Made by a program: the position numbers and the translations under genes. From contig NC_091285.1 in assembly GCF_032444005.1 (NCBI RefSeq), positions 398,226,001 through 398,290,000 on the forward strand: 64,000 bases of DNA. Reading direction: 5' to 3'. Source of the stretch: Ranitomeya imitator. Taxonomy: Eukaryota. Numbering within the stretch: the first letter of the stretch is position 1; the number at the start of each line of letters is the position of its first letter. The notes under the pieces were generated by a model. The model saw only the letters and a list, made by a program, of their open reading frames with translations. It searched no databases and was not told the DNA's origin. This document shows, one piece after another, positions 1 to 64,000 of the stretch.

Positions 1-669
1 TGACCCCCAATGTATTCAAAGAGAAAGATTTTACAGTAATAAAGAAAAGCAGTGCAGAAGACCAGATTCAGGTTGTGTCCTCTACCTAGGAACACTAGGC
101 TAAAACAGAGCTGTCTAGTGTCCGAGGAGAGGGAGGCAACACTTTTGTTCACTTAGCTTCAAGCCTACTAGTGACAGGGCGCATACCCAAGGTGAAGTGG
201 CCCTCAATGCTATTACAAAGAAACCTTGGTATTATTCATTGAAATCCCTCGTGTTTGTATGGCTACGAGTCCAGTGGGCGGTCCTATTCAGTGACTGACA
301 GTCTTCCCTGCATGACTGTGTATGTAGAGATAGCGGTCAATCACTGAGTAGGACCGCCAAATGGGCACATGTATACAAAACACCAAGGATATTAATAAAA
401 GTTATACTGAATCTTTCCAACAAACTTGTGTCATTCTGCTAAGCTTCTCCCACTCCTATACCGTGCTGGCCACAGATTGTATATGCACAATGTCACAGGT
501 TCTTGTTAAGATGTGATCCCAAAACTTTTGTCTGTAAAGTTTATACGCACAACTACCTATTCCCTCTTCACACTGTAGATGAAGTAAAAAGTCACATCCA
601 TGAGAACTACCAGACAGGTAATATCTTAGCACTTTATGTACATGTATGTGGAAAATTAGAAGCACAAAC

Positions 670-753
670 CTTTCATTTTGATAGGATGGCATTTTCGGCT
701 GTGTGCTGCTGTTCTCCAGAAGATACAGACTATAGAATAGATTGTAATGGATC
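670..753 (-). CDS. FBH1: FBH1 exon (IHYNLFYSLYLLENSSTQ...)
   Basis: Matches FBH1 IHYNIFYCLYLQENS. Acceptor is taaccag|G and donor is AG|GTTTGT. 84 bp, phase 2 to 2. Confidence 0.9.
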
Positions 754-2877
754 CTGGTTACATAGTAGAAGCAAAAGAAAAAAAAAATCAAAAGCATATT
801 GGTTATAGCAGTTTCCATTTAACATGCCAATTTATCAGGGAATTGAAATGGAGCAATAGGCATCTAGTGGTCAGATACAGGTATATAGGTATACCAACAG
901 CTTGTGATTGTATGTTTGCACAGGTGTTTGAGAAAAAACAGCTAGTGAGTACTGGTGAAAGGACAATAGGGGCACATGGATGTTTGGGCTGAGCTGTCAT
1001 TTATTATGGCAGAGTTTTTGACAGATTATTTTCAACAGTTGCCATCATATAATGAAAGAGAAACCCAATGGCTACCAGTTGTCTAAATCTATTGTATGAT
1101 AAAATCACAGCCATGTGTAACCAGCCTTACTACACTAGAAACGCGGCCATTTTAGTCAAATAGTGTTTAAAGGAAAATTGTGATTAGGTTGATGCTGACT
1201 GCAACCATGTACAGTTGCTCTGAAATGCTGCAGCAATTCAGAGGATTCCTACTTTGGGGACTAGATGTCTCCGCTGCATGGTCACACACGGTCTCAGGCC
1301 ATCGTCTCCCTGTCCCGATTCCAATGATTGACAGATCTCTCTATGCACAGATATTTTGAGGGACCTGTCAGTCAACTGGAAGGAGGCCCGACATGCCTGC
1401 CAGGGGCCGCATCATACCAGTCTACGGAGACAACTATGCACCAGCAGCTTTCAGTGCATTTCCGAGGATAAGGAATCGCATCAGACTAATGGGCTTTCCA
1501 ATGTCCTGCTCCAGCTGACTGACAAATCCCTTGCCATGTGTGTTCATAAAAGAAACCAGTCAAAGATATCAGGACAAAGAGAAAGAAAACCATCATAAAA
1601 AGCTCTGACAAACGCAGAAATGTCTGCGCTACCACTTTGTGACTTATGGCATTTTCATTCCATTTTTGCCCAGCTCCGACAAAGTGAGAAGAGATGTGCT
1701 GTAAGAGGCGTAGCGACTAGTGATGAGAACGTGCTCTGATAAGGTGTTACCTGCGCATGCTCGTGTGCTAACCGAGTGTCTTCGGCGTGTGTGAAAAATA
1801 TGTTCGAGTCCCCGCGGCTGCATGGCTTGCACCTGTTCAGCAGACACAACACATGCATGGATTGCCTGTCTAACGGCTGAGAGACAAGAAGCCCTAGGGA
1901 CTCTGAGCACACAGAAGACACACAGCTAAACACGTGCAAGCTCAGATAACGCCTAATTGAGCATGTTCACTAGTCACTAGTAGTGACCCCTGCTTGCCAC
2001 ATTCATGGCGAGCGGCGGGGTACCTTGCGCCATGAATCTTACTCCAATCCCAAAGGCGCATACCTCTTTCCACCTTGCCTGACTAGTTAGGGTCGCACGC
2101 CTAATTAGACGCCTCGCCCTCCAGCCCACCACCTCATCAAAGCTGCTGTGAAAAACACCAGTATTGGTAAATTGGGGCCACCGTCTCTTGCGGCTTTTCA
2201 GAATAAAGCATACATGGAGGCAATCAATAAATACTGGCTGCATGAATCTAAAGACAGGATCCCTTTAAAGTGAACATCCACCTTTTAACAAAAGGTTATT
2301 TAGGTTTCGGTGTCTTCAGTAATAAGTTCACTATATGAAATGCATATTTTCCATCTTTATTAATCATGCTGATAAATATCAGTACTTTTTAAACTTGCAA
2401 TTACAATCAACCCATTACCCGGATATTGCCAATTTTCTTTTTTGTTTTTGTTTAGCTAGTTACCTAGATTACAGGTATCTGCTGCAGTCTATCAGCAACG
2501 GAACAAACGTGCAGTTCTTGCAAGTTTTACGGAGCTTGTAAGCACTGCACTGAAGCAGTCAGGGATTGCTGGAGCGTGCAGTTCGCTCCTGATTCCGGCC
2601 AACTAAAGCTTAACTGCACTTCTGATGGTTCAGAAGCGAAGCTGCCTCATACAACAGCACTGAGAGCACACCGTTTCATCAAGAAGAGCAAAGACTGTTG
2701 CTGGTCTAAACTGTCAATCAAGCGGCAGCGCCAGCTCCTCAGCAGCCATGATGTTGGGAGCAGTGCACTCAGATACCTGGTATTGCAGATCCTTCAAGTT
2801 GACAAATCTGACCAAAATGCTTGTGTGACTTATTTTAGATTTTTTTTTTTTTTTACAGTGTTAATTTTCACTTGTAC

Positions 2878-3068
2878 CTATTACTGATGCCAATCTTCTG
2901 TTCTCTCATGGCAAAGAGACAGGTTGCTAAACAGTATAATGCTTCCATGACTTCAATAAGCGGTAAAGGAGATCTAGAATGTCGCAAGCATCTCATTAAC
3001 CTCTGAATATCATCTACTTTGGTTGATAGGAGAACAATTACTGCGAATAATGCCCAAGCATTCACTTT
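2878..3068 (-). CDS. FBH1: FBH1 exon (KVNAWALFAVIVLLS...AMREQKIGISNR)
   Basis: Matches FBH1 VNIWALVAAVVLLS...LYAMRE.GINISNR. Acceptor is ttttattgcag| and donor is AG|GTACAA. 191 bp, phase 0 to 2. Confidence 0.95.
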
Positions 3069-3539
3069 CTGCAATAAAAAAAAAAAAAAAGATTAATGCA
3101 TTAAAAGGGAAGTAATCATAAAGGGACCCATTTTTGTGTTAAATGTCGCTTTTTTATAAAGTTTTGGCATTATTTTTTCTTTTTTAAAGGCAGCCTGTCA
3201 CCAGAAAAAATAAAAAAAAACTTATTAACTGACAGATATGTGTTAATCTGCAGGTTAATAGCATTTTTAACCTGCCTGTGCCTGCACTTAGCTGAACACT
3301 GCAGGGAGAAAGCTAACATTATTCCCCCTGCAGAGGTCCAGTTTCAGTCACAGGAGCGCACTGGTGCTGGTTCAGTCACTGCTCTGAATATACAGAGCAG
3401 CCGCTGTAACTGTGCCCCCGGCCCTGCCTGACCCTGACACTGCACTGCGGCCGGCTGTCAGTCAGGGTGCCTGGGGAGCCCCGCTTCCAAAGCACATTCT
3501 CCACTGCACAGCTGAATCATGACGTGCACCCACCATTAA

Positions 3540-3867
3540 AGGGAACCTGTCACCTGAATTTGGCGGGACTGGTTTTGGGTCATATGGGCGGAGTTTTCTG
3601 GTGTTTGATTCACCCTTTCCTTACCCGCTGGCTGCATGCTGGCTGCAATATTGGATTGAAGTTCATTCTCTGTCCTCCATAGTACACGCCTGCACAAGGC
3701 AAGATTGCTTTGCGCAGGCGTGTACTATGGAGGACAGAGAATGAACTTCAATCCAATATTACAGCCAGCATGCAGCCAGCGGGTAAGGAAAGGGTGAATC
3801 AAACACCCGAAAACTCCGCCCATATGACCCAAAACCAGTCCCGCCAAATTCAGGTGACAGAGTCCCT
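3540..3867. mobile_element. Palindromic T2/Kolobok-type MITE
   Basis: 328-bp near-perfect palindrome with AGGGA...TCCCT ends and TTAA on both sides (3536-3539, 3868-3871). Confidence 0.85.
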
Positions 3868-4414
3868 TTAATATATAATTAGTTATTATGCAACCCACCA
3901 TTCCACCACTGTGGCCCCCACTAACTATAAATAGCCATTTTCCCCACCCAATAAAAAAAAATTAATTACCATTACAACTCTTTCCACAATTCAATACCAG
4001 TCACTCTTGCATCCTCAACTCAATGCCCCCATTCTGTACCTCCCGCTCCCCCAATTCATTATATTTACATGCCACCCTTTACCCCAATTCATTGTCATGA
4101 TGATGCCCTGTGTCCCCCACCCTCTATTCATTATCAACTGCTCTCCCCCACCCTCAATCATTTGCTCTCCCCACACCCATATAATTCATTTCAGTACGGG
4201 TATCCTGGCGTGCGTACATATTACCTAAGCGATGACATCATCACGTTTTGAGCTCCTGCGACACTTCACCGCTGACCCAACCAGCTCCCCGTACAGGAAA
4301 AGCGGAGAACTGATCGGAGCAGCGTTGAAGTGGGTCCTGTACGTGGGGGCCGCACAGAATGACATGGCAGGTCCAGTTCAGCCTGCGGCTTTGAATTTGA
4401 CACCTATGTCGTAG

Positions 4415-4800
4415 CAGATGACCCCTTGTCCTCGTCACAAGTCTAGGCGTAAAAAGATCATTAGAAAGATCTCTGTACATTATAATAAGATCGTCCCTAA
4501 GACTTCGTTTTTCCAAACTGAATAACACCAAGTTTATCTTGGTACTCCACCCATTCCCATAATAACCTTGGATGCCCTTCTCTGCAGCCGCTGTAGATGA
4601 GCCATGTCCTTAGAATACTGTGCACAATTTTGGTCTCCAGTGTATAAGTGTGGCCGCACTAGTGACTTGTTTAGAAGTAAAGCTCTCGCTATAAGCATCT
4701 CTTTTAATGCATCCCATTATTTGATGAGCCTTGGCAGCAGCTGTCTGACGCTGGTCAATAAGTTTAGTTGTGACTAGTGGATCCCGAGTCATCAATTGAA
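4415..4800 (-). mobile_element. CR1 LINE 3' RT fragment, degenerate
   Basis: LFSLEKRSLRDDLI..RTRGH and KAHQIMGCIKR motifs are typical of the CR1 ORF2 C-terminus. Frameshifted. Confidence 0.8.
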
Positions 4801-6119
4801 CATAGAGGTGTTACCTGGTATGTAATCTGGTCTGTGCTAAGGAAACTACTACATATTGTCATGATATGAAGTATTTACAGGAGGAGCCTAAAAAAAAAAA
4901 ATAGTCAGTGGCCAGTGTGAAAATTGCAAGAGCACTCATTTTGTTTGTTACAAAGATTGAATATTTAACTATAAAAAAAAAAGTCACAAAAAAATATATA
5001 ATGCATGCAACGAAAACCAGTAGGTAATTTTTGTTATGACGGCTTCCCTTTAAAGGGCAACTCATTTTAATTTTTTTTTTTCATAAAATCAATAGTTTAC
5101 ATGAAAAACTTCGTAATCTAGCTTAGCGAAGACCTGTTTTGTTTTTTTTTCCCCTCCTCAATATTCTCTGTTCACAGGTCTCTATTAAGGAGGTAGGAGT
5201 TGCTGCCCACAATTCTGGGTAGAATTGTGACTTTCCTTTCAGCAGCAGAATGTCCGTCTGCCGCTACCATCTTCCATAGAACAGCATGAGCAGAAAACAT
5301 TATCTCTCTGACTAATGGGGAAATCAGTCTTCACTGACCACAGATTGTTCAGATTTCCCCTAGGAACTGACAGTGAAAGAAGCCAGTTTCCATGATCATT
5401 TATTACACAGTTGCTTATTTTCATGTGGGACTATTCGTGCTTGAAATAAATATTAAAATTATGGCTATGCTTCAATTTTAAATTATTGCCGACCAAACAC
5501 TGATAACTTAGAATATCAAAAACCACATCAGCATATAAGGAGGCTATGTTTCTCTGTATTTCATACACTGGACACTTTTACTTACTATACACACAATATT
5601 ATAAAAGTTACATAGTGATTATTATAATGGCAAGAAAAGAAGACACTGATTCGGCCAATTAAATGGCTTTAAATAAATCCAAAGTATTGGTGGCTGGCCA
5701 CAATGATACATTGAGAAGACCGACACTGCTGCTGCATGTGCAGTTTCTATAGTTGGATGTTTAGACCCGATGAACTTGTGCCTGAAATGCTTTGACTGTT
5801 GCCCTCTAGTGACCGCATGCTGATACTACACAAATTTAGCTTAAAGTGCAGGTTATCATTCTGCAAGTCTGCAAAAATAGGGCACTTTTTTTGCACTGCC
5901 TGTAAGAACGCCACAAGAAAAAAAAAATTCTAACAATATATATTTGTTTTTTTTGTTTTTAAAGATTAAATAAAATTAGATTACTTTGACTGTAATTATG
6001 GTCATTTTAGTTTACATTGAATAGACAACACATAAGAGATGCAAAATAAGTATCTACTCTGCAGAAAATAAATAAATAGCAATAGTTTATGAAAATAAAG
6101 TACTTAGTTAACATAATAT

Positions 6120-6745
6120 TGATCCAAAATGAACTGGAATATAAGTTGCTGTGCATGCAACACGTAGGCCCGTGTTCACACTGGTCACTAAACAGACAAA
6201 ATCCAAGAAAAAAAAAAAAAAGAACAAATACCCTTTACTAAATAAATAAAAAGCATTAGTGCATGAAAAGAACAGTATGTGGTTAACATTTTGAGCAAAA
6301 AAACAAAAGCCATCCCACCACATCAAGGTGACCCTATTTGGGACGGTCCCAACCTTTAGTATTAGAGGTTTCCATTTTTTCTTTGAGCTCGACATTGTTT
6401 ATATATCTCTCTCCCATCGATGGGTGTCAATTAGTCAGGGTTTCCGTCCTATTAGGCCCCTATTCAAATGTACGTCATTTGACACATGGTAAGGTTTTAA
6501 TACTAGCAGTTAGGACCATCCTGAATAAGGTCACCTTGATGTGGTGGGATGGCTTTTACTTTTTTTTTTTTTCATCAAAATAATGTTAACCAAGCAGCCT
6601 GTGTTAATTTCATGCACTATTCTTATTTATTTACTTCATGGTATTTGCTCATTTTGTTTTTATCTTAGGTTTCAGCTGTTTAGTGGCCAGTGTTAATATG
6701 CCCCTACACGTTGCATGCATACCAACTTATATTCCAGTTCATCTC
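6120..6745. mobile_element. Old imperfect palindromic MITE-like element
   Basis: Inverted arms, e.g. gccatcccaccacatcaaggtgacc versus ggtcaccttgatgtggtgggatggc, and tggaatataagttg versus caacttatattcca. Confidence 0.55.
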
Positions 6746-6790
6746 TTTAGGTTTTAGTTTCTAGTGGATCCAGACAGTCTCTTCTAATCA

Positions 6791-9194
6791 TTTCAAAAAC
6801 CTGACCTGCACATCCAAACATAGACTGAGTGTGAACAGGTGCTGAACCCAGAGTCGCCAACTCGTATATAGTTAAATAAATAGGGCAGCACACTGCAGCG
6901 CCAAAACATGTAAACTTGAAAAAACGAAATTTGAACTGCATTACTGCACTAGAAATATGAAAAATGAGAGCTTTTAACGCACAAAAATGGCCAATTTTAT
7001 GTGTACCTCGTAGCCACGTTAAGGCATCTCTCTTATACGAGGTCCTAAGTTTGACCTACCTCATTGAGAATAAACGTCTCCATCTGAACGGGTACATGTG
7101 AAACCTCTTCTTGGACTCAAATTCTCTCTCTCTGTGGAGGGGTATTGGACCTACTATAATTAAAACACCTGAAGCTAGGAGGCGGGGAGTGCACGATCAG
7201 AAGGCTAGAGAATACATTTCAAAAACCTGACCTGCACATCCAAACATAGACTGAGTGTGAACAGGTGCTGAACCCAGAGTCGCCAACTCGTATATAGTTA
7301 AATAAATAGGGCAGCACACTGCAGCGCCAAAACATGTAAACTTGAAAAAACGAAATTTGAACTGCATTACTGCACTAGAAATATGAAAAATGAGAGCTTT
7401 TAGCGCACAAAAATGGCCAATTTTATGTGTACCTCGTAGCCACGTTAAGGCATCTCTCTTATACGAGGTCCTAAGTTTGACCTACCTCATTGAGAATAAA
7501 CGTCTCCATCTGAACGGGTACATGTGAAACCTCTTCTTGGACTCAAATTCTCTCTCTCTGTGGAGGGGTATTGGACCTACTATAATTAAAACACCTGAAG
7601 CTAGGAGGCGGGGAGTGCACGATCAGAAGGCTAGAGAATACATTTCAAAAACCTGACCTGCACATCCAAACATAGACTGAGTGTGAACAGGTGCTGAACC
7701 CAGAGTCGCCAACTCGTATATAGTTAAATAAATAGGGCAGCACACTGCAGCGCCAAAACATGTAAACTTGAAAAAACGAAATTTGAACTGCATTACTGCA
7801 CTAGAAATATGAAAAATGAGAGCTTTTAGCGCACAAAAATGGCCAATTTTATGTGTACCTCGTAGCCACGTTAAGGCATCTCTCTTATACGAGGTCCTAA
7901 GTTTGACCTACCTCATTGAGAATAAACGTCTCCATCTGAACGGGTACATGTGAAACCTCTTCTTGGACTCAAATTCTCTCTCTCTGTGGAGGGGTATTGG
8001 ACCTACTATAATTAAAACACCTGAAGCTAGGAGGCGGGGAGTGCACGATCAGAAGGCTAGAGAATACATTTCAAAAACCTGACCTGCACATCCAAACATA
8101 GACTGAGTGTGAACAGGTGCTGAACCCAGAGTCGCCAACTCGTATATAGTTAAATAAATAGGGCAGCACACTGCAGCGCCAAAACATGTAAACTTGAAAA
8201 AACGAAATTTGAACTGCATTACTGCACTAGAAATATGAAAAATGAGAGCTTTTAGCGCACAAAAATGGCCAATTTTATGTGTACCTCGTAGCCACGTTAA
8301 GGCATCTCTCTTATACGAGGTCCTAAGTTTGACCTACCTCATTGAGAATAAACGTCTCCATCTGAACGGGTGATGCCTTAACGTGGCTCAGTCTATGTTT
8401 GGATGTGCAGGTCAGGTTTTTGAAATGTATTCTCTAGCCTTCTGATCGTGCACTCCCCGCCTCCTAGCTTCAGGTGTTTTAATTATAGTAGGTCCAATAC
8501 CCCTCCACAGAGAGAGAGAATTTGAGTCCAAGAAGAGGTTTCACATGTACCCGTTCAGATGGAGACGTTTATTCTCAATGAGGTAGGTCAAACTTAGGAC
8601 CTCGTATAAGAGAGATGCCTTAACGTGGCTACGAGGTACACATAAAATTGGCCATTTTTGTGCGCTAAAAGCTCTCATTTTTCATATTTCTAGTGCAGTA
8701 ATGCAGTTCAAATTTCGTTTTTTCAAGTTTACATGTTTTGGCGCTGCAGTGTGCTGCCCTATTTATTTAACTATATACGAGTTGGCGACTCTGGGTTCAG
8801 CACCTGTTCACACTCAGTCTATGTTTGGATGTGCAGGTCAGGTTTTTGAAATGTATTCTCTAGCCTTCTGATCGTGCACTCCCCGCCTCCTAGCTTCAGG
8901 TGTTTTAATTATAGTAGGTCCAATACCCCTCCACAGAGAGAGAGAATTTGAGTCCAAGAAGAGGTTTCACATGTACCCGTTCAGATGGAGACGTTTATTC
9001 TCAATGAGGTAGGTCAAACTTAGGACCTCGTATAAGAGAGATGCCTTAACGTGGCTACGAGGTACACATAAAATTGGCCATTTTTGTGCGCTAAAAGCTC
9101 TCATTTTTCATATTTCTAGTGCAGTAATGCAGTTCAAATTTCGTTTTTTCAAGTTTACATGTTTTGGCGCTGCAGTGTGCTGCCCTATTTATTT
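6791..9194. repeat. 426-bp monomer concatemer: about 3.7 direct copies plus about 1.9 inverted copies, flanked by a 15-bp TSD
   Basis: Units start at 6791, 7217, 7643 and 8069. Inverted copies run 8388-9194 (period 8388 to 8814). AGTCTCTTCTAATCA occurs at 6776-6790 and 9195-9209. Confidence 0.95.
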
Positions 9195-9592
9195 AGTCTC
9201 TTCTAATCAGACTTATGGGCTGTAGACATTTATCACTTATAAATCAATTATTTCTTACGGTTTTCCAATGTGTCCGTTAAAAATATTGTCTATCAGCGAT
9301 TTTCTGATAAGCTATCCAGGAAAAATAAAAACATTTGTAACCCTGGCGGGGATACAGTATTCAATGCATGTGTGAATAATGCTTTTAATTAAAAACAGGA
9401 ATATCTGATGAGCAATTCATGCCCGTATTAATTACTATACACTTCATTGCATTTTAGACCACTGGTTGGTAATAACATTCAATCCAACTCTAAAGGGTAT
9501 TCTCATTTATGTGTAATGGTATGTCCAAAGGTATGCTTTGTCCCCTTTTTCTCACTGTAGGGTGCCTGAGTGCTGATGTACAGTCCACTTAA

Positions 9593-9839
9593 AGGGATTC
9601 ATTCAGCACAGAATGACTTAAAACCAAGTCCCGCCATTTGGTGCTTTATGGAGGGGCCAGTCATTTATATACGGCTTCACACTTGCTTGTTTTTCAATCA
9701 TCACCACCCCCTTCTCTGGCCTCTTGAGCTGTCAAAGAAGGATGTTGAAAGTGGGGAAGGTGTATAAATGATTAGCATAGCCATGATGCACCAAGCCCCT
9801 GTACTGTGTTTCAACAGTCATTCTGTGCTGACAGTCCCT
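9593..9839. mobile_element. T2/Kolobok-type MITE
   Basis: TTAA|AGGGA...cagcacagaatgac and gtcattctgtgctg...TCCCT|TTAA. Confidence 0.7.
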
Positions 9840-10095
9840 TTAAGCTCTCCCTGCACCATGGAGCTCCAGTCAACATGGCTGTTCCAGGATCTGCACAAAG
9901 GCCCATTAACGTAAATGAGTGAAGGTCGGCCCCCAACGTCATAACTACAGGTGGATTCTCTCTCCTTGATACACCATCACTTGAGCAGATACCCTCTTAA
10001 ACCCCACATAAGCCGTCAGTTACAATGTAGTTTGACACAAAAAGTTGAACCTATACTTTATGGATGCCAGCTTCATAATATGTATATGTACATAC

Positions 10096-10225
10096 CTCAC
10101 TGCTACATACAAGCTCAGGAAATCTCTGGACAACACATTTTTCTGCAATTTCATATAAATGGTGATTCTTCAGACATTCCAAAATGGCCTGCGAGTCGGT
10201 GAGATTAGACCAAGAGGCAAAGTAC
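10096..10225 (-). CDS. FBH1: FBH1 exon (YFASWSNLTDSQAILECLKNHHLYEIAEKCVVQRFPELVCSSE)
   Basis: Acceptor is attatatag|G and donor is GAG|GTATGT. 130 bp, phase 2 to 0, fitting both neighbours. Similar to the FBH1 segment L.DHPLLPEAEACV...P.L. Confidence 0.88.
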
Positions 10226-10253
10226 CTATATAATATTCAAAGGTCAGTCAGTT

Positions 10254-10287
<34 letters not shown>

Positions 10288-10335
10288 CATCCACACAGCC
10301 AAGAAATTAAAATCATTAATCTGAAAAGCATAAAA

Positions 10336-10542
10336 NNNNNNNNNNNNNNNNNNNNNNNNNNNNNNNNNNNNNNNNNNNNNNNNNNNNNNNNNNNNNNNNN
10401 NNNNNNNNNNNNNNNNNNNNNNNNNNNNNNNNNNNNNNNNNNNNNNNNNNNNNNNNNNNNNNNNNNNNNNNNNNNNNNNNNNNNNNNNNNNNNNNNNNNN
10501 NNNNNNNNNNNNNNNNNNNNNNNNNNNNNNNNNNNNNNNNNN
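10336..10542. other. Assembly gap (207 N)
   Basis: Run of N. Confidence 1.
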
Positions 10543-11126
10543 GGACTAGAAAATCCTTCCAGGCATGCTCAGAATGAAAAAACGGGATACGTCGCTGGAT
10601 TCCTGTGTGTGACGGTCAGCGACGGATCCTGTGTCCATAAGCTTCCATTATAGCCAACGGACAGCGCAGGGCCCGTCGCTGAGCAATTTTCCGACATGCA
10701 AAAAAAAAGTTCCTCTGACGTTGTCCTCGCCCGACGGACCGCTATTTTCCGACGGATCCAGTGCACGACGGATGAAACGGAAGGCCATCCGTCGCTAATA
10801 CAAGTCTATGGGATAAAAAACAGGATCCTGCAGAAAAATTGGCAGGATCCTGTTTTTTCCAAAAAGCGACGGATTTCGACATGAGGAAAATGACAGAAGT
10901 GTGAAAGAGGCCTAAGTGGTGACCCTCTATTTTAGCAGTATGTCCTATCAATCAGAAGTGCACAACCCGCAGCCTGCACTGCGCCCAATTGTGGCCCCCG
11001 CAGTCGTGAGCTGAAACCACCGATTGCATAGGAATGTGATCAGCAGTGTCAGCGCCTCTGCATGAGAAACACCGGGGGGCCAACACCTCCCGTGTGGCTG
11101 TCAAGCCAATAAGTGCTTTCTTTTAA

Positions 11127-14100
11127 CCCCTTCATGACCCAGCCTATTTTGACCTTAAAGACCTTGCCATTTTTTGCAATTCTGACCAGTGTCCCTTTAT
11201 GAGGTAATAACTCAGGAACGCTTCAACGGATCCTAGCGGTTCTGAGATTGTTTTTTCGTGACATATTGGGCTTCATGTTAGTGGTAAATTTAGGTCAATA
11301 AATTCTGCGTTTATTTGTGATAAAAACGGAAATTTGGCGAAAATTTTGAAAATTTTGCAATTTTCACATTTTTAATTTTTATTCTGTTAAACCAGAGAGT
11401 TATGTGACACAAAATAGTTAATAAATAACATTTCCCATATGTATACTTTACATCAGCACAATTTTGGAAACAACATTTGTTTTTGCTAGGAAGTTATAAG
11501 GGTTAAAATTTGACCAGCGATTTCTCATTTTTACAACGAAATTTACAAAACCATTTTTTTTTAGGGACCACCTCACATTTGAAGTCAGTTTGAGGGGTCT
11601 ATATGGCTGAAAATACCCAAAAGTGACACCATTCTAAAAATGCACCCCTCAAGGTGCACAAAACCACATTCAAGAAGTTTATTAACCCTTCAGGTACTTC
11701 ACAGCAGCAGAAGTAACATGGAAGGAAAAAATTAACATTTAACTTTTTAGTCACAAAAATTATCTTTTAGCAACAATTTTTTTATTTTCCCAATGGTAAA
11801 AGGAGAAACTGAACCACGAAAGTTGTTGTCCAATTTGTCCTGAGTACACTGATACCTCATATGTTGGGGTAAACCACTGTTTGGGCGCACGGCAGGGCTT
11901 GGAAGGGAAGGAGCGCCATTTGACTTTTTGAATGAAAAATTGGCTCCACTCTTTAGCGGACACCATGTCACGTTTGGAGAGCCCCTGTGTGCCTAAACAT
12001 TGGAGCTCCCCCACAAGTGACCCCATTTTGGAAACTAGACCCCCCAAGGAACTTATCTAGATGCATATTGAGCACTTTAAACCCCCAGGTGCTTCACAGA
12101 AGTTTATAACGCAAAGCCATGAAAATAAAAAAAAAAAATTATTTTCTCAAAAATGATCTTTTAGCCTGCAATTTTTTATTTTCCCAAGGGTAACAGGAGA
12201 AATTTCACCCCAAAAGTTGTTGTCCAGTTTCTCCCGAGTACGCGGATACCCCATGTGTGGGGGTAAACCACTGTTTGGGCACACGTCGGGGCTCAGAAGG
12301 GAAGTAGTGACTTTTGAAATGCAGACTTTGATGGAATGGTCTGCGGGCGTCACGTTGCGTTTGCAGAGCCCCTGGTGTGCCTAAACAGTAGAAACCGCCC
12401 ACAAGTGACCCCATTTTAGAAACTAGACCCCCCAAGGAACTTATCTAGATATGTGGTGAGCACTTTGAACCCCCAAGTGCTTCACAGACGTTTACAACGC
12501 AGAGCCGTGAAAATAAAAAAATCATTTTTCTTTCCTCAAAAATGATGTTTTAGCAAGCATTTTTTTATTTTCACAAGGGTAACAGGAGAAATTGGACCCC
12601 AGTAATTGTTGCGCAGTTTGTCCTGAGTATGCTGGTACCCCATATGTGGGGTTAAACCACTGTTTGGGCACACGTCGGGGCTCGGAAGTGAGGGAGCACC
12701 ATTTGACATTTTGAATACAAGATTGGCTGGAATCAATGGTGGCGCCATGTTGCGTTTGGAGACCCCTGATGTGCCTAAACAGTGGAAACCCCTCAATTCT
12801 ACCTCCAACACACCCCTAACCCTAATCCCAACTCTAGCCATAACCCTGATCACACCCCTAACCACAACCCTAATTCCAACCCTAACCCTAAGGCTATGTG
12901 CCCACGTTGCGGATTCGTGTGAGATTTTTCAGCATCATTTTTGAAAAATACGCGGGTAAAAGGCACTGCGTTTTACCTGCGGATTTACCATGGATGTCCA
13001 GTGTTTTTTGTGCGGATTTCACCTGTGGATTCCTATTGAGGAACAGGTGTAAAACGCTGCGGAATCCGCACAAAGAATTGACATGCTGCGGAAAATACAA
13101 CGCAGCGTTTCCGCGTGGTATTTTCAGCACCATGGGCACAGCGGATTTGGTTTTCCATAGGTTTACTTGGTACTGTAAACCTGATGGAAAACTGCTACGA
13201 ATCCGCAGCGGCCAATCCGCTGCATATCCGCAGCCAAATCCGCACCGTGTGCACATGGCCTAATTCTAAAGGTATGTGCACACGCTGCGGAAAACGCTGC
13301 GGATCCGCAGCAGTTTCCCATGAGTTTACAGTTCAATGTAAACCTATGGGAAACAAAAATCGCTGTACACATGCTGCAGAAAAACTGCACGGAAACGCAG
13401 CGGTTTACATTCCGCAGCATGTCACTTCTTTGTGCGGATTCCACAGCGGTTTTACAACTGCTCCAGTAGAAAATCGCAGTTGTAAAACCGCAATGAAATG
13501 CGCAGAAAAAACACGGTAAATCCGCCATAAATCCGCAGCGGTTTAGCACTGCGGATTTATGAAATCCGCAGCGGAAAAATCCGCAGAGGACCAGAATACG
13601 TGTGCACATATCGAAACCCTAACCCTAGCCCTAACCCTAGCCCTAACCCTATTCTAACATTAGTGGGAAAAAAAAAATTCTTTATTTTTTTATTGTCCCT
13701 ACCTATGGGGGTGACAAAGGGGGGGGGGGGGGTCATTTATTATTTTTTTTTATTTTGATCACTGTGATATAATCTATCTCAGTGATCAAAATGCACTTTG
13801 AACGAATCTGCCGGCCGGCAGATTCGGCGGGCGCACTGCGTATGCGCCCGCCATTTTGGAAGAGGGCGGCAACCAGGGAGAAGACGGACGGACCCCGGCA
13901 GGATCGGTAAGTATGATGGGGTGCGGGGGGAGGACGGGGGGGGGGGAAATCGGAGCATGGGGGGGTGGATCAGAACGCGGGAGGGGTGGAACGGAGCACC
14001 GGGGGGGTGGAACGGAGCACGGGGGGGGGGGGGGTGGAACGGAGCACGGGGGGTGGAACGGAGCACGGGGGGGGGGGGGTGGATCGGAGTGCAGGGGGGG

Positions 14101-14593
14101 GTGATTGGAGCACGGGGGGGGGGGGGGTGATTGGAGCACGGGGGTGAGCGGACAAGAGCACAGGGGGGGAGCGGAGCACAGGACGGAGGGGAGCGGGGCA
14201 GTGTACCGGGCAGATCGGAGGGCTGGGGGGCGATCGGTGGGGTGGGGTGGGGGCACATTAGTATTTCCAGCCATGGCCGATGATATTGCAGCATCGGGCA
14301 TGGCTGGATTGTAATATTTCACCCATTATAATAGGTGAAATATTACAAATCGCTCTGATTGGCTGTTGAAAGTGAAACTGCCAATCAGAGCGATCGTAGC
14401 CACGGGGGGGTGAAGCCACCCCCCCTGGGCTAAACTACCACTCCCCCTGTCCCTGCAGATCGGGTGAAATGGGAGTTAACCCTTTCACCCGATCTGCAGG
14501 GACGCGATCTTTCCATGACGCCACATAGGCGTCATGGGTCGGATTGGCACCGACTTTCATGACGCCTACGTGGCGTCATGGGTCGGGAAGGGG
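11127..14593. mobile_element. Non-autonomous piggyBac-type element, 3.47 kb
   Basis: TTAA|CCCCTTCATGACCC ... GGGTCGGGAAGGGG|TTAA. It has internal ~390-bp tandem duplications (about 11730-12790), CCCTAA-like tracts, a G-rich minisatellite (about 13980-14150) and no transposase ORF. Confidence 0.8.
12892..13260. mobile_element. Harbinger/PIF-type MITE nested in the piggyBac-type element
   Basis: TAA|GGCTATGTGCCCAC...GTGTGCACATGGCC|TAA. A related MITE follows at about 13270-13613. Confidence 0.7.
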
Positions 14594-14665
14594 TTAATAC
14601 AGAGGAGAGCACTCACTGGATATTGGTTGGAGCCTGCATTAACCAATGAAGGTTCTCCTTGGTAG

Positions 14666-14704
<39 letters not shown>

Positions 14705-14897
14705 ACACACCACAGCCAGTAAGCTCCCAACACAATCATATGTGACAGCAGTACCGTTTAGCACCCCATTCTCTGCAGGCTCAGCTGCTGCTACAGAGGA
14801 GGGATATTCCTTTACTTGTATGATGTCCTGCTCTTTCATTTTAGGCAAAACATTTTTTTGCCTTTATCTGTGTATGTGTGTACACACACACACACAC

Positions 14898-15480
14898 ACA
14901 CACGCGTAGAAGTTTGGGCACCCCTGGTCAAAATTACTGTTATTTTGAAGAGTTAAGCAAGTTGAAGATGATATTTTCTTTGTATTTTTTAGGGAAAAAA
15001 AAAAAATACATAAATCTTTGAAAGGTTAAAAATTATAAAAAAAGGAAAATGGGTCAGTGCAAAAGTTTGGGCACCCAGCATGGTTAGTAACTAGTAGCAC
15101 CGCCTTTTGCAAGTATCACAGCTTGTAAACACTTTTTGTAGTCAGCCAAGAGTCTTTCAATTCTAGTTTGGAGGGATTTTCATGCATTCCTCCTTGGAAA
15201 ATACTTCCAGTTCTGTGAGATTTCTGGGTCGTATTGCATGCACTAATGTTTGGAGGTTTAGCCACAGATTTTCAATGGTGTTTAGATCAGGGGACAATGA
15301 GGGCCAGTGTAAAACCTTCAGTTTGCACCTTTTGAGATTGTCTACTGTTGATTTTGGTGTGTGTTAAGGATCATCATACATTTGTAGAAGCCTTCCTCTT
15401 TTCAAATTCAGCATTTTTACAGATAGTGCTATGTTTGCATAAAGAATCTGTTGAAAATTTTCATTGAATCCATTCTACTC
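14898..15480 (-). mobile_element. Tc1 fragment (one end plus transposase C-terminus), degenerate
   Basis: Repeated aagtttgggcaccc direct-repeat motif. The minus strand carries remnants of AVILAKGGATSY-like sequence. Confidence 0.55.
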
Positions 15481-17052
15481 TAACAGTGAATAGAGACCAG
15501 CGAACTTTTTCAGAAAATGTTCAACAATCTCAAATTTTGGCACAAACGTAGCACATTCGGATTCATGTTCACTTTCATAAGCAAGGTTACTCAAAGTAGG
15601 CAAAATCTGGTCACAGTACAGTAAATCATTGTGTTTCCCCTAATGTTTTTGTTATTACTTTGGCAAAAATAGTGGTGCTGTACGAAGATCGGGGTTATAG
15701 GGCAACGTGTTTGAGGGGATGTGGTGTGGAGAGGTTAGAGGAGCAGCACGCTTGATTTTCCACCTTAACTTTGTGTTGATTCCGGTAGCCTATCAGGGCT
15801 CAGAACACAATCATCGTCATGACACAAGATCTTCTGTGTTTGGTTGCCGAAGTCACATGTCCCTGACCATATAAAAAGCGGACATCTTGGTTTGATGGCG
15901 CCATTGTCTCAGTGTCACAGTGCAGAACGATCGCTCCTGCGCTGGTGCTGCTGAAAGTGAACTTGTCAGTTAACCAGATAGGATCCTGTCGTGTGTGAAA
16001 TCGATCTTCCAGCATCGAACTAGATTGTGCAAAAACTGTTTGGCCATCTCCAGAGGTCCCATATGCTACTCCAAATAGTTTGTGATAAAACGGTGTTTCA
16101 GTGACAAATCAGAAGGCCAGATTTCCACTTAAAAATGGTTAGGTATAACAGTGTTGTTCAGGCACACTATCAAAGAATATAAATAGTGATTGTTTATTTA
16201 GTGACAGAAGACTGACAGCTGTGGGCCTAAGGTTGTGCGTCTGAACGGCCCCATATAGGGTTAGTGGCTATTATGCTCTTATAACGGATTTTAAAAATTT
16301 TCAAATCAACATTCATTTTATGGGATTTCTGGAGATAGATCCTTTTTTTCTGGCCGTCTGACCTCACATGCAGTCTTGCAGACAGCGCCTGTGCGGCCAG
16401 TACTAAACAGCGCAGGTGCCGGATTTCATGGGAAAACAGCACGGAGGGGGTGGCGCCCCAGAAGAATTGAGTGACGGCAGTGTGGCGTTTCCAGCAGGGG
16501 GGTTAAGATCTGCCTCCCTATCTAAAGAAAGGTATTTTTGCAAAATTATATAACGCTTTATTTTGGCAATAACTGCACCAAAAACTAAAAGAGCCACCTT
16601 GTCAGAATGCAGCATTACTGCTGCACAAGGTGGCTCTTTTAGTTTATAACGGCTGGCGGGGGTGACAGTGGCCCTTTAATTCCTTTTTCTTGCTACTCAT
16701 GTTACAAACAATTTGCTGAAGTGTGGAGACTGTTGGGTCTCCATCTGGTGGGTTGCCTGTAGTAGGAGGTGTGTCAGAGGCCTATTATACGGTTTTATAC
16801 TCTGTGGAAATTGATGCCATTTTAGTGATGGTGTGTGACAATTATTCTTTGAAATGTGGAGACTCCAAGTTGGGTCTCCGTCTTGTGGGTTGCCTGTGCA
16901 AGTAGGGCTCCCAGACAGCTGCAGTTACTTTGTCAACCACCTGTGTTCCCTTTCTTACAATTGTCCACCAATATTACTGTATGAAACTGATGTTTGTGCC
17001 ATCTGAGTGTGGCTGGAATAGAAAAAAAAAAAAACACACACACACACACACA

Positions 17053-18586
17053 CACAGCTCAAAAAAATAAAGGGAACACTTAAATAACAGAATATGACTC
17101 CAAGTAAATCAAGCTTCTGTGAAGTCAAACTGTCCACTTAGGAAGCAACACTGTTTGACAATCAATTTCACATGCTGTTGTGCAAATGGAATAGACAACA
17201 GATGGAAATTTTTGGCTATTATCAAGACACCTTCTATAAAGGAGTGGTTCTGCAGGTGGGGACCACAGACCACATCTCAGTACCAATGCTTTCTGGCTGA
17301 TGTTTTGGTCACTTTTGAATGTTGGTTGTGTTTTCACACTCGTGGTAGCATGAGACGGACTCTACAACCCACACAAGTTGTTCAGGTAGTGCAGCTCATC
17401 CAGGATGGCACATCAATGTGAGCTGTTGCTAGAAGATTTGCTGTGTCTGTCAGCGTAGTGTCCAGAGGCTGGAGGCACTACCAGGAGACAGGCCCGTACA
17501 CCAGGAGACGTGGAGGGGCCGTAGGAGGGCAACAACCCAGCAGCAGGACCACTACCTCAGCCTTTGTGCAAGGAGGAACAGGAGGAGCTCTGCCTGAGAT
17601 CTGCAAAATGATCTTGAGCAGGCCACAAATGTACATGTGTCTGCACAAACGGTTAAAAACCGACTCCGTGAGGATGGTCTGAGTGCCCGATGTCCACAGA
17701 TGGGGGTTGTACTCACAGCCCAACACCGTGCAGGACGCTTGGCATTTGCCACAGAACACCAGGATTGTCAAATTCGCCACTGGCGCCCTGTGCTCTTCAC
17801 AGATGACAGCAGGTTCACATGTGAGCACATGTGCCAGATGTGACAGAGTCTGGAGACGCCGTGGAGAGCGAACTGCTGCCTGCAACATCCTTTAGCATGA
17901 CCGGTTTGGCAGTGGGTCAGTAATGGTGTGGGGTGGCATTTCTTTGGAGAGCAGCACAGCCCTCCATGTGCTCGCCAGAGGTAGTCTGACTGCCATTAGG
18001 TACCTAGATGAGATCCTCAGACCCCTTGTGAGACCATAGGCATGTGCGGTTGGCCCTGGGTTCCTCCTAATGCAGGACAATGCCAGACCTTATGTGGCTG
18101 GAGTGTGTCAGCAATTCCTGTAAGATGAAGGCATTGCAGCTATGGACTGGCCCACCCGTTCCCCAGACCTGAATCCGATTGAACACATCTGGGACATCAT
18201 GTCTCGCAACATCCACCAATGTCACATTGCACCACAGACTGTCGAGGAGTTGGCGGATGCTTTAGGCCAGGTCAGGGGAGGAGATCCCTCAGGAGACCAT
18301 CCGCAGCCTCATCAGGAGGATGCCCAGGCATTGTAGGGAGGTTATACAGGCACATGGCGGCCACACACACTACTAAGCATCATTTCCGTGTCTTGAGGCA
18401 TTTCCACTGAAGTTGGATCAGCCTCTAACTTCATTTTTCACTTTGATTTTGAGCATCATTCCAACTCCAGACCTCCGTGTGATATTAGTTGTGATTTATG
18501 TTCATCATTTTTAGGTTTTATTGTTCTCAACACATTCCACTATGTAATGAATAAAGATTTACAACTGGAATATTTGATTCAGTGAT
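17053..18586 (+). mobile_element. Tc1 element, degenerate, right TIR missing
   Basis: Left TIR cacagctcaaaaaaataaagggaacac. Broken transposase with WRPVLFTDDSRF, QDNARP and WPTRSPDLNPIEHIWD. Confidence 0.85.
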
Positions 18587-18589
18587 AGA

Positions 18590-21515
18590 GGATGAGATAT
18601 ATATATATGATATAGATAGAAACCGCTATGACGTTGTTCGAAATAATTTTCACACTACGATCCCTGACCGTATCTTGGCATAGTTGTAGAGTCTCCCATA
18701 TCGCCTTTAGTTCTCTGTAATTGGAGGATCTTCCCTGCTCTTCCAGGGACCATGTACCCTGCAGGTATCGTCCTTCCACTTCAGCGCCAAATCCTTTCAG
18801 ACATTCGTCGGTGGGGATACGGACAGAGAGAAAGGATCCATGGTACTCCTTCCCAGAGATTGTTCCTGGATGTACACCACGACAGGGAATTCTTTAGATT
18901 GGCCGAGATTCTCATTTTCCTGTCTAGGCCGGAGGTATGTCTGTTGCAGACTGATGGGACCGTAACTCGTAGCTGTCTTGAGTGGGCCTGACTCCATCTT
19001 ACGCCTGGGATGAGGGATGTCATCAGGCCTAGGACCCTCATAGCATATCTGATGGAAAGTCTTGTTCCTCTGTAATACCCGGATCCTGCTTCTGAGCTCC
19101 TCCTGCTTTACGAGGGGAAGGGAAGACATCCTGCCATGGTAAATCGAGGAGGACTCCTAAAAACCCCTTCTGGGTACCTGGAAGTAGATTGGATTTTTCC
19201 CAGTTGACGCGCCAACCCAGACCCTCTAGAATGTCAATAGTCTGAGACAGCTGCTGATTGAGGAGGAAAGCAGAGTACGCTACTACACTGTGTTCCAAAT
19301 TATTACGCAAATTGGATTTAAGTGTCATAAATATTTAATTGTTTTGCTTTTCAAATAAACTTGTCGATGTTATTGTGTCTCAGGGCTCAATGGATCACTA
19401 AAATCAATCTTAAACACATGTGATAATGGGTTTGCCAGGTGATTCTAATTAAAGGAAAACTACTTAAAAATGATGTTCCACATTATTAAGGAGGCCACAG
19501 GTTTCAAGCAATATGGAAAACAAAAAGGATCTCTCTGCTGCTGAAAAGCATTAAATAGTGAAATGCCTTAGACAAGGTATGAAAACATTAGATATTTCAC
19601 GAAAACTTGAGTGATCATCATACTGTGAAGAGACTTGTGACTGAAACAGAGCACAGACAGAGTTCATGCAGATAAAGGTATAATGAGGAAGGTTTCTGCC
19701 AGACAAATTCATTGGATTAAGAGTGCAGTTGCCAAAACACCATGACAAAGCAGTAAACAGCTCTTTGAAGCTGCTGTTGACTCTGAAGTCCCTCGAACCT
19801 CAAGGTGTAGGATACTTCAAAGGATTGCTGTGGTGCATAAACCTACTATTCGGCCACCCCTAAAAAGTGTTCACTAGCAGTGGGCCCATACATACATGAA
19901 GACTAATTTTCAAACAGTCTTGTTTACTGATGAGTGTCAAGCAGCCCTGGATGGTCCAGATGGATGGAGTAGTGGATGGTTGGTGGATGGCCATCATGTC
20001 CCAACAAGGCTGCGATGTCAGCAAGGAGGTGGAGGAGTCATGTTTTGGGCCAGAATCATTAGGAAACAGCTGGTAGGGCCCTTGAAGGTTCCTGAAGGTG
20101 TGAAAATGACCTCTGCAAAGTATATAGAGTTTCTGACTGACAACTTTCTTCCATGGTATAAAAAAAAGAAACGTGCCTTCAGGAGCAAAATCATCTTCAT
20201 GCATGACAATGCACCATCTCATGCTGCAAAGAATACCTCAGAGTCATTGGCTGCTATGGGCATAAAAGGAGATAAACTCATGGTGTGGCCACCATCTTCC
20301 CCAGACGTCAACCCTATAAAGAACTTTTGGAGTATCATCAAGCAAAAGATCTATGAGGGTGGGAGGCAGTTCACATCAAAACAGCAGCTCTGGGAGGCTA
20401 TTCTGACTTCATGCAAAGAAATATAAAGCAGAAACTCTCCATAAACTCACAAGTTCAATGGATGCAAGAATTGTGAAGGTGATATCAAAGAAGGGGTCCT
20501 ATGTTAACATGTAACTTGGCCTGTTAGGATGTTTTGGAGTGAAATAGGTTTTTTGTTCAGTGAATGTGACCGCCTAATGCTGCAAATTCCAAAAATGAGC
20601 ATTTTCAGTTCTTTAAAATATATCAATGTTTAGAAATTCTACTGTGCCTAATAATTTGGAACAGTGCATTGTGAGTTTTTATTCATTTTGGAGATTATAC
20701 TGTTATCATTGGGAGGTTTCTTCAATAAAATTCGATGTATACTTTAACGGGTGGTGACTTATTAGACTGACTCATTTGCAGCGAACATTTAGGAAAATCA
20801 GAGAAAAATGTCATTTGCATAATAATTTGGAACATGGTGTAGAAGGATGTCATCTAAGTATGGAACCACAATAATTCCTTTCCTCCTCAGAAAGGCTGCC
20901 ACCTCCATCATTATCTTCTTAAAGATATGAGGAGCTGAGGCTAGGCCAAGTGGAAGGCATGTGAACTGGAAATGGCGTCTTGCTCCCTGATGGTCTAGTG
21001 CTAAGTGATAGAGATGCATACTAAGATCTAATGTGCACATGGCAGAGTCCTTCCCTATCAACTGAATGCTTGATTTTATCGTCTGCATTTTTAATTTTTT
21101 GCACCTGGCCGATTGATTCAGGGGTTTTAAGTTTATAATGGTACGATATTTCCCCAAGTGCTTTTTTAAAGAAAAGGGAGGAATAGTAACCCTGATCTAA
21201 CTCTGAAATAGGTACCGGCTCGACTGCTCCTAATTCTAAGAGGTTCCTGTCATCCACCCAGAGTATTCAAGGCAAAGAGGGATTGGGGTTTGGCGGTGCA
21301 AAAACCGTTGAGGAGGGAGATAGAAGTCTATCCTGTGTCCTTCTTCTATGGTCTGCAGGATCCAATGATTGTCTGTAATGGTCTGCCATTTTTCCAGAAA
21401 AAACTGCAGTCTCCCTTCTAGCTTCAAGATCTCCTCTGTGGGCTGGAAGATAACTGGGTGGATCTACCTCTCCTCCCCCTTGGGGTAACTCCACCTACCG
21501 TCTTTCCCTTACCCA
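18590..21515 (-). mobile_element. DIRS RT/RNaseH fragment split by a Tc1
   Basis: RTIINLKPLN, LPLGLASAPHIF, PYLDDILL, LGWRVNWEKS and SSNYRELKAI motifs. Many frameshifts. Confidence 0.85.
19286..20839 (+). mobile_element. Tc1 element with both TIRs, degenerate transposase
   Basis: TA|CACTGTGTTCCAAATTATT...AATAATTTGGAACATGGTG|TA. ORF remnant has LFTDE, MHDNAPSH and WPPSSPDVNPIKN. Confidence 0.9.
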
Positions 21516-22426
21516 TAGGATATGTGCACACGTTGCGGATTCCATTGCGGGGAGCAGCCATCTCTGCGACACATACTTCCCATTGACTACACGGCCATTA
21601 GCATCCTTAGAAGAGGAAATTGAAATTCTGATGTTTTGATTTTTTTCCCCGCATTACGGCGTTTACCAATTGAGTTAGTTAATTATATATTTTGATAGAT
21701 CAGACTTTTACTAATATTGGGAGGTAGAAGGGCGATTTTGTTTTTTTTCATTAAAAAAAAAAAAAAAAAACACTGATACAATACTTGACTATTTTGAAGC
21801 TCCCCTTAGAAAATTTGAACTTGACTTTTGCTATACACAGCAATACTGCGTTATTGCAACGTATCGTACAAGTGATCGTCCAATGGCATGGTCTCTTATG
21901 AGTGTCATGTCACGGGCTGGCTTTCATAGAAGAACTATCATAACAGGCACAGGGATCTTCAGTAGACTCCAGGTTGTGATGGCAAGTTACTGGCACCCTA
22001 CGATTGTCTTGCGGGGGTGAGAGGGGGATTTGGCAGTTCGAACAATCTCTGACATTTAACAGTTTAAACAGCTACAGGAGCAGTGTGGATCAGGCCAGCA
22101 TGCCTCCCCATTAAACTATCACAGGTTTGAAGACAGCACACTTGACAGCCACTCTTCCCCACTGCAATTGGTGACCATTGGATTTCCCTAGATCCAATAT
22201 TTAATCACTTTTCCCATAAATAGGTGGGAAATCCTAATAGCGGGAATTCCCTTTAAAATGCAAAAAAACTAGTAACTGGCTTTACTGAATGAATGTGGGC
22301 ATTACGAATCTCGCTAGAGGTCCATGTAAAGTCAGGTCACTTTTGCACTAATGCTGGTTTGTTAGTGGTGGGTTTCCCTTGAGAGGAAGAAGAATAAGAT
22401 CAAAGAAGATGGAGAATAAAACTTAC

Positions 22427-22557
22427 TTTACTAGATGTAGTATACAGAGGGGGTTTTCTGCAGTTATCCCATTCTTCTTAAGATCATCATCAACTTCCAC
22501 TATAGCCTGTGCATCTTTTGCAAGATACCGGTGATACAATTTCTTCCATCTAATAAA
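22427..22557 (-). CDS. FBH1: FBH1 exon (FIRWKKLYHRYL...PLCILHLV)
   Basis: Translated by hand (not in the ORF track); matches FBH1 F(I)PWKKLYHRYL. Acceptor is tttttccag| and donor is AA|GTAAGT. 131 bp, phase 0 to 2. Confidence 0.95.
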
Positions 22558-23252
22558 CTGGAAAAATAAACAGTAAGTTACAAGCATAAGAAAATATTAT
22601 AAGAGGTAGTCACGTAAATACAGGGAAAAAAACAAACAAAAAAGACAAAATCTGATCACGTCGCTGCGCAGATGTAAAGAAAAGCGAGAGCAGAAAAGAA
22701 CAGACGTTTGATGTTACATTGACACAAGTGGTACCAGCTGCACCACTGACATGCGATAGCCATCTATATACACACACAGACATACATCTCCAGTGAAGAA
22801 GTACAGTGGCACTCACCACTGATTTATCCACAGGAATTTAATCGGCTGTAGATTTTTGCAAAGACAATATAAACTGTTTCACATGTATTCACAGTTCTGC
22901 CGGCACGTGAAGGGAAACGGGCATGTGAAAAAAAATGCCATTTACCTGCAGATATGGGGTTAATCTGCAAGTTAATGGCAGCTGCACTTATCTCTCTGCT
23001 GGCAGGAGGAAATTACCTCTATTCCTCCCAGAGGCGTTTGCCTTCCAGTCAGAGGTGGCACCACGGTTTCAGTTATCTCTCAGAGTATAGAGATAAGAAG
23101 CTGTAACCGTGTCCCTGACCTTGTCCCTAATGCTGAGCCGGCTGTCCGTCAGTGCCCAGAGTGCGGTTACAGCTACCACTCTGTATGCACAGAGTAGTGG
23201 CAGAAACCATTTCAGAAACACACTTTGGGTGAATAAACTACAACAAGTCTTA

Positions 23253-23432
23253 GGCCGGGGTCACACTTACGAGTGCAATGCGAGTCTCTCGCATCAATTC
23301 CCGACACTGCCGCCAGAACATGGGACCGATGAGTTCAGCTACATAGAAATACATGCAGCCGCACACTCCGGTCCCGAGTGCCAGGAATTGATGCGAGTTT
23401 CTCGTCTTCCACTCGCAAGTGTGACCCCGGCC
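23253..23432. mobile_element. Harbinger-type MITE
   Basis: TTA|GGCCGGGGTCACACTT...AAGTGTGACCCCGGCC|TTA. Confidence 0.8.
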
Positions 23433-23692
23433 TTAAAGCGCAACTGTGGGTTTCAGTTTCAGGTCAAATCAATAGAACACCTGAAAATAAGCAAGTTTAG
23501 AAGTTGATTTTTCTGATAAAATATATTCCTTTTTTCCTAGCTTGATCTTTCACTCTCCATTGAGGGGTAAAGTCTGTTTTCAGTGACAGATTATAACAAT
23601 ACAGAGATAGGAGACGACAGTTGGGGCTCTAGAATTCTATGAAGGACAGAGGAGGAAGGAGCTAGAGACAGTCACAGTTCTCCATAGTATTT

Positions 23693-24290
23693 TATTATAC
23701 CACAACCCTGATGACAATCTGCATCAGAAACATGAAGAGATCAAAAAATAAAAAAAATATATAATTTATAAATAATTAAAATCCAACAATGCAATAAGAG
23801 AAAAGCAATAAATAGCGGAATGTCTCACAAGAGATGCCACACCGTAAGAACAATGAATGGTTACTTCAAATAATGATGTATATACAGCAAGGTGACACAC
23901 TCCCCTCACAGTTAGGCATTTGCTTACAAGGGGTTGGAGACTGCTTTTGCCATTTGGGATTTATTGTGGGTCATTATCATTGGGAGTCTTGCTTTTCTTT
24001 TTTGCATGTTTTTAATAGAATATATTATATATCGCATTACACCTCTATGAAAGACCTTATGATATGCATTAGCACCTTGCTGTATATACACATCATTATT
24101 TGAATTGATCATTCATTTTCCTTATTTTGTGACGTCTCTTGTTGTGAGACATTCCGCCATTTATGGCTTTTCTTTGATTGCATTGTTGGATTTTAATTAT
24201 TGATAATAATAACTTTTATATATTTTGTTCTTTTTGGATCTCTTCATGTTTCTGCTGTAGATTGTCATCAGGATTGTGGTATAATTATAG
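23693..24290. repeat. Old ~600-bp imperfect inverted repeat
   Basis: Arms such as ctgatgacaatct...agaaacatgaagagatc versus gatctcttcatgtttct...agattgtcatcag, and tatatacagcaaggtg versus caccttgctgtatata. Confidence 0.7.
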
Positions 24291-24329
24291 ATTTGAAGTG
24301 CCAATCCTATATGTACTCTGGACGTTCTT

Positions 24330-24700
24330 GTGCCAAAATACAGTATTTTATAAGCACCGATTGTCTTCTTAGTACTGGGAAGGTCTGAATTCTCCTGGAG
24401 ATAGGTTTGACCCATGAGTTGAGAATTTGGGGAATTTGTCAGCCAATGAGTGGAACCAAGCAGATTCTCTGATTACATTACAAAGTTTCTCTTCATATGA
24501 TGTGGAACTGTCCTAACTTGGTGTCCTTTTGGAAGAGAGTATTGCAGCAATGATTAATAGGGTTTATTCAATTGACGTAGAGCTTTCACCATTAGTATGT
24601 ATATCGGGATATGTTGAAGATCTGTCTATTGATGAGTACGGCAAAATTGCGGCGGCACGTATGTTATATGTGGCAAGAAAATTGGTAGCAGATCAGGAGC
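24330..24700 (+). mobile_element. L1-clade ORF2 3' fragment, degenerate
   Basis: LHMMWNCPNLVSFW (zinc-knuckle region) followed by PLVCISGYV...RMLYVARKLVA. Confidence 0.65.
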
Positions 24701-25570
24701 CTATGATATCAGATCGACTCCTACTGATGGCACTGGTTCAAAACAAACCCCATGAGCCCAGGATCACCATCACGTTCAGGCCACATGCCATCAATGGGTT
24801 ATGGCGGAACTTTACCTTTCTTTAAAGAGCGTGCATGTTCGCAAAACCTCTTGTACAAAGGAACGGATCGTTTTATCAATGAAGAAAGTTAAATGGTATT
24901 TAAGGGGCTGGTTAACTTGTTCAAGTCAGGGAGAAGTGGGAATACATGTGAAACAGCTGTTGCTTAACCTGCATGGTTTCTGTAAGATCTCACCCGACGA
25001 TCCAAAAAGATTTACTTGGTCGTAGAATATCTAACATAAAGCTATAGTGTTAATTTGCAGGTTTGGGTTATGGAGGTGCCAAGCCGCACTATTGAAAATG
25101 CAGCACACGGGAGAAAATGAGCCGTTTCTCCTGGAAGCAGCCGGATGTCAGTCATGCCTGTGTGTCGCGAGCAATTACAGTCACTGCTCACAGCACGAGT
25201 GACTGCTGTAGGTACACCCCATCATCGTCATCGGGCATTAGAGAACCCTGGCAGAGTCCGTTATCCTTTGGGGAAAAAAAAAAAAAAAAAACACACCCCT
25301 TCCTGTTGATTGATTGCTCTAGTCTGGTGATGTCAGAGCTCTCGGTGACTCGGCCAGGATACCACACCGCCGTGAAGACACTGGGTTACTGTTCTACGCA
25401 CCCGGTGGCAAGTTTTTAATTTAGAACTATAACAAAACCACAAAACAGTTACGCGCCACACACTGCTGCTATTATCATGCAATTGCCTGGGTTCGGTTTA
25501 ATAGACAATTTTTTGATGTCAGGTTCCCTTTAAGTCAAAAGAATCTTTACACTAAAAACCATGTACAAAC

Positions 25571-26043
25571 CAGGGGGTCATGGACCAAGGACTTCCATTT
25601 ATGACAAACCAAGCTGACATTCTGATAGAGGTCCACGATTGGGAGGAAGCCGAATATACGCTGCAGCAGTTCAGCAGGGAATTGGTTTATGTGTCCACAT
25701 GGTGCATAGTTCTGGTCAGTCACACCCAACAGGCCATAACAAGATGCAGACAGTGAGTCCAGCATGAGACTCATTTCATCATCATCGTCCTCCTCAAAGA
25801 ATTCGCTGGATGATGATCGGACGTCCTCTCCTTGGCCATGTACGGAAGAAAATGGCCTTTTCCTGCTGAAGACGGGATCTGATGGAGACACGTCATTATC
25901 ACTGTCAATCTCGACAGCGGCCTCCTCCACGGCACAAGACGCATCCTCCGCCATCTCAGGCGTATGGCTCCTGCTGGTGGATTGTTCTGTGCTTACATCA
26001 CCATGTGAAGGACTGAAAGAAGAGCTGGTTTTTCTTCCTTTAC
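25571..26043 (-). CDS. FBH1: FBH1 F-box exon
   Basis: Encodes DSLSASCYGLLG...FPAELLQRIFGFLPIVDLYQNVSLVCHKWKSLVHDPL, an F-box matching FBH1. Acceptor is ctccctatag| (phase 1, fits the previous exon) and donor is CTG|GTTTGT (phase 0). 473 bp. Confidence 0.95.
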
Positions 26044-26162
26044 CTATAGGGAGATAAAGGAAATATGTTACAAATAAGAACATATCCCAGCAAACGTTAC
26101 AGATTACTGTAGTGTGCAGGCAAATATCACTTAAGGAAAATTATACAGATGTAGAAGTCGAG

Positions 26163-26196
<34 letters not shown>

Positions 26197-27173
26197 CAGA
26201 TGGCGAATAAAAACAAAACCAATTCTAGAGGGTAACCTGCATCATAAAGGTCTGTACTGTATAAGGCATGCTACAGGTCAGCAGAATACCCAAAAATGCC
26301 ATAGATATGTGTTAGAACAGGCAGCCGAGACCCCGATCATTATATATCTCCGCTCTCCACTACAAGACCCCTACTGCTCAGGGATAGGAGGAGTAAATGG
26401 ATGCAGTGGTCCCCACACCAAGACTCAAAATGCCGCTCCTATGGCCACATCCATGTGCCGATCCTGAGCGCAGTCTCCTGCATTGGCACCTGCACAAAGA
26501 ACTGCAGAAAGTAATGATGGGGTTTCCGGTCACTGAAAGCTAGTGTTTGACTCGCGCTGCTGTTGCATTCATTCTCCATCCTTTACACTGCAGCTCTGCG
26601 TGTCCAGTTTGGGTAAATTGTAAATGCACAGCCCAACACAATCTCAACCAATGCAAAGAGAATTTCTATTACAGGTTACTAAACAAACAGAAAAAGAAGG
26701 GCTTTGCGTCGGTAGGAATGTACTCTCTTTAGCTTTAAAGGGAACCAGCCAGCAGGGTTCTAGACCTCACAGTAATGTAATGCCATCACAGTAAAGTACA
26801 CATAATGAGGATTACTTCCACAATTTTAAATTAAAAATCCATGTCTTTCTTGCCTTGTAATCAGCTTTTCAAATGAGCTTGCAAGTGCAGGGGCTAGGGT
26901 TGCAGTGTGCAGGGGCTAGGGTTGCACCAACTCTCTGGCTTCTCAGATCTTCTCTTCCCGATGTTGGCTTACTGCCAGTGATTGACAGGTCATTCATCTG
27001 TGAGCCGTCGCCCACCCCAGACGTTATCTCGTGCTAGCACAGTCATTCTGGAGGAGGAGCGTGCATAATAACTCTCTGATGACATAGCGAGAGACAAGAC
27101 TTTCTGGGTATGCACCACCCCTATAAAATCTCAGGGGTGAAAACCGGTCAAAGAGAATGACATCTTGTGCAGG

Positions 27174-27350
27174 NNNNNNNNNNNNNNNNNNNNNNNNNNN
27201 NNNNNNNNNNNNNNNNNNNNNNNNNNNNNNNNNNNNNNNNNNNNNNNNNNNNNNNNNNNNNNNNNNNNNNNNNNNNNNNNNNNNNNNNNNNNNNNNNNNN
27301 NNNNNNNNNNNNNNNNNNNNNNNNNNNNNNNNNNNNNNNNNNNNNNNNNN
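27174..27350. other. Assembly gap (177 N)
   Basis: Run of N. Confidence 1.
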
Positions 27351-27834
27351 GTTTTTCCGTCCGTCTGTCTGTCTGTCCTGGAAATCCCGGCTCTCTGATT
27401 GGTCGAGGCCGCCAGGCCTCGACCAATCAGAGACCGGCACAGCATCGACGTAGAAATCCCGCGTCTCTGATTGGTCGAGGCCGCCAGGCCTCGACCAATC
27501 AGCAACGGGCACAGCAACGATGATGTCATAAAGGACGTAGAAATCCCGCGTCTGATTGGTGGAGGCCGCTAGGCCTCGACCAATCAGCAACGGGCACAGC
27601 GACGATGATGTCATAAAGGACGTAGACATCTCACGTTTCTGATTCAGCGACGGGCACAGTATCGACGTAGATGTCATAATGGTTGCCATGGCGACGATGA
27701 TGTCATAAAGGTTGCCTCGACCAATCAGCGACGGGCACAGTCTGCCGCGAATTCTGGAATCATCATTGTCCATATACTACGGGGACATGCATATTCTAGA
27801 ATACCCGATGCGTTAGAATCGGGCCACAATCTAG
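27351..27834 (+). mobile_element. Non-autonomous Helitron-like element (5' end probably in the gap)
   Basis: 3' hairpin CCCGAT-gcgttaga-ATCGGG followed by CTAG|T. Internal repeats of the palindrome ctgattggtcgaggcc...ggcctcgaccaatcag. Confidence 0.7.
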
Positions 27835-28196
27835 TATATTATATATACACATATTATATATATATATATACACACACATATATATTATTTATTTTTTTTG
27901 GTGACACATGGATCCCTTCTATAGCGGTATGTTGGTTTTGCAAGCCTGCGAGAAAAAACACGCAGTACGGATGCCATACGGATTACATACGGAGGATGCA
28001 ATGCGCAAAAAACGCTGACACACCTTGCCTACGGAGGAGCTACGGACCACTATTTTGGGGACTTTTCAGCGTATTACGGCCGTAATATACGGACCGTATT
28101 GTTTTACGCTGTGTGTGATGCCGGCCTTACTCATTAACAGATAATACACTACTATGCAGAAGCTTCAGGCTGTGTGGATAAAATGCTGCAAAGTAA

Positions 28197-29630
28197 GGCC
28201 ACGTTCACACGTGCAGTATTTGGTCAGTATTTTACATCAGTATTTGGAAGCCAAAACCAGGAGTGGAACAATTAGATGGAAAGTATAATAATAATAATAA
28301 TAATTTTTATTTATATAGCGCCAACATATTCCGCAGCGCTTTACAAATTATAGAGGGGACTTGTACAGACAATAGACATTACAGCATAACAGAAATACAG
28401 TTCAAAACAGATACCAGGAGGAGTGAGGGCCCTGCTCGCAAGCTTACAAACTATGGGGAAAAGGGGAGACACGAGAGGTGGATGGTAACAATTGCTTTAG
28501 TTATTCGGACCAGCTATAGTGTAAGGCTCAGGTGTTCATGTAAAGCTGCATGAACCAGTATGTAGCAGTACAGACACAGAGGGCTAATACTGCATAAAGT
28601 GTATGAGAACATGATGCAAGGAACCTTTTTTTTTTAAATTTATTTATTTATTTTTTTATTATAAATAGGCCACACAGGGATCGTTAGGTTAATGCATTGA
28701 GGCGGTAGGCCAGTCTGAACAAATGAGTTTTTAGGGCACGCTTAAAACTGTGGGGATTGGGGATTAATCGTATTAACCTAGGTAGTGCATTCCAAAGAAT
28801 CGGCGCAGCACGTGTAAAGTCTTGGAGACGGGAGTGGGAGGTTCTGATTATTGAGGATGCTAACCTGAGGTCATTAGCGGAGCGGAGGGCACGGGTAGGG
28901 TGGTAGACTGATACCAGGGAGGAGATGTAGGGTGGTGCTGAGCCATGGAGTGCTTTGTGGATGAGGGTAGTAGTTTTGTACTGGATTCTGGAGTGGATGG
29001 GTAGCCAGTGTAATGACTGGCACAGGGTAGAGGCATCGGTGTAACGGTTGGTGAGGAATATGATCCTGGCTGCAGCATTCAGGACAGATTGGAGCGGGGA
29101 GAGTTTTGCAAGAGGGAGGCCGATTAGTAGAGAGTTACAATAGTCCAGACGAGAATGAATAAGTGAAACAGTCAGAGTTTTTGCAGAGTCGAAAGTAAGA
29201 AAAGGGCGAATTCTAGAAATGTTTTTGAGATGCAGGTAAGAAGAGCGAGCCAGTGATCGGATGTAGGGGGTGAATGAAAGGTCAGAATCAAGGATGACCC
29301 CAAGGCAGCAGGCATGTTGCTTTGGAGTAATGGTGGAACCGCACACGCAGATGGCAATGTCAGGCAAAGGTAAGTTAGTAGAGGGAGAGAACACGAGGAG
29401 TTCAGTTTTTGACAGGTTTAGTTTCAGATAGAGGGAGGACATGATGTTAGAGACAGCGGTAAGACAATCACTGGTGTTTTCTAAAAAGGTCGGTATGATA
29501 TCAGGAGCAGAAGTGTGTAAAGTATAATAGAAACATATGCTCCACTTCTGTATTTATCACCCACTCCTGGTTTTGGCTTACAAACACTGAGGTAAAATAC
29601 TGACCAAATACTGCTAGTGTGACGGCAGCC
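28197..29630. mobile_element. Harbinger-type MITE interrupted by L2
   Basis: TAA TSD at 28194-28196 and 29631-29633. Inverted arms cagtatttggtcagtatttt versus aaaatactgaccaaatactg. Confidence 0.8.
28291..29518 (-). mobile_element. 5'-truncated L2 LINE
   Basis: Open RT C-terminus LKLNLSKTEL...SRLDYCNSLL...NAAAR (stop at 28684). 3' end gcgctatataaataaa followed by (ATT)n. TSD AAAGTATAATA at 28280-28290 and 29519-29529. Confidence 0.92.
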
Positions 29631-30107
29631 TAAGAATGCTGTAATAAATAGAAGTGTAATAGTTCATTTTTACTCAAACAAAAGCAAAATGAATGAACAA
29701 AAGAGACTGAAAATTAACAAATATTTGCGTAACCCCCTTTGCCTTCAAACCCAATCAATTCTTCTCACTAGACTTGAACGCAGTTTTTGAAGGAAATCGG
29801 CAGCAAGTGTGCCCCAAACTTCTAGAACTAATCACAGATCTGTGGACGTCGCTTGTGCAAATCCTTCTGGCTCTTCATGCAATCCCACACAGACTCCATG
29901 AGGTTGAGTTCAGGGCTCTGTGGAGGCCATGTCATTTCTTCCAGGGCTTCTTTTTTTTTTTTTTTTTTTTTTACACCGAAAATAGGTTTTAAATTGGCTG
30001 TATGTTGTTGCCTGGCTGCAGAATACATTTGGAGCCAGATGCCTCCTTGATGGTATTGCATAGTGAATAAGTATCAGCCTGTTTCTCTTCATTGAGGATT
30101 TCATTAA

Positions 30108-30657
30108 AGGGGTTTTCCCACGAACAAAAGTTCATTTTCATCAATAGATGTTGGAATAATAATAATTTCCTTAATTGGAGATGTATAAATAAAATGTTGC
30201 TGTGCTTAGATAATCTTATAAATGTGTCCCTACTGTGTACTGTGTAATGGCCGTGTCTAACCGTACAGGGACACGGTCTGATCATACCATAGCGAATACA
30301 AATAAAAGTATACAGACATTACAGCACGGGATCGCAAAGCAAACAATTCATTTCTTTAAAGTAAAAGATGGTTTAAAAACAGGCAGGGAAATGTTTTACC
30401 TCACAAAAAGAATCAGCTGCGATCCCTGCTATAATATCTGTATACTCTTTTACCTCCTCCACCGCCCAGGAGCTGTGGTATGATCAGACCATGTTCCTGT
30501 ACGGACAGACACAGCCATTACACAGTACACAGCAGGGACACATGTATAAGATTATCTCAGCACAGGAACATTTTATTTATACATCTCCAATTATGGAAAT
30601 TATTATTATTCCAAGATCTATTGATTAAAATGAAATTTTATTTGTGGGAAAACCCCT
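30108..30657. mobile_element. T2/Kolobok-type MITE
   Basis: TTAA|AGGGGTTTTCCCAC...GTGGGAAAACCCCT|TTAA with long arms. A second AGGGAACC element starts on the shared TTAA at 30662. Confidence 0.85.
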
Positions 30658-30757
30658 TTAAAGGGAACCTGTCAGCAGGATTTTTTTTTAAAAATAACCT
30701 ACAGACACATACATACCTACCTACATCCATCTTCTGGTTGTTATGTAATCAGTGTAA

Positions 30758-30952
30758 GGCCGGAGTCACACTACAGCGAGATACGGCCGAGTCTCGCAGG
30801 TTAAAACCAAGCTCTGGCACCGGCACTCCGGAGCGGAGCGTGCGGCTCCATGTATTGCTGTGCGGCCGCACGCTCCGCTCCGAAGTGCCGGTGCCAGAGC
30901 TTGGTTTTAACCTGCGAGACTCAGCTGTATCTCGCTGTGTGTGATCCCGGCC
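30758..30952. mobile_element. Palindromic Harbinger-type MITE
   Basis: GGCCGGAGTCACAC...GTGTGATCCCGGCC with an internal palindrome. Confidence 0.7.
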
Positions 30953-30993
30953 TTAGAAGGGATGTTTTTTTTCCCTCATTTGTCAGCTATATA

Positions 30994-32601
30994 CAGGTCC
31001 TTCTCAAAAAATTAGCATATAGTGTTAAATTTCATTATTTACCATAATGTAATGATTACAATTAAACTTTCATATATTATAGATTCATTATCCACCAACT
31101 GAAATTTGTCAGGTCTTTGTTTTAATACTGATGATTTTGGCATACAACTCCTGATAACCCAAAAAACCTGTCTCAATACATTAGCATATTTCACCCATCC
31201 AATCAAATAAAAGTGTTTTTTAATAACAAACAAAAAAACCAACAAATAATAATGTTCAGTTATGCACTCAATACTTGGTCGGGAATCCTTTGGCAGAAAT
31301 GACTGCTTCAATGCGGCGTGGCATGGAGGCAATCAGCCTGTGACACTGCTGAGATGTTATGGAGGCCCAGGATGCTTCAATAGCGGCCTTAAGCTCATCC
31401 AGAGTGTTGGGTCTTGCGTCTCTCAACTTTCTCTTCACAATATCCCACAGATTCTCTATGGGGTTCAGGTCAGGAGAGTTGGCAGGCCAATTGAGCACAG
31501 TAATACCATGGTCAGTAAACCATTTACCAGTGGTTTTGGCACTGTGAGCAGGTGCCAGGTCGTGCTGAAAAATGAAATCTTCATCTCCATAAAGCATTTC
31601 AGCCGATGGAAGCATGAAGTGCTCCAAAATCTCCTGATAGCTAGCTGCATTGACCCTGCCCTTGATGAAACACAGTGGACCAACACCAGCAGCTGACATG
31701 GCACCCCACACCATCACTGACTGTGGGTACTTGACACTGGACTTCAGGCATTTTGGCATTTCCTTCTCCCCAGTCTTCCTCCAGACTCTGGCACCTTGAT
31801 TTCCGAATGACATGCAAAATTTGATTTCATCAGAAAAAAGTACTTGGGACCACTTAGCAACAGTCCAGTGCTGCTTCTCTGTAGCCCAGGTCAGGCGCCT
31901 CTGCCGCTGTTTATGGTTCAAAAGTGGCTTTACCTGGGGAATGCGGCACCTGTAGCCCATTTCCTGCACACGCCTGTGCACGGTGGCTCTGGATGTTTCC
32001 ACACCAGACTCAGTCCACTGCTTCCTCAGGTTCCCCAAGGTCTGGAATCGGTCCTTCTCCACAATCTTCCTCAGGGTCCGGTCTCCTCTTCTCGTTGTAC
32101 AGCGTTTTCTGCCACATTGTTTCCTTCCAACAGACTTACCATTGAGGTGCCTTGATACAGCACTCTGGGAACAGCCTATTTCTTGAGAAATTTCTTTCTG
32201 GGTCTTACCCTCTTGCTTGAGGGTGTCAATGATGGCCTTCTTGACATCTGTCAGGTCGCTAGTCTTACCCATGATGGGGGTTTTGAGTAATGAACCAGGC
32301 AGGGAGTTTATAAAAGCCTCAGGTATCTTTTGCATGTGTTTAGAGTTAATTAGTTGATTCAGAAGATTAGGGTAATAGGTCGTTTAGAGAACCTTTTCTT
32401 GATATGCTAATTTATTGAGACAGGTTTTTTGGGTTATCAGGAGTTGTATGCCAAAATCATCAGTATTAAAACAATAAAAGACCTGACAAATTTCAGTTGG
32501 TGGATAATGAATCTATAATATATGAAAGTTTAATTGTAATCATTACATTATGGTAAATAATGAAATTTAACACTATATGCTAATTTTTTGAGAAGGACCT
32601 G
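30994..32601 (-). mobile_element. Full-length Tc1 element with ~200-bp inverted repeats
   Basis: TA|CAGGTCCTTCTCAAAAAATTAGCATA...TATGCTAATTTTTTGAGAAGGACCTG|TA. The arms are nearly identical. Confidence 0.95.
31268..32272 (-). CDS. Intact Tc1 DD34E transposase (334 aa from MGKTSDL)
   Basis: Uninterrupted ORF with VLFSDE, FQHDLAPAH and SPDLNPIEN. I counted 34 residues between the second D and the E. Confidence 0.92.
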   Translation of the reverse strand: MGKTSDLTDVKKAIIDTLKQEGKTQKEISQEIGCSQSAVSRHLNGKSVGRKQCGRKRCTTRRGDRTLRKIVEKDRFQTLGNLRKQWTESGVETSRATVHRRVQEMGYRCRIPQVKPLLNHKQRQRRLTWATEKQHWTVAKWSQVLFSDEIKFCMSFGNQGARVWRKTGEKEMPKCLKSSVKYPQSVMVWGAMSAAGVGPLCFIKGRVNAASYQEILEHFMLPSAEMLYGDEDFIFQHDLAPAHSAKTTGKWFTDHGITVLNWPANSPDLNPIENLWDIVKRKLRDARPNTLDELKAAIEASWASITSQQCHRLIASMPRRIEAVISAKGFPTKY

Positions 32602-32625
32602 TACAATCTGTTTTTTACTCAGCAG

Positions 32626-32878
32626 TAGTGATGAGCAAATGTGCTGGGATGATACGTTATCCGAGCATGCTAATGTGCTAACCAAGCGTCTTCGGCCTGA
32701 TAGAATAATATGTTCTAGTTCCCGCAGCTGCATGTTTTGTGGCCGTTCAAAAGCTGTAATACATGCAGGGATTGCCTGTTTTTTTAGCACTAGAACATCT
32801 TTTTCGAGCATGCCGAAGACACTCAGCACACGAGCATGCTCGGATATCACAATATCTCAGCACATTCGCTCATCACTA
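32626..32878. mobile_element. hAT-type MITE
   Basis: TAGTGATGAGC...GCTCATCACTA termini. No 8-bp TSD recognisable. Confidence 0.55.
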
Positions 32879-35800
32879 CCGATCAGTTATCATTTACAGT
32901 TTCCCATGTTACAGAACTGCAATGCATCCGCAAAAATTGAATGCAATACTGATTGCCCATATGGCATGTTTTTTCTTGCACACATCTGAGTTTACAGTCA
33001 AATCGCAGCATGCTGCAATTTTTTCTTCACTCCAAATACAAACGAGAAGAAAAAAAAATAAAATTCAGACCTGCACTGCCTCATTGTATAACATTGGCCA
33101 GAGAGCAACTTTTTTTTTCTCAGATTGCCCTTGTCCAAGTTATACGCTAGTGAGAACAAGCCATAATCCAGACTAAATCTCTATCTCCATTTGCTGAAAT
33201 GCAGCCCCAACCTTGCAAAGAGCCTCCATCTTCGCTGATGCCTGCGGACACTCAATATTGTACTCCTCTCCAGTCCTTCAGTGAACAAAATACCTTCTGC
33301 TACAGGCTAATATTTAAAGGGAACCCGTCACCCCCAAAATCGATGGTGAGGTAAGCTCACCATCATCAGGAGCTTATCTACAGCATTCTGTAATGCTGTA
33401 GATAAGCCGCCGATGTTACCTGAAAGAGGAGAAAAAGAGGTTAGATTATACTCACCCAGGTGCGGTCCTGCTCCGATGGGTGTCTCAGGTCCGCTCCGAC
33501 GCCTCCCATCTTCATTCCATGACGTCATCTTCTGGTCTTCACGCCGCGGCTCCGGCGCAGGCGTACTTTGTCTGCCCTGTTGAGGACAGAGCAAAGTACT
33601 GCAGTGCGCAGGCGCCGGAAGGGTCAGAGAAGCCCGGCGCCTGCGCACTGTAGTACTTTGCTCTGACCTCAACAGGGCAGACAAAGTATGCCTGCGCGGG
33701 AGCTGCGGCGTGAAGACCAGAAGAGGACGTCATGGAATGAAGATAGGAAGCGCCGGAGTGGACCTGATGACCGGACCGCAGCGGGACCGCCCCTGGGTGA
33801 GTATAATCTAACCTCTTTCTCCTCTTTCAGGATACATTGGTGTTATGAACAGGTGATTCAGAACCACAATGGACCTAGTGGTTAAGAGCACACAAAGTGA
33901 CCTGATAGTTACTAACATAGGACGAGCTCTGAGACGTGGAACTCTGCTGACCGCAATCCCTAATCCTATCATACCACACTAGAGGTAGCCGTGGATTGCG
34001 CCTAACGCTCCCTATGCAACTCGGCACAGCCTGAGAAACTAACTAGCCCTGAAGATAGAAAAATAAGCCTACCTTGCCTCAGAGAAATTCCCCAAAGGAA
34101 AAGGCAGCCCCCCACATATAATGACTGAGTTAAGATGAAAATACAAACACAGAGATGAAATAGATTTTAGCAAAGTGAGGCCCGACTTACTGAATAGACC
34201 GAGGATAGGAAAGATAGCTTTGCAGTCAGCACAAAAACCTACAAACAACCACGCAGAGGGGCAAAAAGACCCTCCGCACCGACTAACGGTATGGAGGTGC
34301 TCACTCTGCGTCTCAGAGCTTCCAGCAAGCAAGAAAAACCAATATAGCAAGCTGGACAGAAAATATAGCAAACAAAAGTAACACAAGCAGAACTTAGCTT
34401 ATGCAGGGCAGACAGGCCACAAGAACGATCCAGGAGAGAGCCAGACCAATACTGGAACATTGACTGGAGGCCAGGAACAAAGAACTAGGTGGAGTTAAAT
34501 AGAGCAGCACCTAACGACTTAACCTCATCACCTGAGGAAGGAAACTCAGAAGCCGCAGCCCCACTCACATCCACCAGCGGAAGCTCATAGACAGAACCAG
34601 CCGAAGTACCACTCATGACCACAGGAGGGAGCTTGACCACAGAATTCACAACAGTACCCCCCCCTTGAGGAGGGGTCACCGAACCCTCACCAGAGCCCCC
34701 AGGCCGACCAGGATGGGCCAAATGAAAGGCACGAACCAGATCGGCAGCATGAACATCAGAGGCAAAGACCCAGGAATTATCTTCCTGACCATAACCCTTC
34801 AACTTAACCAGGTACTGAAGTTTCCGTCTCGAAATACGAGAATCCAAAATCTTCTCCACTATATACTCCAACTCCCACTCAACCAAAACCGGGGCAGGAG
34901 GATCAACGGATGGAACCACAGGTGCCACGTATCTCCGCAACAATGACCTATGGAATACGTTATGGATGGAAAAAGAAGCTGGAAGGGTCAAACGAAAAGA
35001 CACAGGATTAAGAACCTCAGAAATCCTATACGGACCAATGAAACGAGGCTTAAACATAGGAGAGGAAACTTTCATAGGAATATAACGAGATGACAACCAA
35101 ACCAAATCCCCAACACGAAGTCGGGGACCCACACAGCGCCTGCGGTTAGCGAAACGTTGAGCCTTCTCCTGAGACAATGTCAAATTGTCCACCACATGAG
35201 TTCAAATCTGCTGCAACCTATCCACCACAGTATCCACACCAGGACAGTCAGAAGACTCAACCTGCCCTGAAGAGAAACGAGGATGGAAACCAGAATTGCA
35301 GAAAAACGGCGAAACCAAAGTAGCCGAGCTGGCCCGATTATTAAGGGCGAACTCAGCCAAAGGCAAAAAAGACACCCAATCATCCTGATCGGCACAAACA
35401 AAACATCTCAGATATGTTTCCAAGGTCTGATTGGTTCGTTCAGTCTGGCCATTTGTCTGAGGATGGAAAGCCGAGGAAAAAGACAAATCAATGCCCATCC
35501 TAGCACAAAAGGCTCGCCAAAACCTCGAAACAAACTGGGAACCTCTGTCAGAAACGATGTTCTCCGGAATGCCATGTAAACGAACCACATGCTGGAAGAA
35601 CAATGGTACCAAATCAGAGGAGGAAGGCAATTTAGACAAGGGTACCAAATGGACCATCTTCGAGAAGCGATCACAAACAACCCAAATGACCGACATTTTT
35701 TGAGAGACGGGGAGATCCGAAATAAAATCCATAGAGATATGTGTCCAGGGCCTCTTCGGGACTGGCAAGGGCAAAAGCAACCCACTGGCACGAGAACAGC

Positions 35801-36931
35801 AGGGCTTAGCCCGAGCACAAATCCCACAGGACTGCACAAAAGAACGCACATCCCGCGACAGAGACGGCCACCAAAAGGATCTAGCCACCAAATCTCTGGT
35901 ACCAAAGATTCCAGGATGATCAGCCAACACCGAACCATGAACCTCAGAGATAACTCTACTCGTCCATTTATCAGGGACAAACAGTTTCTCCGCTGGGCAA
36001 CGGTCAGGTCTATTAGCCTGAAATTTTTGCAGCACCCGCCGCAAATCAGGGGAGATGGCAGACAAAATTACCCCCTCCTTGAGAACACCCGCCGGCTCAG
36101 ACAAACCCGGAGAGTCGGGCACAAAACTCCTAGACAGGGCATCCGCCTTCACATTTTTAGAGCCCGGAAGGTACGAAACCACAAAGTCAAAACGGGAGAA
36201 AAACAGCGACCAACGAGCCTGTCTAGGATTCAACCGTTTGGCAGACTCGAGATAAGTCAAGTTCTTATGATCAGTCAAGACCACCACGCGATGCTTAGCT
36301 CCTTCATGCCAATGTCGCCACTCCTCGAATGCCCACTTAGACATAGACTCATTCAGACCAGCAGGCATAGGAAATAGGGCCTCCAGTACTGTTATGAACA
36401 GATGATTCAGAACCACAATGGACCTAGTGGTTAAGAGCACACAAAGTGACCTGATAGTTACTAACATAGGACGAGCTCAGAGACGTGGGAACTCTGCTGA
36501 CCGCAAGCCCTAATCCTATCATACCACACTAGAGGTAGCCGTGGATTGCGCCTAACGCTCCCTATGCAACTCGGCACAGCCTGAGAAACTAACTAGCCCT
36601 GAAGATAGATAAATAAGCCTACCTTGCCTCAGAGAAATTCCCCAAAGGAAAAGGCAGCCCCCCACATATAATGACTGAGTTAAGATGAAAATACAAACAC
36701 AGAGATGAAATAGATTTTAGCAAAGTGAGGCCCGACTTACTGAATAGACCGAGGATAGGAAAGATAGCTTTGCAGTCAGCACAAAAACCTACAAACAACC
36801 ACGCAGAGGGGCAAAAAGACCCTCCGCACCGACTATCGGTATGGAGGTGCTCCCTCTGCGTCTCAGAGCTTCCAGCAAGCAAGAAAAATAGGTATTAAGC
36901 TTACCGTTAATGATGTTTCCAGGAGTCCATC

Positions 36932-37900
36932 CTGACAGCACCCTGGAGGACGTCCTCCTCCCCTTGCTGGGACAGGAAACACACGAGTTTAAAAGGTCAA
37001 GTCCCACCCACAGTCCTCAGTGTTGTAACAAGAACCGCCTCAAGGAAATGCAGAAAAAATTTTGTTTAATGGTAACAAACATATTACATTATAACCAGGA
37101 ACATATTACATCATATGCTAGGAATAGGTTACAAACATGCTAGAATACCATGCATAATATAATAATACAGGGAGGGAACTACCCGTGCTGTCAGGATGGA
37201 CTCCTGGAAACATCATTAACGGTAAGCTTAATACCTATTTTCCAGGACGTCCTCCTGACAGCACCCTGGAGGACGTCCTCCTCCCCTTGCTGGGACAGGA
37301 AACACACGAGTTTAAAAGGTCAAGTCCCACCCACAGTCCTCAGTGTTGTAACAAGAACCGCCTCAAGGAAATGCAGAAAAAATTTTGTTTAATGGTAACA
37401 AACATATTACATTATAACCAGGAACATATTACATCATATGCTAGGAATAGGTTACAAACATGCTAGAATACCATGCATAATATAATAATACAGGGAGGGA
37501 ACTACCCGTGCTGTCAGGATGGACTCCTGGAAACATCATTAACGGTAAGCTTAATACCTATTTTCCAGGACGTCCTCCTGACAGCACCCTGGAGGACGTC
37601 CTCCTCCCCTTGCTGGGACAGGAAACACACGAGTTTAAAAGGTCAAGTCCCACCCACAGTCCTCAGTGTTGTAACAAGAACCGCCTCAAGGAAATGCAGA
37701 AAAAATTTGGTTTAATGGTAACAAACATATTACATTATAACCAGGAACATATTACATCATATGCTAGGAATAGGTTACAAACATGCTAGAATACCATGCA
37801 TAATATAATAATACAGGGAGGGAACTACCCGTGCTGTCAGGATGGACTCCTGGAAACATCATTAACGGTAAGCTTAATACCTATTTTCCAGGACGTCCTC
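36932..37900. repeat. Three tandem 323-bp copies of the DIRS ITR-ICR block
   Basis: ctgacagcaccctggag recurs at 36932, 37255, 37578 and 37901. Confidence 0.95.
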
Positions 37901-37934
37901 CTGACAGCACCCTGGAGAGTACCAAAGCACCTCC

Positions 37935-40034
37935 TCAGGGTGGGATTACCGCTTGGAGAACCTTTCTCCCAAATGCAGTATGCTGACCAGACAAAACATC
38001 AAGTTTATAGTGTTTGCAAAAGGTATTGGCACTAGCCCATGTCGCGGCCTTACAAATCTGTTCTAGAGAGGCGCCTGCCCTCTCTGCCCAAGAAGTAGCT
38101 ATCCCTCTAGTCGAATGTACATGGAGACCCTCCGGAGGAGAGAGCCCTTCAGATTGGTAGGCCTCAGAGATTACCGATGTGATCCACCGTGCAATAGAGG
38201 CCTTAGAGGCCTTTTTACCCCTATTCTTGCCCCCATACAAAATGAATAGGTTTGGGTCAATGCGCCAAGCGTTGGTGGCTGCCAGGTAGTCTAGAACTGC
38301 CTGCCTGACATCCAGCGAATGAAGGGCCTTTTCTTTAGCATTAGTAGGGTTATTGCAGAAAGATGGTAACACGATCTCTTGATTTCTATTTTTAGTTGTT
38401 CCTACTTTTGGAATAAAAGAGGGGTCGAGTTTAAGAATTATACAATCCTCTCTAATTTGGAGGTATGGGTCCCTAGTACACAGGGCCTGAATTTCCCCCA
38501 CCCTTTTAGCCGTAGTCACTGCCACAAGAAATGCCGTTCTACGTGTAAGAATGGAAATGGGCATATTATCCACTGACGCATAGAGGTCTTTGCAGAGAAA
38601 TCTGAGGACCAGGTTAAGGTCCCAAGAAGGTGACATATGTCTGATAGTGGGGCGCAACCTCTGGGTGGCTCTGATGAATCTAACTATCCACGGGTGTGAC
38701 GCTAGGGGATAGTCAAGGAAAGAACTAAGTGCCGAGCTCTGCACCTTTAATGTGCTTTGTTTAAGACCTTTGTCAAACCCAGCCTGTAAGAAATCTAAAA
38801 TTCTGGGTAAGTCGGGAGTGCCTGCCGAAACCTCAGACCTGCCACCCTCCAGACAGAACCGTCTCCAAATTTTCAAGTAAATTGCTGACGTAACAGGCTT
38901 CCTACTAGACTTCATAGTAGATATTACTTGGCTCGATAGACCCTTTGCCTTCAAGATGGACCCTTCAGGATCCATGCCGAGAGATGGAGCTTCTCTGGGT
39001 TTGGGTGGAATACCGGACCCTGGTGGATTACGTCCGCTCTGAGAGGGAGCTCTACTGGATTCTCGATTGCTAGCTCTAGTAGAAGGGAAAACCAACTCCT
39101 CCTTGGCCAGTATGGAACGATCAATATGACGAGAGCTCGATCCTCCTTGATCTTTCTGAGAACAGCCGGAACTAACGCCAGAGGGGGAAATGCATACGAG
39201 AGAGGTTCCGTCCAGTCCTGGCTCAGAGCGTCTATCCCTTCCGGAAGATCCCGCGGGTTCAGAGAGAAGAATTTTGAGACCTTTGAATTTCTCCTGCTTG
39301 CGAATAGGTCTATACAGGGGGTTCCCCAGCGAAGACATAAGTCCTGGAAGACGTCCTGGTTGAGTTCCCACTCTGTTGCAGACACCTTTCTTCTGCTGAG
39401 ATAGTCTGCTATAACATTCTGGGAGCCCTCCAGGTGGACTGCTGAGATAGAAAGGACCGATCTTTCTGCCCAACGAAATATCTTCTCTGTCAGTTCCTGA
39501 AGCGCATGGTGTTTCGCACCTCCTTGATGTTTCAGGAAAGAGACTGTTGTTACATTGTCGGACATTATCCTGACATGACGATTCTCCAGGATGTGTCGGT
39601 TCCTTCTCAAGGCTTCCCAGACCGCGTATAGTTCCTTGAAGTTGAAGGAGCTGTGGATGACGTCTTCCGGCCATCTCCCCTGAAGGATCCTGTCTTCTAG
39701 GTGAGCTCCCCAGCCCCAAGCGCTGGCGTCTGTAGTAACTACTACGTAGGGATCTGCGGACCATAACACTCCTTTTCTTAACTTCTCTGGCTCTGTCCAC
39801 CAGAGGAGAGACCTTCTTACACGATGTGATAGTTCTAAAGTACTGTCCAGAGAAGACAGACTCCTGTCCCATCTGGAAAGAATTAATTTCTGCAGTGGTC
39901 TTGAATGGAACTGAGCCCATCTTACGCACGGAATACAGGCCGTCATTAGGCCGAGGACTCGCATGGCCGTCCTTGTTGTCACCCTGTGCTCCAGCAGGAG
40001 CCGAATCTGAGACTGTATTGCAATCAGCTTGCAC
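37935..40034 (-). CDS. DIRS-A tyrosine recombinase ORF
   Basis: Catalytic pattern AKRVGEI (R), HSTR (HxxR), ATW and FCKHY. Overlaps the RT ORF. The true start is uncertain. Confidence 0.88.
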   Translation of the reverse strand: MQADCNTVSDSAPAGAQGDNKDGHASPRPNDGLYSVRKMGSVPFKTTAEINSFQMGQESVFSGQYFRTITSCKKVSPLVDRAREVKKRSVMVRRSLRSSYYRRQRLGLGSSPRRQDPSGEMAGRRHPQLLQLQGTIRGLGSLEKEPTHPGESSCQDNVRQCNNSLFPETSRRCETPCASGTDREDISLGRKIGPFYLSSPPGGLPECYSRLSQQKKGVCNRVGTQPGRLPGLMSSLGNPLYRPIRKQEKFKGLKILLSEPAGSSGRDRRSEPGLDGTSLVCISPSGVSSGCSQKDQGGSSSRHIDRSILAKEELVFPSTRASNRESSRAPSQSGRNPPGSGIPPKPREAPSLGMDPEGSILKAKGLSSQVISTMKSSRKPVTSAIYLKIWRRFCLEGGRSEVSAGTPDLPRILDFLQAGFDKGLKQSTLKVQSSALSSFLDYPLASHPWIVRFIRATQRLRPTIRHMSPSWDLNLVLRFLCKDLYASVDNMPISILTRRTAFLVAVTTAKRVGEIQALCTRDPYLQIREDCIILKLDPSFIPKVGTTKNRNQEIVLPSFCNNPTNAKEKALHSLDVRQAVLDYLAATNAWRIDPNLFILYGGKNRGKKASKASIARWITSVISEAYQSEGLSPPEGLHVHSTRGIATSWAERAGASLEQICKAATWASANTFCKHYKLDVLSGQHTAFGRKVLQAVIPP

Positions 40035-41116
40035 TCAGGTAAGAGGGATATTCTGTTCATTGAATCCAGACATACTCCCAGAAACGTCTTCCTGCACTCT
40101 GGAGTTAAATCGGATTTCCGCCAATTTATGACCCAACCAAGTTCTTCCATCACCGAAATAGTTCGGTTCCTGTGGTCTGATAGAATGTCTGGCGTTCTTG
40201 CCACCAGGAGAAAGTCGTCGAGATAAGGGATTATTCTGATTCCCTGATTTCTTAGGAAAGCAACAATCTCCGACACCAGCTTTGTGAAGATACGAGGTGC
40301 TGAGGCAAGACCAAATGGAAGGCACTGAAACTGGAAGTGACAGGTCCCGGACGGCAGAACTACCGCAAACCTCAGAAGCCTCTGAAAAGAAGGGTGGACG
40401 GGAACCTGATAATAGGCACTCTTTAGATCTAGAGTGCACATCACAGCATTCTGATCTATTAGGAGTATTGCCGAACGGATGGATTCCATACGAAACCTCT
40501 TGTACCTGACCCAGGCATTCAGAGGTTTCAGATTTATTATAGTGCGAGATTCGCCGGACGGTTTCATTATGGAAAAAAGGGAGGAGTAATGCCCCAGGCC
40601 TATTTCCAGAGATGGTACCGGAATTATGACCTCTGAGGAGAGCATCTCCATTAGGTCTATCAACATGGTAGAGTCTCGCGATACTACCGTAGGACTGATG
40701 AATCTGTCTGGTGGGGGGGGGGAGTAGAGCTCGATATTGTAGCCTTCTGAGATGGTCCGAAGGACCCACTGATTTTGGGTGATCCGGGCCCAATTGTGCG
40801 AAAATTGGCGGAGCCGACCCCCTATAAGACTGGCGTCATTGCGATTTAGATTTTGAGGAAGGGCTGAAGAAGAAACCTCTGTTTCTATAGCCCTGGCTAC
40901 GGGAGCCCCTATAAGATCCTCTATTGGATCTGCCTCCTCTAAACTCAGACTGCCTTCTGAAGGGGAATCCTCTCCGAAAGGACTGGGGCTTCTTAGATTT
41001 CTCCTCTGGAAACCCCTTCTTTTTGTCGGAGGCTGACTCCAGAATAGTATCCAGAGAGGGTCCAAAAACCCTTTCACCTGAGAAGGGAATTGAACATAAT
41101 TTAGATTTAGAAGCAT
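38951..41116 (-). CDS. DIRS-A RT/RNaseH/methyltransferase-like ORF
   Basis: 721 open codons with LDLKSAYYQV, LPFGLASAP, YLDD, TDAS..E..SDN..ADYLSR and IDLFAS...YAFPP. The true start is uncertain. Confidence 0.92.
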   Translation of the reverse strand: MLLNLNYVQFPSQVKGFLDPLWILFWSQPPTKRRGFQRRNLRSPSPFGEDSPSEGSLSLEEADPIEDLIGAPVARAIETEVSSSALPQNLNRNDASLIGGRLRQFSHNWARITQNQWVLRTISEGYNIELYSPPPPDRFISPTVVSRDSTMLIDLMEMLSSEVIIPVPSLEIGLGHYSSLFSIMKPSGESRTIINLKPLNAWVRYKRFRMESIRSAILLIDQNAVMCTLDLKSAYYQVPVHPSFQRLLRFAVVLPSGTCHFQFQCLPFGLASAPRIFTKLVSEIVAFLRNQGIRIIPYLDDFLLVARTPDILSDHRNRTISVMEELGWVINWRKSDLTPECRKTFLGVCLDSMNRISLLPECKLIAIQSQIRLLLEHRVTTRTAMRVLGLMTACIPCVRWAQFHSRPLQKLILSRWDRSLSSLDSTLELSHRVRRSLLWWTEPEKLRKGVLWSADPYVVVTTDASAWGWGAHLEDRILQGRWPEDVIHSSFNFKELYAVWEALRRNRHILENRHVRIMSDNVTTVSFLKHQGGAKHHALQELTEKIFRWAERSVLSISAVHLEGSQNVIADYLSRRKVSATEWELNQDVFQDLCLRWGTPCIDLFASRRNSKVSKFFSLNPRDLPEGIDALSQDWTEPLSYAFPPLALVPAVLRKIKEDRALVILIVPYWPRRSWFSLLLELAIENPVELPLRADVIHQGPVFHPNPEKLHLSAWILKGPS

Positions 41117-42265
41117 TATCCCCTGACCAGGAACTTAGCCAGACCGCCCTCCTAGCCGCGTTAGATAAGGAACTGCATCTGGCCGAAAATCTGACTGACT
41201 CAGCAGTCATATCAGACAGATAAGCCGTGGCAGATTTCATTATAGGAAGAGAATTTATGATTTCGGATCTCGGGGTCTTATTGGATAGGTGCTCCTCCAA
41301 TTGACCCATCCATAGGTACATAGACCGAGCTACCGAAGTAGCAGCTATATTTGTTTTTATTAGAGCCGCAGAAGATTCCCAGGCTCTTTTTAACAATATG
41401 TCAGCCTTCCTATCCATAGGATCACGCAGGTTTGATGAGTCCTCAAAAGGTATGGCCGTTTTCTTAGCCACCTTTGCCACAGGAACGTCTATTTTGGGAA
41501 CTTCGTCCCATAATTTTATGTCTTCAGGCTCATAAGGTAGACGAGCTTTAAAGTCCTTGGATAACACCAGCCGGCGTTCTGCCTCTTTCCATTCTTCCAG
41601 AATCATGGCCTTAATGTGCTCGCTAACCGGAAAAACTGTCTGCTGACGTGACATAAGTCCCCCAAACATCAAGTCCTGCCTGGTTTGTGGTTTAGATGTC
41701 TCCTCTATTTGCATAGTGCATCGCACCGCCTGCACCAGACCATTTGTGTCTTCTGCCTGGAAGAGGTATTTTCTTTGATAATCTTGGCTTCCTGACGGAG
41801 GCTCTCCCTCTTCCTCTGAGACAAAGTCCTCTGAGTTAGACTTGTCCTCAGAAGTAACCTCCTGTTCTCTTAAATCCTGCTCCCGTCTGGCCCGCTTACG
41901 GCTGGGGATAGGACTGGATTTCTGCACCATGGTGGACAAAGAAGCTTGTACTTCTTTGCGTATAAGGGATCTCATTTCAGCCAGCAGTGTGGGTTGCTCG
42001 TCCCTTATGACCTTAGCTGTGCAGTCCCCACATAAGGTTTTCCCATGGGAGTCCGGGAGCTTCATATTACAAAGGGGACATCTAAAGGATTTCCCAGATG
42101 CCTTGCCGGATTTCTTAATCTGAACAGGAGGACCCGCGGGGTTTCCCTTATCCTTAAATGACATAAGAAGGGATAAGCACTGGGGTGAGCCTGCTTCTGC
42201 ATATAGATAGGGGAACTTGCACCATGCGCACTTACCCCCTCCTCGGTTGGAGTGCTTGCTTCCAT
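40836..42265 (-). CDS. DIRS-A gag-like ORF1 (candidate spliced start at 42265)
   Basis: CPLC...LCGDC zinc motif and DPMDRKAD..LKRAWES segment typical of DIRS1 ORF1. Candidate intron at 42153-42235. Confidence 0.75.
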
Positions 42266-43979
42266 GATGAGGGTAGCAGGTCCCCGCAGCTCTCAGCGCC
42301 AGATCAGGAGCGCTTCTGCCGCTGTGCGATTCACTGCACGCTTTTCCCCGCACATACAGCGTTACCGGAAGTAGCGGTAACGAAATGCCGACGGACCGGA
42401 AGTGACGCGTTCTGACAACTTCCTGCCTGGAGACGCCGTTCTGGATACCACGCTGTCCAGGATGGCCGCACACCGCGTGGATAGCGTCCGCAGCCGAGAG
42501 CCTCCCACCGGGAGGAGCGGCTGCCACCAGGAGCCTCGTCCCACTCCTGGTCTTTGGCGCAGAGGGACCCCCCACCGGAGGGTTTCTGCCCTGAGCCTCT
42601 TGACAGGGGGAAGGGTATTGGCAAGCCGCACGATCCCCCTGAGCTCCGGTAAGTCCTGCGCAGCTTCTCACTCGTGCGTCCCTTCCTTGGAGGGACAAGA
42701 AAAACACTGAGGACTGTGGGTGGGACTTGACCTTTTAAACTCGTGTGTTTCCTGTCCCAGCAAGGGGAGGAGGACGTCCTCCAGGGTGCTGTCAGGAGGA
42801 CGTCCTGGAAAACCAATATAGCAAGCTGGACAGAAAATATAACAAACAAAAGTAACACAAGCAGAACTTCGCTTATGCAGGGCAGACAGGCCACAAGAAC
42901 GATCCAGGAGAGAGCCAGACCAATACCGGAACATTGACTGGAGGCCAGGAACAAAGAACTAGGTGGCGTTAAATAGAGAAGCACATAACGACTTAACCTC
43001 GTCACCTGAGGAAGGAAACTCAGAAGCCGCAGCCCCACTCACATCCACCAGCGGAAGCTCATAGACAGAACCAGCCGAAGTACCACTCATGACCATAGGA
43101 GGGAGCTTGACCACAGAATTCACAACACATTGGGGGCTTATCTACAGCATTACACAATGCTGTAGATAAGCCCCTGATGACGGTGAGCTTACCTCGCCAT
43201 CAATTTTGGGGGTGACCGGTTCCCTTTAACATTTTGATTCATCAGTTCAGAGAACTTGATGCCATTTTTCTGAGCCTCGGTTCCTATATTTTCAGGCATA
43301 GTTGAGTCACTTGGCCTTGCGTCTTCATTAAAGGTATGGCTTCATAGGCAGCAATTGTGCTTTGAACTTCACTTCTGGACAGATTTATTTTAACAGTAGA
43401 TTCATGTAACCAAGTCTCACAGGTTGTGAGAAGATCTGAAAATCTTCAGATTTCTAATGGTAGTAAGCATGATGTGTCTTATAAATACTGCACTGTTTCC
43501 TTGGCAGACCACTGTGCCTATGGTCCTCTACAATGCAATTTTCTTTCTGCTTCTTCAAAGGAGCTTGAACAGCACATCCTGAAATGCCAGTCCGTTTTGA
43601 AACCTTTAAATAAAGTCTGAATGAAATGAAGAGTGGATCCAGTGAGACTAAGTGAGTACTTTAGCATTAAAATGTTGCTCAAAAGGTTAATAAACAACCT
43701 AAGACACGTATGAAGGTAAAGTCCAAGCAAAGTGTTTCAAAGTCAGACTGGCGTCTTCATCAGGCATAATGAAACCTAGTCACTGGTTACAATACATATT
43801 CTTTGAAAGTTTGCTGATACAGAATAACTACTGTGTCTTGTTGCTGTGCTCAGCTTTGACATGGTTTTGAACCTGCGACAAGAAACCATCTTACTTTTGA
43901 TGGGCCCTGGTGGTTTCTCACCAGTTTTAAGCCTCATATACAGCAGTTTTGATTTCAGCTAATGACTGTCTCAACCCAA

Positions 43980-44582
43980 CATATTTTGTGGATTATAAGA
44001 TGCACCCCAAATTTTGAGGAGAAGAATAGGAAAAAAAAACCCAAAAAAAAACAACTTTTTTTTTTAATAAAACGGTGGTGCTTTTTATAATCCACGCATC
44101 TTCTTACTTACCGGGGGTGATGGTTGTGGTCAAGTGGGGTCCCAAAGTCGCTACTGGAGGAGGCAAGAGTGAAGTGTTGCTGCAGGCTGGGATGAGGGGG
44201 GTGTTCCAATGTCTGCCGCTGCCGGTGTTCTGCCGACATTTTGTGAATGCCCAGAGCCCCAGCACTTACATGGATTACTATGCAGTGGACTCCGAGAAAA
44301 TGGTGGCTGCCGGGGGCGGCGCATGCACAGATGGAGATCTCAGCATCAAGATCTCAGGAGATTGAGATCTCAGCACTGAGCCTCCGCACCACCGAACACC
44401 TGCAGCGGCGCACATCGGAACACCCCATCATCCCCAGCCTGCAGCAATGCTCCAATCTTGCCTCCTCCAGCAGCGACCCTGCACCAACTCGGCCGGTAAG
44501 GTATATCCGCATTATAAGACACACCATTTTCCCCAAAAGTTTGGGGGAAAAAAAGTACATCTTATAATTTGAAAAAATACGG
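43980..44582. mobile_element. pogo/Tigger-like MITE
   Basis: Decayed ends: atattttgtggattataagatgcac, and cttataatttgaaaaaatacgg|ta. Confidence 0.55.
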
Positions 44583-45042
44583 TACATATGAAAATGACCT
44601 TAACACCTGCTTGGTATAACTGGTTACTCCTATACCCAACTATAGTCCTACAAAATGCCCGATTAAGTGCAAGCATAACTAGAAGAATTGATGCTAAATT
44701 GAAGACAATGGATAGTCACACCAAATGCTGATTTACACGTACTCTCTAATCATTCACTTTGAATTTTGCTAATTGATGTGAATAAAATCAAAAACAGATT
44801 TTTTATTTTTTTTAGCATTCTTACTTTTAGCCACTGCTGCCTAAAACGTTTACACTGTTCTGTGTGTAAACTGGACACTTGACATATCAGGTTAATGATT
44901 CTATGGGTTCACCTCACTTCTACATGAAGCGTTTACCCCACAAAAGGTGGAAAAATAGAAATCCAAACAAAGAAAGATAATAGTCTCTGTCATTACATTC
45001 AGAAATGGAGTTGATGTGATACAGGGGAGGTGCCTACTGTAC

Positions 45043-45201
45043 CTCGGAAGCCTCTTTCGATCCTGCTACGCGGATACAGACCTCTGTGCACATCATGCCT
45101 GGTTTTCCATTGGTTGAAAGGCTGAGTGAGGGAGCATATACTTTCTGTGCTCTGTGCCAGCACCTGACAATCCCCTTCTGTAAGATGCTTCCGTCTTTTC
45201 A
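45043..45201 (-). CDS. FBH1: FBH1 first visible coding exon (N-terminus, (M)KRRKHLTEGDCQVLA...GLYPRSRIERGFR)
   Basis: Translation resembles the vertebrate FBH1 N-terminus as recalled (RKHL..DCQ.LA...LTQPF...HGLYP). Acceptor is tcttactcaacag|TG and donor is G|GTACAG. 159 bp, phase 1 at both ends. Confidence 0.88.
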
Positions 45202-45229
45202 CTGTTGAGTAAGAACATTTTAGAGTTAA

Positions 45230-45580
45230 GGCTGTGTGCACACGTTCAGGATTTTTCGCGTCTTTTCACTATAAAAAAACAATAAAAACGCTTAAAAAAA
45301 AACAAACAAACACATACATATGCATCCCATCATTTATAATGCATTCCACAATTTTTGTGCATATGTTGCGTTTTTTTTTCCGTGAAAAAAAAACGCATCG
45401 TGGTAAGAAACGCAGCATGTTCATTAATTTTGCGGATTTCCCACTATATTATTGCATTGGGAACCTCCGGAAAAAAACGCAAAAAATCCGCAAAAAAAAA
45501 ACGCATGCGGATTTCTTGCAGAAAATGTCCAGTTTTGCTCAGGAAAATTCTGCAAGAAATCCTGACGTGTGCACATAGCC
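45230..45580. mobile_element. Harbinger-type MITE 28 bp from the FBH1 acceptor
   Basis: GGCTGTGTGCACACGT...ACGTGTGCACATAGCC, flanked by TAA and TTA. Confidence 0.75.
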
Positions 45581-46194
45581 TTACCATATTTCTACAAGTC
45601 ACTTATCAATGTATAGGTAAACAGACTCGGATTCAAAGAACAGGATGCATGAAGAGATTATTCAACCTGGCTACTGTCAGCACTCTTGCTAGACAGAATT
45701 TTTTTTTACCTTTGGAAGAAATTCATCTTTCATTGAAAATTGTCTCTTCAGAGAGGAAGAGGACTAGAACTCTAGTGCCACCTATTGGAAGTAGCAATCC
45801 TAACAGTCAATATCGACCTTTTAACGAGCCTTGTCACATGACTTACGATAATAGCCAAATCAGAATCTCAATTTGCAGACACTGTTTCGGGGTACTGCCC
45901 CTCATCAGTGCAAAGTGGAGATCTGGTTTGGTTGATTGAGAGGCGTCTGACCGGAATCCAAGAGCAGAACAATATTGTATCATACAATTATTAGGTTCTG
46001 TAGAAGGACGTAGATCTGGGTATTTATTATGATGGAATATAGGCTGAACTAGATGGACAAATGTCTTTTTTCGGCCTTACTAACTATGTTACTATGTTAC
46101 TATGTTTCTCCTTGCGGAGAGTGACATGATAAGCATGTCGCGCCCAGAGGAGCATTGCTTGAATATATGAAAAAAAATATATATATAATTATAT

Positions 46195-47687
46195 ACTTAA
46201 AAAAGTGTGAAACAACTGAAATTGTGTCTTATATTCCATGTTCTTCAAAACAGCCACCTTTTACTTTGCTGACTGCTTTGCACACTCTTGGCATTCTCTT
46301 GATGAGCTTCAAGAGGTAGTCCCCAGGAATGTTCTTCCAACAATCTTGAAGGAGTTCCCAGAGATGCTTAGCACTTGTTGGCCCTTTTGCCTTCACTCTG
46401 CGGTCCAGCTCACCCCAAACCATCTCGATTGGGTTCAGGTCTGGTGACTGTGGAAGCCAGGTCATCTGGCGTAGCACCCCATCACTCTCCTTCTTGGTCA
46501 AATAGCCCTTATACAGCCTGGAGGTGTGTTTGGGGTCATTGTCCTGTTGAAAAATAAGTGATGGTCCAACTAAACGCAAACCGGATGGAACAGCATGCCA
46601 CTGCAAGATGCTGTGGTTGCCATGCTGGTTCAGTATGCCTTCAATTTTGAATAAATCCCCAACAGGGTCATCAGCAAAGCACCACCACACCATCACACAT
46701 CCTCCTCCATGCTTCACAGTGGGAACCAGGCATGTAGAGTCCATCCGTTCACCTTTTCTGCGTCACACAAAGACACGGTGGTTGGAACCAAAGATCTCAA
46801 ATTAGGACTCATCAGACCAAAGCACAGATTTCCACTGGTCTAATGTCCATTCCTTGTGTTCTTTAGCCCAAACAAGTCTCTTCTGCTTGTTGCCTGTCCT
46901 TAGCAGTGGTTTCCTAGCAGCTATTTTACCATGAAGGTCTGCTGCCAAAGTCTCCTCTTAACAGTTGTTGTAGAGATGAGTCTGCTGCTAGAACTCTGTG
47001 TGGCATTGACCTGGTCTCTAATCTGAGCTGCTGTTAACCTGCGATTTCTGAGGCTGGTGACTCAGATAAACTTCCTGAGAACTAATCCTGAGAAGCAGAG
47101 GTGACTCTTGGTCTTCCTTTCCCGGGACGGTCCTCATGTGAGCCAGTTTCTTTGTAGCGCTTGATGGTTTTTACAACTGCACTTGGGGACACATTCAAAG
47201 TTTTCCCAAATTTTCGGACTGATGACTGACCTTCATTTCTTAAAGTAATGATGACCACTCGTTTTTTCTTTACTTAGCAGCATTTTTCTTGCCATAATAC
47301 AAATTCTAACAGTCTATTCAGTAGGACTATCAGCTGTGTATACACCAGACTTCTGCTCAACCCAACTGATGGTCCCCAACCCCATTTATAAGGCAAGAAA
47401 TCCCACTTATTTACCCTGACAGGGCACACCTGTGAAGTGAAAACCATTCCCGGTGACTACCGCTTGAAGCTCATCAAGAGAATGCCAAGAGTGTGCAAAG
47501 CAGTCATCAAAGCAAAGGTGGCTACTTTGAAGAACCTAGAATATAAGACATATTTTCAGTTTCACACTTTTTTGTAAAGTATATAATTCCACATGTGTTA
47601 ATTCATAGTCTTAATGCCTTCAGTGTGAATGTACAATTTTCATAGTCATGAAAATACAGAGAAATCTTTAAATGAGAAGGTGTGTCC
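46195..47687 (-). mobile_element. Tc1 element, degenerate, ends truncated
   Basis: TVKHGGGCVMVW, FQQDNDPKH and PQSPDLNPIE motifs. The N-terminal part is frameshifted. Confidence 0.85.
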
Positions 47688-48275
47688 TTTCCCAGCGATG
47701 CTTTGCGAAATTACCCAGAAGTCCTAGCGGTCTCGTGAGACCGCTAAGTCATATGAGTAATTTTGCAAAGCATCCTGGGAACGCAAGACGGCGGCAGCCG
47801 CGCGCCCATCTGCACAGCGCCGTTGGATCCCAGGAGGCAGAGAGACGGGACGCTGAGGAGCAGCGACCAGAATGGCGAGTATGTTAGAACTACAAGGGGC
47901 CCTCGGATCGTTAGGTGAGTATGTTTATTTTTTATTTTTTTAACCTGTGACATACGTGGCTCGGTAATATACTACGTCACTGGGCAATATACTACGTGGC
48001 GCTGTGCTGTATACTACAAGGATGGGCAATATACTACGTGGCTTGACAATATACTACGTCACTGTGCAATATACAACGTGGCTCTGTGCTGTATACTACG
48101 TCGCTGTGCAATATACTACGTGGCTCTGTGCTGTATACTACGTGGCTGGCCAGCATACTACGTCGCTGTACAATATACTATGTGGTTGGGCAATATACTA
48201 CGTAAATGGGCAATATACTACGTGGACATGCATATTCTAAAATACCCGATGCGTTAGAATCGGGCCACCACCTAG
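47688..48275 (+). mobile_element. Second non-autonomous Helitron-like element with a caatatactacgtggct minisatellite
   Basis: Same 3' end as 27834 (cccgatgcgttagaatcggg...CTAG|T). The 5' boundary is uncertain. Confidence 0.65.
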
Positions 48276-48299
48276 TTTGTTATAACTAACCACAGTTAA

Positions 48300-49201
48300 A
48301 GGGAACCTGTCACCCCGTTTTTTCAGTAGGAGATAAAAATACCGTTAAATAGGGCCTGAGCTGTGCATTACAATAGGGTATTTATTGTCCCCCGATTCCC
48401 TACCTATGCTGCCGAAATACCTTACAAAAGTGGCCTTTTTCGCCTATCAATCAGGCTGGTCAGGTTGGATGGGCGTGGTCACAGCGCTGTTTCTTCCCCC
48501 ACATCTTGCTTATGTTCCCGTTGGGGGCGTAGTGCTTCTCGCATGCGCAAGTGCCGAATGCACTGCGCAGCTGTACAAAAAGAGCGCGCTCGCCGCTATT
48601 CAGCGGTTTCTCGGTGGGCGCGGCCATCTTCCCGAGGCCGCGCGTGCGCAGATGGAGTCTCCTGCTTCCCGGGCCTTCAGGAAAATGGCCGCGGGATGCC
48701 GTGCGTGCGCAGATGGACATCACGGCAGCCATTTTCCTGAAGCCGAGTTCGAATCTCGGCTTCAGGAAAATGGCCGCCGCGATGTCAATCTGTGCACGCG
48801 CGGCATCCCGTGGCCATTTTCCTGAAGCCCCGGGAAGCAGGAGACTCCATCTGCGCACGCGCGGCCTCAGGAAGATGGCCGCGCCCACCGAGAAACCGCT
48901 GAATAGCGGCGAGCGCGCTCTTTTTGTACAGCTGCGCAGTGCATTCGGGACTTGCGCATGCGAGAAGCACTACGCCACCAACGGGAACATAAGCAAGATG
49001 TGGGGGAAGAAACAGCGCTGTGACCATGCCCATCCGACCTGACCAGCCTGATTGACAGGCGAAAAAGGCCACTTTTGTAAGGTATTTCGGCAGCATAGGT
49101 AGGGAATCGGGGTCAAAAAATACCCTATTGTAATGCACAGCTCAGGCCCTATTTAACGGTATTTTTATCTCCTACTGAAAAAACGGGGTGACAGGTTCCC
49201 T
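48300..49201. mobile_element. 902-bp near-perfect palindromic T2/Kolobok-type MITE
   Basis: TTAA|AGGGAACCTGTCACCCCG...CGGGGTGACAGGTTCCCT|TTAA. Centre near 48750, CpG-rich. Confidence 0.92.
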
Positions 49202-50851
49202 TTAAGTTACTATTGCCCAGGTAACGCTAATCAAATCACCACATGAAGGCCATCCATAACCATAGGCTGCCCCGGAGCACGAAAATCTCATTTACTTTAA
49301 ACTACAAATAAAGATTTAAAAAAAACAACCAAAAGATGGATTTCATCAACCAAGGTATCATTTTAGTCAGTACAATGGCGCCAGCCTGACATTGTCGGTT
49401 ACTAAGCACAATCCTGCTGATAGGTTCCCTTAAGGCAAGTACTTCTTAAAGCAAATCTAAACTTTCAATAAACTGCATAAATCAATAGTATGTTTTAGTT
49501 TGCTTTTCCTCTGAGTTCATGTTTGGAGAGATTAGCTGCTCTGATGCTCTTAATGTTATTAGCTTTGCTAGTAGTTTCAGTTTCTTTCTGGGGTATGATG
49601 TAGCACAAACTTGCTCCCTCCCTCCTCATAGACTGTGAAGCATCATGATTTTAAACATTTCTCAAGGTGCAGCTCAGCAAACGCCCAAGATTGAAAGTTC
49701 AAGGTAAAGGTTTCTAATAAAAAAGAAAAACTTTGTCATCATCTGTACTGTTAATATATGCAAAGTTTGTTTTATTGCAAAATTATACATGATTCCCTAT
49801 TATTGCAGGAATTACAATATACCTTTTTATATGACAAAATTATATTAAGAGCGAATTTATACAATTACAAAATGCCGAAGAACTTCTTATGAAGTCAGCT
49901 GTATCTGAGCATTTCACATTAACTCAAGATAAAAAATATTTTGTGTCAGTGTATGACAGCATTTGTTTTCATCTGAGAGCTCATGCATGCTCAGGCAATG
50001 ATAAAAATGCTCCTACAAGAGCTTCCCATCTAAAAAGACATTTACAATGCTTACAGTATACACAGAAGTTTTCAAAGCTGTGACTTGGAAAGATCACAAT
50101 GACACCAAGAAATGAGGGCCCCGTACTTCCTACAAGGAGGAGCAAAGAGCATCTCAAACATCAGTTACAAGATATTTTGTAAGTGACAGTTACTTGTAAC
50201 AATGACAGCAGATATGTTTAAAAGACAGCTCATCAAGCTTGTTGTGAAAAACCGTGTACCATTATCATTATTTGCACGGCCAGCTTTTACAGCTCTTAAT
50301 GTAGAAATGGCCTGCTAACTCAGCATTTCTTTGGAAATAGAAAGCATTCGAAAAATTAGTGATAATAAAAGGCCTTAACCAAAAGGAGAATCTTAAAAAG
50401 ACTCAAGAGAAGCTTTTTATTTCTTAAACTGGATGCCAGCACACATCACAGAGTGAACTATTTTGCTGCTATCAACATTCGATTTGTTAGTGACAAAAAA
50501 AAAACAAAAAACTGTTACCAAGACACTGGCAGTAAAATATACTACAGCTCATCACAGCAGCCAGTTTCTCCAGACCCTAGTGGGAAAAGTTCTGCAAGAT
50601 TATGAACTCAAAAAAAGAACAGGTTCTTGCTATGTAACTGACAATGCTTTAAACATGGTAAGTACAATTAAACTGATAAACTAGAATAATGAAGGAGAAA
50701 TACAGCTAAAAGAAAACTTCAGATTCAGTATGTTTGAGATGGAAGGCCACAGTCCTGTAACTAAGGAACAGATATTACTACAGAAAAACAGCAAAATGAT
50801 ACAATTAGACGATCTTGTTGAAGCTGCTTCAAAGCTTTCTCATATTCATCA

Positions 50852-53067
50852 TGTAACGCTCGCGCCCAGACTGGTTGGCACGGGCGTGTGGACGCACTGG
50901 ACCACAGACCAGACTTCCCTGGAAGAGGTTTAAATAGGTAGCTTCCTAGGTGTTCGCTGGAGCCTCTGATGGTGAGGTCAGACTTGTGTGGCAGGTAGCT
51001 ACCAGGTACCACTCCAGGGTGGTGTCTGGCTGTGGATGCTCATCCCACCGGGGAACAGGACACAGACAGGCAGTCACAGCTGTGACACTGACTGATGACC
51101 GGATACAGCAGAGGCCCTAACGGGCGGACTGGCTTGACGGAGACTCAAGCAGGCGGGCACGGCTGGCACTCAGGCAGGACAGGAGGACTGAACTGGAACA
51201 CTGGCAGAACCAGTATGGACCGGTATACAGGCAGGCACAGCAAGTACGTAGGAACAGGTAGGGACCTGTTCTGACAGGAGGAACGGAGGAAGGGAAAGAC
51301 CGCAAGAGCGGAAACAAAGCAGGAGCACAGGAGGAGGAGCCAAGGGCAAGAACAGAAACGCAGGAAGCGGAGCCAAGAGCGGGAAGCAGAGTAAAGTACA
51401 AAAATGCAGGAGGCGGAGCCAAGAGCAGGAGGCGAAGCCAAGTGCGTAAACGCAGGAGGCGGAGCCAATAGCAGGAGACATAGAAACGAAGCAAGGTAGA
51501 TCCGCAAGGAGCGGAGCCAGGTAGAACCCCAAGGAGCGGAGCCGCAGAGCAAGGTCACAGAGTGCAGGGCTGAATGTAGAGCAAAGCTAGACCCAGAGTG
51601 CAGAGCAGAGCAGGACACTGAGTGCAGAGCCAAGAGCAGAGCAGGACACAGAATGCAGAGCCAAGAGCAGCAGAGCAAGACACAAAGGGCAGAGCAAGAC
51701 ACAGAGAGCAGAGCCGAGAGGTGCTGAGCCACTGGTAGTGGCAAACAGAGCAGAGAGATAAGGAGAGGTACACACAGCAGAGTGGAAATGGTTAACAAGC
51801 AAGGAGACAACAGGAACGGACATAGACCAGAGTTCAGACAGGAACAGACACAGATACTAGAACTTGACACGGATACAGACCTGCGGAATGCAGGCCTCAT
51901 AGTCAGACACAGACGTAACGGAACACAGATTCAGACCAGGGTACGACGCCCCACTGGGTGGCGAACACAGAGACAGAACCAGACACCTCAGCAGCAAAGT
52001 ACTGACTGAGGAAGTAAGTTTGCTCAGGCGTCCTCCAGTGGGTGAGGACGCCTTAAGAATCAGAGGCCTCTAGACTATTGGCCAGGGACACCTTAGGGAG
52101 GTGCACACAGACTGAATAAGAAACAGGAGCTGCTGGCGCTGCCCCCCTATGCACACAGACAGAAAGTGTACACAGAGCAAGCGGCCATGAAGCACACGGC
52201 ATGAAGCCAGCAGCAGACAAGGAAAATGGTGTGCACTCAGGTCAGGGACAAGGAGGTGCTGGTAAACTGACCGTGAGGTCAAGTCAATCATTCAAAAAAG
52301 ATTACCGCACACTCAAGACTGGTAAGATGCAAAAGGTGTATGCCAATTTTATTGAAGAAAACAAAACAAAAAAGAAGTGGTTGCCACATTCATATTCATT
52401 TGAAATAGACAAAAAACCCGACGTTTCGACCCTCCCGGGTCTTACTCATTTGGTTACTCAAGTCCTTTGACATAGATGCATAATAGTGGCAGTGGTAGGG
52501 GGTGTACGACCGATCCCTTGTTAAGGCACAACCTTATAATAAAGCCAGTCCGGGCAGAAGTGTCCCGGGAGCACAAAATCTGGGTGGTGAGGGCCGTTAG
52601 ACACCTAGTGGGTCTGAAAAGGGTCCCTGGGAGGATTAGCGGCGCATCCCGCGCCTTGCTGCGATGTCCTGGGGGGAGACCCGGAAAGACTTCTGCCCGG
52701 ACTGGCTTTATTATAAGGTTGTGCCTTAACAAGGGATCGGTCGTACACCCCCTACCACTGCCACTATTATGCATCTATGTCAAAGGACTTGAGTAACCCC
52801 ATGAGTAAGACCCGGGAGGGTCGAAACGTCGTTTTTTTGTCTATTTCAAATGAATATGAATGTGGCAACCACTTCTTTTTTGTTTTGTTTTCTTCAATAA
52901 AATTGGCATACACCTTTTGCATCTTACCAGTCTTGAGTGTGCGGTAATCTTTTTTGAATGGAGCCAGCAGCAGACAGATCTCGCAGCATGGCACAGGGTG
53001 AGTGAGTTGATGTATCAAGCAGGTGGGGGATGGAAGGCCATGCAGTGATGCCGGCAGGGTTGTTACA
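50852..53067. mobile_element. Solo LTR (Gypsy-like) with internal minisatellites
   Basis: TGTAAC...GTTACA termini and a 5-bp TSD CATCA (50847-50851, 53068-53072). No pol sequence. Confidence 0.8.
52289..52960. mobile_element. Penelope-like inverted pseudo-LTR hairpin inside the solo LTR
   Basis: ~272-bp inverted arms with a 127-bp spacer. Each arm carries GACCC-ggga-GGGTC-GAAACGTC...AATAAA. Confidence 0.6.
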
Positions 53068-53776
53068 CATCACATGCTGTGCACACGCTGCAGTTGGCAA
53101 TAAGAGATAGTCTACAAGAGGGACATGCTGGAACGCTGATTGGCAAAGTGAGGAAATTGGTTACTGCTGACAGAACTCCTAAAATCGATTCCATCTTGAA
53201 GAGAAGAGATGGAAAAGGGGCAATTGTGGATCAAGCCACTTGGTTGGGCGACACCTGTTTAATGATTGAGCGATTGCTTGAGCTTAAACCCTTTCTTGTA
53301 GACATGGCCAACCCTAGGACAACACTAAACGAAAGTCAATGAACACAGGTGGCTGAATTCAAGGAATTAACTCCTGCCATTTTCATAAAGGAGTGGAAGA
53401 ACTTGCCATTTTGCTTGTCTCAAAGAGGAGATTTAATCGCAGCTGGCATTGCCGATTCAATGAAACAGAGAGAGACATTGCTATTAGAAAATACACTTCT
53501 TCTGGCAGCTGTTTATGTGGACCAGAGTCATCGTACATTGCTGGATGAACACCAGCTTACCAGAGGAAAAGAAACTCTGACTGAAGTAGCAGTTAGGATG
53601 AGTGGGCTATGGGACTGCCAAAAGCAAGAGGACTTGGGTCTTACCAGTGCTACTGCTACCTTATCTTTAGTATCATCAGTTGAGGAGTTTAAATTTTGAA
53701 AAGTATTTGGACGACATGGAGCAGGCAAAGTGTTGCCGCAGAGAGAAAGATTCCACTCCTGTGGAATATGTTAGCG

Positions 53777-53777
<1 letters not shown>

Positions 53778-53859
<82 letters not shown>
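53778..53859. repeat. (TA)n microsatellite
   Basis: About 41 TA units. Confidence 0.98.
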
Positions 53860-53864
<5 letters not shown>

Positions 53865-54790
53865 AAGATTATTATGATTATTATAAATGTTATTAAGTAC
53901 GTTTTTGTTGAAAACTGTTTTTTTTCACCACTTACTGCATAGCGTATTGCATAGTTACAATTTAAGTTTTGTGTTCTAAAGTTGTATTCCAATATATTTT
54001 ATGTTATACCTAAATAGTTTGATTATTGTATTGTAATGGTGATTAGAAGTCTGATGTTGCCATTTACTAGAGTAAATTTATAACTTAAACATGAGCCATG
54101 TATGAGGGAGTTGGGGGTCAGAGAAACAGAGGAGTAGGAGGTTTGGCTTACTGACTCCACTGCCCTGGTCTTAGGTTTACAGCAAGGTTGATGTGATGTA
54201 TAGAAATTTAATGCCCTCTGAAAACTTGCAGGTAAAAAACATTAGTGATACAGCCATGTGCGGATAACAAGTTTTGTCAAAGCCACCTACCAGGAAGGAT
54301 CCATTTTATATTGACTCCGCAGCAATAAAATGCAAAAAGAGGGGATTAAAACATCAAATATAAATCACTTGACACTGAGAATATTCCCAGGTTATTTGTA
54401 TGATATAATGAGCAATTGTGATAGAAGGGGTGGGGGAGTTTATGAAATTGCGCTTTTTCTCCTCCTAGCTCGCCTACACTTTGATTTTTTTTTTTTTCAC
54501 ACCTTCCATTACATTACATGATAAAATGAATGTGATCATTCAAACGTACAACTTGTGCCACAAAAAATAAGCTCTAATACAACTGTGTTGATGGAAAAAT
54601 AAATGTATGAATCTTGGGAGTGTGTATGTGGGGGGGGGGGGGGGGGGAGGAACAAAAAAAAAAAACACAAAAAAATGTTGCAGAGAAAGGGTTAAAAAAG
54701 AATCAGGCTTTCAGCCTGTGATGAATGCTTCAGGTGTGCGGTTGGTCATGTTCCAGTCTGCTTGGTCCACTGGTCAGAAGTTGTGTTTTT

Positions 54791-57046
54791 CTCCGATATG
54801 ACGCGCTGGTATTCACGCCGGTGAAGAAAGAAGAATCCTGAGCTGCAGCCAACAGCGAAAATGCGAGGAGACCAGGAGCCGCAACGCCCATCAAGGTTCT
54901 GCTACAGCCAGGAAGGGAGAGAAAGCAGCGGAGAGTCCATGGCAGCAGGCAAGTTATATGCGGCTGATTCGGTCCGGTGGGAGAGGAGAGATAAGGCCAG
55001 GGAGGGCCGGGTGATCCCTCCATTGGACACTTATCACACAGCGGAGAGCAAGGGAGTTGGTGTGGCGGCGGTAAGGAGGGGAGAGGACCCGCCGCTGCAG
55101 GAGGATCTGACATGCTGCAAAGCGGAGCTCAGAACACCGCCACCGCTATATAACGCCGCACAGTCTCTCTTTACTTATGAGAGTTGTGCCACCCTTCAAC
55201 CCCATAATAAATGCTCACAAAAGGCAGCGGATTTTGGAGATGTCCCCAACAATAAGGGACAAATATGCATAAAATACGACACAGAAGGTGTAGAGGCTAC
55301 TGCAGTGATAATTAGGAAGGAGAGAGCCTTGTCAATGAGAACTGGCGAAAAGGCGACTAGAGCGCCACTACAGACATCCAGTGCCAAGTAGTCTCAGCCC
55401 TCAATTGAGCCCTGTATCTAACATCTTATTGACAGAGTTGAATCTATTATTAATGAAAGATTTACTGAGTTCTCTATTAAAACTTGTCCGAGTCTTATTA
55501 TGGGCAATCCATCCAGTGAGGTCATTTGCAGTGATACTGTAAGAAATGCGCAGATGATCGACATACATTCAGACTCTGATGCATCTGATTCACAAAGGGG
55601 AGAGGAGAACTTCGATTCAGAAAGTTCTGTTAACACTTCAACATTCTCTGACCTGGCCTCTTCAGAAAACGCGTCTTCACACGATTACGTTGAGCAAGCT
55701 GAAAACTCCAACCACGAACGTTCTTCTCCTTTCCTTTCACAAATAGATGAGATCCCTGCATCAGATGACCATCCCACAGAAGGTTTCATGACCAAGATGC
55801 TTAAACTTCTTTTAATCTCAATGACATACAATAAAGCTAACCACAGAGATATACTGGAGGACCTCAAAATTAAATGGCCCGAGTCCACGCCAATAAATAG
55901 CCCTAAAGCTACAGAAGCCTTCGTTAAAAGGCTCATACAGGACATACTAATGACAGCGGCCAATGACAACCACTCCACTTCATCCAGAACCTCTGACAAA
56001 GCTAAATTCGAACCAAGGATAACAAATTCTACTTACATAAAATGTGAGCCCAACAATCCGCAAACTCTACCTGCACTCTCAGACTCCATAAATAAAATCC
56101 AAAGAGACAATGCCTCCTTCAGATCCAATCTGGATAATTACGAGAATTATAGGAGACAAAACAACATCAAGATTAGAGGAATTCCTGACTCGATCCAAAC
56201 TTTTCAACTTAGGAGCTATGTTTCCTCAATGATTTCTCATTTATTTCCTGATACTGATGAGAGCCGTTTGATTGATAAAGCTTTCAGAATCCACAGACCG
56301 CCTTCTCTCCCGCACGACTTAGCAACCGATGTCATAGTGTCATTCTACCCAAATTGGTTGAGAAATGCGCTCCTTGGCGTGTCAAAGAAGCAAAAATTTC
56401 TTTCATCTCCATGCAATCACCTAACTTTCTTCTAAGACATATCAAAGGAAACTCTACAAAAAAGGAAAGCTTTTTCCCAAATTACACGTCCACTCCTGCA
56501 AGCTGGGATTCCCTATATTTGGACGCGATCTTCAACCCTCCAAGTGAAATATGCTCACAAATCTATCCCTATACTCTCTCTGGAGGAGTGAGTTGTTTTC
56601 CTTAAAGGGGTTGGAATCAAAATTTCAGCGGTCTCCTCCGGACGCTCCTCTACAAAGGACTGGGACCCCTTCCTGATTGAAAGAACTGTACGCTACTCCT
56701 TCATAACTAAAAGAAGTCTTCCACTTTCATAACTCCTTCGAAGAACCAAACTTTCCCTCCATTTAGTTTAGGGTCGCCTTAGGGTGCTTCCAGACATGAC
56801 GGGCCTACATGTACTGCATTTTACTTTACTTGTTTCTCTTACAGGTCTCTAGGTTTACTTTAAAGCTATAATTGGTAACAAATAGCTTGAGTAATCTTCG
56901 AGAACACTTATATGTACATTAATATGCCTGTCTTTTCTTTCCCATTCCCTTTGTCGTAGGGAATTACTTATCCTTTCCTCTTTACCCACTTTCCCTTCCC
57001 CTTTCCCTCCATAAAATATTGTAAAACCAATAAAGTTTGATGAAAA
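54791..57046 (+). mobile_element. L1 ORF1-only (half-L1-like) retroelement
   Basis: ENYRRQNNIKIRGIP, IDKAFRIH and DISKETLQKRK motifs of L1 ORF1p; no ORF2. AATAAA at about 57029 followed by a short A run. TSD AGAAGTTGTGTTTTT at 54776-54790 and 57047-57061. Confidence 0.85.
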
Positions 57047-57345
57047 AGAAGTTGTGTTTTTAATTTTCATTCGTACTCATTTTGATTTAGAAGAACTTTC
57101 TCCCCACAAATCCACCTGCTGGATATTATTAGAAATAGTGCAGGGCACATACAAAATGGGATTTTGCACATTTCTTTTTTGTGCAGTATGTGGGGGCAAT
57201 GATGTATAAATCAGATCCGACTCCACTGCTCTCATACTGGATTAATGACCTCATAAATGTCAAAAGTTTTGTTCTGCATGGACTGAACACTAGTAACTGC
57301 TCTCTGGTTTTTGGTGGGAGATAGTTGAGCTTTCTTTGAAAAAAA

Positions 57346-60300
57346 AAAATAGTAGTTACTTACCGATAACGGTATTTCTCTGATCCCATGATGGCACCAC
57401 GGAGAGAGGGGTCCGCCCCCAGGGACAGGAAACCTACAGGTGAAAAAAGGGCGTACCTCTCTCCCACATCAGTTGGATTACAGAGCCTTATACAGAACTT
57501 CAGCTGCAACTCAATATTTGCACAAATTAAACTTAACCTATTTAACTTAACAGAGGCACCGTGACTAAAATTAATTACTAGTACATTACAAAGTGCACAC
57601 CTGTGTGTGAAAAGGGAGGGAATATACGGGTGCCATCATGGGATCAGAGAAATACCGTTATCGGTAAGTAACTACCATTTTCTCTATCCCCATGATGGCA
57701 CCATGGAGAGATTTGCATAGATAGAACTCTTAGGGAGGGACCACTGCTTCTAGAACCCTTCGCCCAAAGATAAGATCAGAGGAGGTCAAGTCTAAACGGT
57801 AATGTTTGAAAAATGTAGACTGGGAAGACCAAGTGGCCGCTCTACATATCTGTTGTATTGAAGCACCAGCTCTCTCCGCCCAGGATGATGCCACTGCTCT
57901 GGTCGAATGAGCCTTTATATTCTCCGGGATGGCTGTCCCGCAGGATGAGTAGGATAGGGCGATGGCGTCTCTTATCCATCTCGCTAACATGGCTTTCGAT
58001 GCTTTTTGTCCCTTCCGTGGACCCTGGAAGCAGACAAACAGAGCCCTATCCTTTCTGCACTCCCTAGTGGCTGATAGATATTGGACCAGACATCTTTTTA
58101 CGTCTAGGGTATGCAGTGTTTTTCCCCCTCATTTTTAGGGTTGGGACAAAAGGAGGGCAAAGAAATCTCTTGCGTTCTGTGAAATTGTGACGCTATTTTA
58201 GGGAGGTAAGCCGGGTCAGTTTTAAGAATGACTCTGTCCTCGAGTATCTGAGTAAAGGGTGGGCATGCAGATAACGGTTGTATATCGCTGACACGACGAG
58301 CCGAGGTTAGGGCCACTAGGAGTGTGGTTTTTAGAGATAAGATCTTTAATGGAACTTCTGCCAGGGGCTCAAAGGGAGGTTTGGTTAGAGCATTTAATAC
58401 AAGGTTTAGATCCCACGGAGGAGAATTGTGGAGGGGAATAGAGCTGGACCTACTTGAGGCTTTAATAAAATCGCATGACCCACCGATTTCTGGCCAAATC
58501 ATAATTATACAGTGCTCCCAAGGCTGCTACCTGAACCTTTAGAGTGCTTGTAGCCAACCCTCTTTCCAAACCTTTCTGTAGGAACTCAAGGATTTTCTCT
58601 ATTGGGATCTCCCCGGACGGGTCTGCGCCCGACACCGACAAGAATTTTTTCCACACTTTCCCATATATTTTAGTGGTTACGAGTTTTCTACTCTGTAATA
58701 GAGTGGACACTAGATTGGGAGAGAACCCTTTATCCCTTAGAAGCCTCCTTTCAAAAGCCAGGCTGTCATTTGTAGATTCTTTACATTGGGGTGAAATACC
58801 GGGCCCTGGGATAGAAGTTTCGGAGTGTCTAATAGAACCCATGGACTTGATATGGACATTTTTCTTAGCCAAGAAAACCATATTCTGCGGGGCCAGAATG
58901 GCGCTATTACTATCACTGTTGCTTCCTCCTCCCGAATTTTCCTCAACACTAAGGGGATGAGCGATATCGGAGGGAACGCGTAGGCGAGGCGATAGTTCCA
59001 AGGAATTGTTAGGGCGTCTAGAGCTACTGGGCTCCCCCGGGGATCGATTGAGCAGAATGTTCTTACTTTGCGGTTTTGACTGTTCGCGAATAGGTCTATT
59101 TCTGGCAGACCCCAGAGATTGCATCCGTCGTTAGGATTTTCTCCGCCGGTAGTGCCCAAGGGACCCCCTTGGTTAAATTCCCTGGGTCTGCCCACCATAC
59201 TAGGGAGTGTATCGTGTTTGATGAGATACTTAATTGCCCGTCTAAATTTCCGTGCAGAGATATGCCTGAATCTAAAGTCTCCCATTGTAGGTCCCGGGAA
59301 TGACATTGTGCCCACTGCACGGCAGGGATACAGGCAGTCATAGAGCCCAGCAGGGACATTGCTTTCCTCAGCGTAGTGACTGGGGATATCGTCAACTGTA
59401 ACACTGCCTGTGTCATTTTTTTAATCTTCCCCTGAGGAAGGTAACACTTCTGCGTGATCGAGTCTAGGACTATCCCTAAGTACTCCTGTACCTGGGATGG
59501 CACTATTTTGGATTTGGGTATGTTTAGCAGCCACCCTAGACTCGACAGTGAAGCATTAACCAGATCCAACTGATGTTTGCAATGTTGGAATGAGGTCCCT
59601 ACCACGAGGAGGTCGTCCAGATAGGGAACTATTAGAACATTCTGTTCCCGTATGTGGGCCATCACTTCTGACATTATTTTTGTGAATACCCGAGGAGCGA
59701 CGGCTATCCCGAAGGGGAGAGCTCGGAATTGGTACTGTTTTACTTCCCACTGGATATTCACTGTCAGTCTGAGATATTTTTGATGATCTCTGTGGATGGG
59801 CACATGGTAATATGCGTCTCGTAAGTCTAAAACAGTCATGAAACACAAGGGAAAGAGTATTTTCACGCAAGATTTTATGGTCTCCATTTTGAAGTGTTGA
59901 ATCTCTAGGAAACTGTTTAATCTTTTGAGATTTATGATCGCTCTGTACGATCCGTCCGGTTTCCTGCGGAGGAAGAGGGGAGCATAGAAGCCCGTGCCTC
60001 TTTCCCGGTATGGGACTTCTTGTAATACCCCTTTCTGGACTAAGTTCAGAATTTCCTCCTGGAGAGCGGACTGTTCGTGTGACTGTTTCTGAGGCGTTAT
60101 CATGAAGGAGTTGCCGGGAGGGATACGAAATTTGAGTCTGAGACCTTCTCGTATTATACCTAAAATCCAGGGACTGTTTAAAATTTTTTCCCATTTTTTT
60201 ATTATCCGGAAGGGGGGGGTGGGGGGGAGGGGGGGGGAAGGGTTGGTGAACAAGAAGCCTCTGTTTATGTTCCTTCTGTCTTCCCATCCGTCTTTATTCC

Positions 60301-62846
60301 CTTTTGGGGGTCTTCTCCGCATGAATTTTCTGTTCCGAAAGGAACGCCTATAAGACTGGTTGGGAAACCCGGGGAAAGATTTCTTCTTATCCCCCGCTTT
60401 GTCAAGGATGTTGTCCAATGTTGACCCAAACAGAAATTCACCTTCGCAAGGTATTGAGCATAATTTGGTCTTCGTTTGCAAGTCCCTCGGCCAGCACTTT
60501 AGCCACAGGGCACGTCTTGCGGCGTTTGAGAAGGAGGCCGACCTGGCTGCTAATCTCGCCGAATCCACCGATGCGTCTGCCAAGAAGGCTGCCGCCCCTT
60601 TCATCATGGACACTGACTTTTGGATTGTCTCTCTTGAGACTTTTTCCTTTAATTGGGAATCCAAGTGCTCGAGCTATACCATTAAGGCGCGGGCCGTACA
60701 AGTGGCTGCGATGGCTGGTTTTAGACCACCTCCTGCTGATTCCCAGGAGTTTTTTAAGAAAAAGTGTCAGCTTTTTTGTCCATCGGGTCCTTTAAGCCCC
60801 CGTCACACACAGCGAGATCGCTAGCGAGATCGCTGCTGAGTCACAAGTTTTGTGACGCAACAGCGATCTCAGTAGCGATCTCGCTATGTGTGACACGTAG
60901 CAGCGATCAGGCCCCTGCTGTGAGATCGCTGGTCGTGTCGGAATGGCCTGGGCCATTTTTTGATCATTGAGGTCCCGCTGGGTAGCACACATCGCTGTGT
61001 TTGACACCTTACCAACGACCTCTCTGACAGGACGTCCCATTGAATCGTCATGAAATAGCATCGTTGTACAGGTCGCTTGGCATCTCACCAGCGACCACAT
61101 AGCGACGCTTGAGCGATCCCTGACAGGTCATATCGTTGTCGGAATCGCTCAAGCGTCGCTATGTGTGACGGGGCCTTTAGGGTACCCATGTCCTCGAAGG
61201 GCAGGGCAAATTTTTTAGAGGCCTTTGCTATGGCCACATCCAATTTTGGTGCTTTGCTCCAGGATGAGAAAGCTGGGTCATCAAACGGGTATTTTCTCTT
61301 AGGAGTCAAGAGAACTTTTTTGTCTGGTTTTTTCCATTCTTTTTTGATCAAAGAGTGAATTTTTTCATTTATCGGGAATACTCTTCTTTTCTTTTGTTCC
61401 AATCCACTGAACATTATATCCTGTGCCGTTCTCTTAGGACGTTCATCTACCAGGCCCATGGTTGTTCTGATGGCCTTTATCAGTGCTTCTGTCTCTTCGA
61501 TAGGGAAACAACTGCGTCCCCCCTCTGAGGATAGTGAAGAGGTGTCGGATGCTGAAGAGTCACTAGAATCAGACGTTTCACTCTCTGACTCATCTATACT
61601 AGATTCGGGAGACTTGTGGATTGATCTGCGTTTTTTCTTTGAAGTTTTAATGCCTTTGAGGGCACTTTCCACCTGACTTTTAATTAATGATTTTAGGTCT
61701 GAGGCGAACGTCGGAGATTCCTCCTGAATGGTTTTCTCTATGCAAGACCCGCATAGCTTTTTCTCCCAGAAGGAAGGTAGCTCTTCTAGACATATAGCAC
61801 ACACTTTGTGCTTTGATTTGCCTGTACATTTGCCTGTAACCACGTATTACATTAGTACTTTCACGTCGATCACTCACCCCTTGTGAATAAGAGATACCGT
61901 CTCTGGCCTCGGGACTATATCCACTGGATTCGTCACCGGTCGCATAGTTTTTTCAGAGACCCGGCTGCGTTGTGACCCTGAGCGTCCACTGCTGCTGCGC
62001 TGCTGAGAGGAAGCGTTTCCCTTGTGCTGATGCTGTGAGCGCTGGTGCCGCTGTACCTGCACTTGCTCAGGAGACAATTGTACACACTCCTGTGCATCTT
62101 GCTGCTCTTTGTCACTCATAGTGGCCTCCACACTGCGTTTTAGCAAAGAGGAGGTTTAATCCACATATCCCCCTTGGAAATGCTCCTTTTTAAATTTGCC
62201 GCCGTCGGAAGTGGCGATCTGCGCATGCGCGCGCGCTACTTCCGGTCCAGAGCACGGGCGCCCCATAGGGAAGATATAATCGGGGACGCCCGCGCGCTCT
62301 AGCGTTCCGCCCCTGTCCTGCCGCCCCGTACTTCCGGTTTAGGCGGCCGGCGTCTAGCGGTGCCATGTGCGCTTTAGTGCGCTCCTGCGTCCCCTCATGG
62401 TAGCGTAGCCGCCGCTACCTCCATGTACCGTTTAGCGGTACAGAGGCTATATCGGTGACCGCCATCACCTGCCTCCTTCCTCCTTTTTTTTTTTTTTTCT
62501 TTGGGGAAGGCAGGCTCGATCCTCTTCACTGCCTCCCCCCACCACAATCACCCATAGGGCCCGCCGACCCCAGCGGTGGTGCTTCAGGGCCGGAGAAAAA
62601 AAGGGGGGGGGGGGGGGGAAGAAAAACCTGCTGGATCCAGCCGTGACAGGGCGCCCCCTGTCAGGAACCGTCCGGACCAGCTCCCTGGAATCCCACAACG
62701 AATCCTCAGGTACGTGCTGTAGGTTCCCCGTCAGGGACAGGAAACCAACTGATGTGGGACAGAGGTACGCCCTTTTTTCACCTGTAGGTTTCCTTTCCCT
62801 GGGGGCGGACCCCTCTCTCCGTGGAGCCATCATGGGGATAGAGAAA
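57346..62846 (-). mobile_element. Second DIRS1-type element (DIRS-B), full length but frameshifted
   Basis: Starts TTTCTCTATCCCCATGATGG, has ITRs and an ICR at about 57625-57710. RT (YLDD) and recombinase (AHSTRA, FFKHY) are broken into several ORFs. Different family from DIRS-A. Confidence 0.92.
60795..61176. mobile_element. Harbinger-type MITE inserted in DIRS-B gag
   Basis: TTA TSD. Removing it restores GTL|KDPMDKK. Confidence 0.85.
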
Positions 62847-64000
62847 TATTGCCAATCATACATTTATAGGATAACTGTCCTGCAGGGACTTGTTACAAGA
62901 AATGGACTTGGATGACTGACAAGTCCTCCAGTGTATTATTGATTGTTTTAAAACAAAGAAAAAAAACGTAAGCAGCTTCTCCGCATACGCACTCGGATGC
63001 ATGCTACATATTCCCCAAGTGCTGTGGGTGACCCCAGTTTTAGTACTTTATCTCCAGTTCTATAATACCCCACCAGGTCTCCATTTGAGGATATCACAAA
63101 GAACATATGTCAATTGACGACCTAGCAAAAGGCTACATTCCCCAACTGCAACAAGGACATTCTGCAGAGATATCCACATTTACCGCTGCGGCTACAAATC
63201 TGACGGAGGACTCTAATAACTCGCCCTTTGCATTGTGCCGGGTGAAATTTCCACCTACATCTGCAATATAAATAGACTTGCTGATGATCTCAAACTCGCA
63301 GCTCCCATCAGTTTACACTGTGGATATGTTTTTCAGTATGTGCATAAAATGTTATAATCTCACGCACTATGCTGGACTGTAATATTTATGAAATAATTCA
63401 CAAGGTTTTCGTACCATTGGACTTTTCCTAATATCCCTTGTGCAGCGGACCAGTGGTTGTAGAGGGAACTAAAGCTGAAAAACACTGGTTCACATTCATT
63501 AAAGTGGCCGCACCAAACGTCTGGTGTTACAAGGATCCCGTGACAGATCGTGCCGTCTGGTTTCACGAACTCCTGCACTGGTTAGAAGTCTGTCACCATC
63601 TTATTAAACAGTGCAGGTTTTTGCTCCTTGCCAGCATTGCAAGGGTTTATCTTCTCAGTTGAAGCTCCTGGAGCTTTCGTACCTGGATTGTCTCAACTCT
63701 TCAGTGTTTGCCACTTCCCTCTGCTGTATAGGCTCACCTATGGCGCTTAAGAACTGCCAGTGTTAGTTCTTACTGCCTGTTTGGAGTTGGAGGTGTAGAC
63801 GGTGGTTGGAGTTTGGAGATTAGTTCAGAAGATTGTTGCTTGGAGTTTTATTTGTGTGCACATCCTCATCCTTTCCTGTTTGGTTTTTCCTTCAACTCCC
63901 ATTTTCCACTATGTTTGGCGAGTGCATTTTGCATGATTGTTATTTTCATCTATCTCTGTCCGTTTTCTATTGTTGGTCCGGTTAGTGTTATCCTATGCAC

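What the first reader, a model, noticed from the sequence alone, without database searches (positions are those of the whole stretch)
6776..9209. 426-bp monomer concatemer inserted as one unit, with a partial inversion and a 15-bp TSD
Seen: about 3.7 head-to-tail copies followed by about 1.9 copies in the opposite orientation. The copies are almost identical (I noticed one substitution, near 6976). The array ends in TATTTATTT and is flanked by an exact 15-bp duplication. Known: long TSDs with 5' inversions mark target-primed retrotransposition. Tandem short non-coding monomers with TSDs are the form of non-LTR retrozymes (e.g. newt satellite 2), thought to be copied from circular RNA by Penelope-like machinery. 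Inference: this is a single recent retrotransposition of a multimeric, possibly rolling-circle, RNA rather than satellite expansion in place. The monomer 3' part (CCTCGTATAAG...TTAACGTGG...ATAAAATTGGC...GTGTGCTGCC) lines up loosely with the Penelope-like arm at 52689-52960. I found no canonical hammerhead core, so if it self-cleaves the motif is atypical.
Basis: partly seen in the sequence, partly recalled or inferred. Interest (0 to 1): 0.82.

Follow-up and report, generated by a model that had tools for sequence, protein, structure and literature searches.

The report
Ribozyme-less tandem retroelement insertion, Penelope-style
A 2.4-kb block in a poison-frog genome is one young insertion of about 5.5 identical copies of a 426-base non-coding repeat, pasted in partly back-to-front as Penelope-like jumping genes do. 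The repeat is very abundant and, unlike the related frog "retrozymes", has no recognisable self-cutting RNA motif.

Summary
There are 3.72 antisense and 1.90 sense copies of a 426-bp unit, with one substitution (window 6977). A 15-nt templated filler sits at the inversion joint, and an exact 15-bp target-site duplication flanks the block.

The geometry fits one RNA-templated event primed from both cut target strands, as shown in vitro for a Penelope-like element. The template was at least 5.5 units long, and the two arms overlap by 41 nt.

New here: the unit is a very abundant family. Summed contig depth is about 2 million, against 9.4 on the unique flank. Head-to-tail joints are common and the joint letters are hypervariable. 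The family also occurs in a second species and in runs guessed to be RNA.

- No hammerhead or other Rfam ribozyme was found on either strand.
- An HDV-like fold can be drawn at 9026-9102, but family variation and covariance models do not support it.
- The claimed likeness to 52689-52960 is at chance level.
- No Penelope gene lies in the window, so the mobilising enzyme is inferred.
- Circular versus linear multimeric template cannot be decided.

The scan has noted an apparently similar 423-bp concatemer on other DNA of this genome (unchecked). Verdict: a hammerhead-less variant of the amphibian retrozyme or Penelope-parasite kind, of moderate interest.

The parts
6776..6790 (.). Left copy of the 15-bp target-site duplication AGTCTCTTCTAATCA. 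Its last two bases (CA) could equally belong to the element (2-nt microhomology).
6789..8371 (-). Inverted arm: 1583 nt, or 3.72 units, in antisense. Read in the sense direction it runs from unit position 205 through three full units to position 84. Inferred to be cDNA primed from the top-strand 3' end at ...GGUUUUUGAAAUG.
6977..6977 (.). The only difference among the 5.6 copies: A here and G in the others (sense strand C to T, unit position 321). It is not in a CpG context and is not a common family variant.
8372..8386 (+). 15-nt filler at the inversion joint (17 nt with the CT shared with the next arm). It is an exact sense copy of unit positions 270-286 (GATGCCTTAACGTGGCT). Inferred to be a templated insertion made while the two cDNA ends were joined.
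8387..9195 (+). Sense arm: 809 nt, or 1.90 units, from unit position 43 to the unit's 3' end ...GCUGCCCUAUUUAUUUA. Its first 41 nt are also present, inverted, at the outer end of the other arm.
8769..8770 (+). Head-to-tail unit joint (TATTTATTTA|ACTATATACG). The joint is identical in all five joints of this insertion. Across the family it is hypervariable, with extra or different letters such as CTTG, CTTT, GTA, G, AA and AT.
   Evidence: table 5c and loose ends
9195..9209 (.). Right copy of the 15-bp target-site duplication. Its first A could equally be the last base of the element.
9026..9102 (+). Weak candidate only: an HDV-like double-pseudoknot topology, repeated in every unit. P1 is CCUCGUA/UACGAGG, P2 is GAGAG/CUCUC, P3 is GCC/GGC, L3 is UUAACGU, P1.1 is UA/UA, P4 is a hairpin around GGCC, and J4/2 is CGCUAAAAG.
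   Evidence: Against it.

Best explanation
This is one recent RNA-templated insertion of a non-coding, hammerhead-less 426-nt repeat that belongs to a very abundant family of a poison-frog genome.

Inferred steps:
1. An endonuclease made staggered cuts 15 bp apart.
2. The bottom-strand 3' end primed reverse transcription at the unit's 3' end (...UAUUUAUUUA, 1-nt match) and copied 1.9 units.
3. The top-strand 3' end primed internally at ...UUGAAAUG (2-nt match) and copied 3.7 units further upstream. This gave the inverted arm.
4. The two cDNA ends were joined by microhomology-mediated repair, which left a 15-nt templated filler.
5. Filling the staggered cuts gave the 15-bp duplication.

The template carried at least 5.5 identical units. 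It was either a multi-unit transcript of a homogeneous array or a circular monomer copied round and round.

The enzyme is most likely that of a Penelope-like element. Its reverse transcriptase/GIY-YIG protein cuts and extends both strands and uses multi-copy RNA.
For: Shown:
- Exact 15-bp duplication at the two ends of the block.
- 5.6 copies with a single difference.
- The outer end of the inverted arm (unit position 84) and the inner end of the sense arm (position 43) overlap by 41 nt. This is the expected picture when two primers work on one template.
- 1-2 nt microhomologies at both ends and at the filler.
- All five unit joints of this insertion are identical, although the joint is hypervariable across the family. 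The joints were therefore copied from a template and not made afresh.
- The family is dispersed and abundant. 11,146 contigs of the source run lie on the unit, in four identity bands: 3342 at 99% or more, 4085 at 95-99%, 2997 at 90-95% and 722 below 90%. Summed depth is about 2 million, against 9.4 on the unique flank.
- Contigs of another run leave the unit exactly at 9195 into other sequence.
- A 140-nt contig at single-copy depth matches the flank perfectly and stops at the first base of the duplication.

From the literature:
- Penelope-like insertions are partial tandems with an adjacent inverted 5'-truncated copy (PMC8557442).
- The Anolis Poseidon protein cuts and extends both strands, initiates internally on the RNA, is modelled on multi-copy mRNA, and does not need hammerhead cleavage in vitro (PMC11167929).
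- Non-autonomous derivatives of hammerhead-less Penelope clades give multicopy head-to-tail insertions.

Unchecked scan notes report hammerhead retrozymes and a full Penelope element in this genome with the same tandem-plus-inverted pattern and 13-16 bp duplications.
Against: - No Penelope-like gene lies in the window. The only reverse transcriptase ORFs are of LTR-retroelement type: an RNase H/integrase ORF and one whose best matches are retroviral reverse transcriptases.
- The unit shares no detectable sequence with anything else in the window.
- Its likeness to the fold-back at 52289-52960 is at chance level.
- A stem followed by a short AT-rich tail at the 3' end would also suit a CR1/L2-type LINE partner.
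- The cut sites (CA^GAC and CT^GTC) do not match the ATT preference reported for the Anolis enzyme.
- Whether the runs that hold the unit are RNA is only a guess by the tool.
- Neither the structure nor an empty allele was checked with long reads.
Confidence: 0.62

Rival explanations
1. Retrozyme-like cycle with a circular RNA. Unit-length RNA is cut out of a multimeric transcript by an unrecognised self-cleaving motif or a host nuclease and ligated into a 426-nt circle. The reverse transcriptase then copies it rolling-circle fashion, which gives the identical units. This differs from the best explanation only in the form of the template.
For: 5.5 units, including all five joints, are identical apart from one base. 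The unit joint is hypervariable between subfamilies, as expected if each lineage descends from its own end-joining event (table 5c and loose ends). Circles are documented for amphibian hammerhead retrozymes (PMC7229834). An HDV-like topology exists on the sense strand, and only 1 of 400 shuffles gives such a hit.
Against: No hammerhead core and no Rfam ribozyme were found, even when 116 nt were searched alone. The sense-strand fold is only marginally more stable than shuffles (z = -1.73) and is not rod-like. No junction of this insertion falls at the predicted cleavage site. The contig data cannot show circles. A young homogeneous source array would give the same identity between units.
Confidence: 0.25
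2. Mobilisation by a LINE (CR1/L2-type) with classical twin priming. The unit acts as a SINE-like partner whose 3' stem and short AT-rich repeat are recognised by the LINE reverse transcriptase.
For: The 3' end is a GC-rich stem (GGCGCUGCAGUGUGCUGCC) followed by UAUUUAUUUA, which resembles stringent LINE/SINE tails (own knowledge). An inversion with a small overlap and a 15-bp duplication is the twin-priming picture known from L1 (own knowledge). Scan notes report young CR1 elements in this genome (unchecked).
Against: There is no poly(A). The nick sites are not T-rich. Head-to-tail multimers are the norm for this family, which is typical of Penelope-type elements and not of SINEs. Unchecked notes report the same architecture in this genome for hammerhead retrozymes and a full Penelope element. 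No LINE in the window shares the tail.
Confidence: 0.15
3. A DNA-level event. A rolling-circle-amplified extrachromosomal circle of the satellite, or a fold-back replication error, was captured at a staggered double-strand break by end joining.
For: Microhomologies and a templated filler are hallmarks of alternative end joining. Abundant tandem repeats readily form DNA circles (own knowledge).
Against: One end lies exactly at the family's unit boundary, where other copies also end. An apparently similar 423-bp concatemer with a duplication and an inverted head is noted on another piece of this genome (unchecked). The 41-nt overlap geometry is what two-primer reverse transcription predicts.
Confidence: 0.07
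4. Assembly artefact. A collapsed or chimeric palindromic read structure was placed into unique sequence.
For: Perfect 809-nt inverted repeats are hard to assemble, and Penelope-type structures are known to trouble assemblies (PMC8557442).
Against: Both flanks are specific and carry an exact 15-bp duplication. The joint has a filler with microhomology. One unit carries a private substitution. An artefact would not produce these features.
Confidence: 0.03

Closest known systems
Non-LTR retrozymes of amphibians (newt satellite 2; axolotl hammerhead repeats; Cervera and de la Pena 2020, PMC7229834; Li et al. 2026 preprint 10.64898/2026.07.22.740005)
   Same: A non-coding tandem unit in the 150-450 bp size range. 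GC is 42%. Copy number is very high. The target-site duplication is long. The insertions are multimeric. Unchecked scan notes report Penelope-like elements in the same genome.
   Different: The defining type I hammerhead is absent on both strands, and none of the family's common variants fall at its nearest partial matches to the core. The predicted RNA is not strongly self-paired. Circular RNA has not been shown.
Insertion architecture of Penelope-like elements (pseudo-LTR partial tandems with an inverted 5'-truncated copy; Craig et al. 2021, PMC8557442; Frangieh et al. 2024, PMC11167929)
   Same: A head-to-tail tandem plus an adjacent inverted 5'-truncated part. Both target strands were used as primers. 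Initiation on the RNA was internal and used 1-2 nt of homology. The template had several units.
   Different: There is no ORF and no hammerhead. No similarity to an autonomous element was found, though only this window could be searched. The cut-site context is not the reported ATT.
Non-autonomous Chlamys elements such as MRC1 of Chlamydomonas (PMC8557442)
   Same: Hammerhead-less non-coding parasites of Penelope-like elements that give multicopy head-to-tail insertions.
   Different: They occur in green algae and depend on N-terminal-endonuclease Penelope clades, which are not reported in vertebrates. They share their 3' ends with known autonomous partners. No partner is known here.
L1 twin priming (5' inversion of LINE-1 insertions)
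   Same: An inverted 5' part and a sense 3' part, a small overlap at the inversion point, and a 15-bp duplication.
   Different: There is no poly(A) tail, no TTTT/AA nick site and no LINE body. The template is a multimer of a short unit.
HDV-like ribozymes at the 5' ends of retrotransposons (R2, RTE, L1Tc; PMC3185411, PMC7761336)
   Same: A nested double-pseudoknot topology can be drawn in each unit. Its L3 loop (UUAACGU) recalls the CPEB3 ribozyme loop as I remember it (UUCACGU).
   Different: There is no G.U pair at the cleavage site. P1.1 is made of A-U pairs. J4/2 is long. No covariance-model match was found. The helix is broken in a large share of family members. The site is not at the unit boundary.

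Membership tests
Non-LTR retrozyme | Type I hammerhead ribozyme in each monomer | tested here: not met
   Rfam found no hammerhead hit at gathering score or at E<=10 on 3 kb, 426 nt or 116 nt. A scan for the CUGANGA core, with selected one-mismatch variants and GAAA downstream, found nothing usable on either strand. No common family variant (10% or more of depth) falls at the unit's nearest partial matches to the core (by inspection).
Non-LTR retrozyme | Short (150-450 bp) non-coding tandem monomers of low GC | tested here: met
   The period is 426. GC is 42%. Every frame has 2 to 12 stop codons per unit, and the longest ORF is 64 aa.
Non-LTR retrozyme | Expressed as unit-length circular RNA | not testable with these tools
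   The runs that hold the unit are only guessed to be RNA, and they are kept as contigs, which cannot show circles, ends or strand.
Non-LTR retrozyme | Target-site duplication longer than the 4 bp of plant retrozymes, where present | tested here: met
   15 bp, exact.
Penelope-type insertion (non-autonomous) | Partial or multiple head-to-tail tandem plus an adjacent inverted 5'-truncated copy within one duplication | tested here: met
   The definition is from PMC8557442.
Penelope-type insertion (non-autonomous) | 3' end shared with an autonomous Penelope-like element | tested here: inconclusive
   The window holds no Penelope ORF. The unit matches nothing else in the window. Its likeness to the fold-back at 52289-52960 is at chance level. 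The rest of the genome could not be searched.
Penelope-type insertion (non-autonomous) | One-sided 30-40 bp tail extension | tested here: inconclusive
   In a homogeneous multimer a tail cannot be told from the next unit. The two outer ends lie at different unit positions, 0 and 84.
L1-type twin priming | Poly(A) 3' end and a T-rich nick site | tested here: not met
   The 3' end is UAUUUAUUUA. The nick contexts are GACT^GTCT and ATCA^GACT.
HDV-like ribozyme | Nested double pseudoknot (P1, P1.1, P2, P3, P4) with a C in J4/2 | tested here: inconclusive
   The topology is present at 9026-9102. With the strict descriptor, 1 of 400 dinucleotide shuffles gives a hit, but the descriptor was widened after the hit had been seen.
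HDV-like ribozyme | G.U wobble at the cleavage site, G-C pairs in P1.1, and conservation or covariation of the helices | tested here: not met
   The first P1 pair is C-G and P1.1 is U-A/A-U. G9059>C makes up 17-89% of depth in the four runs laid (37% in the source run), with no change listed at its partner 9029. L3 differs in most copies: 9046 T>G and 9050 C>A. There is no covariance-model match.
Helitron or other rolling-circle DNA transposon | No target-site duplication; insertion between A and T | tested here: not met
   An exact 15-bp duplication is present.

The most novel reading that the evidence does not exclude
The 426-nt family is a vertebrate retrozyme that has swapped the hammerhead for another self-cleaving motif. 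The HDV-like fold at 9026-9102, present in the young subfamily, is the candidate. Under this reading unit-length circles are still made and copied rolling-circle fashion. It would be the first retrozyme-type circular-RNA retroelement with a non-hammerhead ribozyme.
Probability: 0.06. Interest if true: 0.85.

Novelty: new variant of a known kind. Interest (0 to 1): 0.42.

Why it matters
Animal non-LTR retrozymes are found, and defined, by their hammerhead. This family has the same size, abundance and Penelope-style insertion scars but no detectable ribozyme, so hammerhead-based searches would miss it.

If it is mobilised by Penelope-like enzymes, it is in vivo support for the in vitro result that hammerhead cleavage is not needed for insertion. 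It would also show that multimeric head-to-tail insertions do not by themselves prove a ribozyme-made circle.

The locus is also a very clean record of one event. Both priming sites, the overlap and a templated filler are all readable, which is useful for working out how these insertions are completed.

Tried and rejected
- **Rfam.** I searched the whole window at gathering score, and 3 kb, 426 nt and 116 nt at E<=10. There was no ribozyme or other credible hit. The fold-back at 52289-52960 also gave no hammerhead hit.
- **Hammerhead core.** A regular-expression scan allowing selected one-mismatch variants of the core found nothing.
- **tRNA-like head.** GGTTCAGCACC resembles a B box, but ARAGORN found no tRNA. 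Six runs of four or more T per unit on the sense strand (four of them five or more) argue against long Pol III transcripts.
- **Coding potential.** There is none. 426 is divisible by 3, but every frame has stop codons.
- **Likeness to 52689-52960.** It is not above chance.
- **Other copies through the unit's small ORFs.** Exact-product look-ups of the 56-aa and 45-aa ORFs found nothing on record.
- **Autonomous partner in the window.** The reverse transcriptase ORF at 59096-60664 is of retroviral type and is flanked by inverted repeats. It is not Penelope.
- **Reads on the whole array.** I did not attempt this, because read laying turns away stretches with long repeats. One unit plus the right flank was laid instead, so the inversion joint and the left flank were not checked against reads.
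- **HDV-like fold.** A loose descriptor gave hits in 9 of 20 shuffles. The strict one was tuned after the hit had been seen. The local fold is not unusually stable, z = -0.97.

Full report
**What is there**

Window 6776-9209 holds a 426-bp unit. It occurs as 3.72 copies on one strand (6789-8371) and 1.90 copies on the other (8387-9195). The two blocks are perfect reverse complements. Only one base differs among all copies: A at window 6977 where the others have G, which is unit position 321.

The block is flanked by the exact 15-bp repeat AGTCTCTTCTAATCA, at 6776 and 9195. This sequence occurs nowhere else in the window.

Between the two blocks lies a 15-nt filler (8372-8386). It is an exact sense copy of unit positions 270-286 and shares 2 nt (CT) with the start of the sense arm.

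**Geometry**

I number the unit from the base after ...TATTTATTTA.
- The sense arm runs from position 43 to the unit end.
- The inverted arm, read in sense, runs from position 205 through three full units to position 84.
- The first 41 nt of the sense arm are thus present again, inverted, at the left end.

This is the picture expected if two primers worked on one template. The bottom-strand 3' end primed at the unit's 3' end, with one shared base. The top-strand 3' end primed further upstream at ...UUGAAAUG, with two shared bases. The template therefore had at least 5.52 units.

The filler with microhomology looks like a templated insertion made when the two cDNA ends were joined. That step is inference.

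**What the family is**

Earlier notes of this scan say the genome is a poison frog's. They also say it holds many hammerhead retrozymes and Penelope-like elements with the same tandem-plus-inverted pattern and 13-16 bp duplications (unchecked notes).

I laid public contigs on one unit plus the right flank.
- **Abundance.** In the probable source run, 11,146 contigs lie on the unit, in four identity bands: 3342 at 99% or more, 4085 at 95-99%, 2997 at 90-95% and 722 below 90%. Summed word depth is about 1-3 million on the unit and 9.4 on the unique flank. The tool warns that this is no copy number, so I take it only as "of the order of 10^5 units".
- **Subfamily.** At several sites the letter of this copy is the minority, for example 9004, 9018, 9086 and 9157. 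This copy therefore belongs to a young subfamily.
- **Joints.** Head-to-tail joints (9191-9195 back to 8770-8772) are common. They carry different letters between the two sides (CTTG, CTTT, GTA, G, AA, AT). Loose-end consensus strings show quite different linkers in other subfamilies and in a second species. The joint is therefore hypervariable between lineages, yet all five joints inside this insertion are identical. They were copied from a template and not made anew.
- **Second species.** A contig from a second species has the exact joint, with four differences in 270 nt.
- **Shared terminus.** Contigs of another run leave the unit exactly at 9195 into unrelated sequence, so this terminus is shared by other loci.
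- **Possible empty site.** A 140-nt contig at single-copy depth (8.3) matches 9195-9288 without a difference and stops at the first base of the duplication. It may be an empty allele or a paralogue of the host repeat. I could not see its other 46 letters.

Runs guessed to be RNA, from four or five studies, hold half to two thirds of the unit's sampled words. None is on record as RNA.

**Ribozymes**

Rfam gives nothing on either strand: at gathering score on the whole window, or at E<=10 on 3 kb, on one unit or on 116 nt. There is no CUGANGA...GAAA core even when selected one-mismatch variants are allowed. No common family variant falls at the unit's nearest partial matches to the core (by inspection). 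The unit is non-coding and has no tRNA-like head.

A descriptor search of my own found one HDV-like double-pseudoknot topology on the sense strand, at 9026-9102. With a strict descriptor only 1 of 400 shuffles gave any hit. However, I widened two spacers after seeing the hit, so that figure flatters it.

Several things count against the fold:
- There is no G.U pair at the cleavage site, and P1.1 is made of A-U pairs.
- J4/2 is 9 nt long.
- The local fold is not unusually stable.
- There is no covariance-model match.
- In the family, G9059>C makes up 17-89% of depth across the four runs, with no change listed at its partner 9029.
- The L3 loop differs in most copies.
- No junction of this insertion falls at the predicted cut.

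I keep it only as a low-probability candidate.

**Link to Penelope**

That stretch is itself a fold-back with 272-nt arms. It has a 15-bp repeat at 52205 and 52962, so it is another insertion of the same architectural type, but it is unrelated in sequence.

The window has no Penelope ORF. The reverse transcriptase at 59096-60664 is of retroviral type. The enzyme is therefore inferred from architecture and from the literature:
- Penelope-like insertions are partial tandems with an adjacent inverted 5'-truncated copy (PMC8557442).
- The purified Anolis Poseidon protein cuts and extends both strands, starts reverse transcription inside the RNA, is modelled as using multi-copy mRNA, and does not need hammerhead cleavage (PMC11167929).
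- Hammerhead-less Penelope clades have non-autonomous derivatives that insert as head-to-tail multimers.
- A 2026 preprint argues that animal retrozymes are non-autonomous Penelope derivatives.

**Verdict**

The locus is a real, young, single insertion of a multimer, made by target-primed reverse transcription from both strands. It is most likely Penelope-type.

The form of the template cannot be decided here. The identity of the units and the hypervariable joint lean slightly towards end-joined units somewhere in the family's history.

The family fails the defining test of a retrozyme, which is the hammerhead, while it works like one in every other respect tested. I class it as a new variant of a known kind, of moderate interest.

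The scan has a first-reader note of a 423-bp non-coding multimer with a duplication and an inverted head on another piece of this genome (s1-294819). It is probably the same family, but it is unchecked.

Noticed in passing
window 52205-52976: A second fold-back insertion: arms 52289-52561 and 52689-52960 (97-100% complementary) with a 127-nt spacer. The exact 15-bp repeat AGCCAGCAGCAGACA lies at 52205 and 52962. The left copy is 69 nt outside the arm, which may be a one-sided tail. The arms carry GACCCGGGAGGGTCGAAACGTC, which looks like hammerhead helix II plus GAAAC, but no CUGAUGA box is present and Rfam gives no hit.
   Followed up: partly
window 57346-62848: An element bounded by 116-nt inverted repeats (57373-57488 and 62733-62848, 91% complementary). 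It holds a 522-aa ORF (59096-60664, minus strand) with a retroviral-type reverse transcriptase domain and a weak LAP2alpha-like N-terminal match. It looks more like DIRS or Ngaro than Penelope.
   Followed up: partly
window 9210-9320: The right flank of the insertion is itself a moderately repeated sequence. Summed contig depth is 300-3500, against 9.4 further right. The 426-nt multimer therefore landed inside another repeat.
   Followed up: no
window 9195-9288 (contig record 7 of run X1): A 140-nt contig at single-copy depth matches the flank without a difference and ends its match exactly at the first base of the right duplication. It may be an empty allele of this insertion in the sequenced individual, or a paralogous empty copy.
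   Followed up: no
window 6771-6780 and 9205-9213: Both inferred nick sites have the form C-W^G-W-C: top strand CA^GAC and bottom strand CT^GTC. The target around the left nick is nearly palindromic (AGACAGTCT). This may be chance.
   Followed up: no
window 31268-32335, 19896-20426, 46229-46744: Tc1/mariner-type DDE transposase ORFs. One of them (355 aa, with HTH and DDE_3 domains) appears intact.
   Followed up: no
window 25547-26083: A 178-aa ORF on the minus strand with an F-box domain. It may be a host gene exon.
   Followed up: no

What the first reader, a model, noticed from the sequence alone, without database searches (positions are those of the whole stretch)
54776..57061. L1 ORF1-only retroelement with a 15-bp TSD: a half-L1-like family in a frog?
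Seen: a 2256-bp unit with a GC-rich 5' end, an L1-ORF1-type frame, a ~300-bp 3' UTR, AATAAA, a short A run and an exact 15-bp TSD. There is no trace of ORF2. Known: ordinary L1 copies are 5'-truncated and keep ORF2, and ORF1-only HAL1 elements are described from mammals. Inference: this was retrotransposed from a polyadenylated ORF1-only transcript. It could be an independent HAL1-like non-autonomous family or a retrocopy of a domesticated ORF1 gene analogous to L1TD1. I cannot search whether this has been reported in amphibians.
Basis: partly seen in the sequence, partly recalled or inferred. Interest (0 to 1): 0.75.

Follow-up and report, generated by a model that had tools for sequence, protein, structure and literature searches.

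The report
Dead ORF1-only L1-type retroposon copy
This is a dead copy of a small poison-frog family of jumping elements that keep only the RNA-binding gene (ORF1) of an L1 element and must borrow the copying enzyme from a complete L1; such "half-L1" elements are described from mammals, so it is a modest extension, not a new kind of thing.

Summary
A 2,256-bp unit (54791-57046) lies between two exact copies of a 15-bp repeat. It has a CpG-rich 5' end, one L1 ORF1-type frame, no ORF2, a 455-nt 3' UTR (not ~300), AATAAA and a run of five A.

An in-frame TAA (56433) splits 311 codons from 51 further codons that hold the C-terminal domain.

Pfam and direct searches miss the protein. An exhaustive HMMER search, a profile against solved structures (human L1 ORF1p, E 5.6e-29) and a confident fold all show it is L1 ORF1p.

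Its nearest relatives are three Ranitomeya imitator gene models. With the 625-aa one it forms a long-stemmed clade outside ordinary frog L1 ORF1s.

Contigs of a DNA run of the same species hold a few further copies, about 8% different, over the 5' UTR, ORF and 3' UTR. A second species holds a contig whose likeness starts exactly at the unit's 5' end.

Best reading (0.55): a dead member of a low-copy HAL1-like family moved in trans by L1 ORF2p. A retrocopy of a domesticated ORF1 gene (0.25) is not excluded.

The scan had already noted other ORF1-only L1-like units elsewhere in this genome (s1-288149, s1-288205, s1-295062).

The parts
54776..54790 (.). 5' copy of the 15-bp target-site duplication (AGAAGTTGTGTTTTT)
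54791..55499 (+). 5' untranslated stretch of 709 nt. The first 410 nt are CpG-island-like (GC 57.6%, CpG o/e 0.72). Codons 54861-55388 are open in the ORF1 frame, followed by stops at 55389 and 55419.
   Evidence: In one search the likeness of an organism-B contig starts at 54791.
55500..56432 (+). ORF1, first piece of 311 codons: acidic, Ser-rich N-terminus; helices at residues 94-162; stalk helix 189-220 (56064-56159); RRM 221-300 (56160-56399); first strand of the C-terminal domain.
56433..56435 (+). In-frame TAA that breaks ORF1. It is private to this copy among the contigs seen: three other contigs carry a sense codon at this place.
56436..56588 (+). ORF1, second piece of 51 codons: C-terminal domain, collinear with P0001 residues 555-605.
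56589..56591 (+). TGA that ends the ORF1 frame
56592..57046 (+). 3' UTR of 455 nt with no coding match. It holds a C/T-rich tract at about 56925-57010, AATAAA at 57030-57035 and a run of five A at 57043-57047.
   Evidence: PMC5381506
57047..57061 (.). 3' copy of the 15-bp target-site duplication

Best explanation
The unit is a dead copy of a low-copy, non-autonomous, ORF1-only derivative of an L1 retrotransposon (HAL1-like).

Inferred mechanism. RNA polymerase II transcribes a master copy from its CpG-rich 5' end and polyadenylates the RNA after the terminal AATAAA. [quoted passage not shown] This protein presumably coats its own RNA.

The reverse transcriptase and endonuclease must come in trans from an autonomous L1. 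That enzyme nicks the target and primes on the A tail. Target-primed reverse transcription then gives a full-length insert flanked by a 15-bp duplication.

Shown here: the TSD, the tail signals, the ORF1p homology and fold, the absence of ORF2, and the existence of a few diverged copies. Inferred: promoter activity, binding of the protein to its own RNA, and use of L1 ORF2p.

This copy cannot make the full protein, because a stop cuts off the C-terminal domain.
For: The TSD is exact and unlikely by chance. AATAAA and an A run sit directly before its 3' copy.

ORF1p identity. phmmer gives 157 hits, best E 7e-26. A profile of 50 hits matches human L1 ORF1p 2ykp at E 5.6e-29, 2ldy (RRM-CTD of L1 ORF1p) at 3.4e-24 and L1TD1 at 2.5e-5. 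Fifteen of the 50 members hit Pfam Transposase_22. The AlphaFold model has pLDDT mostly above 90 over residues 200-311 and about 88 over 190-199, and the ten best Foldseek hits are all L1 ORF1p. The 51 codons after the stop align with the C-terminal domain.

No ORF2. 455 nt follow ORF1, with no RT or endonuclease match, and the window holds no other likeness to the unit.

The 3' end has a C/T-rich tract plus AATAAA, as described for Xenopus L1 3' UTRs (PMC5381506).

Other copies. In run X1 the unique flank lies at depth about 11, while element bins sum to 17-133 with a median near 27. Paired contigs differ from the window by 0-1 letters versus 17-22 letters per 235-322 nt, in the 5' UTR, near the ORF start and across the ORF/3' UTR border.

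In organism B one contig's likeness starts exactly at 54791 and runs on into an unlike flank, and another 205-nt contig is identical.

Differences to other copies in the ORF are 10 synonymous and 16 non-synonymous, pN/pS about 0.45.

Other ORF1-only L1-like units are noted in the same genome, one followed up as multi-copy.

Pol II transcripts need ORF1p as well as ORF2p to be retroposed (PMC2666806). This gives a reason for such an element to keep ORF1.
Against: The copy number is very low: about 2-3 copies at 85% likeness or more over most of the length. It rests on summed contig depths, which the tool warns are not copy numbers.

I saw no second copy with both ends and its own TSD, and no autonomous L1 partner that shares its parts.

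The A tail has only five A.

The 5' UTR (709 nt) is much longer than in Xenopus L1 families (113-267 nt, PMC5381506).

Six of twelve near-invariant family residues are replaced in this ORF.

The nearest relatives are RefSeq or GenBank gene models rather than annotated repeats.
Confidence: 0.55

Rival explanations
1. It is a processed retrocopy of a host gene that was itself domesticated from L1 ORF1, an L1TD1-like case. The parent mRNA was retroposed a few times by L1 ORF2p. This copy is a retropseudogene.
For: The copy number is low. The three best relatives are Ranitomeya imitator gene models; one has two transcript accessions for the same protein. The ORF sits with P0001 on a long stem outside ordinary frog L1 ORF1s. 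It has lost half of the family's near-invariant residues. It shares an N-terminal module with P0001 and P0002 that ordinary ORF1s lack. pN/pS is about 0.45.
Against: The copies are 7-10% apart with no near-identical parent seen in X1. The unit has an L1-type 3' UTR and a long CpG-rich 5' end, as expected of an element with its own internal promoter. Gene models on repeats are common, and P0002 and P0003 are clearly chimeric. The scan's follow-up of a related unit called it multi-copy (not tested here).
Confidence: 0.25
2. It is a one-off product of an ordinary full-length L1. Either the transcript was polyadenylated early in the long ORF1-ORF2 spacer, or ORF2 was lost by an internal deletion during or after this single insertion. 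In this reading there is no ORF1-only family.
For: Frog L1s have spacers of 257-1,032 nt between the ORFs (PMC5381506), so 455 nt after ORF1 could be spacer. The A tail is short. Part of the ORF (56226-56546) has more look-alike contigs than the rest, as if shared with other L1s.
Against: Diverged contigs also cover the 3' UTR, for example 56453-56730 with 17 differences and a variant at 56998. The end has the C/T-rich tract plus AATAAA of true frog L1 3' UTRs. The ORF is far from ordinary frog ORF1s. No protein above about 45% identity exists among 1.84 billion representatives.
Confidence: 0.1

Closest known systems
HAL1 (half-L1) elements of mammals
   Same: They are non-autonomous L1 derivatives that encode only ORF1p (PMC5753468). 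They have L1-type ends and a TSD and presumably depend on L1 ORF2p.
   Different: They are described from mammals and arose there several times. Here the host is a frog, the family is tiny, and the ORF1 is a deep, aberrant branch with a long acidic N-terminal part. The parent L1 is unknown. The founding HAL1 paper (Bao and Jurka 2010) is not held in the library, and I could not consult Repbase or Dfam.
L1TD1, a domesticated L1 ORF1 gene of placental mammals
   Same: It is a protein built of L1 ORF1p domains without ORF2. The profile of this family matches its C-terminal domain at E 2.5e-5.
   Different: L1TD1 is a single syntenic gene with two ORF1-like halves and an intron (PMC4161310). This unit is an intronless insert with a TSD and a broken frame.
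Autonomous L1 families of Xenopus tropicalis
   Same: [quoted passage not shown] The 3' UTR has a pyrimidine tract, AATAAA and an A tail (PMC5381506).
   Different: Those are about 5.7 kb with ORF2, a 5' UTR of 113-267 nt and conserved 5' motifs. This unit is 2.26 kb without ORF2, with 709 nt before the ATG.
The scan's 'frog half-L1 with giant ORF1' (s1-288149), same genome
   Same: It is an ORF1-only L1-type unit with a TSD. The closest relative of the window ORF, P0001 (625 aa), also has a long N-terminal extension and a PAM2-like LNYNAPVFIP motif.
   Different: It is a different family. P0001 is only 44-45% identical in the RRM and C-terminal domain, and I found no such motif in the window ORF. 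I could not read that other element's sequence.
HeT-A of Drosophila (from my own knowledge, not tested here)
   Same: It is a non-LTR retroelement that encodes only the Gag/ORF1-type protein and relies on another element's reverse transcriptase.
   Different: It belongs to a different clade (Jockey), is targeted to telomeres and has a host function. None of this applies here.

Membership tests
L1 ORF1p (Pfam Transposase_22 / Tnp_22_dsRBD type) | RRM domain homologous to L1 ORF1p | tested here: met
   Pfam does not match the protein directly. A profile that includes it matches 2ykp at E 5.6e-29 and 2w7a at 3e-12. The fold matches 2w7a with TM 0.70. pLDDT is above 90 over most of the domain.
L1 ORF1p (Pfam Transposase_22 / Tnp_22_dsRBD type) | C-terminal domain after the RRM | tested here: met
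   The domain is present but cut off by the TAA at 56433. The 51 codons behind the stop align with P0001 residues 555-605 (E 4e-11) and with 26 of the hits.
L1 ORF1p (Pfam Transposase_22 / Tnp_22_dsRBD type) | Coiled coil before the RRM that makes trimers | tested here: inconclusive
   One confident helix at residues 189-220 has heptad-like spacing. There is no RhxxhE motif. Oligomer state was not tested.
L1 ORF1p (Pfam Transposase_22 / Tnp_22_dsRBD type) | Family-invariant residues kept | tested here: not met
   Six of 12 near-invariant positions are replaced: Y217, D230, K260, F262, A275, T276.
HAL1-type non-autonomous L1 derivative | ORF1 present and ORF2 absent between L1-type ends | tested here: met
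HAL1-type non-autonomous L1 derivative | TSD, polyadenylation signal and A tail, the marks of L1-type insertion | tested here: met
   15-bp TSD, AATAAA, and a tail of only five A
HAL1-type non-autonomous L1 derivative | Repeated family whose copies share both ends and have different TSDs | tested here: inconclusive
   A few diverged contigs cover all parts of the unit. One contig in another species ends its likeness at 54791.
HAL1-type non-autonomous L1 derivative | Descent from, and dependence on, an autonomous L1 of the same genome | not testable with these tools
   The window holds no L1 with ORF2, and the tools offer no search of this genome.
Domesticated ORF1 gene (L1TD1-like) | Intact frame, syntenic orthologues and expression | tested here: inconclusive
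   This copy is broken. Two runs that are only guessed to be RNA hold 181-252 nt pieces. Synteny is not testable here.

The most novel reading that the evidence does not exclude
The window ORF and the Ranitomeya imitator proteins P0001, P0002 and P0003 mark a poison-frog lineage of ORF1-type genes that has lived without ORF2 for a long time. It has split into families only about 45% identical, with their own N-terminal modules. In this reading it is either a self-maintaining clade of ORF1-only parasites of L1, unlike the short-lived, repeatedly re-born HAL1s of mammals, or a domesticated ORF1 gene family outside mammals that still sheds retrocopies.
Probability: 0.25. Interest if true: 0.6.

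Novelty: new member of a known kind. Interest (0 to 1): 0.4.

Why it matters
In the papers I could search, half-L1 elements are described only from mammals. A frog case, together with the others this scan noted in the same genome, would show that losing ORF2 while keeping ORF1 is a recurrent way for L1 derivatives to persist. It would also give a non-mammalian system for asking why a Pol II-made parasite of L1 keeps its own ORF1p.

The odd, long-stemmed ORF1 lineage shared with Ranitomeya imitator could also be an ORF1 domestication outside mammals. Either way, this particular copy is dead and the family is small, so the finding is of moderate interest.

Tried and rejected
- Pfam scans of the ORF pieces gave no L1 family. 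The only hits were sub-threshold ApeA_NTD1, CBF and CHDNT, taken as chance.
- phmmer against PDB sequences gave nothing meaningful.
- The word-index protein search was blank twice, for the whole ORF and for residues 185-311. It covers only proteins of 171-544 aa.
- The single-sequence AlphaFold model was useless, with pLDDT 38.
- The ESM Atlas search on residues 60-190 gave chance-level scores.
- Rfam found nothing in 54300-57500.
- Bao and Jurka 2010 is not held in the library.
- The in-frame upstream stretch shows no likeness to any hit.
- The 46 codons after the TGA show only a non-significant likeness to P0001 and P0142.
- The 5' UTR holds no tandem monomers.
- The conserved Xenopus L1 5' motifs were compared by eye only. 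A GACGCG lies about 10 nt from the start, but the order of motifs does not fit.
- The careful tree search did not finish, so the quick tree is reported.
- No contig joins 54790 to 57062, so no empty site was seen.

Full report
**What is there**

One search shows the 15-mer AGAAGTTGTGTTTTT at 54776-54790 and again at 57047-57061. The neighbouring bases differ on both sides, so the repeat is exactly 15 bp. It is the longest direct repeat in 54700-57100. Only 6 of 2,000 composition-preserving shuffles of that stretch hold any direct repeat of 15 nt or more. Among 26 'AATAAA then A-run' sites on the + strand of the window, this is the only one outside a tandem array whose following word recurs upstream; one further row at the window's first bases is the word overlapping itself.

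The 3' copy starts directly after AATAAA (57030-57035), seven bases and a run of five A. The TSD begins with purines (AGAAG). That is compatible with a T-rich bottom-strand nick of the L1 endonuclease type. This is my reading, not a test.

**Layout of the unit**

- **5' stretch, 54791-55499 (709 nt).** The first 410 nt have 57.6% GC and CpG observed/expected 0.72.
- **ORF1, from the ATG at 55500.** The ATG has A at -3 and G at +4. The frame runs 311 codons to a TAA at 56433. It then continues for 51 codons to a TGA at 56589.
- **3' UTR, 455 nt** (not about 300). Its last 120 nt are a C/T-rich tract, up to 74% pyrimidine per 50 nt, before AATAAA.

Boissinot and Sookdeo (PMC5381506) describe exactly this for Xenopus L1 3' UTRs: a pyrimidine tract, then AATAAA and an A tail. 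The open pieces of the 3' UTR and the antisense ORFs give no reverse transcriptase or endonuclease match. The window holds no other copy of the unit or of its ORF.

**Is the frame L1 ORF1?**

Direct tests failed. These were Pfam, PDB sequences, two word-index searches and a single-sequence fold.

The exhaustive HMMER search of 1.84 billion representatives gave 157 hits at E of 1e-3 or better. Most cover residues 190-311. I aligned 49 of them with the window ORF (A1).

- The A1 profile matches the human L1 ORF1p trimer 2ykp at E 5.6e-29, 2ldy (RRM-CTD of L1 ORF1p) at 3.4e-24, the RRM alone (2w7a) at 3e-12, the C-terminal domain (2jrb) at 3.4e-11 and L1TD1 at 2.5e-5.
- Fifteen of the 50 members hit Pfam Transposase_22 on their own.
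- With A1 as input, AlphaFold gives pLDDT mostly above 90 over residues 200-311 (about 88 over 190-199): a long helix at 189-220 followed by a beta-alpha-beta-beta-alpha RRM.
- The ten best Foldseek matches in the PDB are all L1 ORF1p. The isolated RRM matches at TM 0.70.
- The 51 codons behind the TAA align without a gap to residues 555-605 of the best hit P0001 (E 4e-11) and match 26 of the hits.

The frame was therefore one ORF1 of at least 363 codons, now cut within its C-terminal domain. At the stop, three other contigs of run X1 carry a sense codon. The stop is thus private to this copy among those seen.

**An unusual ORF1**

The three best hits all come from the poison frog Ranitomeya imitator.

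- **P0001** is a 625-aa RefSeq model named 'mucin-3A-like'. It is 44-45% identical over the RRM and C-terminal domain.
- **P0002** is a chimeric model fused to an ion-channel piece.
- **P0003** is chimeric with an LTR-element gag.

The remaining named hits are uncharacterised proteins of other frogs (Hyla sarda, Leptobrachium leishanense, Aquarana catesbeiana).

In a quick maximum-likelihood tree of the RRM and C-terminal domain region, the window ORF and P0001 form a pair. Support is SH-aLRT 100 on a stem of 1.02 changes per column. The pair lies outside a well-supported clade of 67 ordinary frog ORF1s. The careful search did not finish. P0002 and P0003 were left out because they were too short.

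The window ORF has replaced six of the twelve near-invariant residues of the family. It shares with P0001 and P0002 an N-terminal part (residues 33-160) that the ordinary ORF1s lack. That part is acidic and Ser-rich and is followed by helices.

**Copies elsewhere**

One reads call was allowed, and all runs were contigs. Depths are therefore rough, and the tool warns against reading them as copy numbers.

In DNA run X1 (same species label; possibly the sample that was assembled), the unique right flank lies at depth 11.4. The bins of the unit sum to 17-133, with a median near 27. This suggests about two to three copies at 85% likeness or more over most of the length. There are more over the RRM and C-terminal domain (56226-56546) and one spot of the 3' UTR.

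More telling are pairs of contigs over the same stretch:

| Stretch | Differences from the window |
|---|---|
| 55287-55521 | 0 and 19 |
| 56453-56730 | 1, and 17 plus 4 gaps |
| 54809-55130 | 22 plus 9 gaps (single contig) |

Diverged copies, 7-10% away, thus cover the 5' UTR, the ORF start and the ORF/3' UTR border. A variant also exists at 56998, near the tail.

In a DNA run of another species label (X4), a 205-nt contig is identical to 54801-55005. Another contig matches only 54791-54831 and then runs on for 116 letters unlike the window's flank. Its likeness therefore ends at the very base that the TSD marks as the 5' end. This match is thin: 41 nt with 4 mismatches.

Two runs that are only guessed to be RNA hold perfect or near-perfect pieces of 252 and 181 nt. 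I count expression as not shown.

Of the 26 listed differences within the ORF, 10 are synonymous and 16 are not. With 239 synonymous and 850 non-synonymous sites, that gives pN/pS of about 0.45. This is a weak sign of constraint in the lineages that made the copies. The sample is biased, because only the best-supported differences are listed.

**What it most likely is**

The marks of L1-type insertion, an L1-type 3' UTR, a CpG-rich 5' end, an ORF1p gene and no ORF2 fit a HAL1-like non-autonomous element. So do several diverged copies and further ORF1-only L1-like units noted by this scan in the same genome. One of those was followed up as multi-copy; I did not test that.

HAL1 is defined as an L1 derivative that encodes only ORF1p. 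It is said to have arisen several times in mammals (PMC5753468). A reason to keep ORF1 is that Pol II transcripts need ORF1p as well as ORF2p to be retroposed (PMC2666806).

Several points speak against this reading:

- The family is tiny.
- No full second copy and no partner L1 were seen.
- The A tail is short.
- The 5' stretch is far longer than in Xenopus L1 (113-267 nt).
- The protein has drifted from the family consensus.
- Its nearest kin are annotated as genes.

I therefore keep a retrocopy of a domesticated ORF1 gene at 0.25 and a one-off truncation or deletion of a normal L1 at 0.10.

**What is known**

Full-text searches for HAL1 or half-L1 with Xenopus, and for L1TD1 with ORF1 and Xenopus, found no report of such elements in amphibians. 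Two poison-frog genome papers do not mention ORF1 or LINE-1 at all. I could not consult Repbase or Dfam, and Bao and Jurka 2010 is not held. 'Not reported' is therefore weak.

**Limits**

No tool searches this genome as a whole.

I built no consensus and mended no frame. For the tree only, the two ORF pieces were joined with X at the stop.

Noticed in passing
window 54792-55499 (open stretch 54861-55388): The stretch before the ORF1 ATG has only 3 stops in the ORF1 frame (54822, 55389, 55419), against 17 and 9 in the other two frames. A 176-codon open stretch lies in the same frame as ORF1. With it, the distance to the point that aligns with P0001 residue 293 would be 279 codons. ORF1 may therefore once have been about 577 codons long, like the 625-aa P0001, behind a 70-nt 5' UTR. 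My Poisson estimate for 3 or fewer stops is about 0.01. The stretch shows no sequence likeness to any hit.
   Followed up: partly
P0001 residues 237-246 (Ranitomeya imitator XP_069614618): The closest relative carries LNYNAPVFIP, which looks like a PAM2 motif for docking poly(A)-binding protein. I found no clear counterpart in the window ORF; PLYNAAQSLF in the upstream in-frame stretch is out of register.
   Followed up: partly
window 56592-56630: Directly after the TGA the frame reads VVFLKGVGIK, which resembles P0001 ISFLKQNGLK and P0142 VAFLQTLGIS at the same place after the C-terminal domain. The TGA may therefore be a second premature stop. The likeness is not significant on its own.
   Followed up: partly
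window about 57350-62900, minus strand: A DIRS-type element lies next to the insert. It has ORFs for a reverse transcriptase (59096-60664), a tyrosine-recombinase-like end (57730-57990) and a gag-like protein (61085-61843). Its first bases are extremely repeated in the reads, with depth above 90,000.
   Followed up: no
window 52454-52796: Two 106-aa ORFs on opposite strands share their first 29 and last 37 residues. The stretch therefore has long inverted-repeat ends, like a MITE or a hairpin.
   Followed up: no
window 54621-54670: A run of more than 20 G is followed by an A-rich run just upstream of the insert. Contigs break there and depth drops to 3.5.
   Followed up: no
window 6789-9112 and 11727-12728: Tandem arrays: perfect 426-bp repeats in at least six copies, and units of about 390 bp at 73-83% identity.
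   Followed up: no
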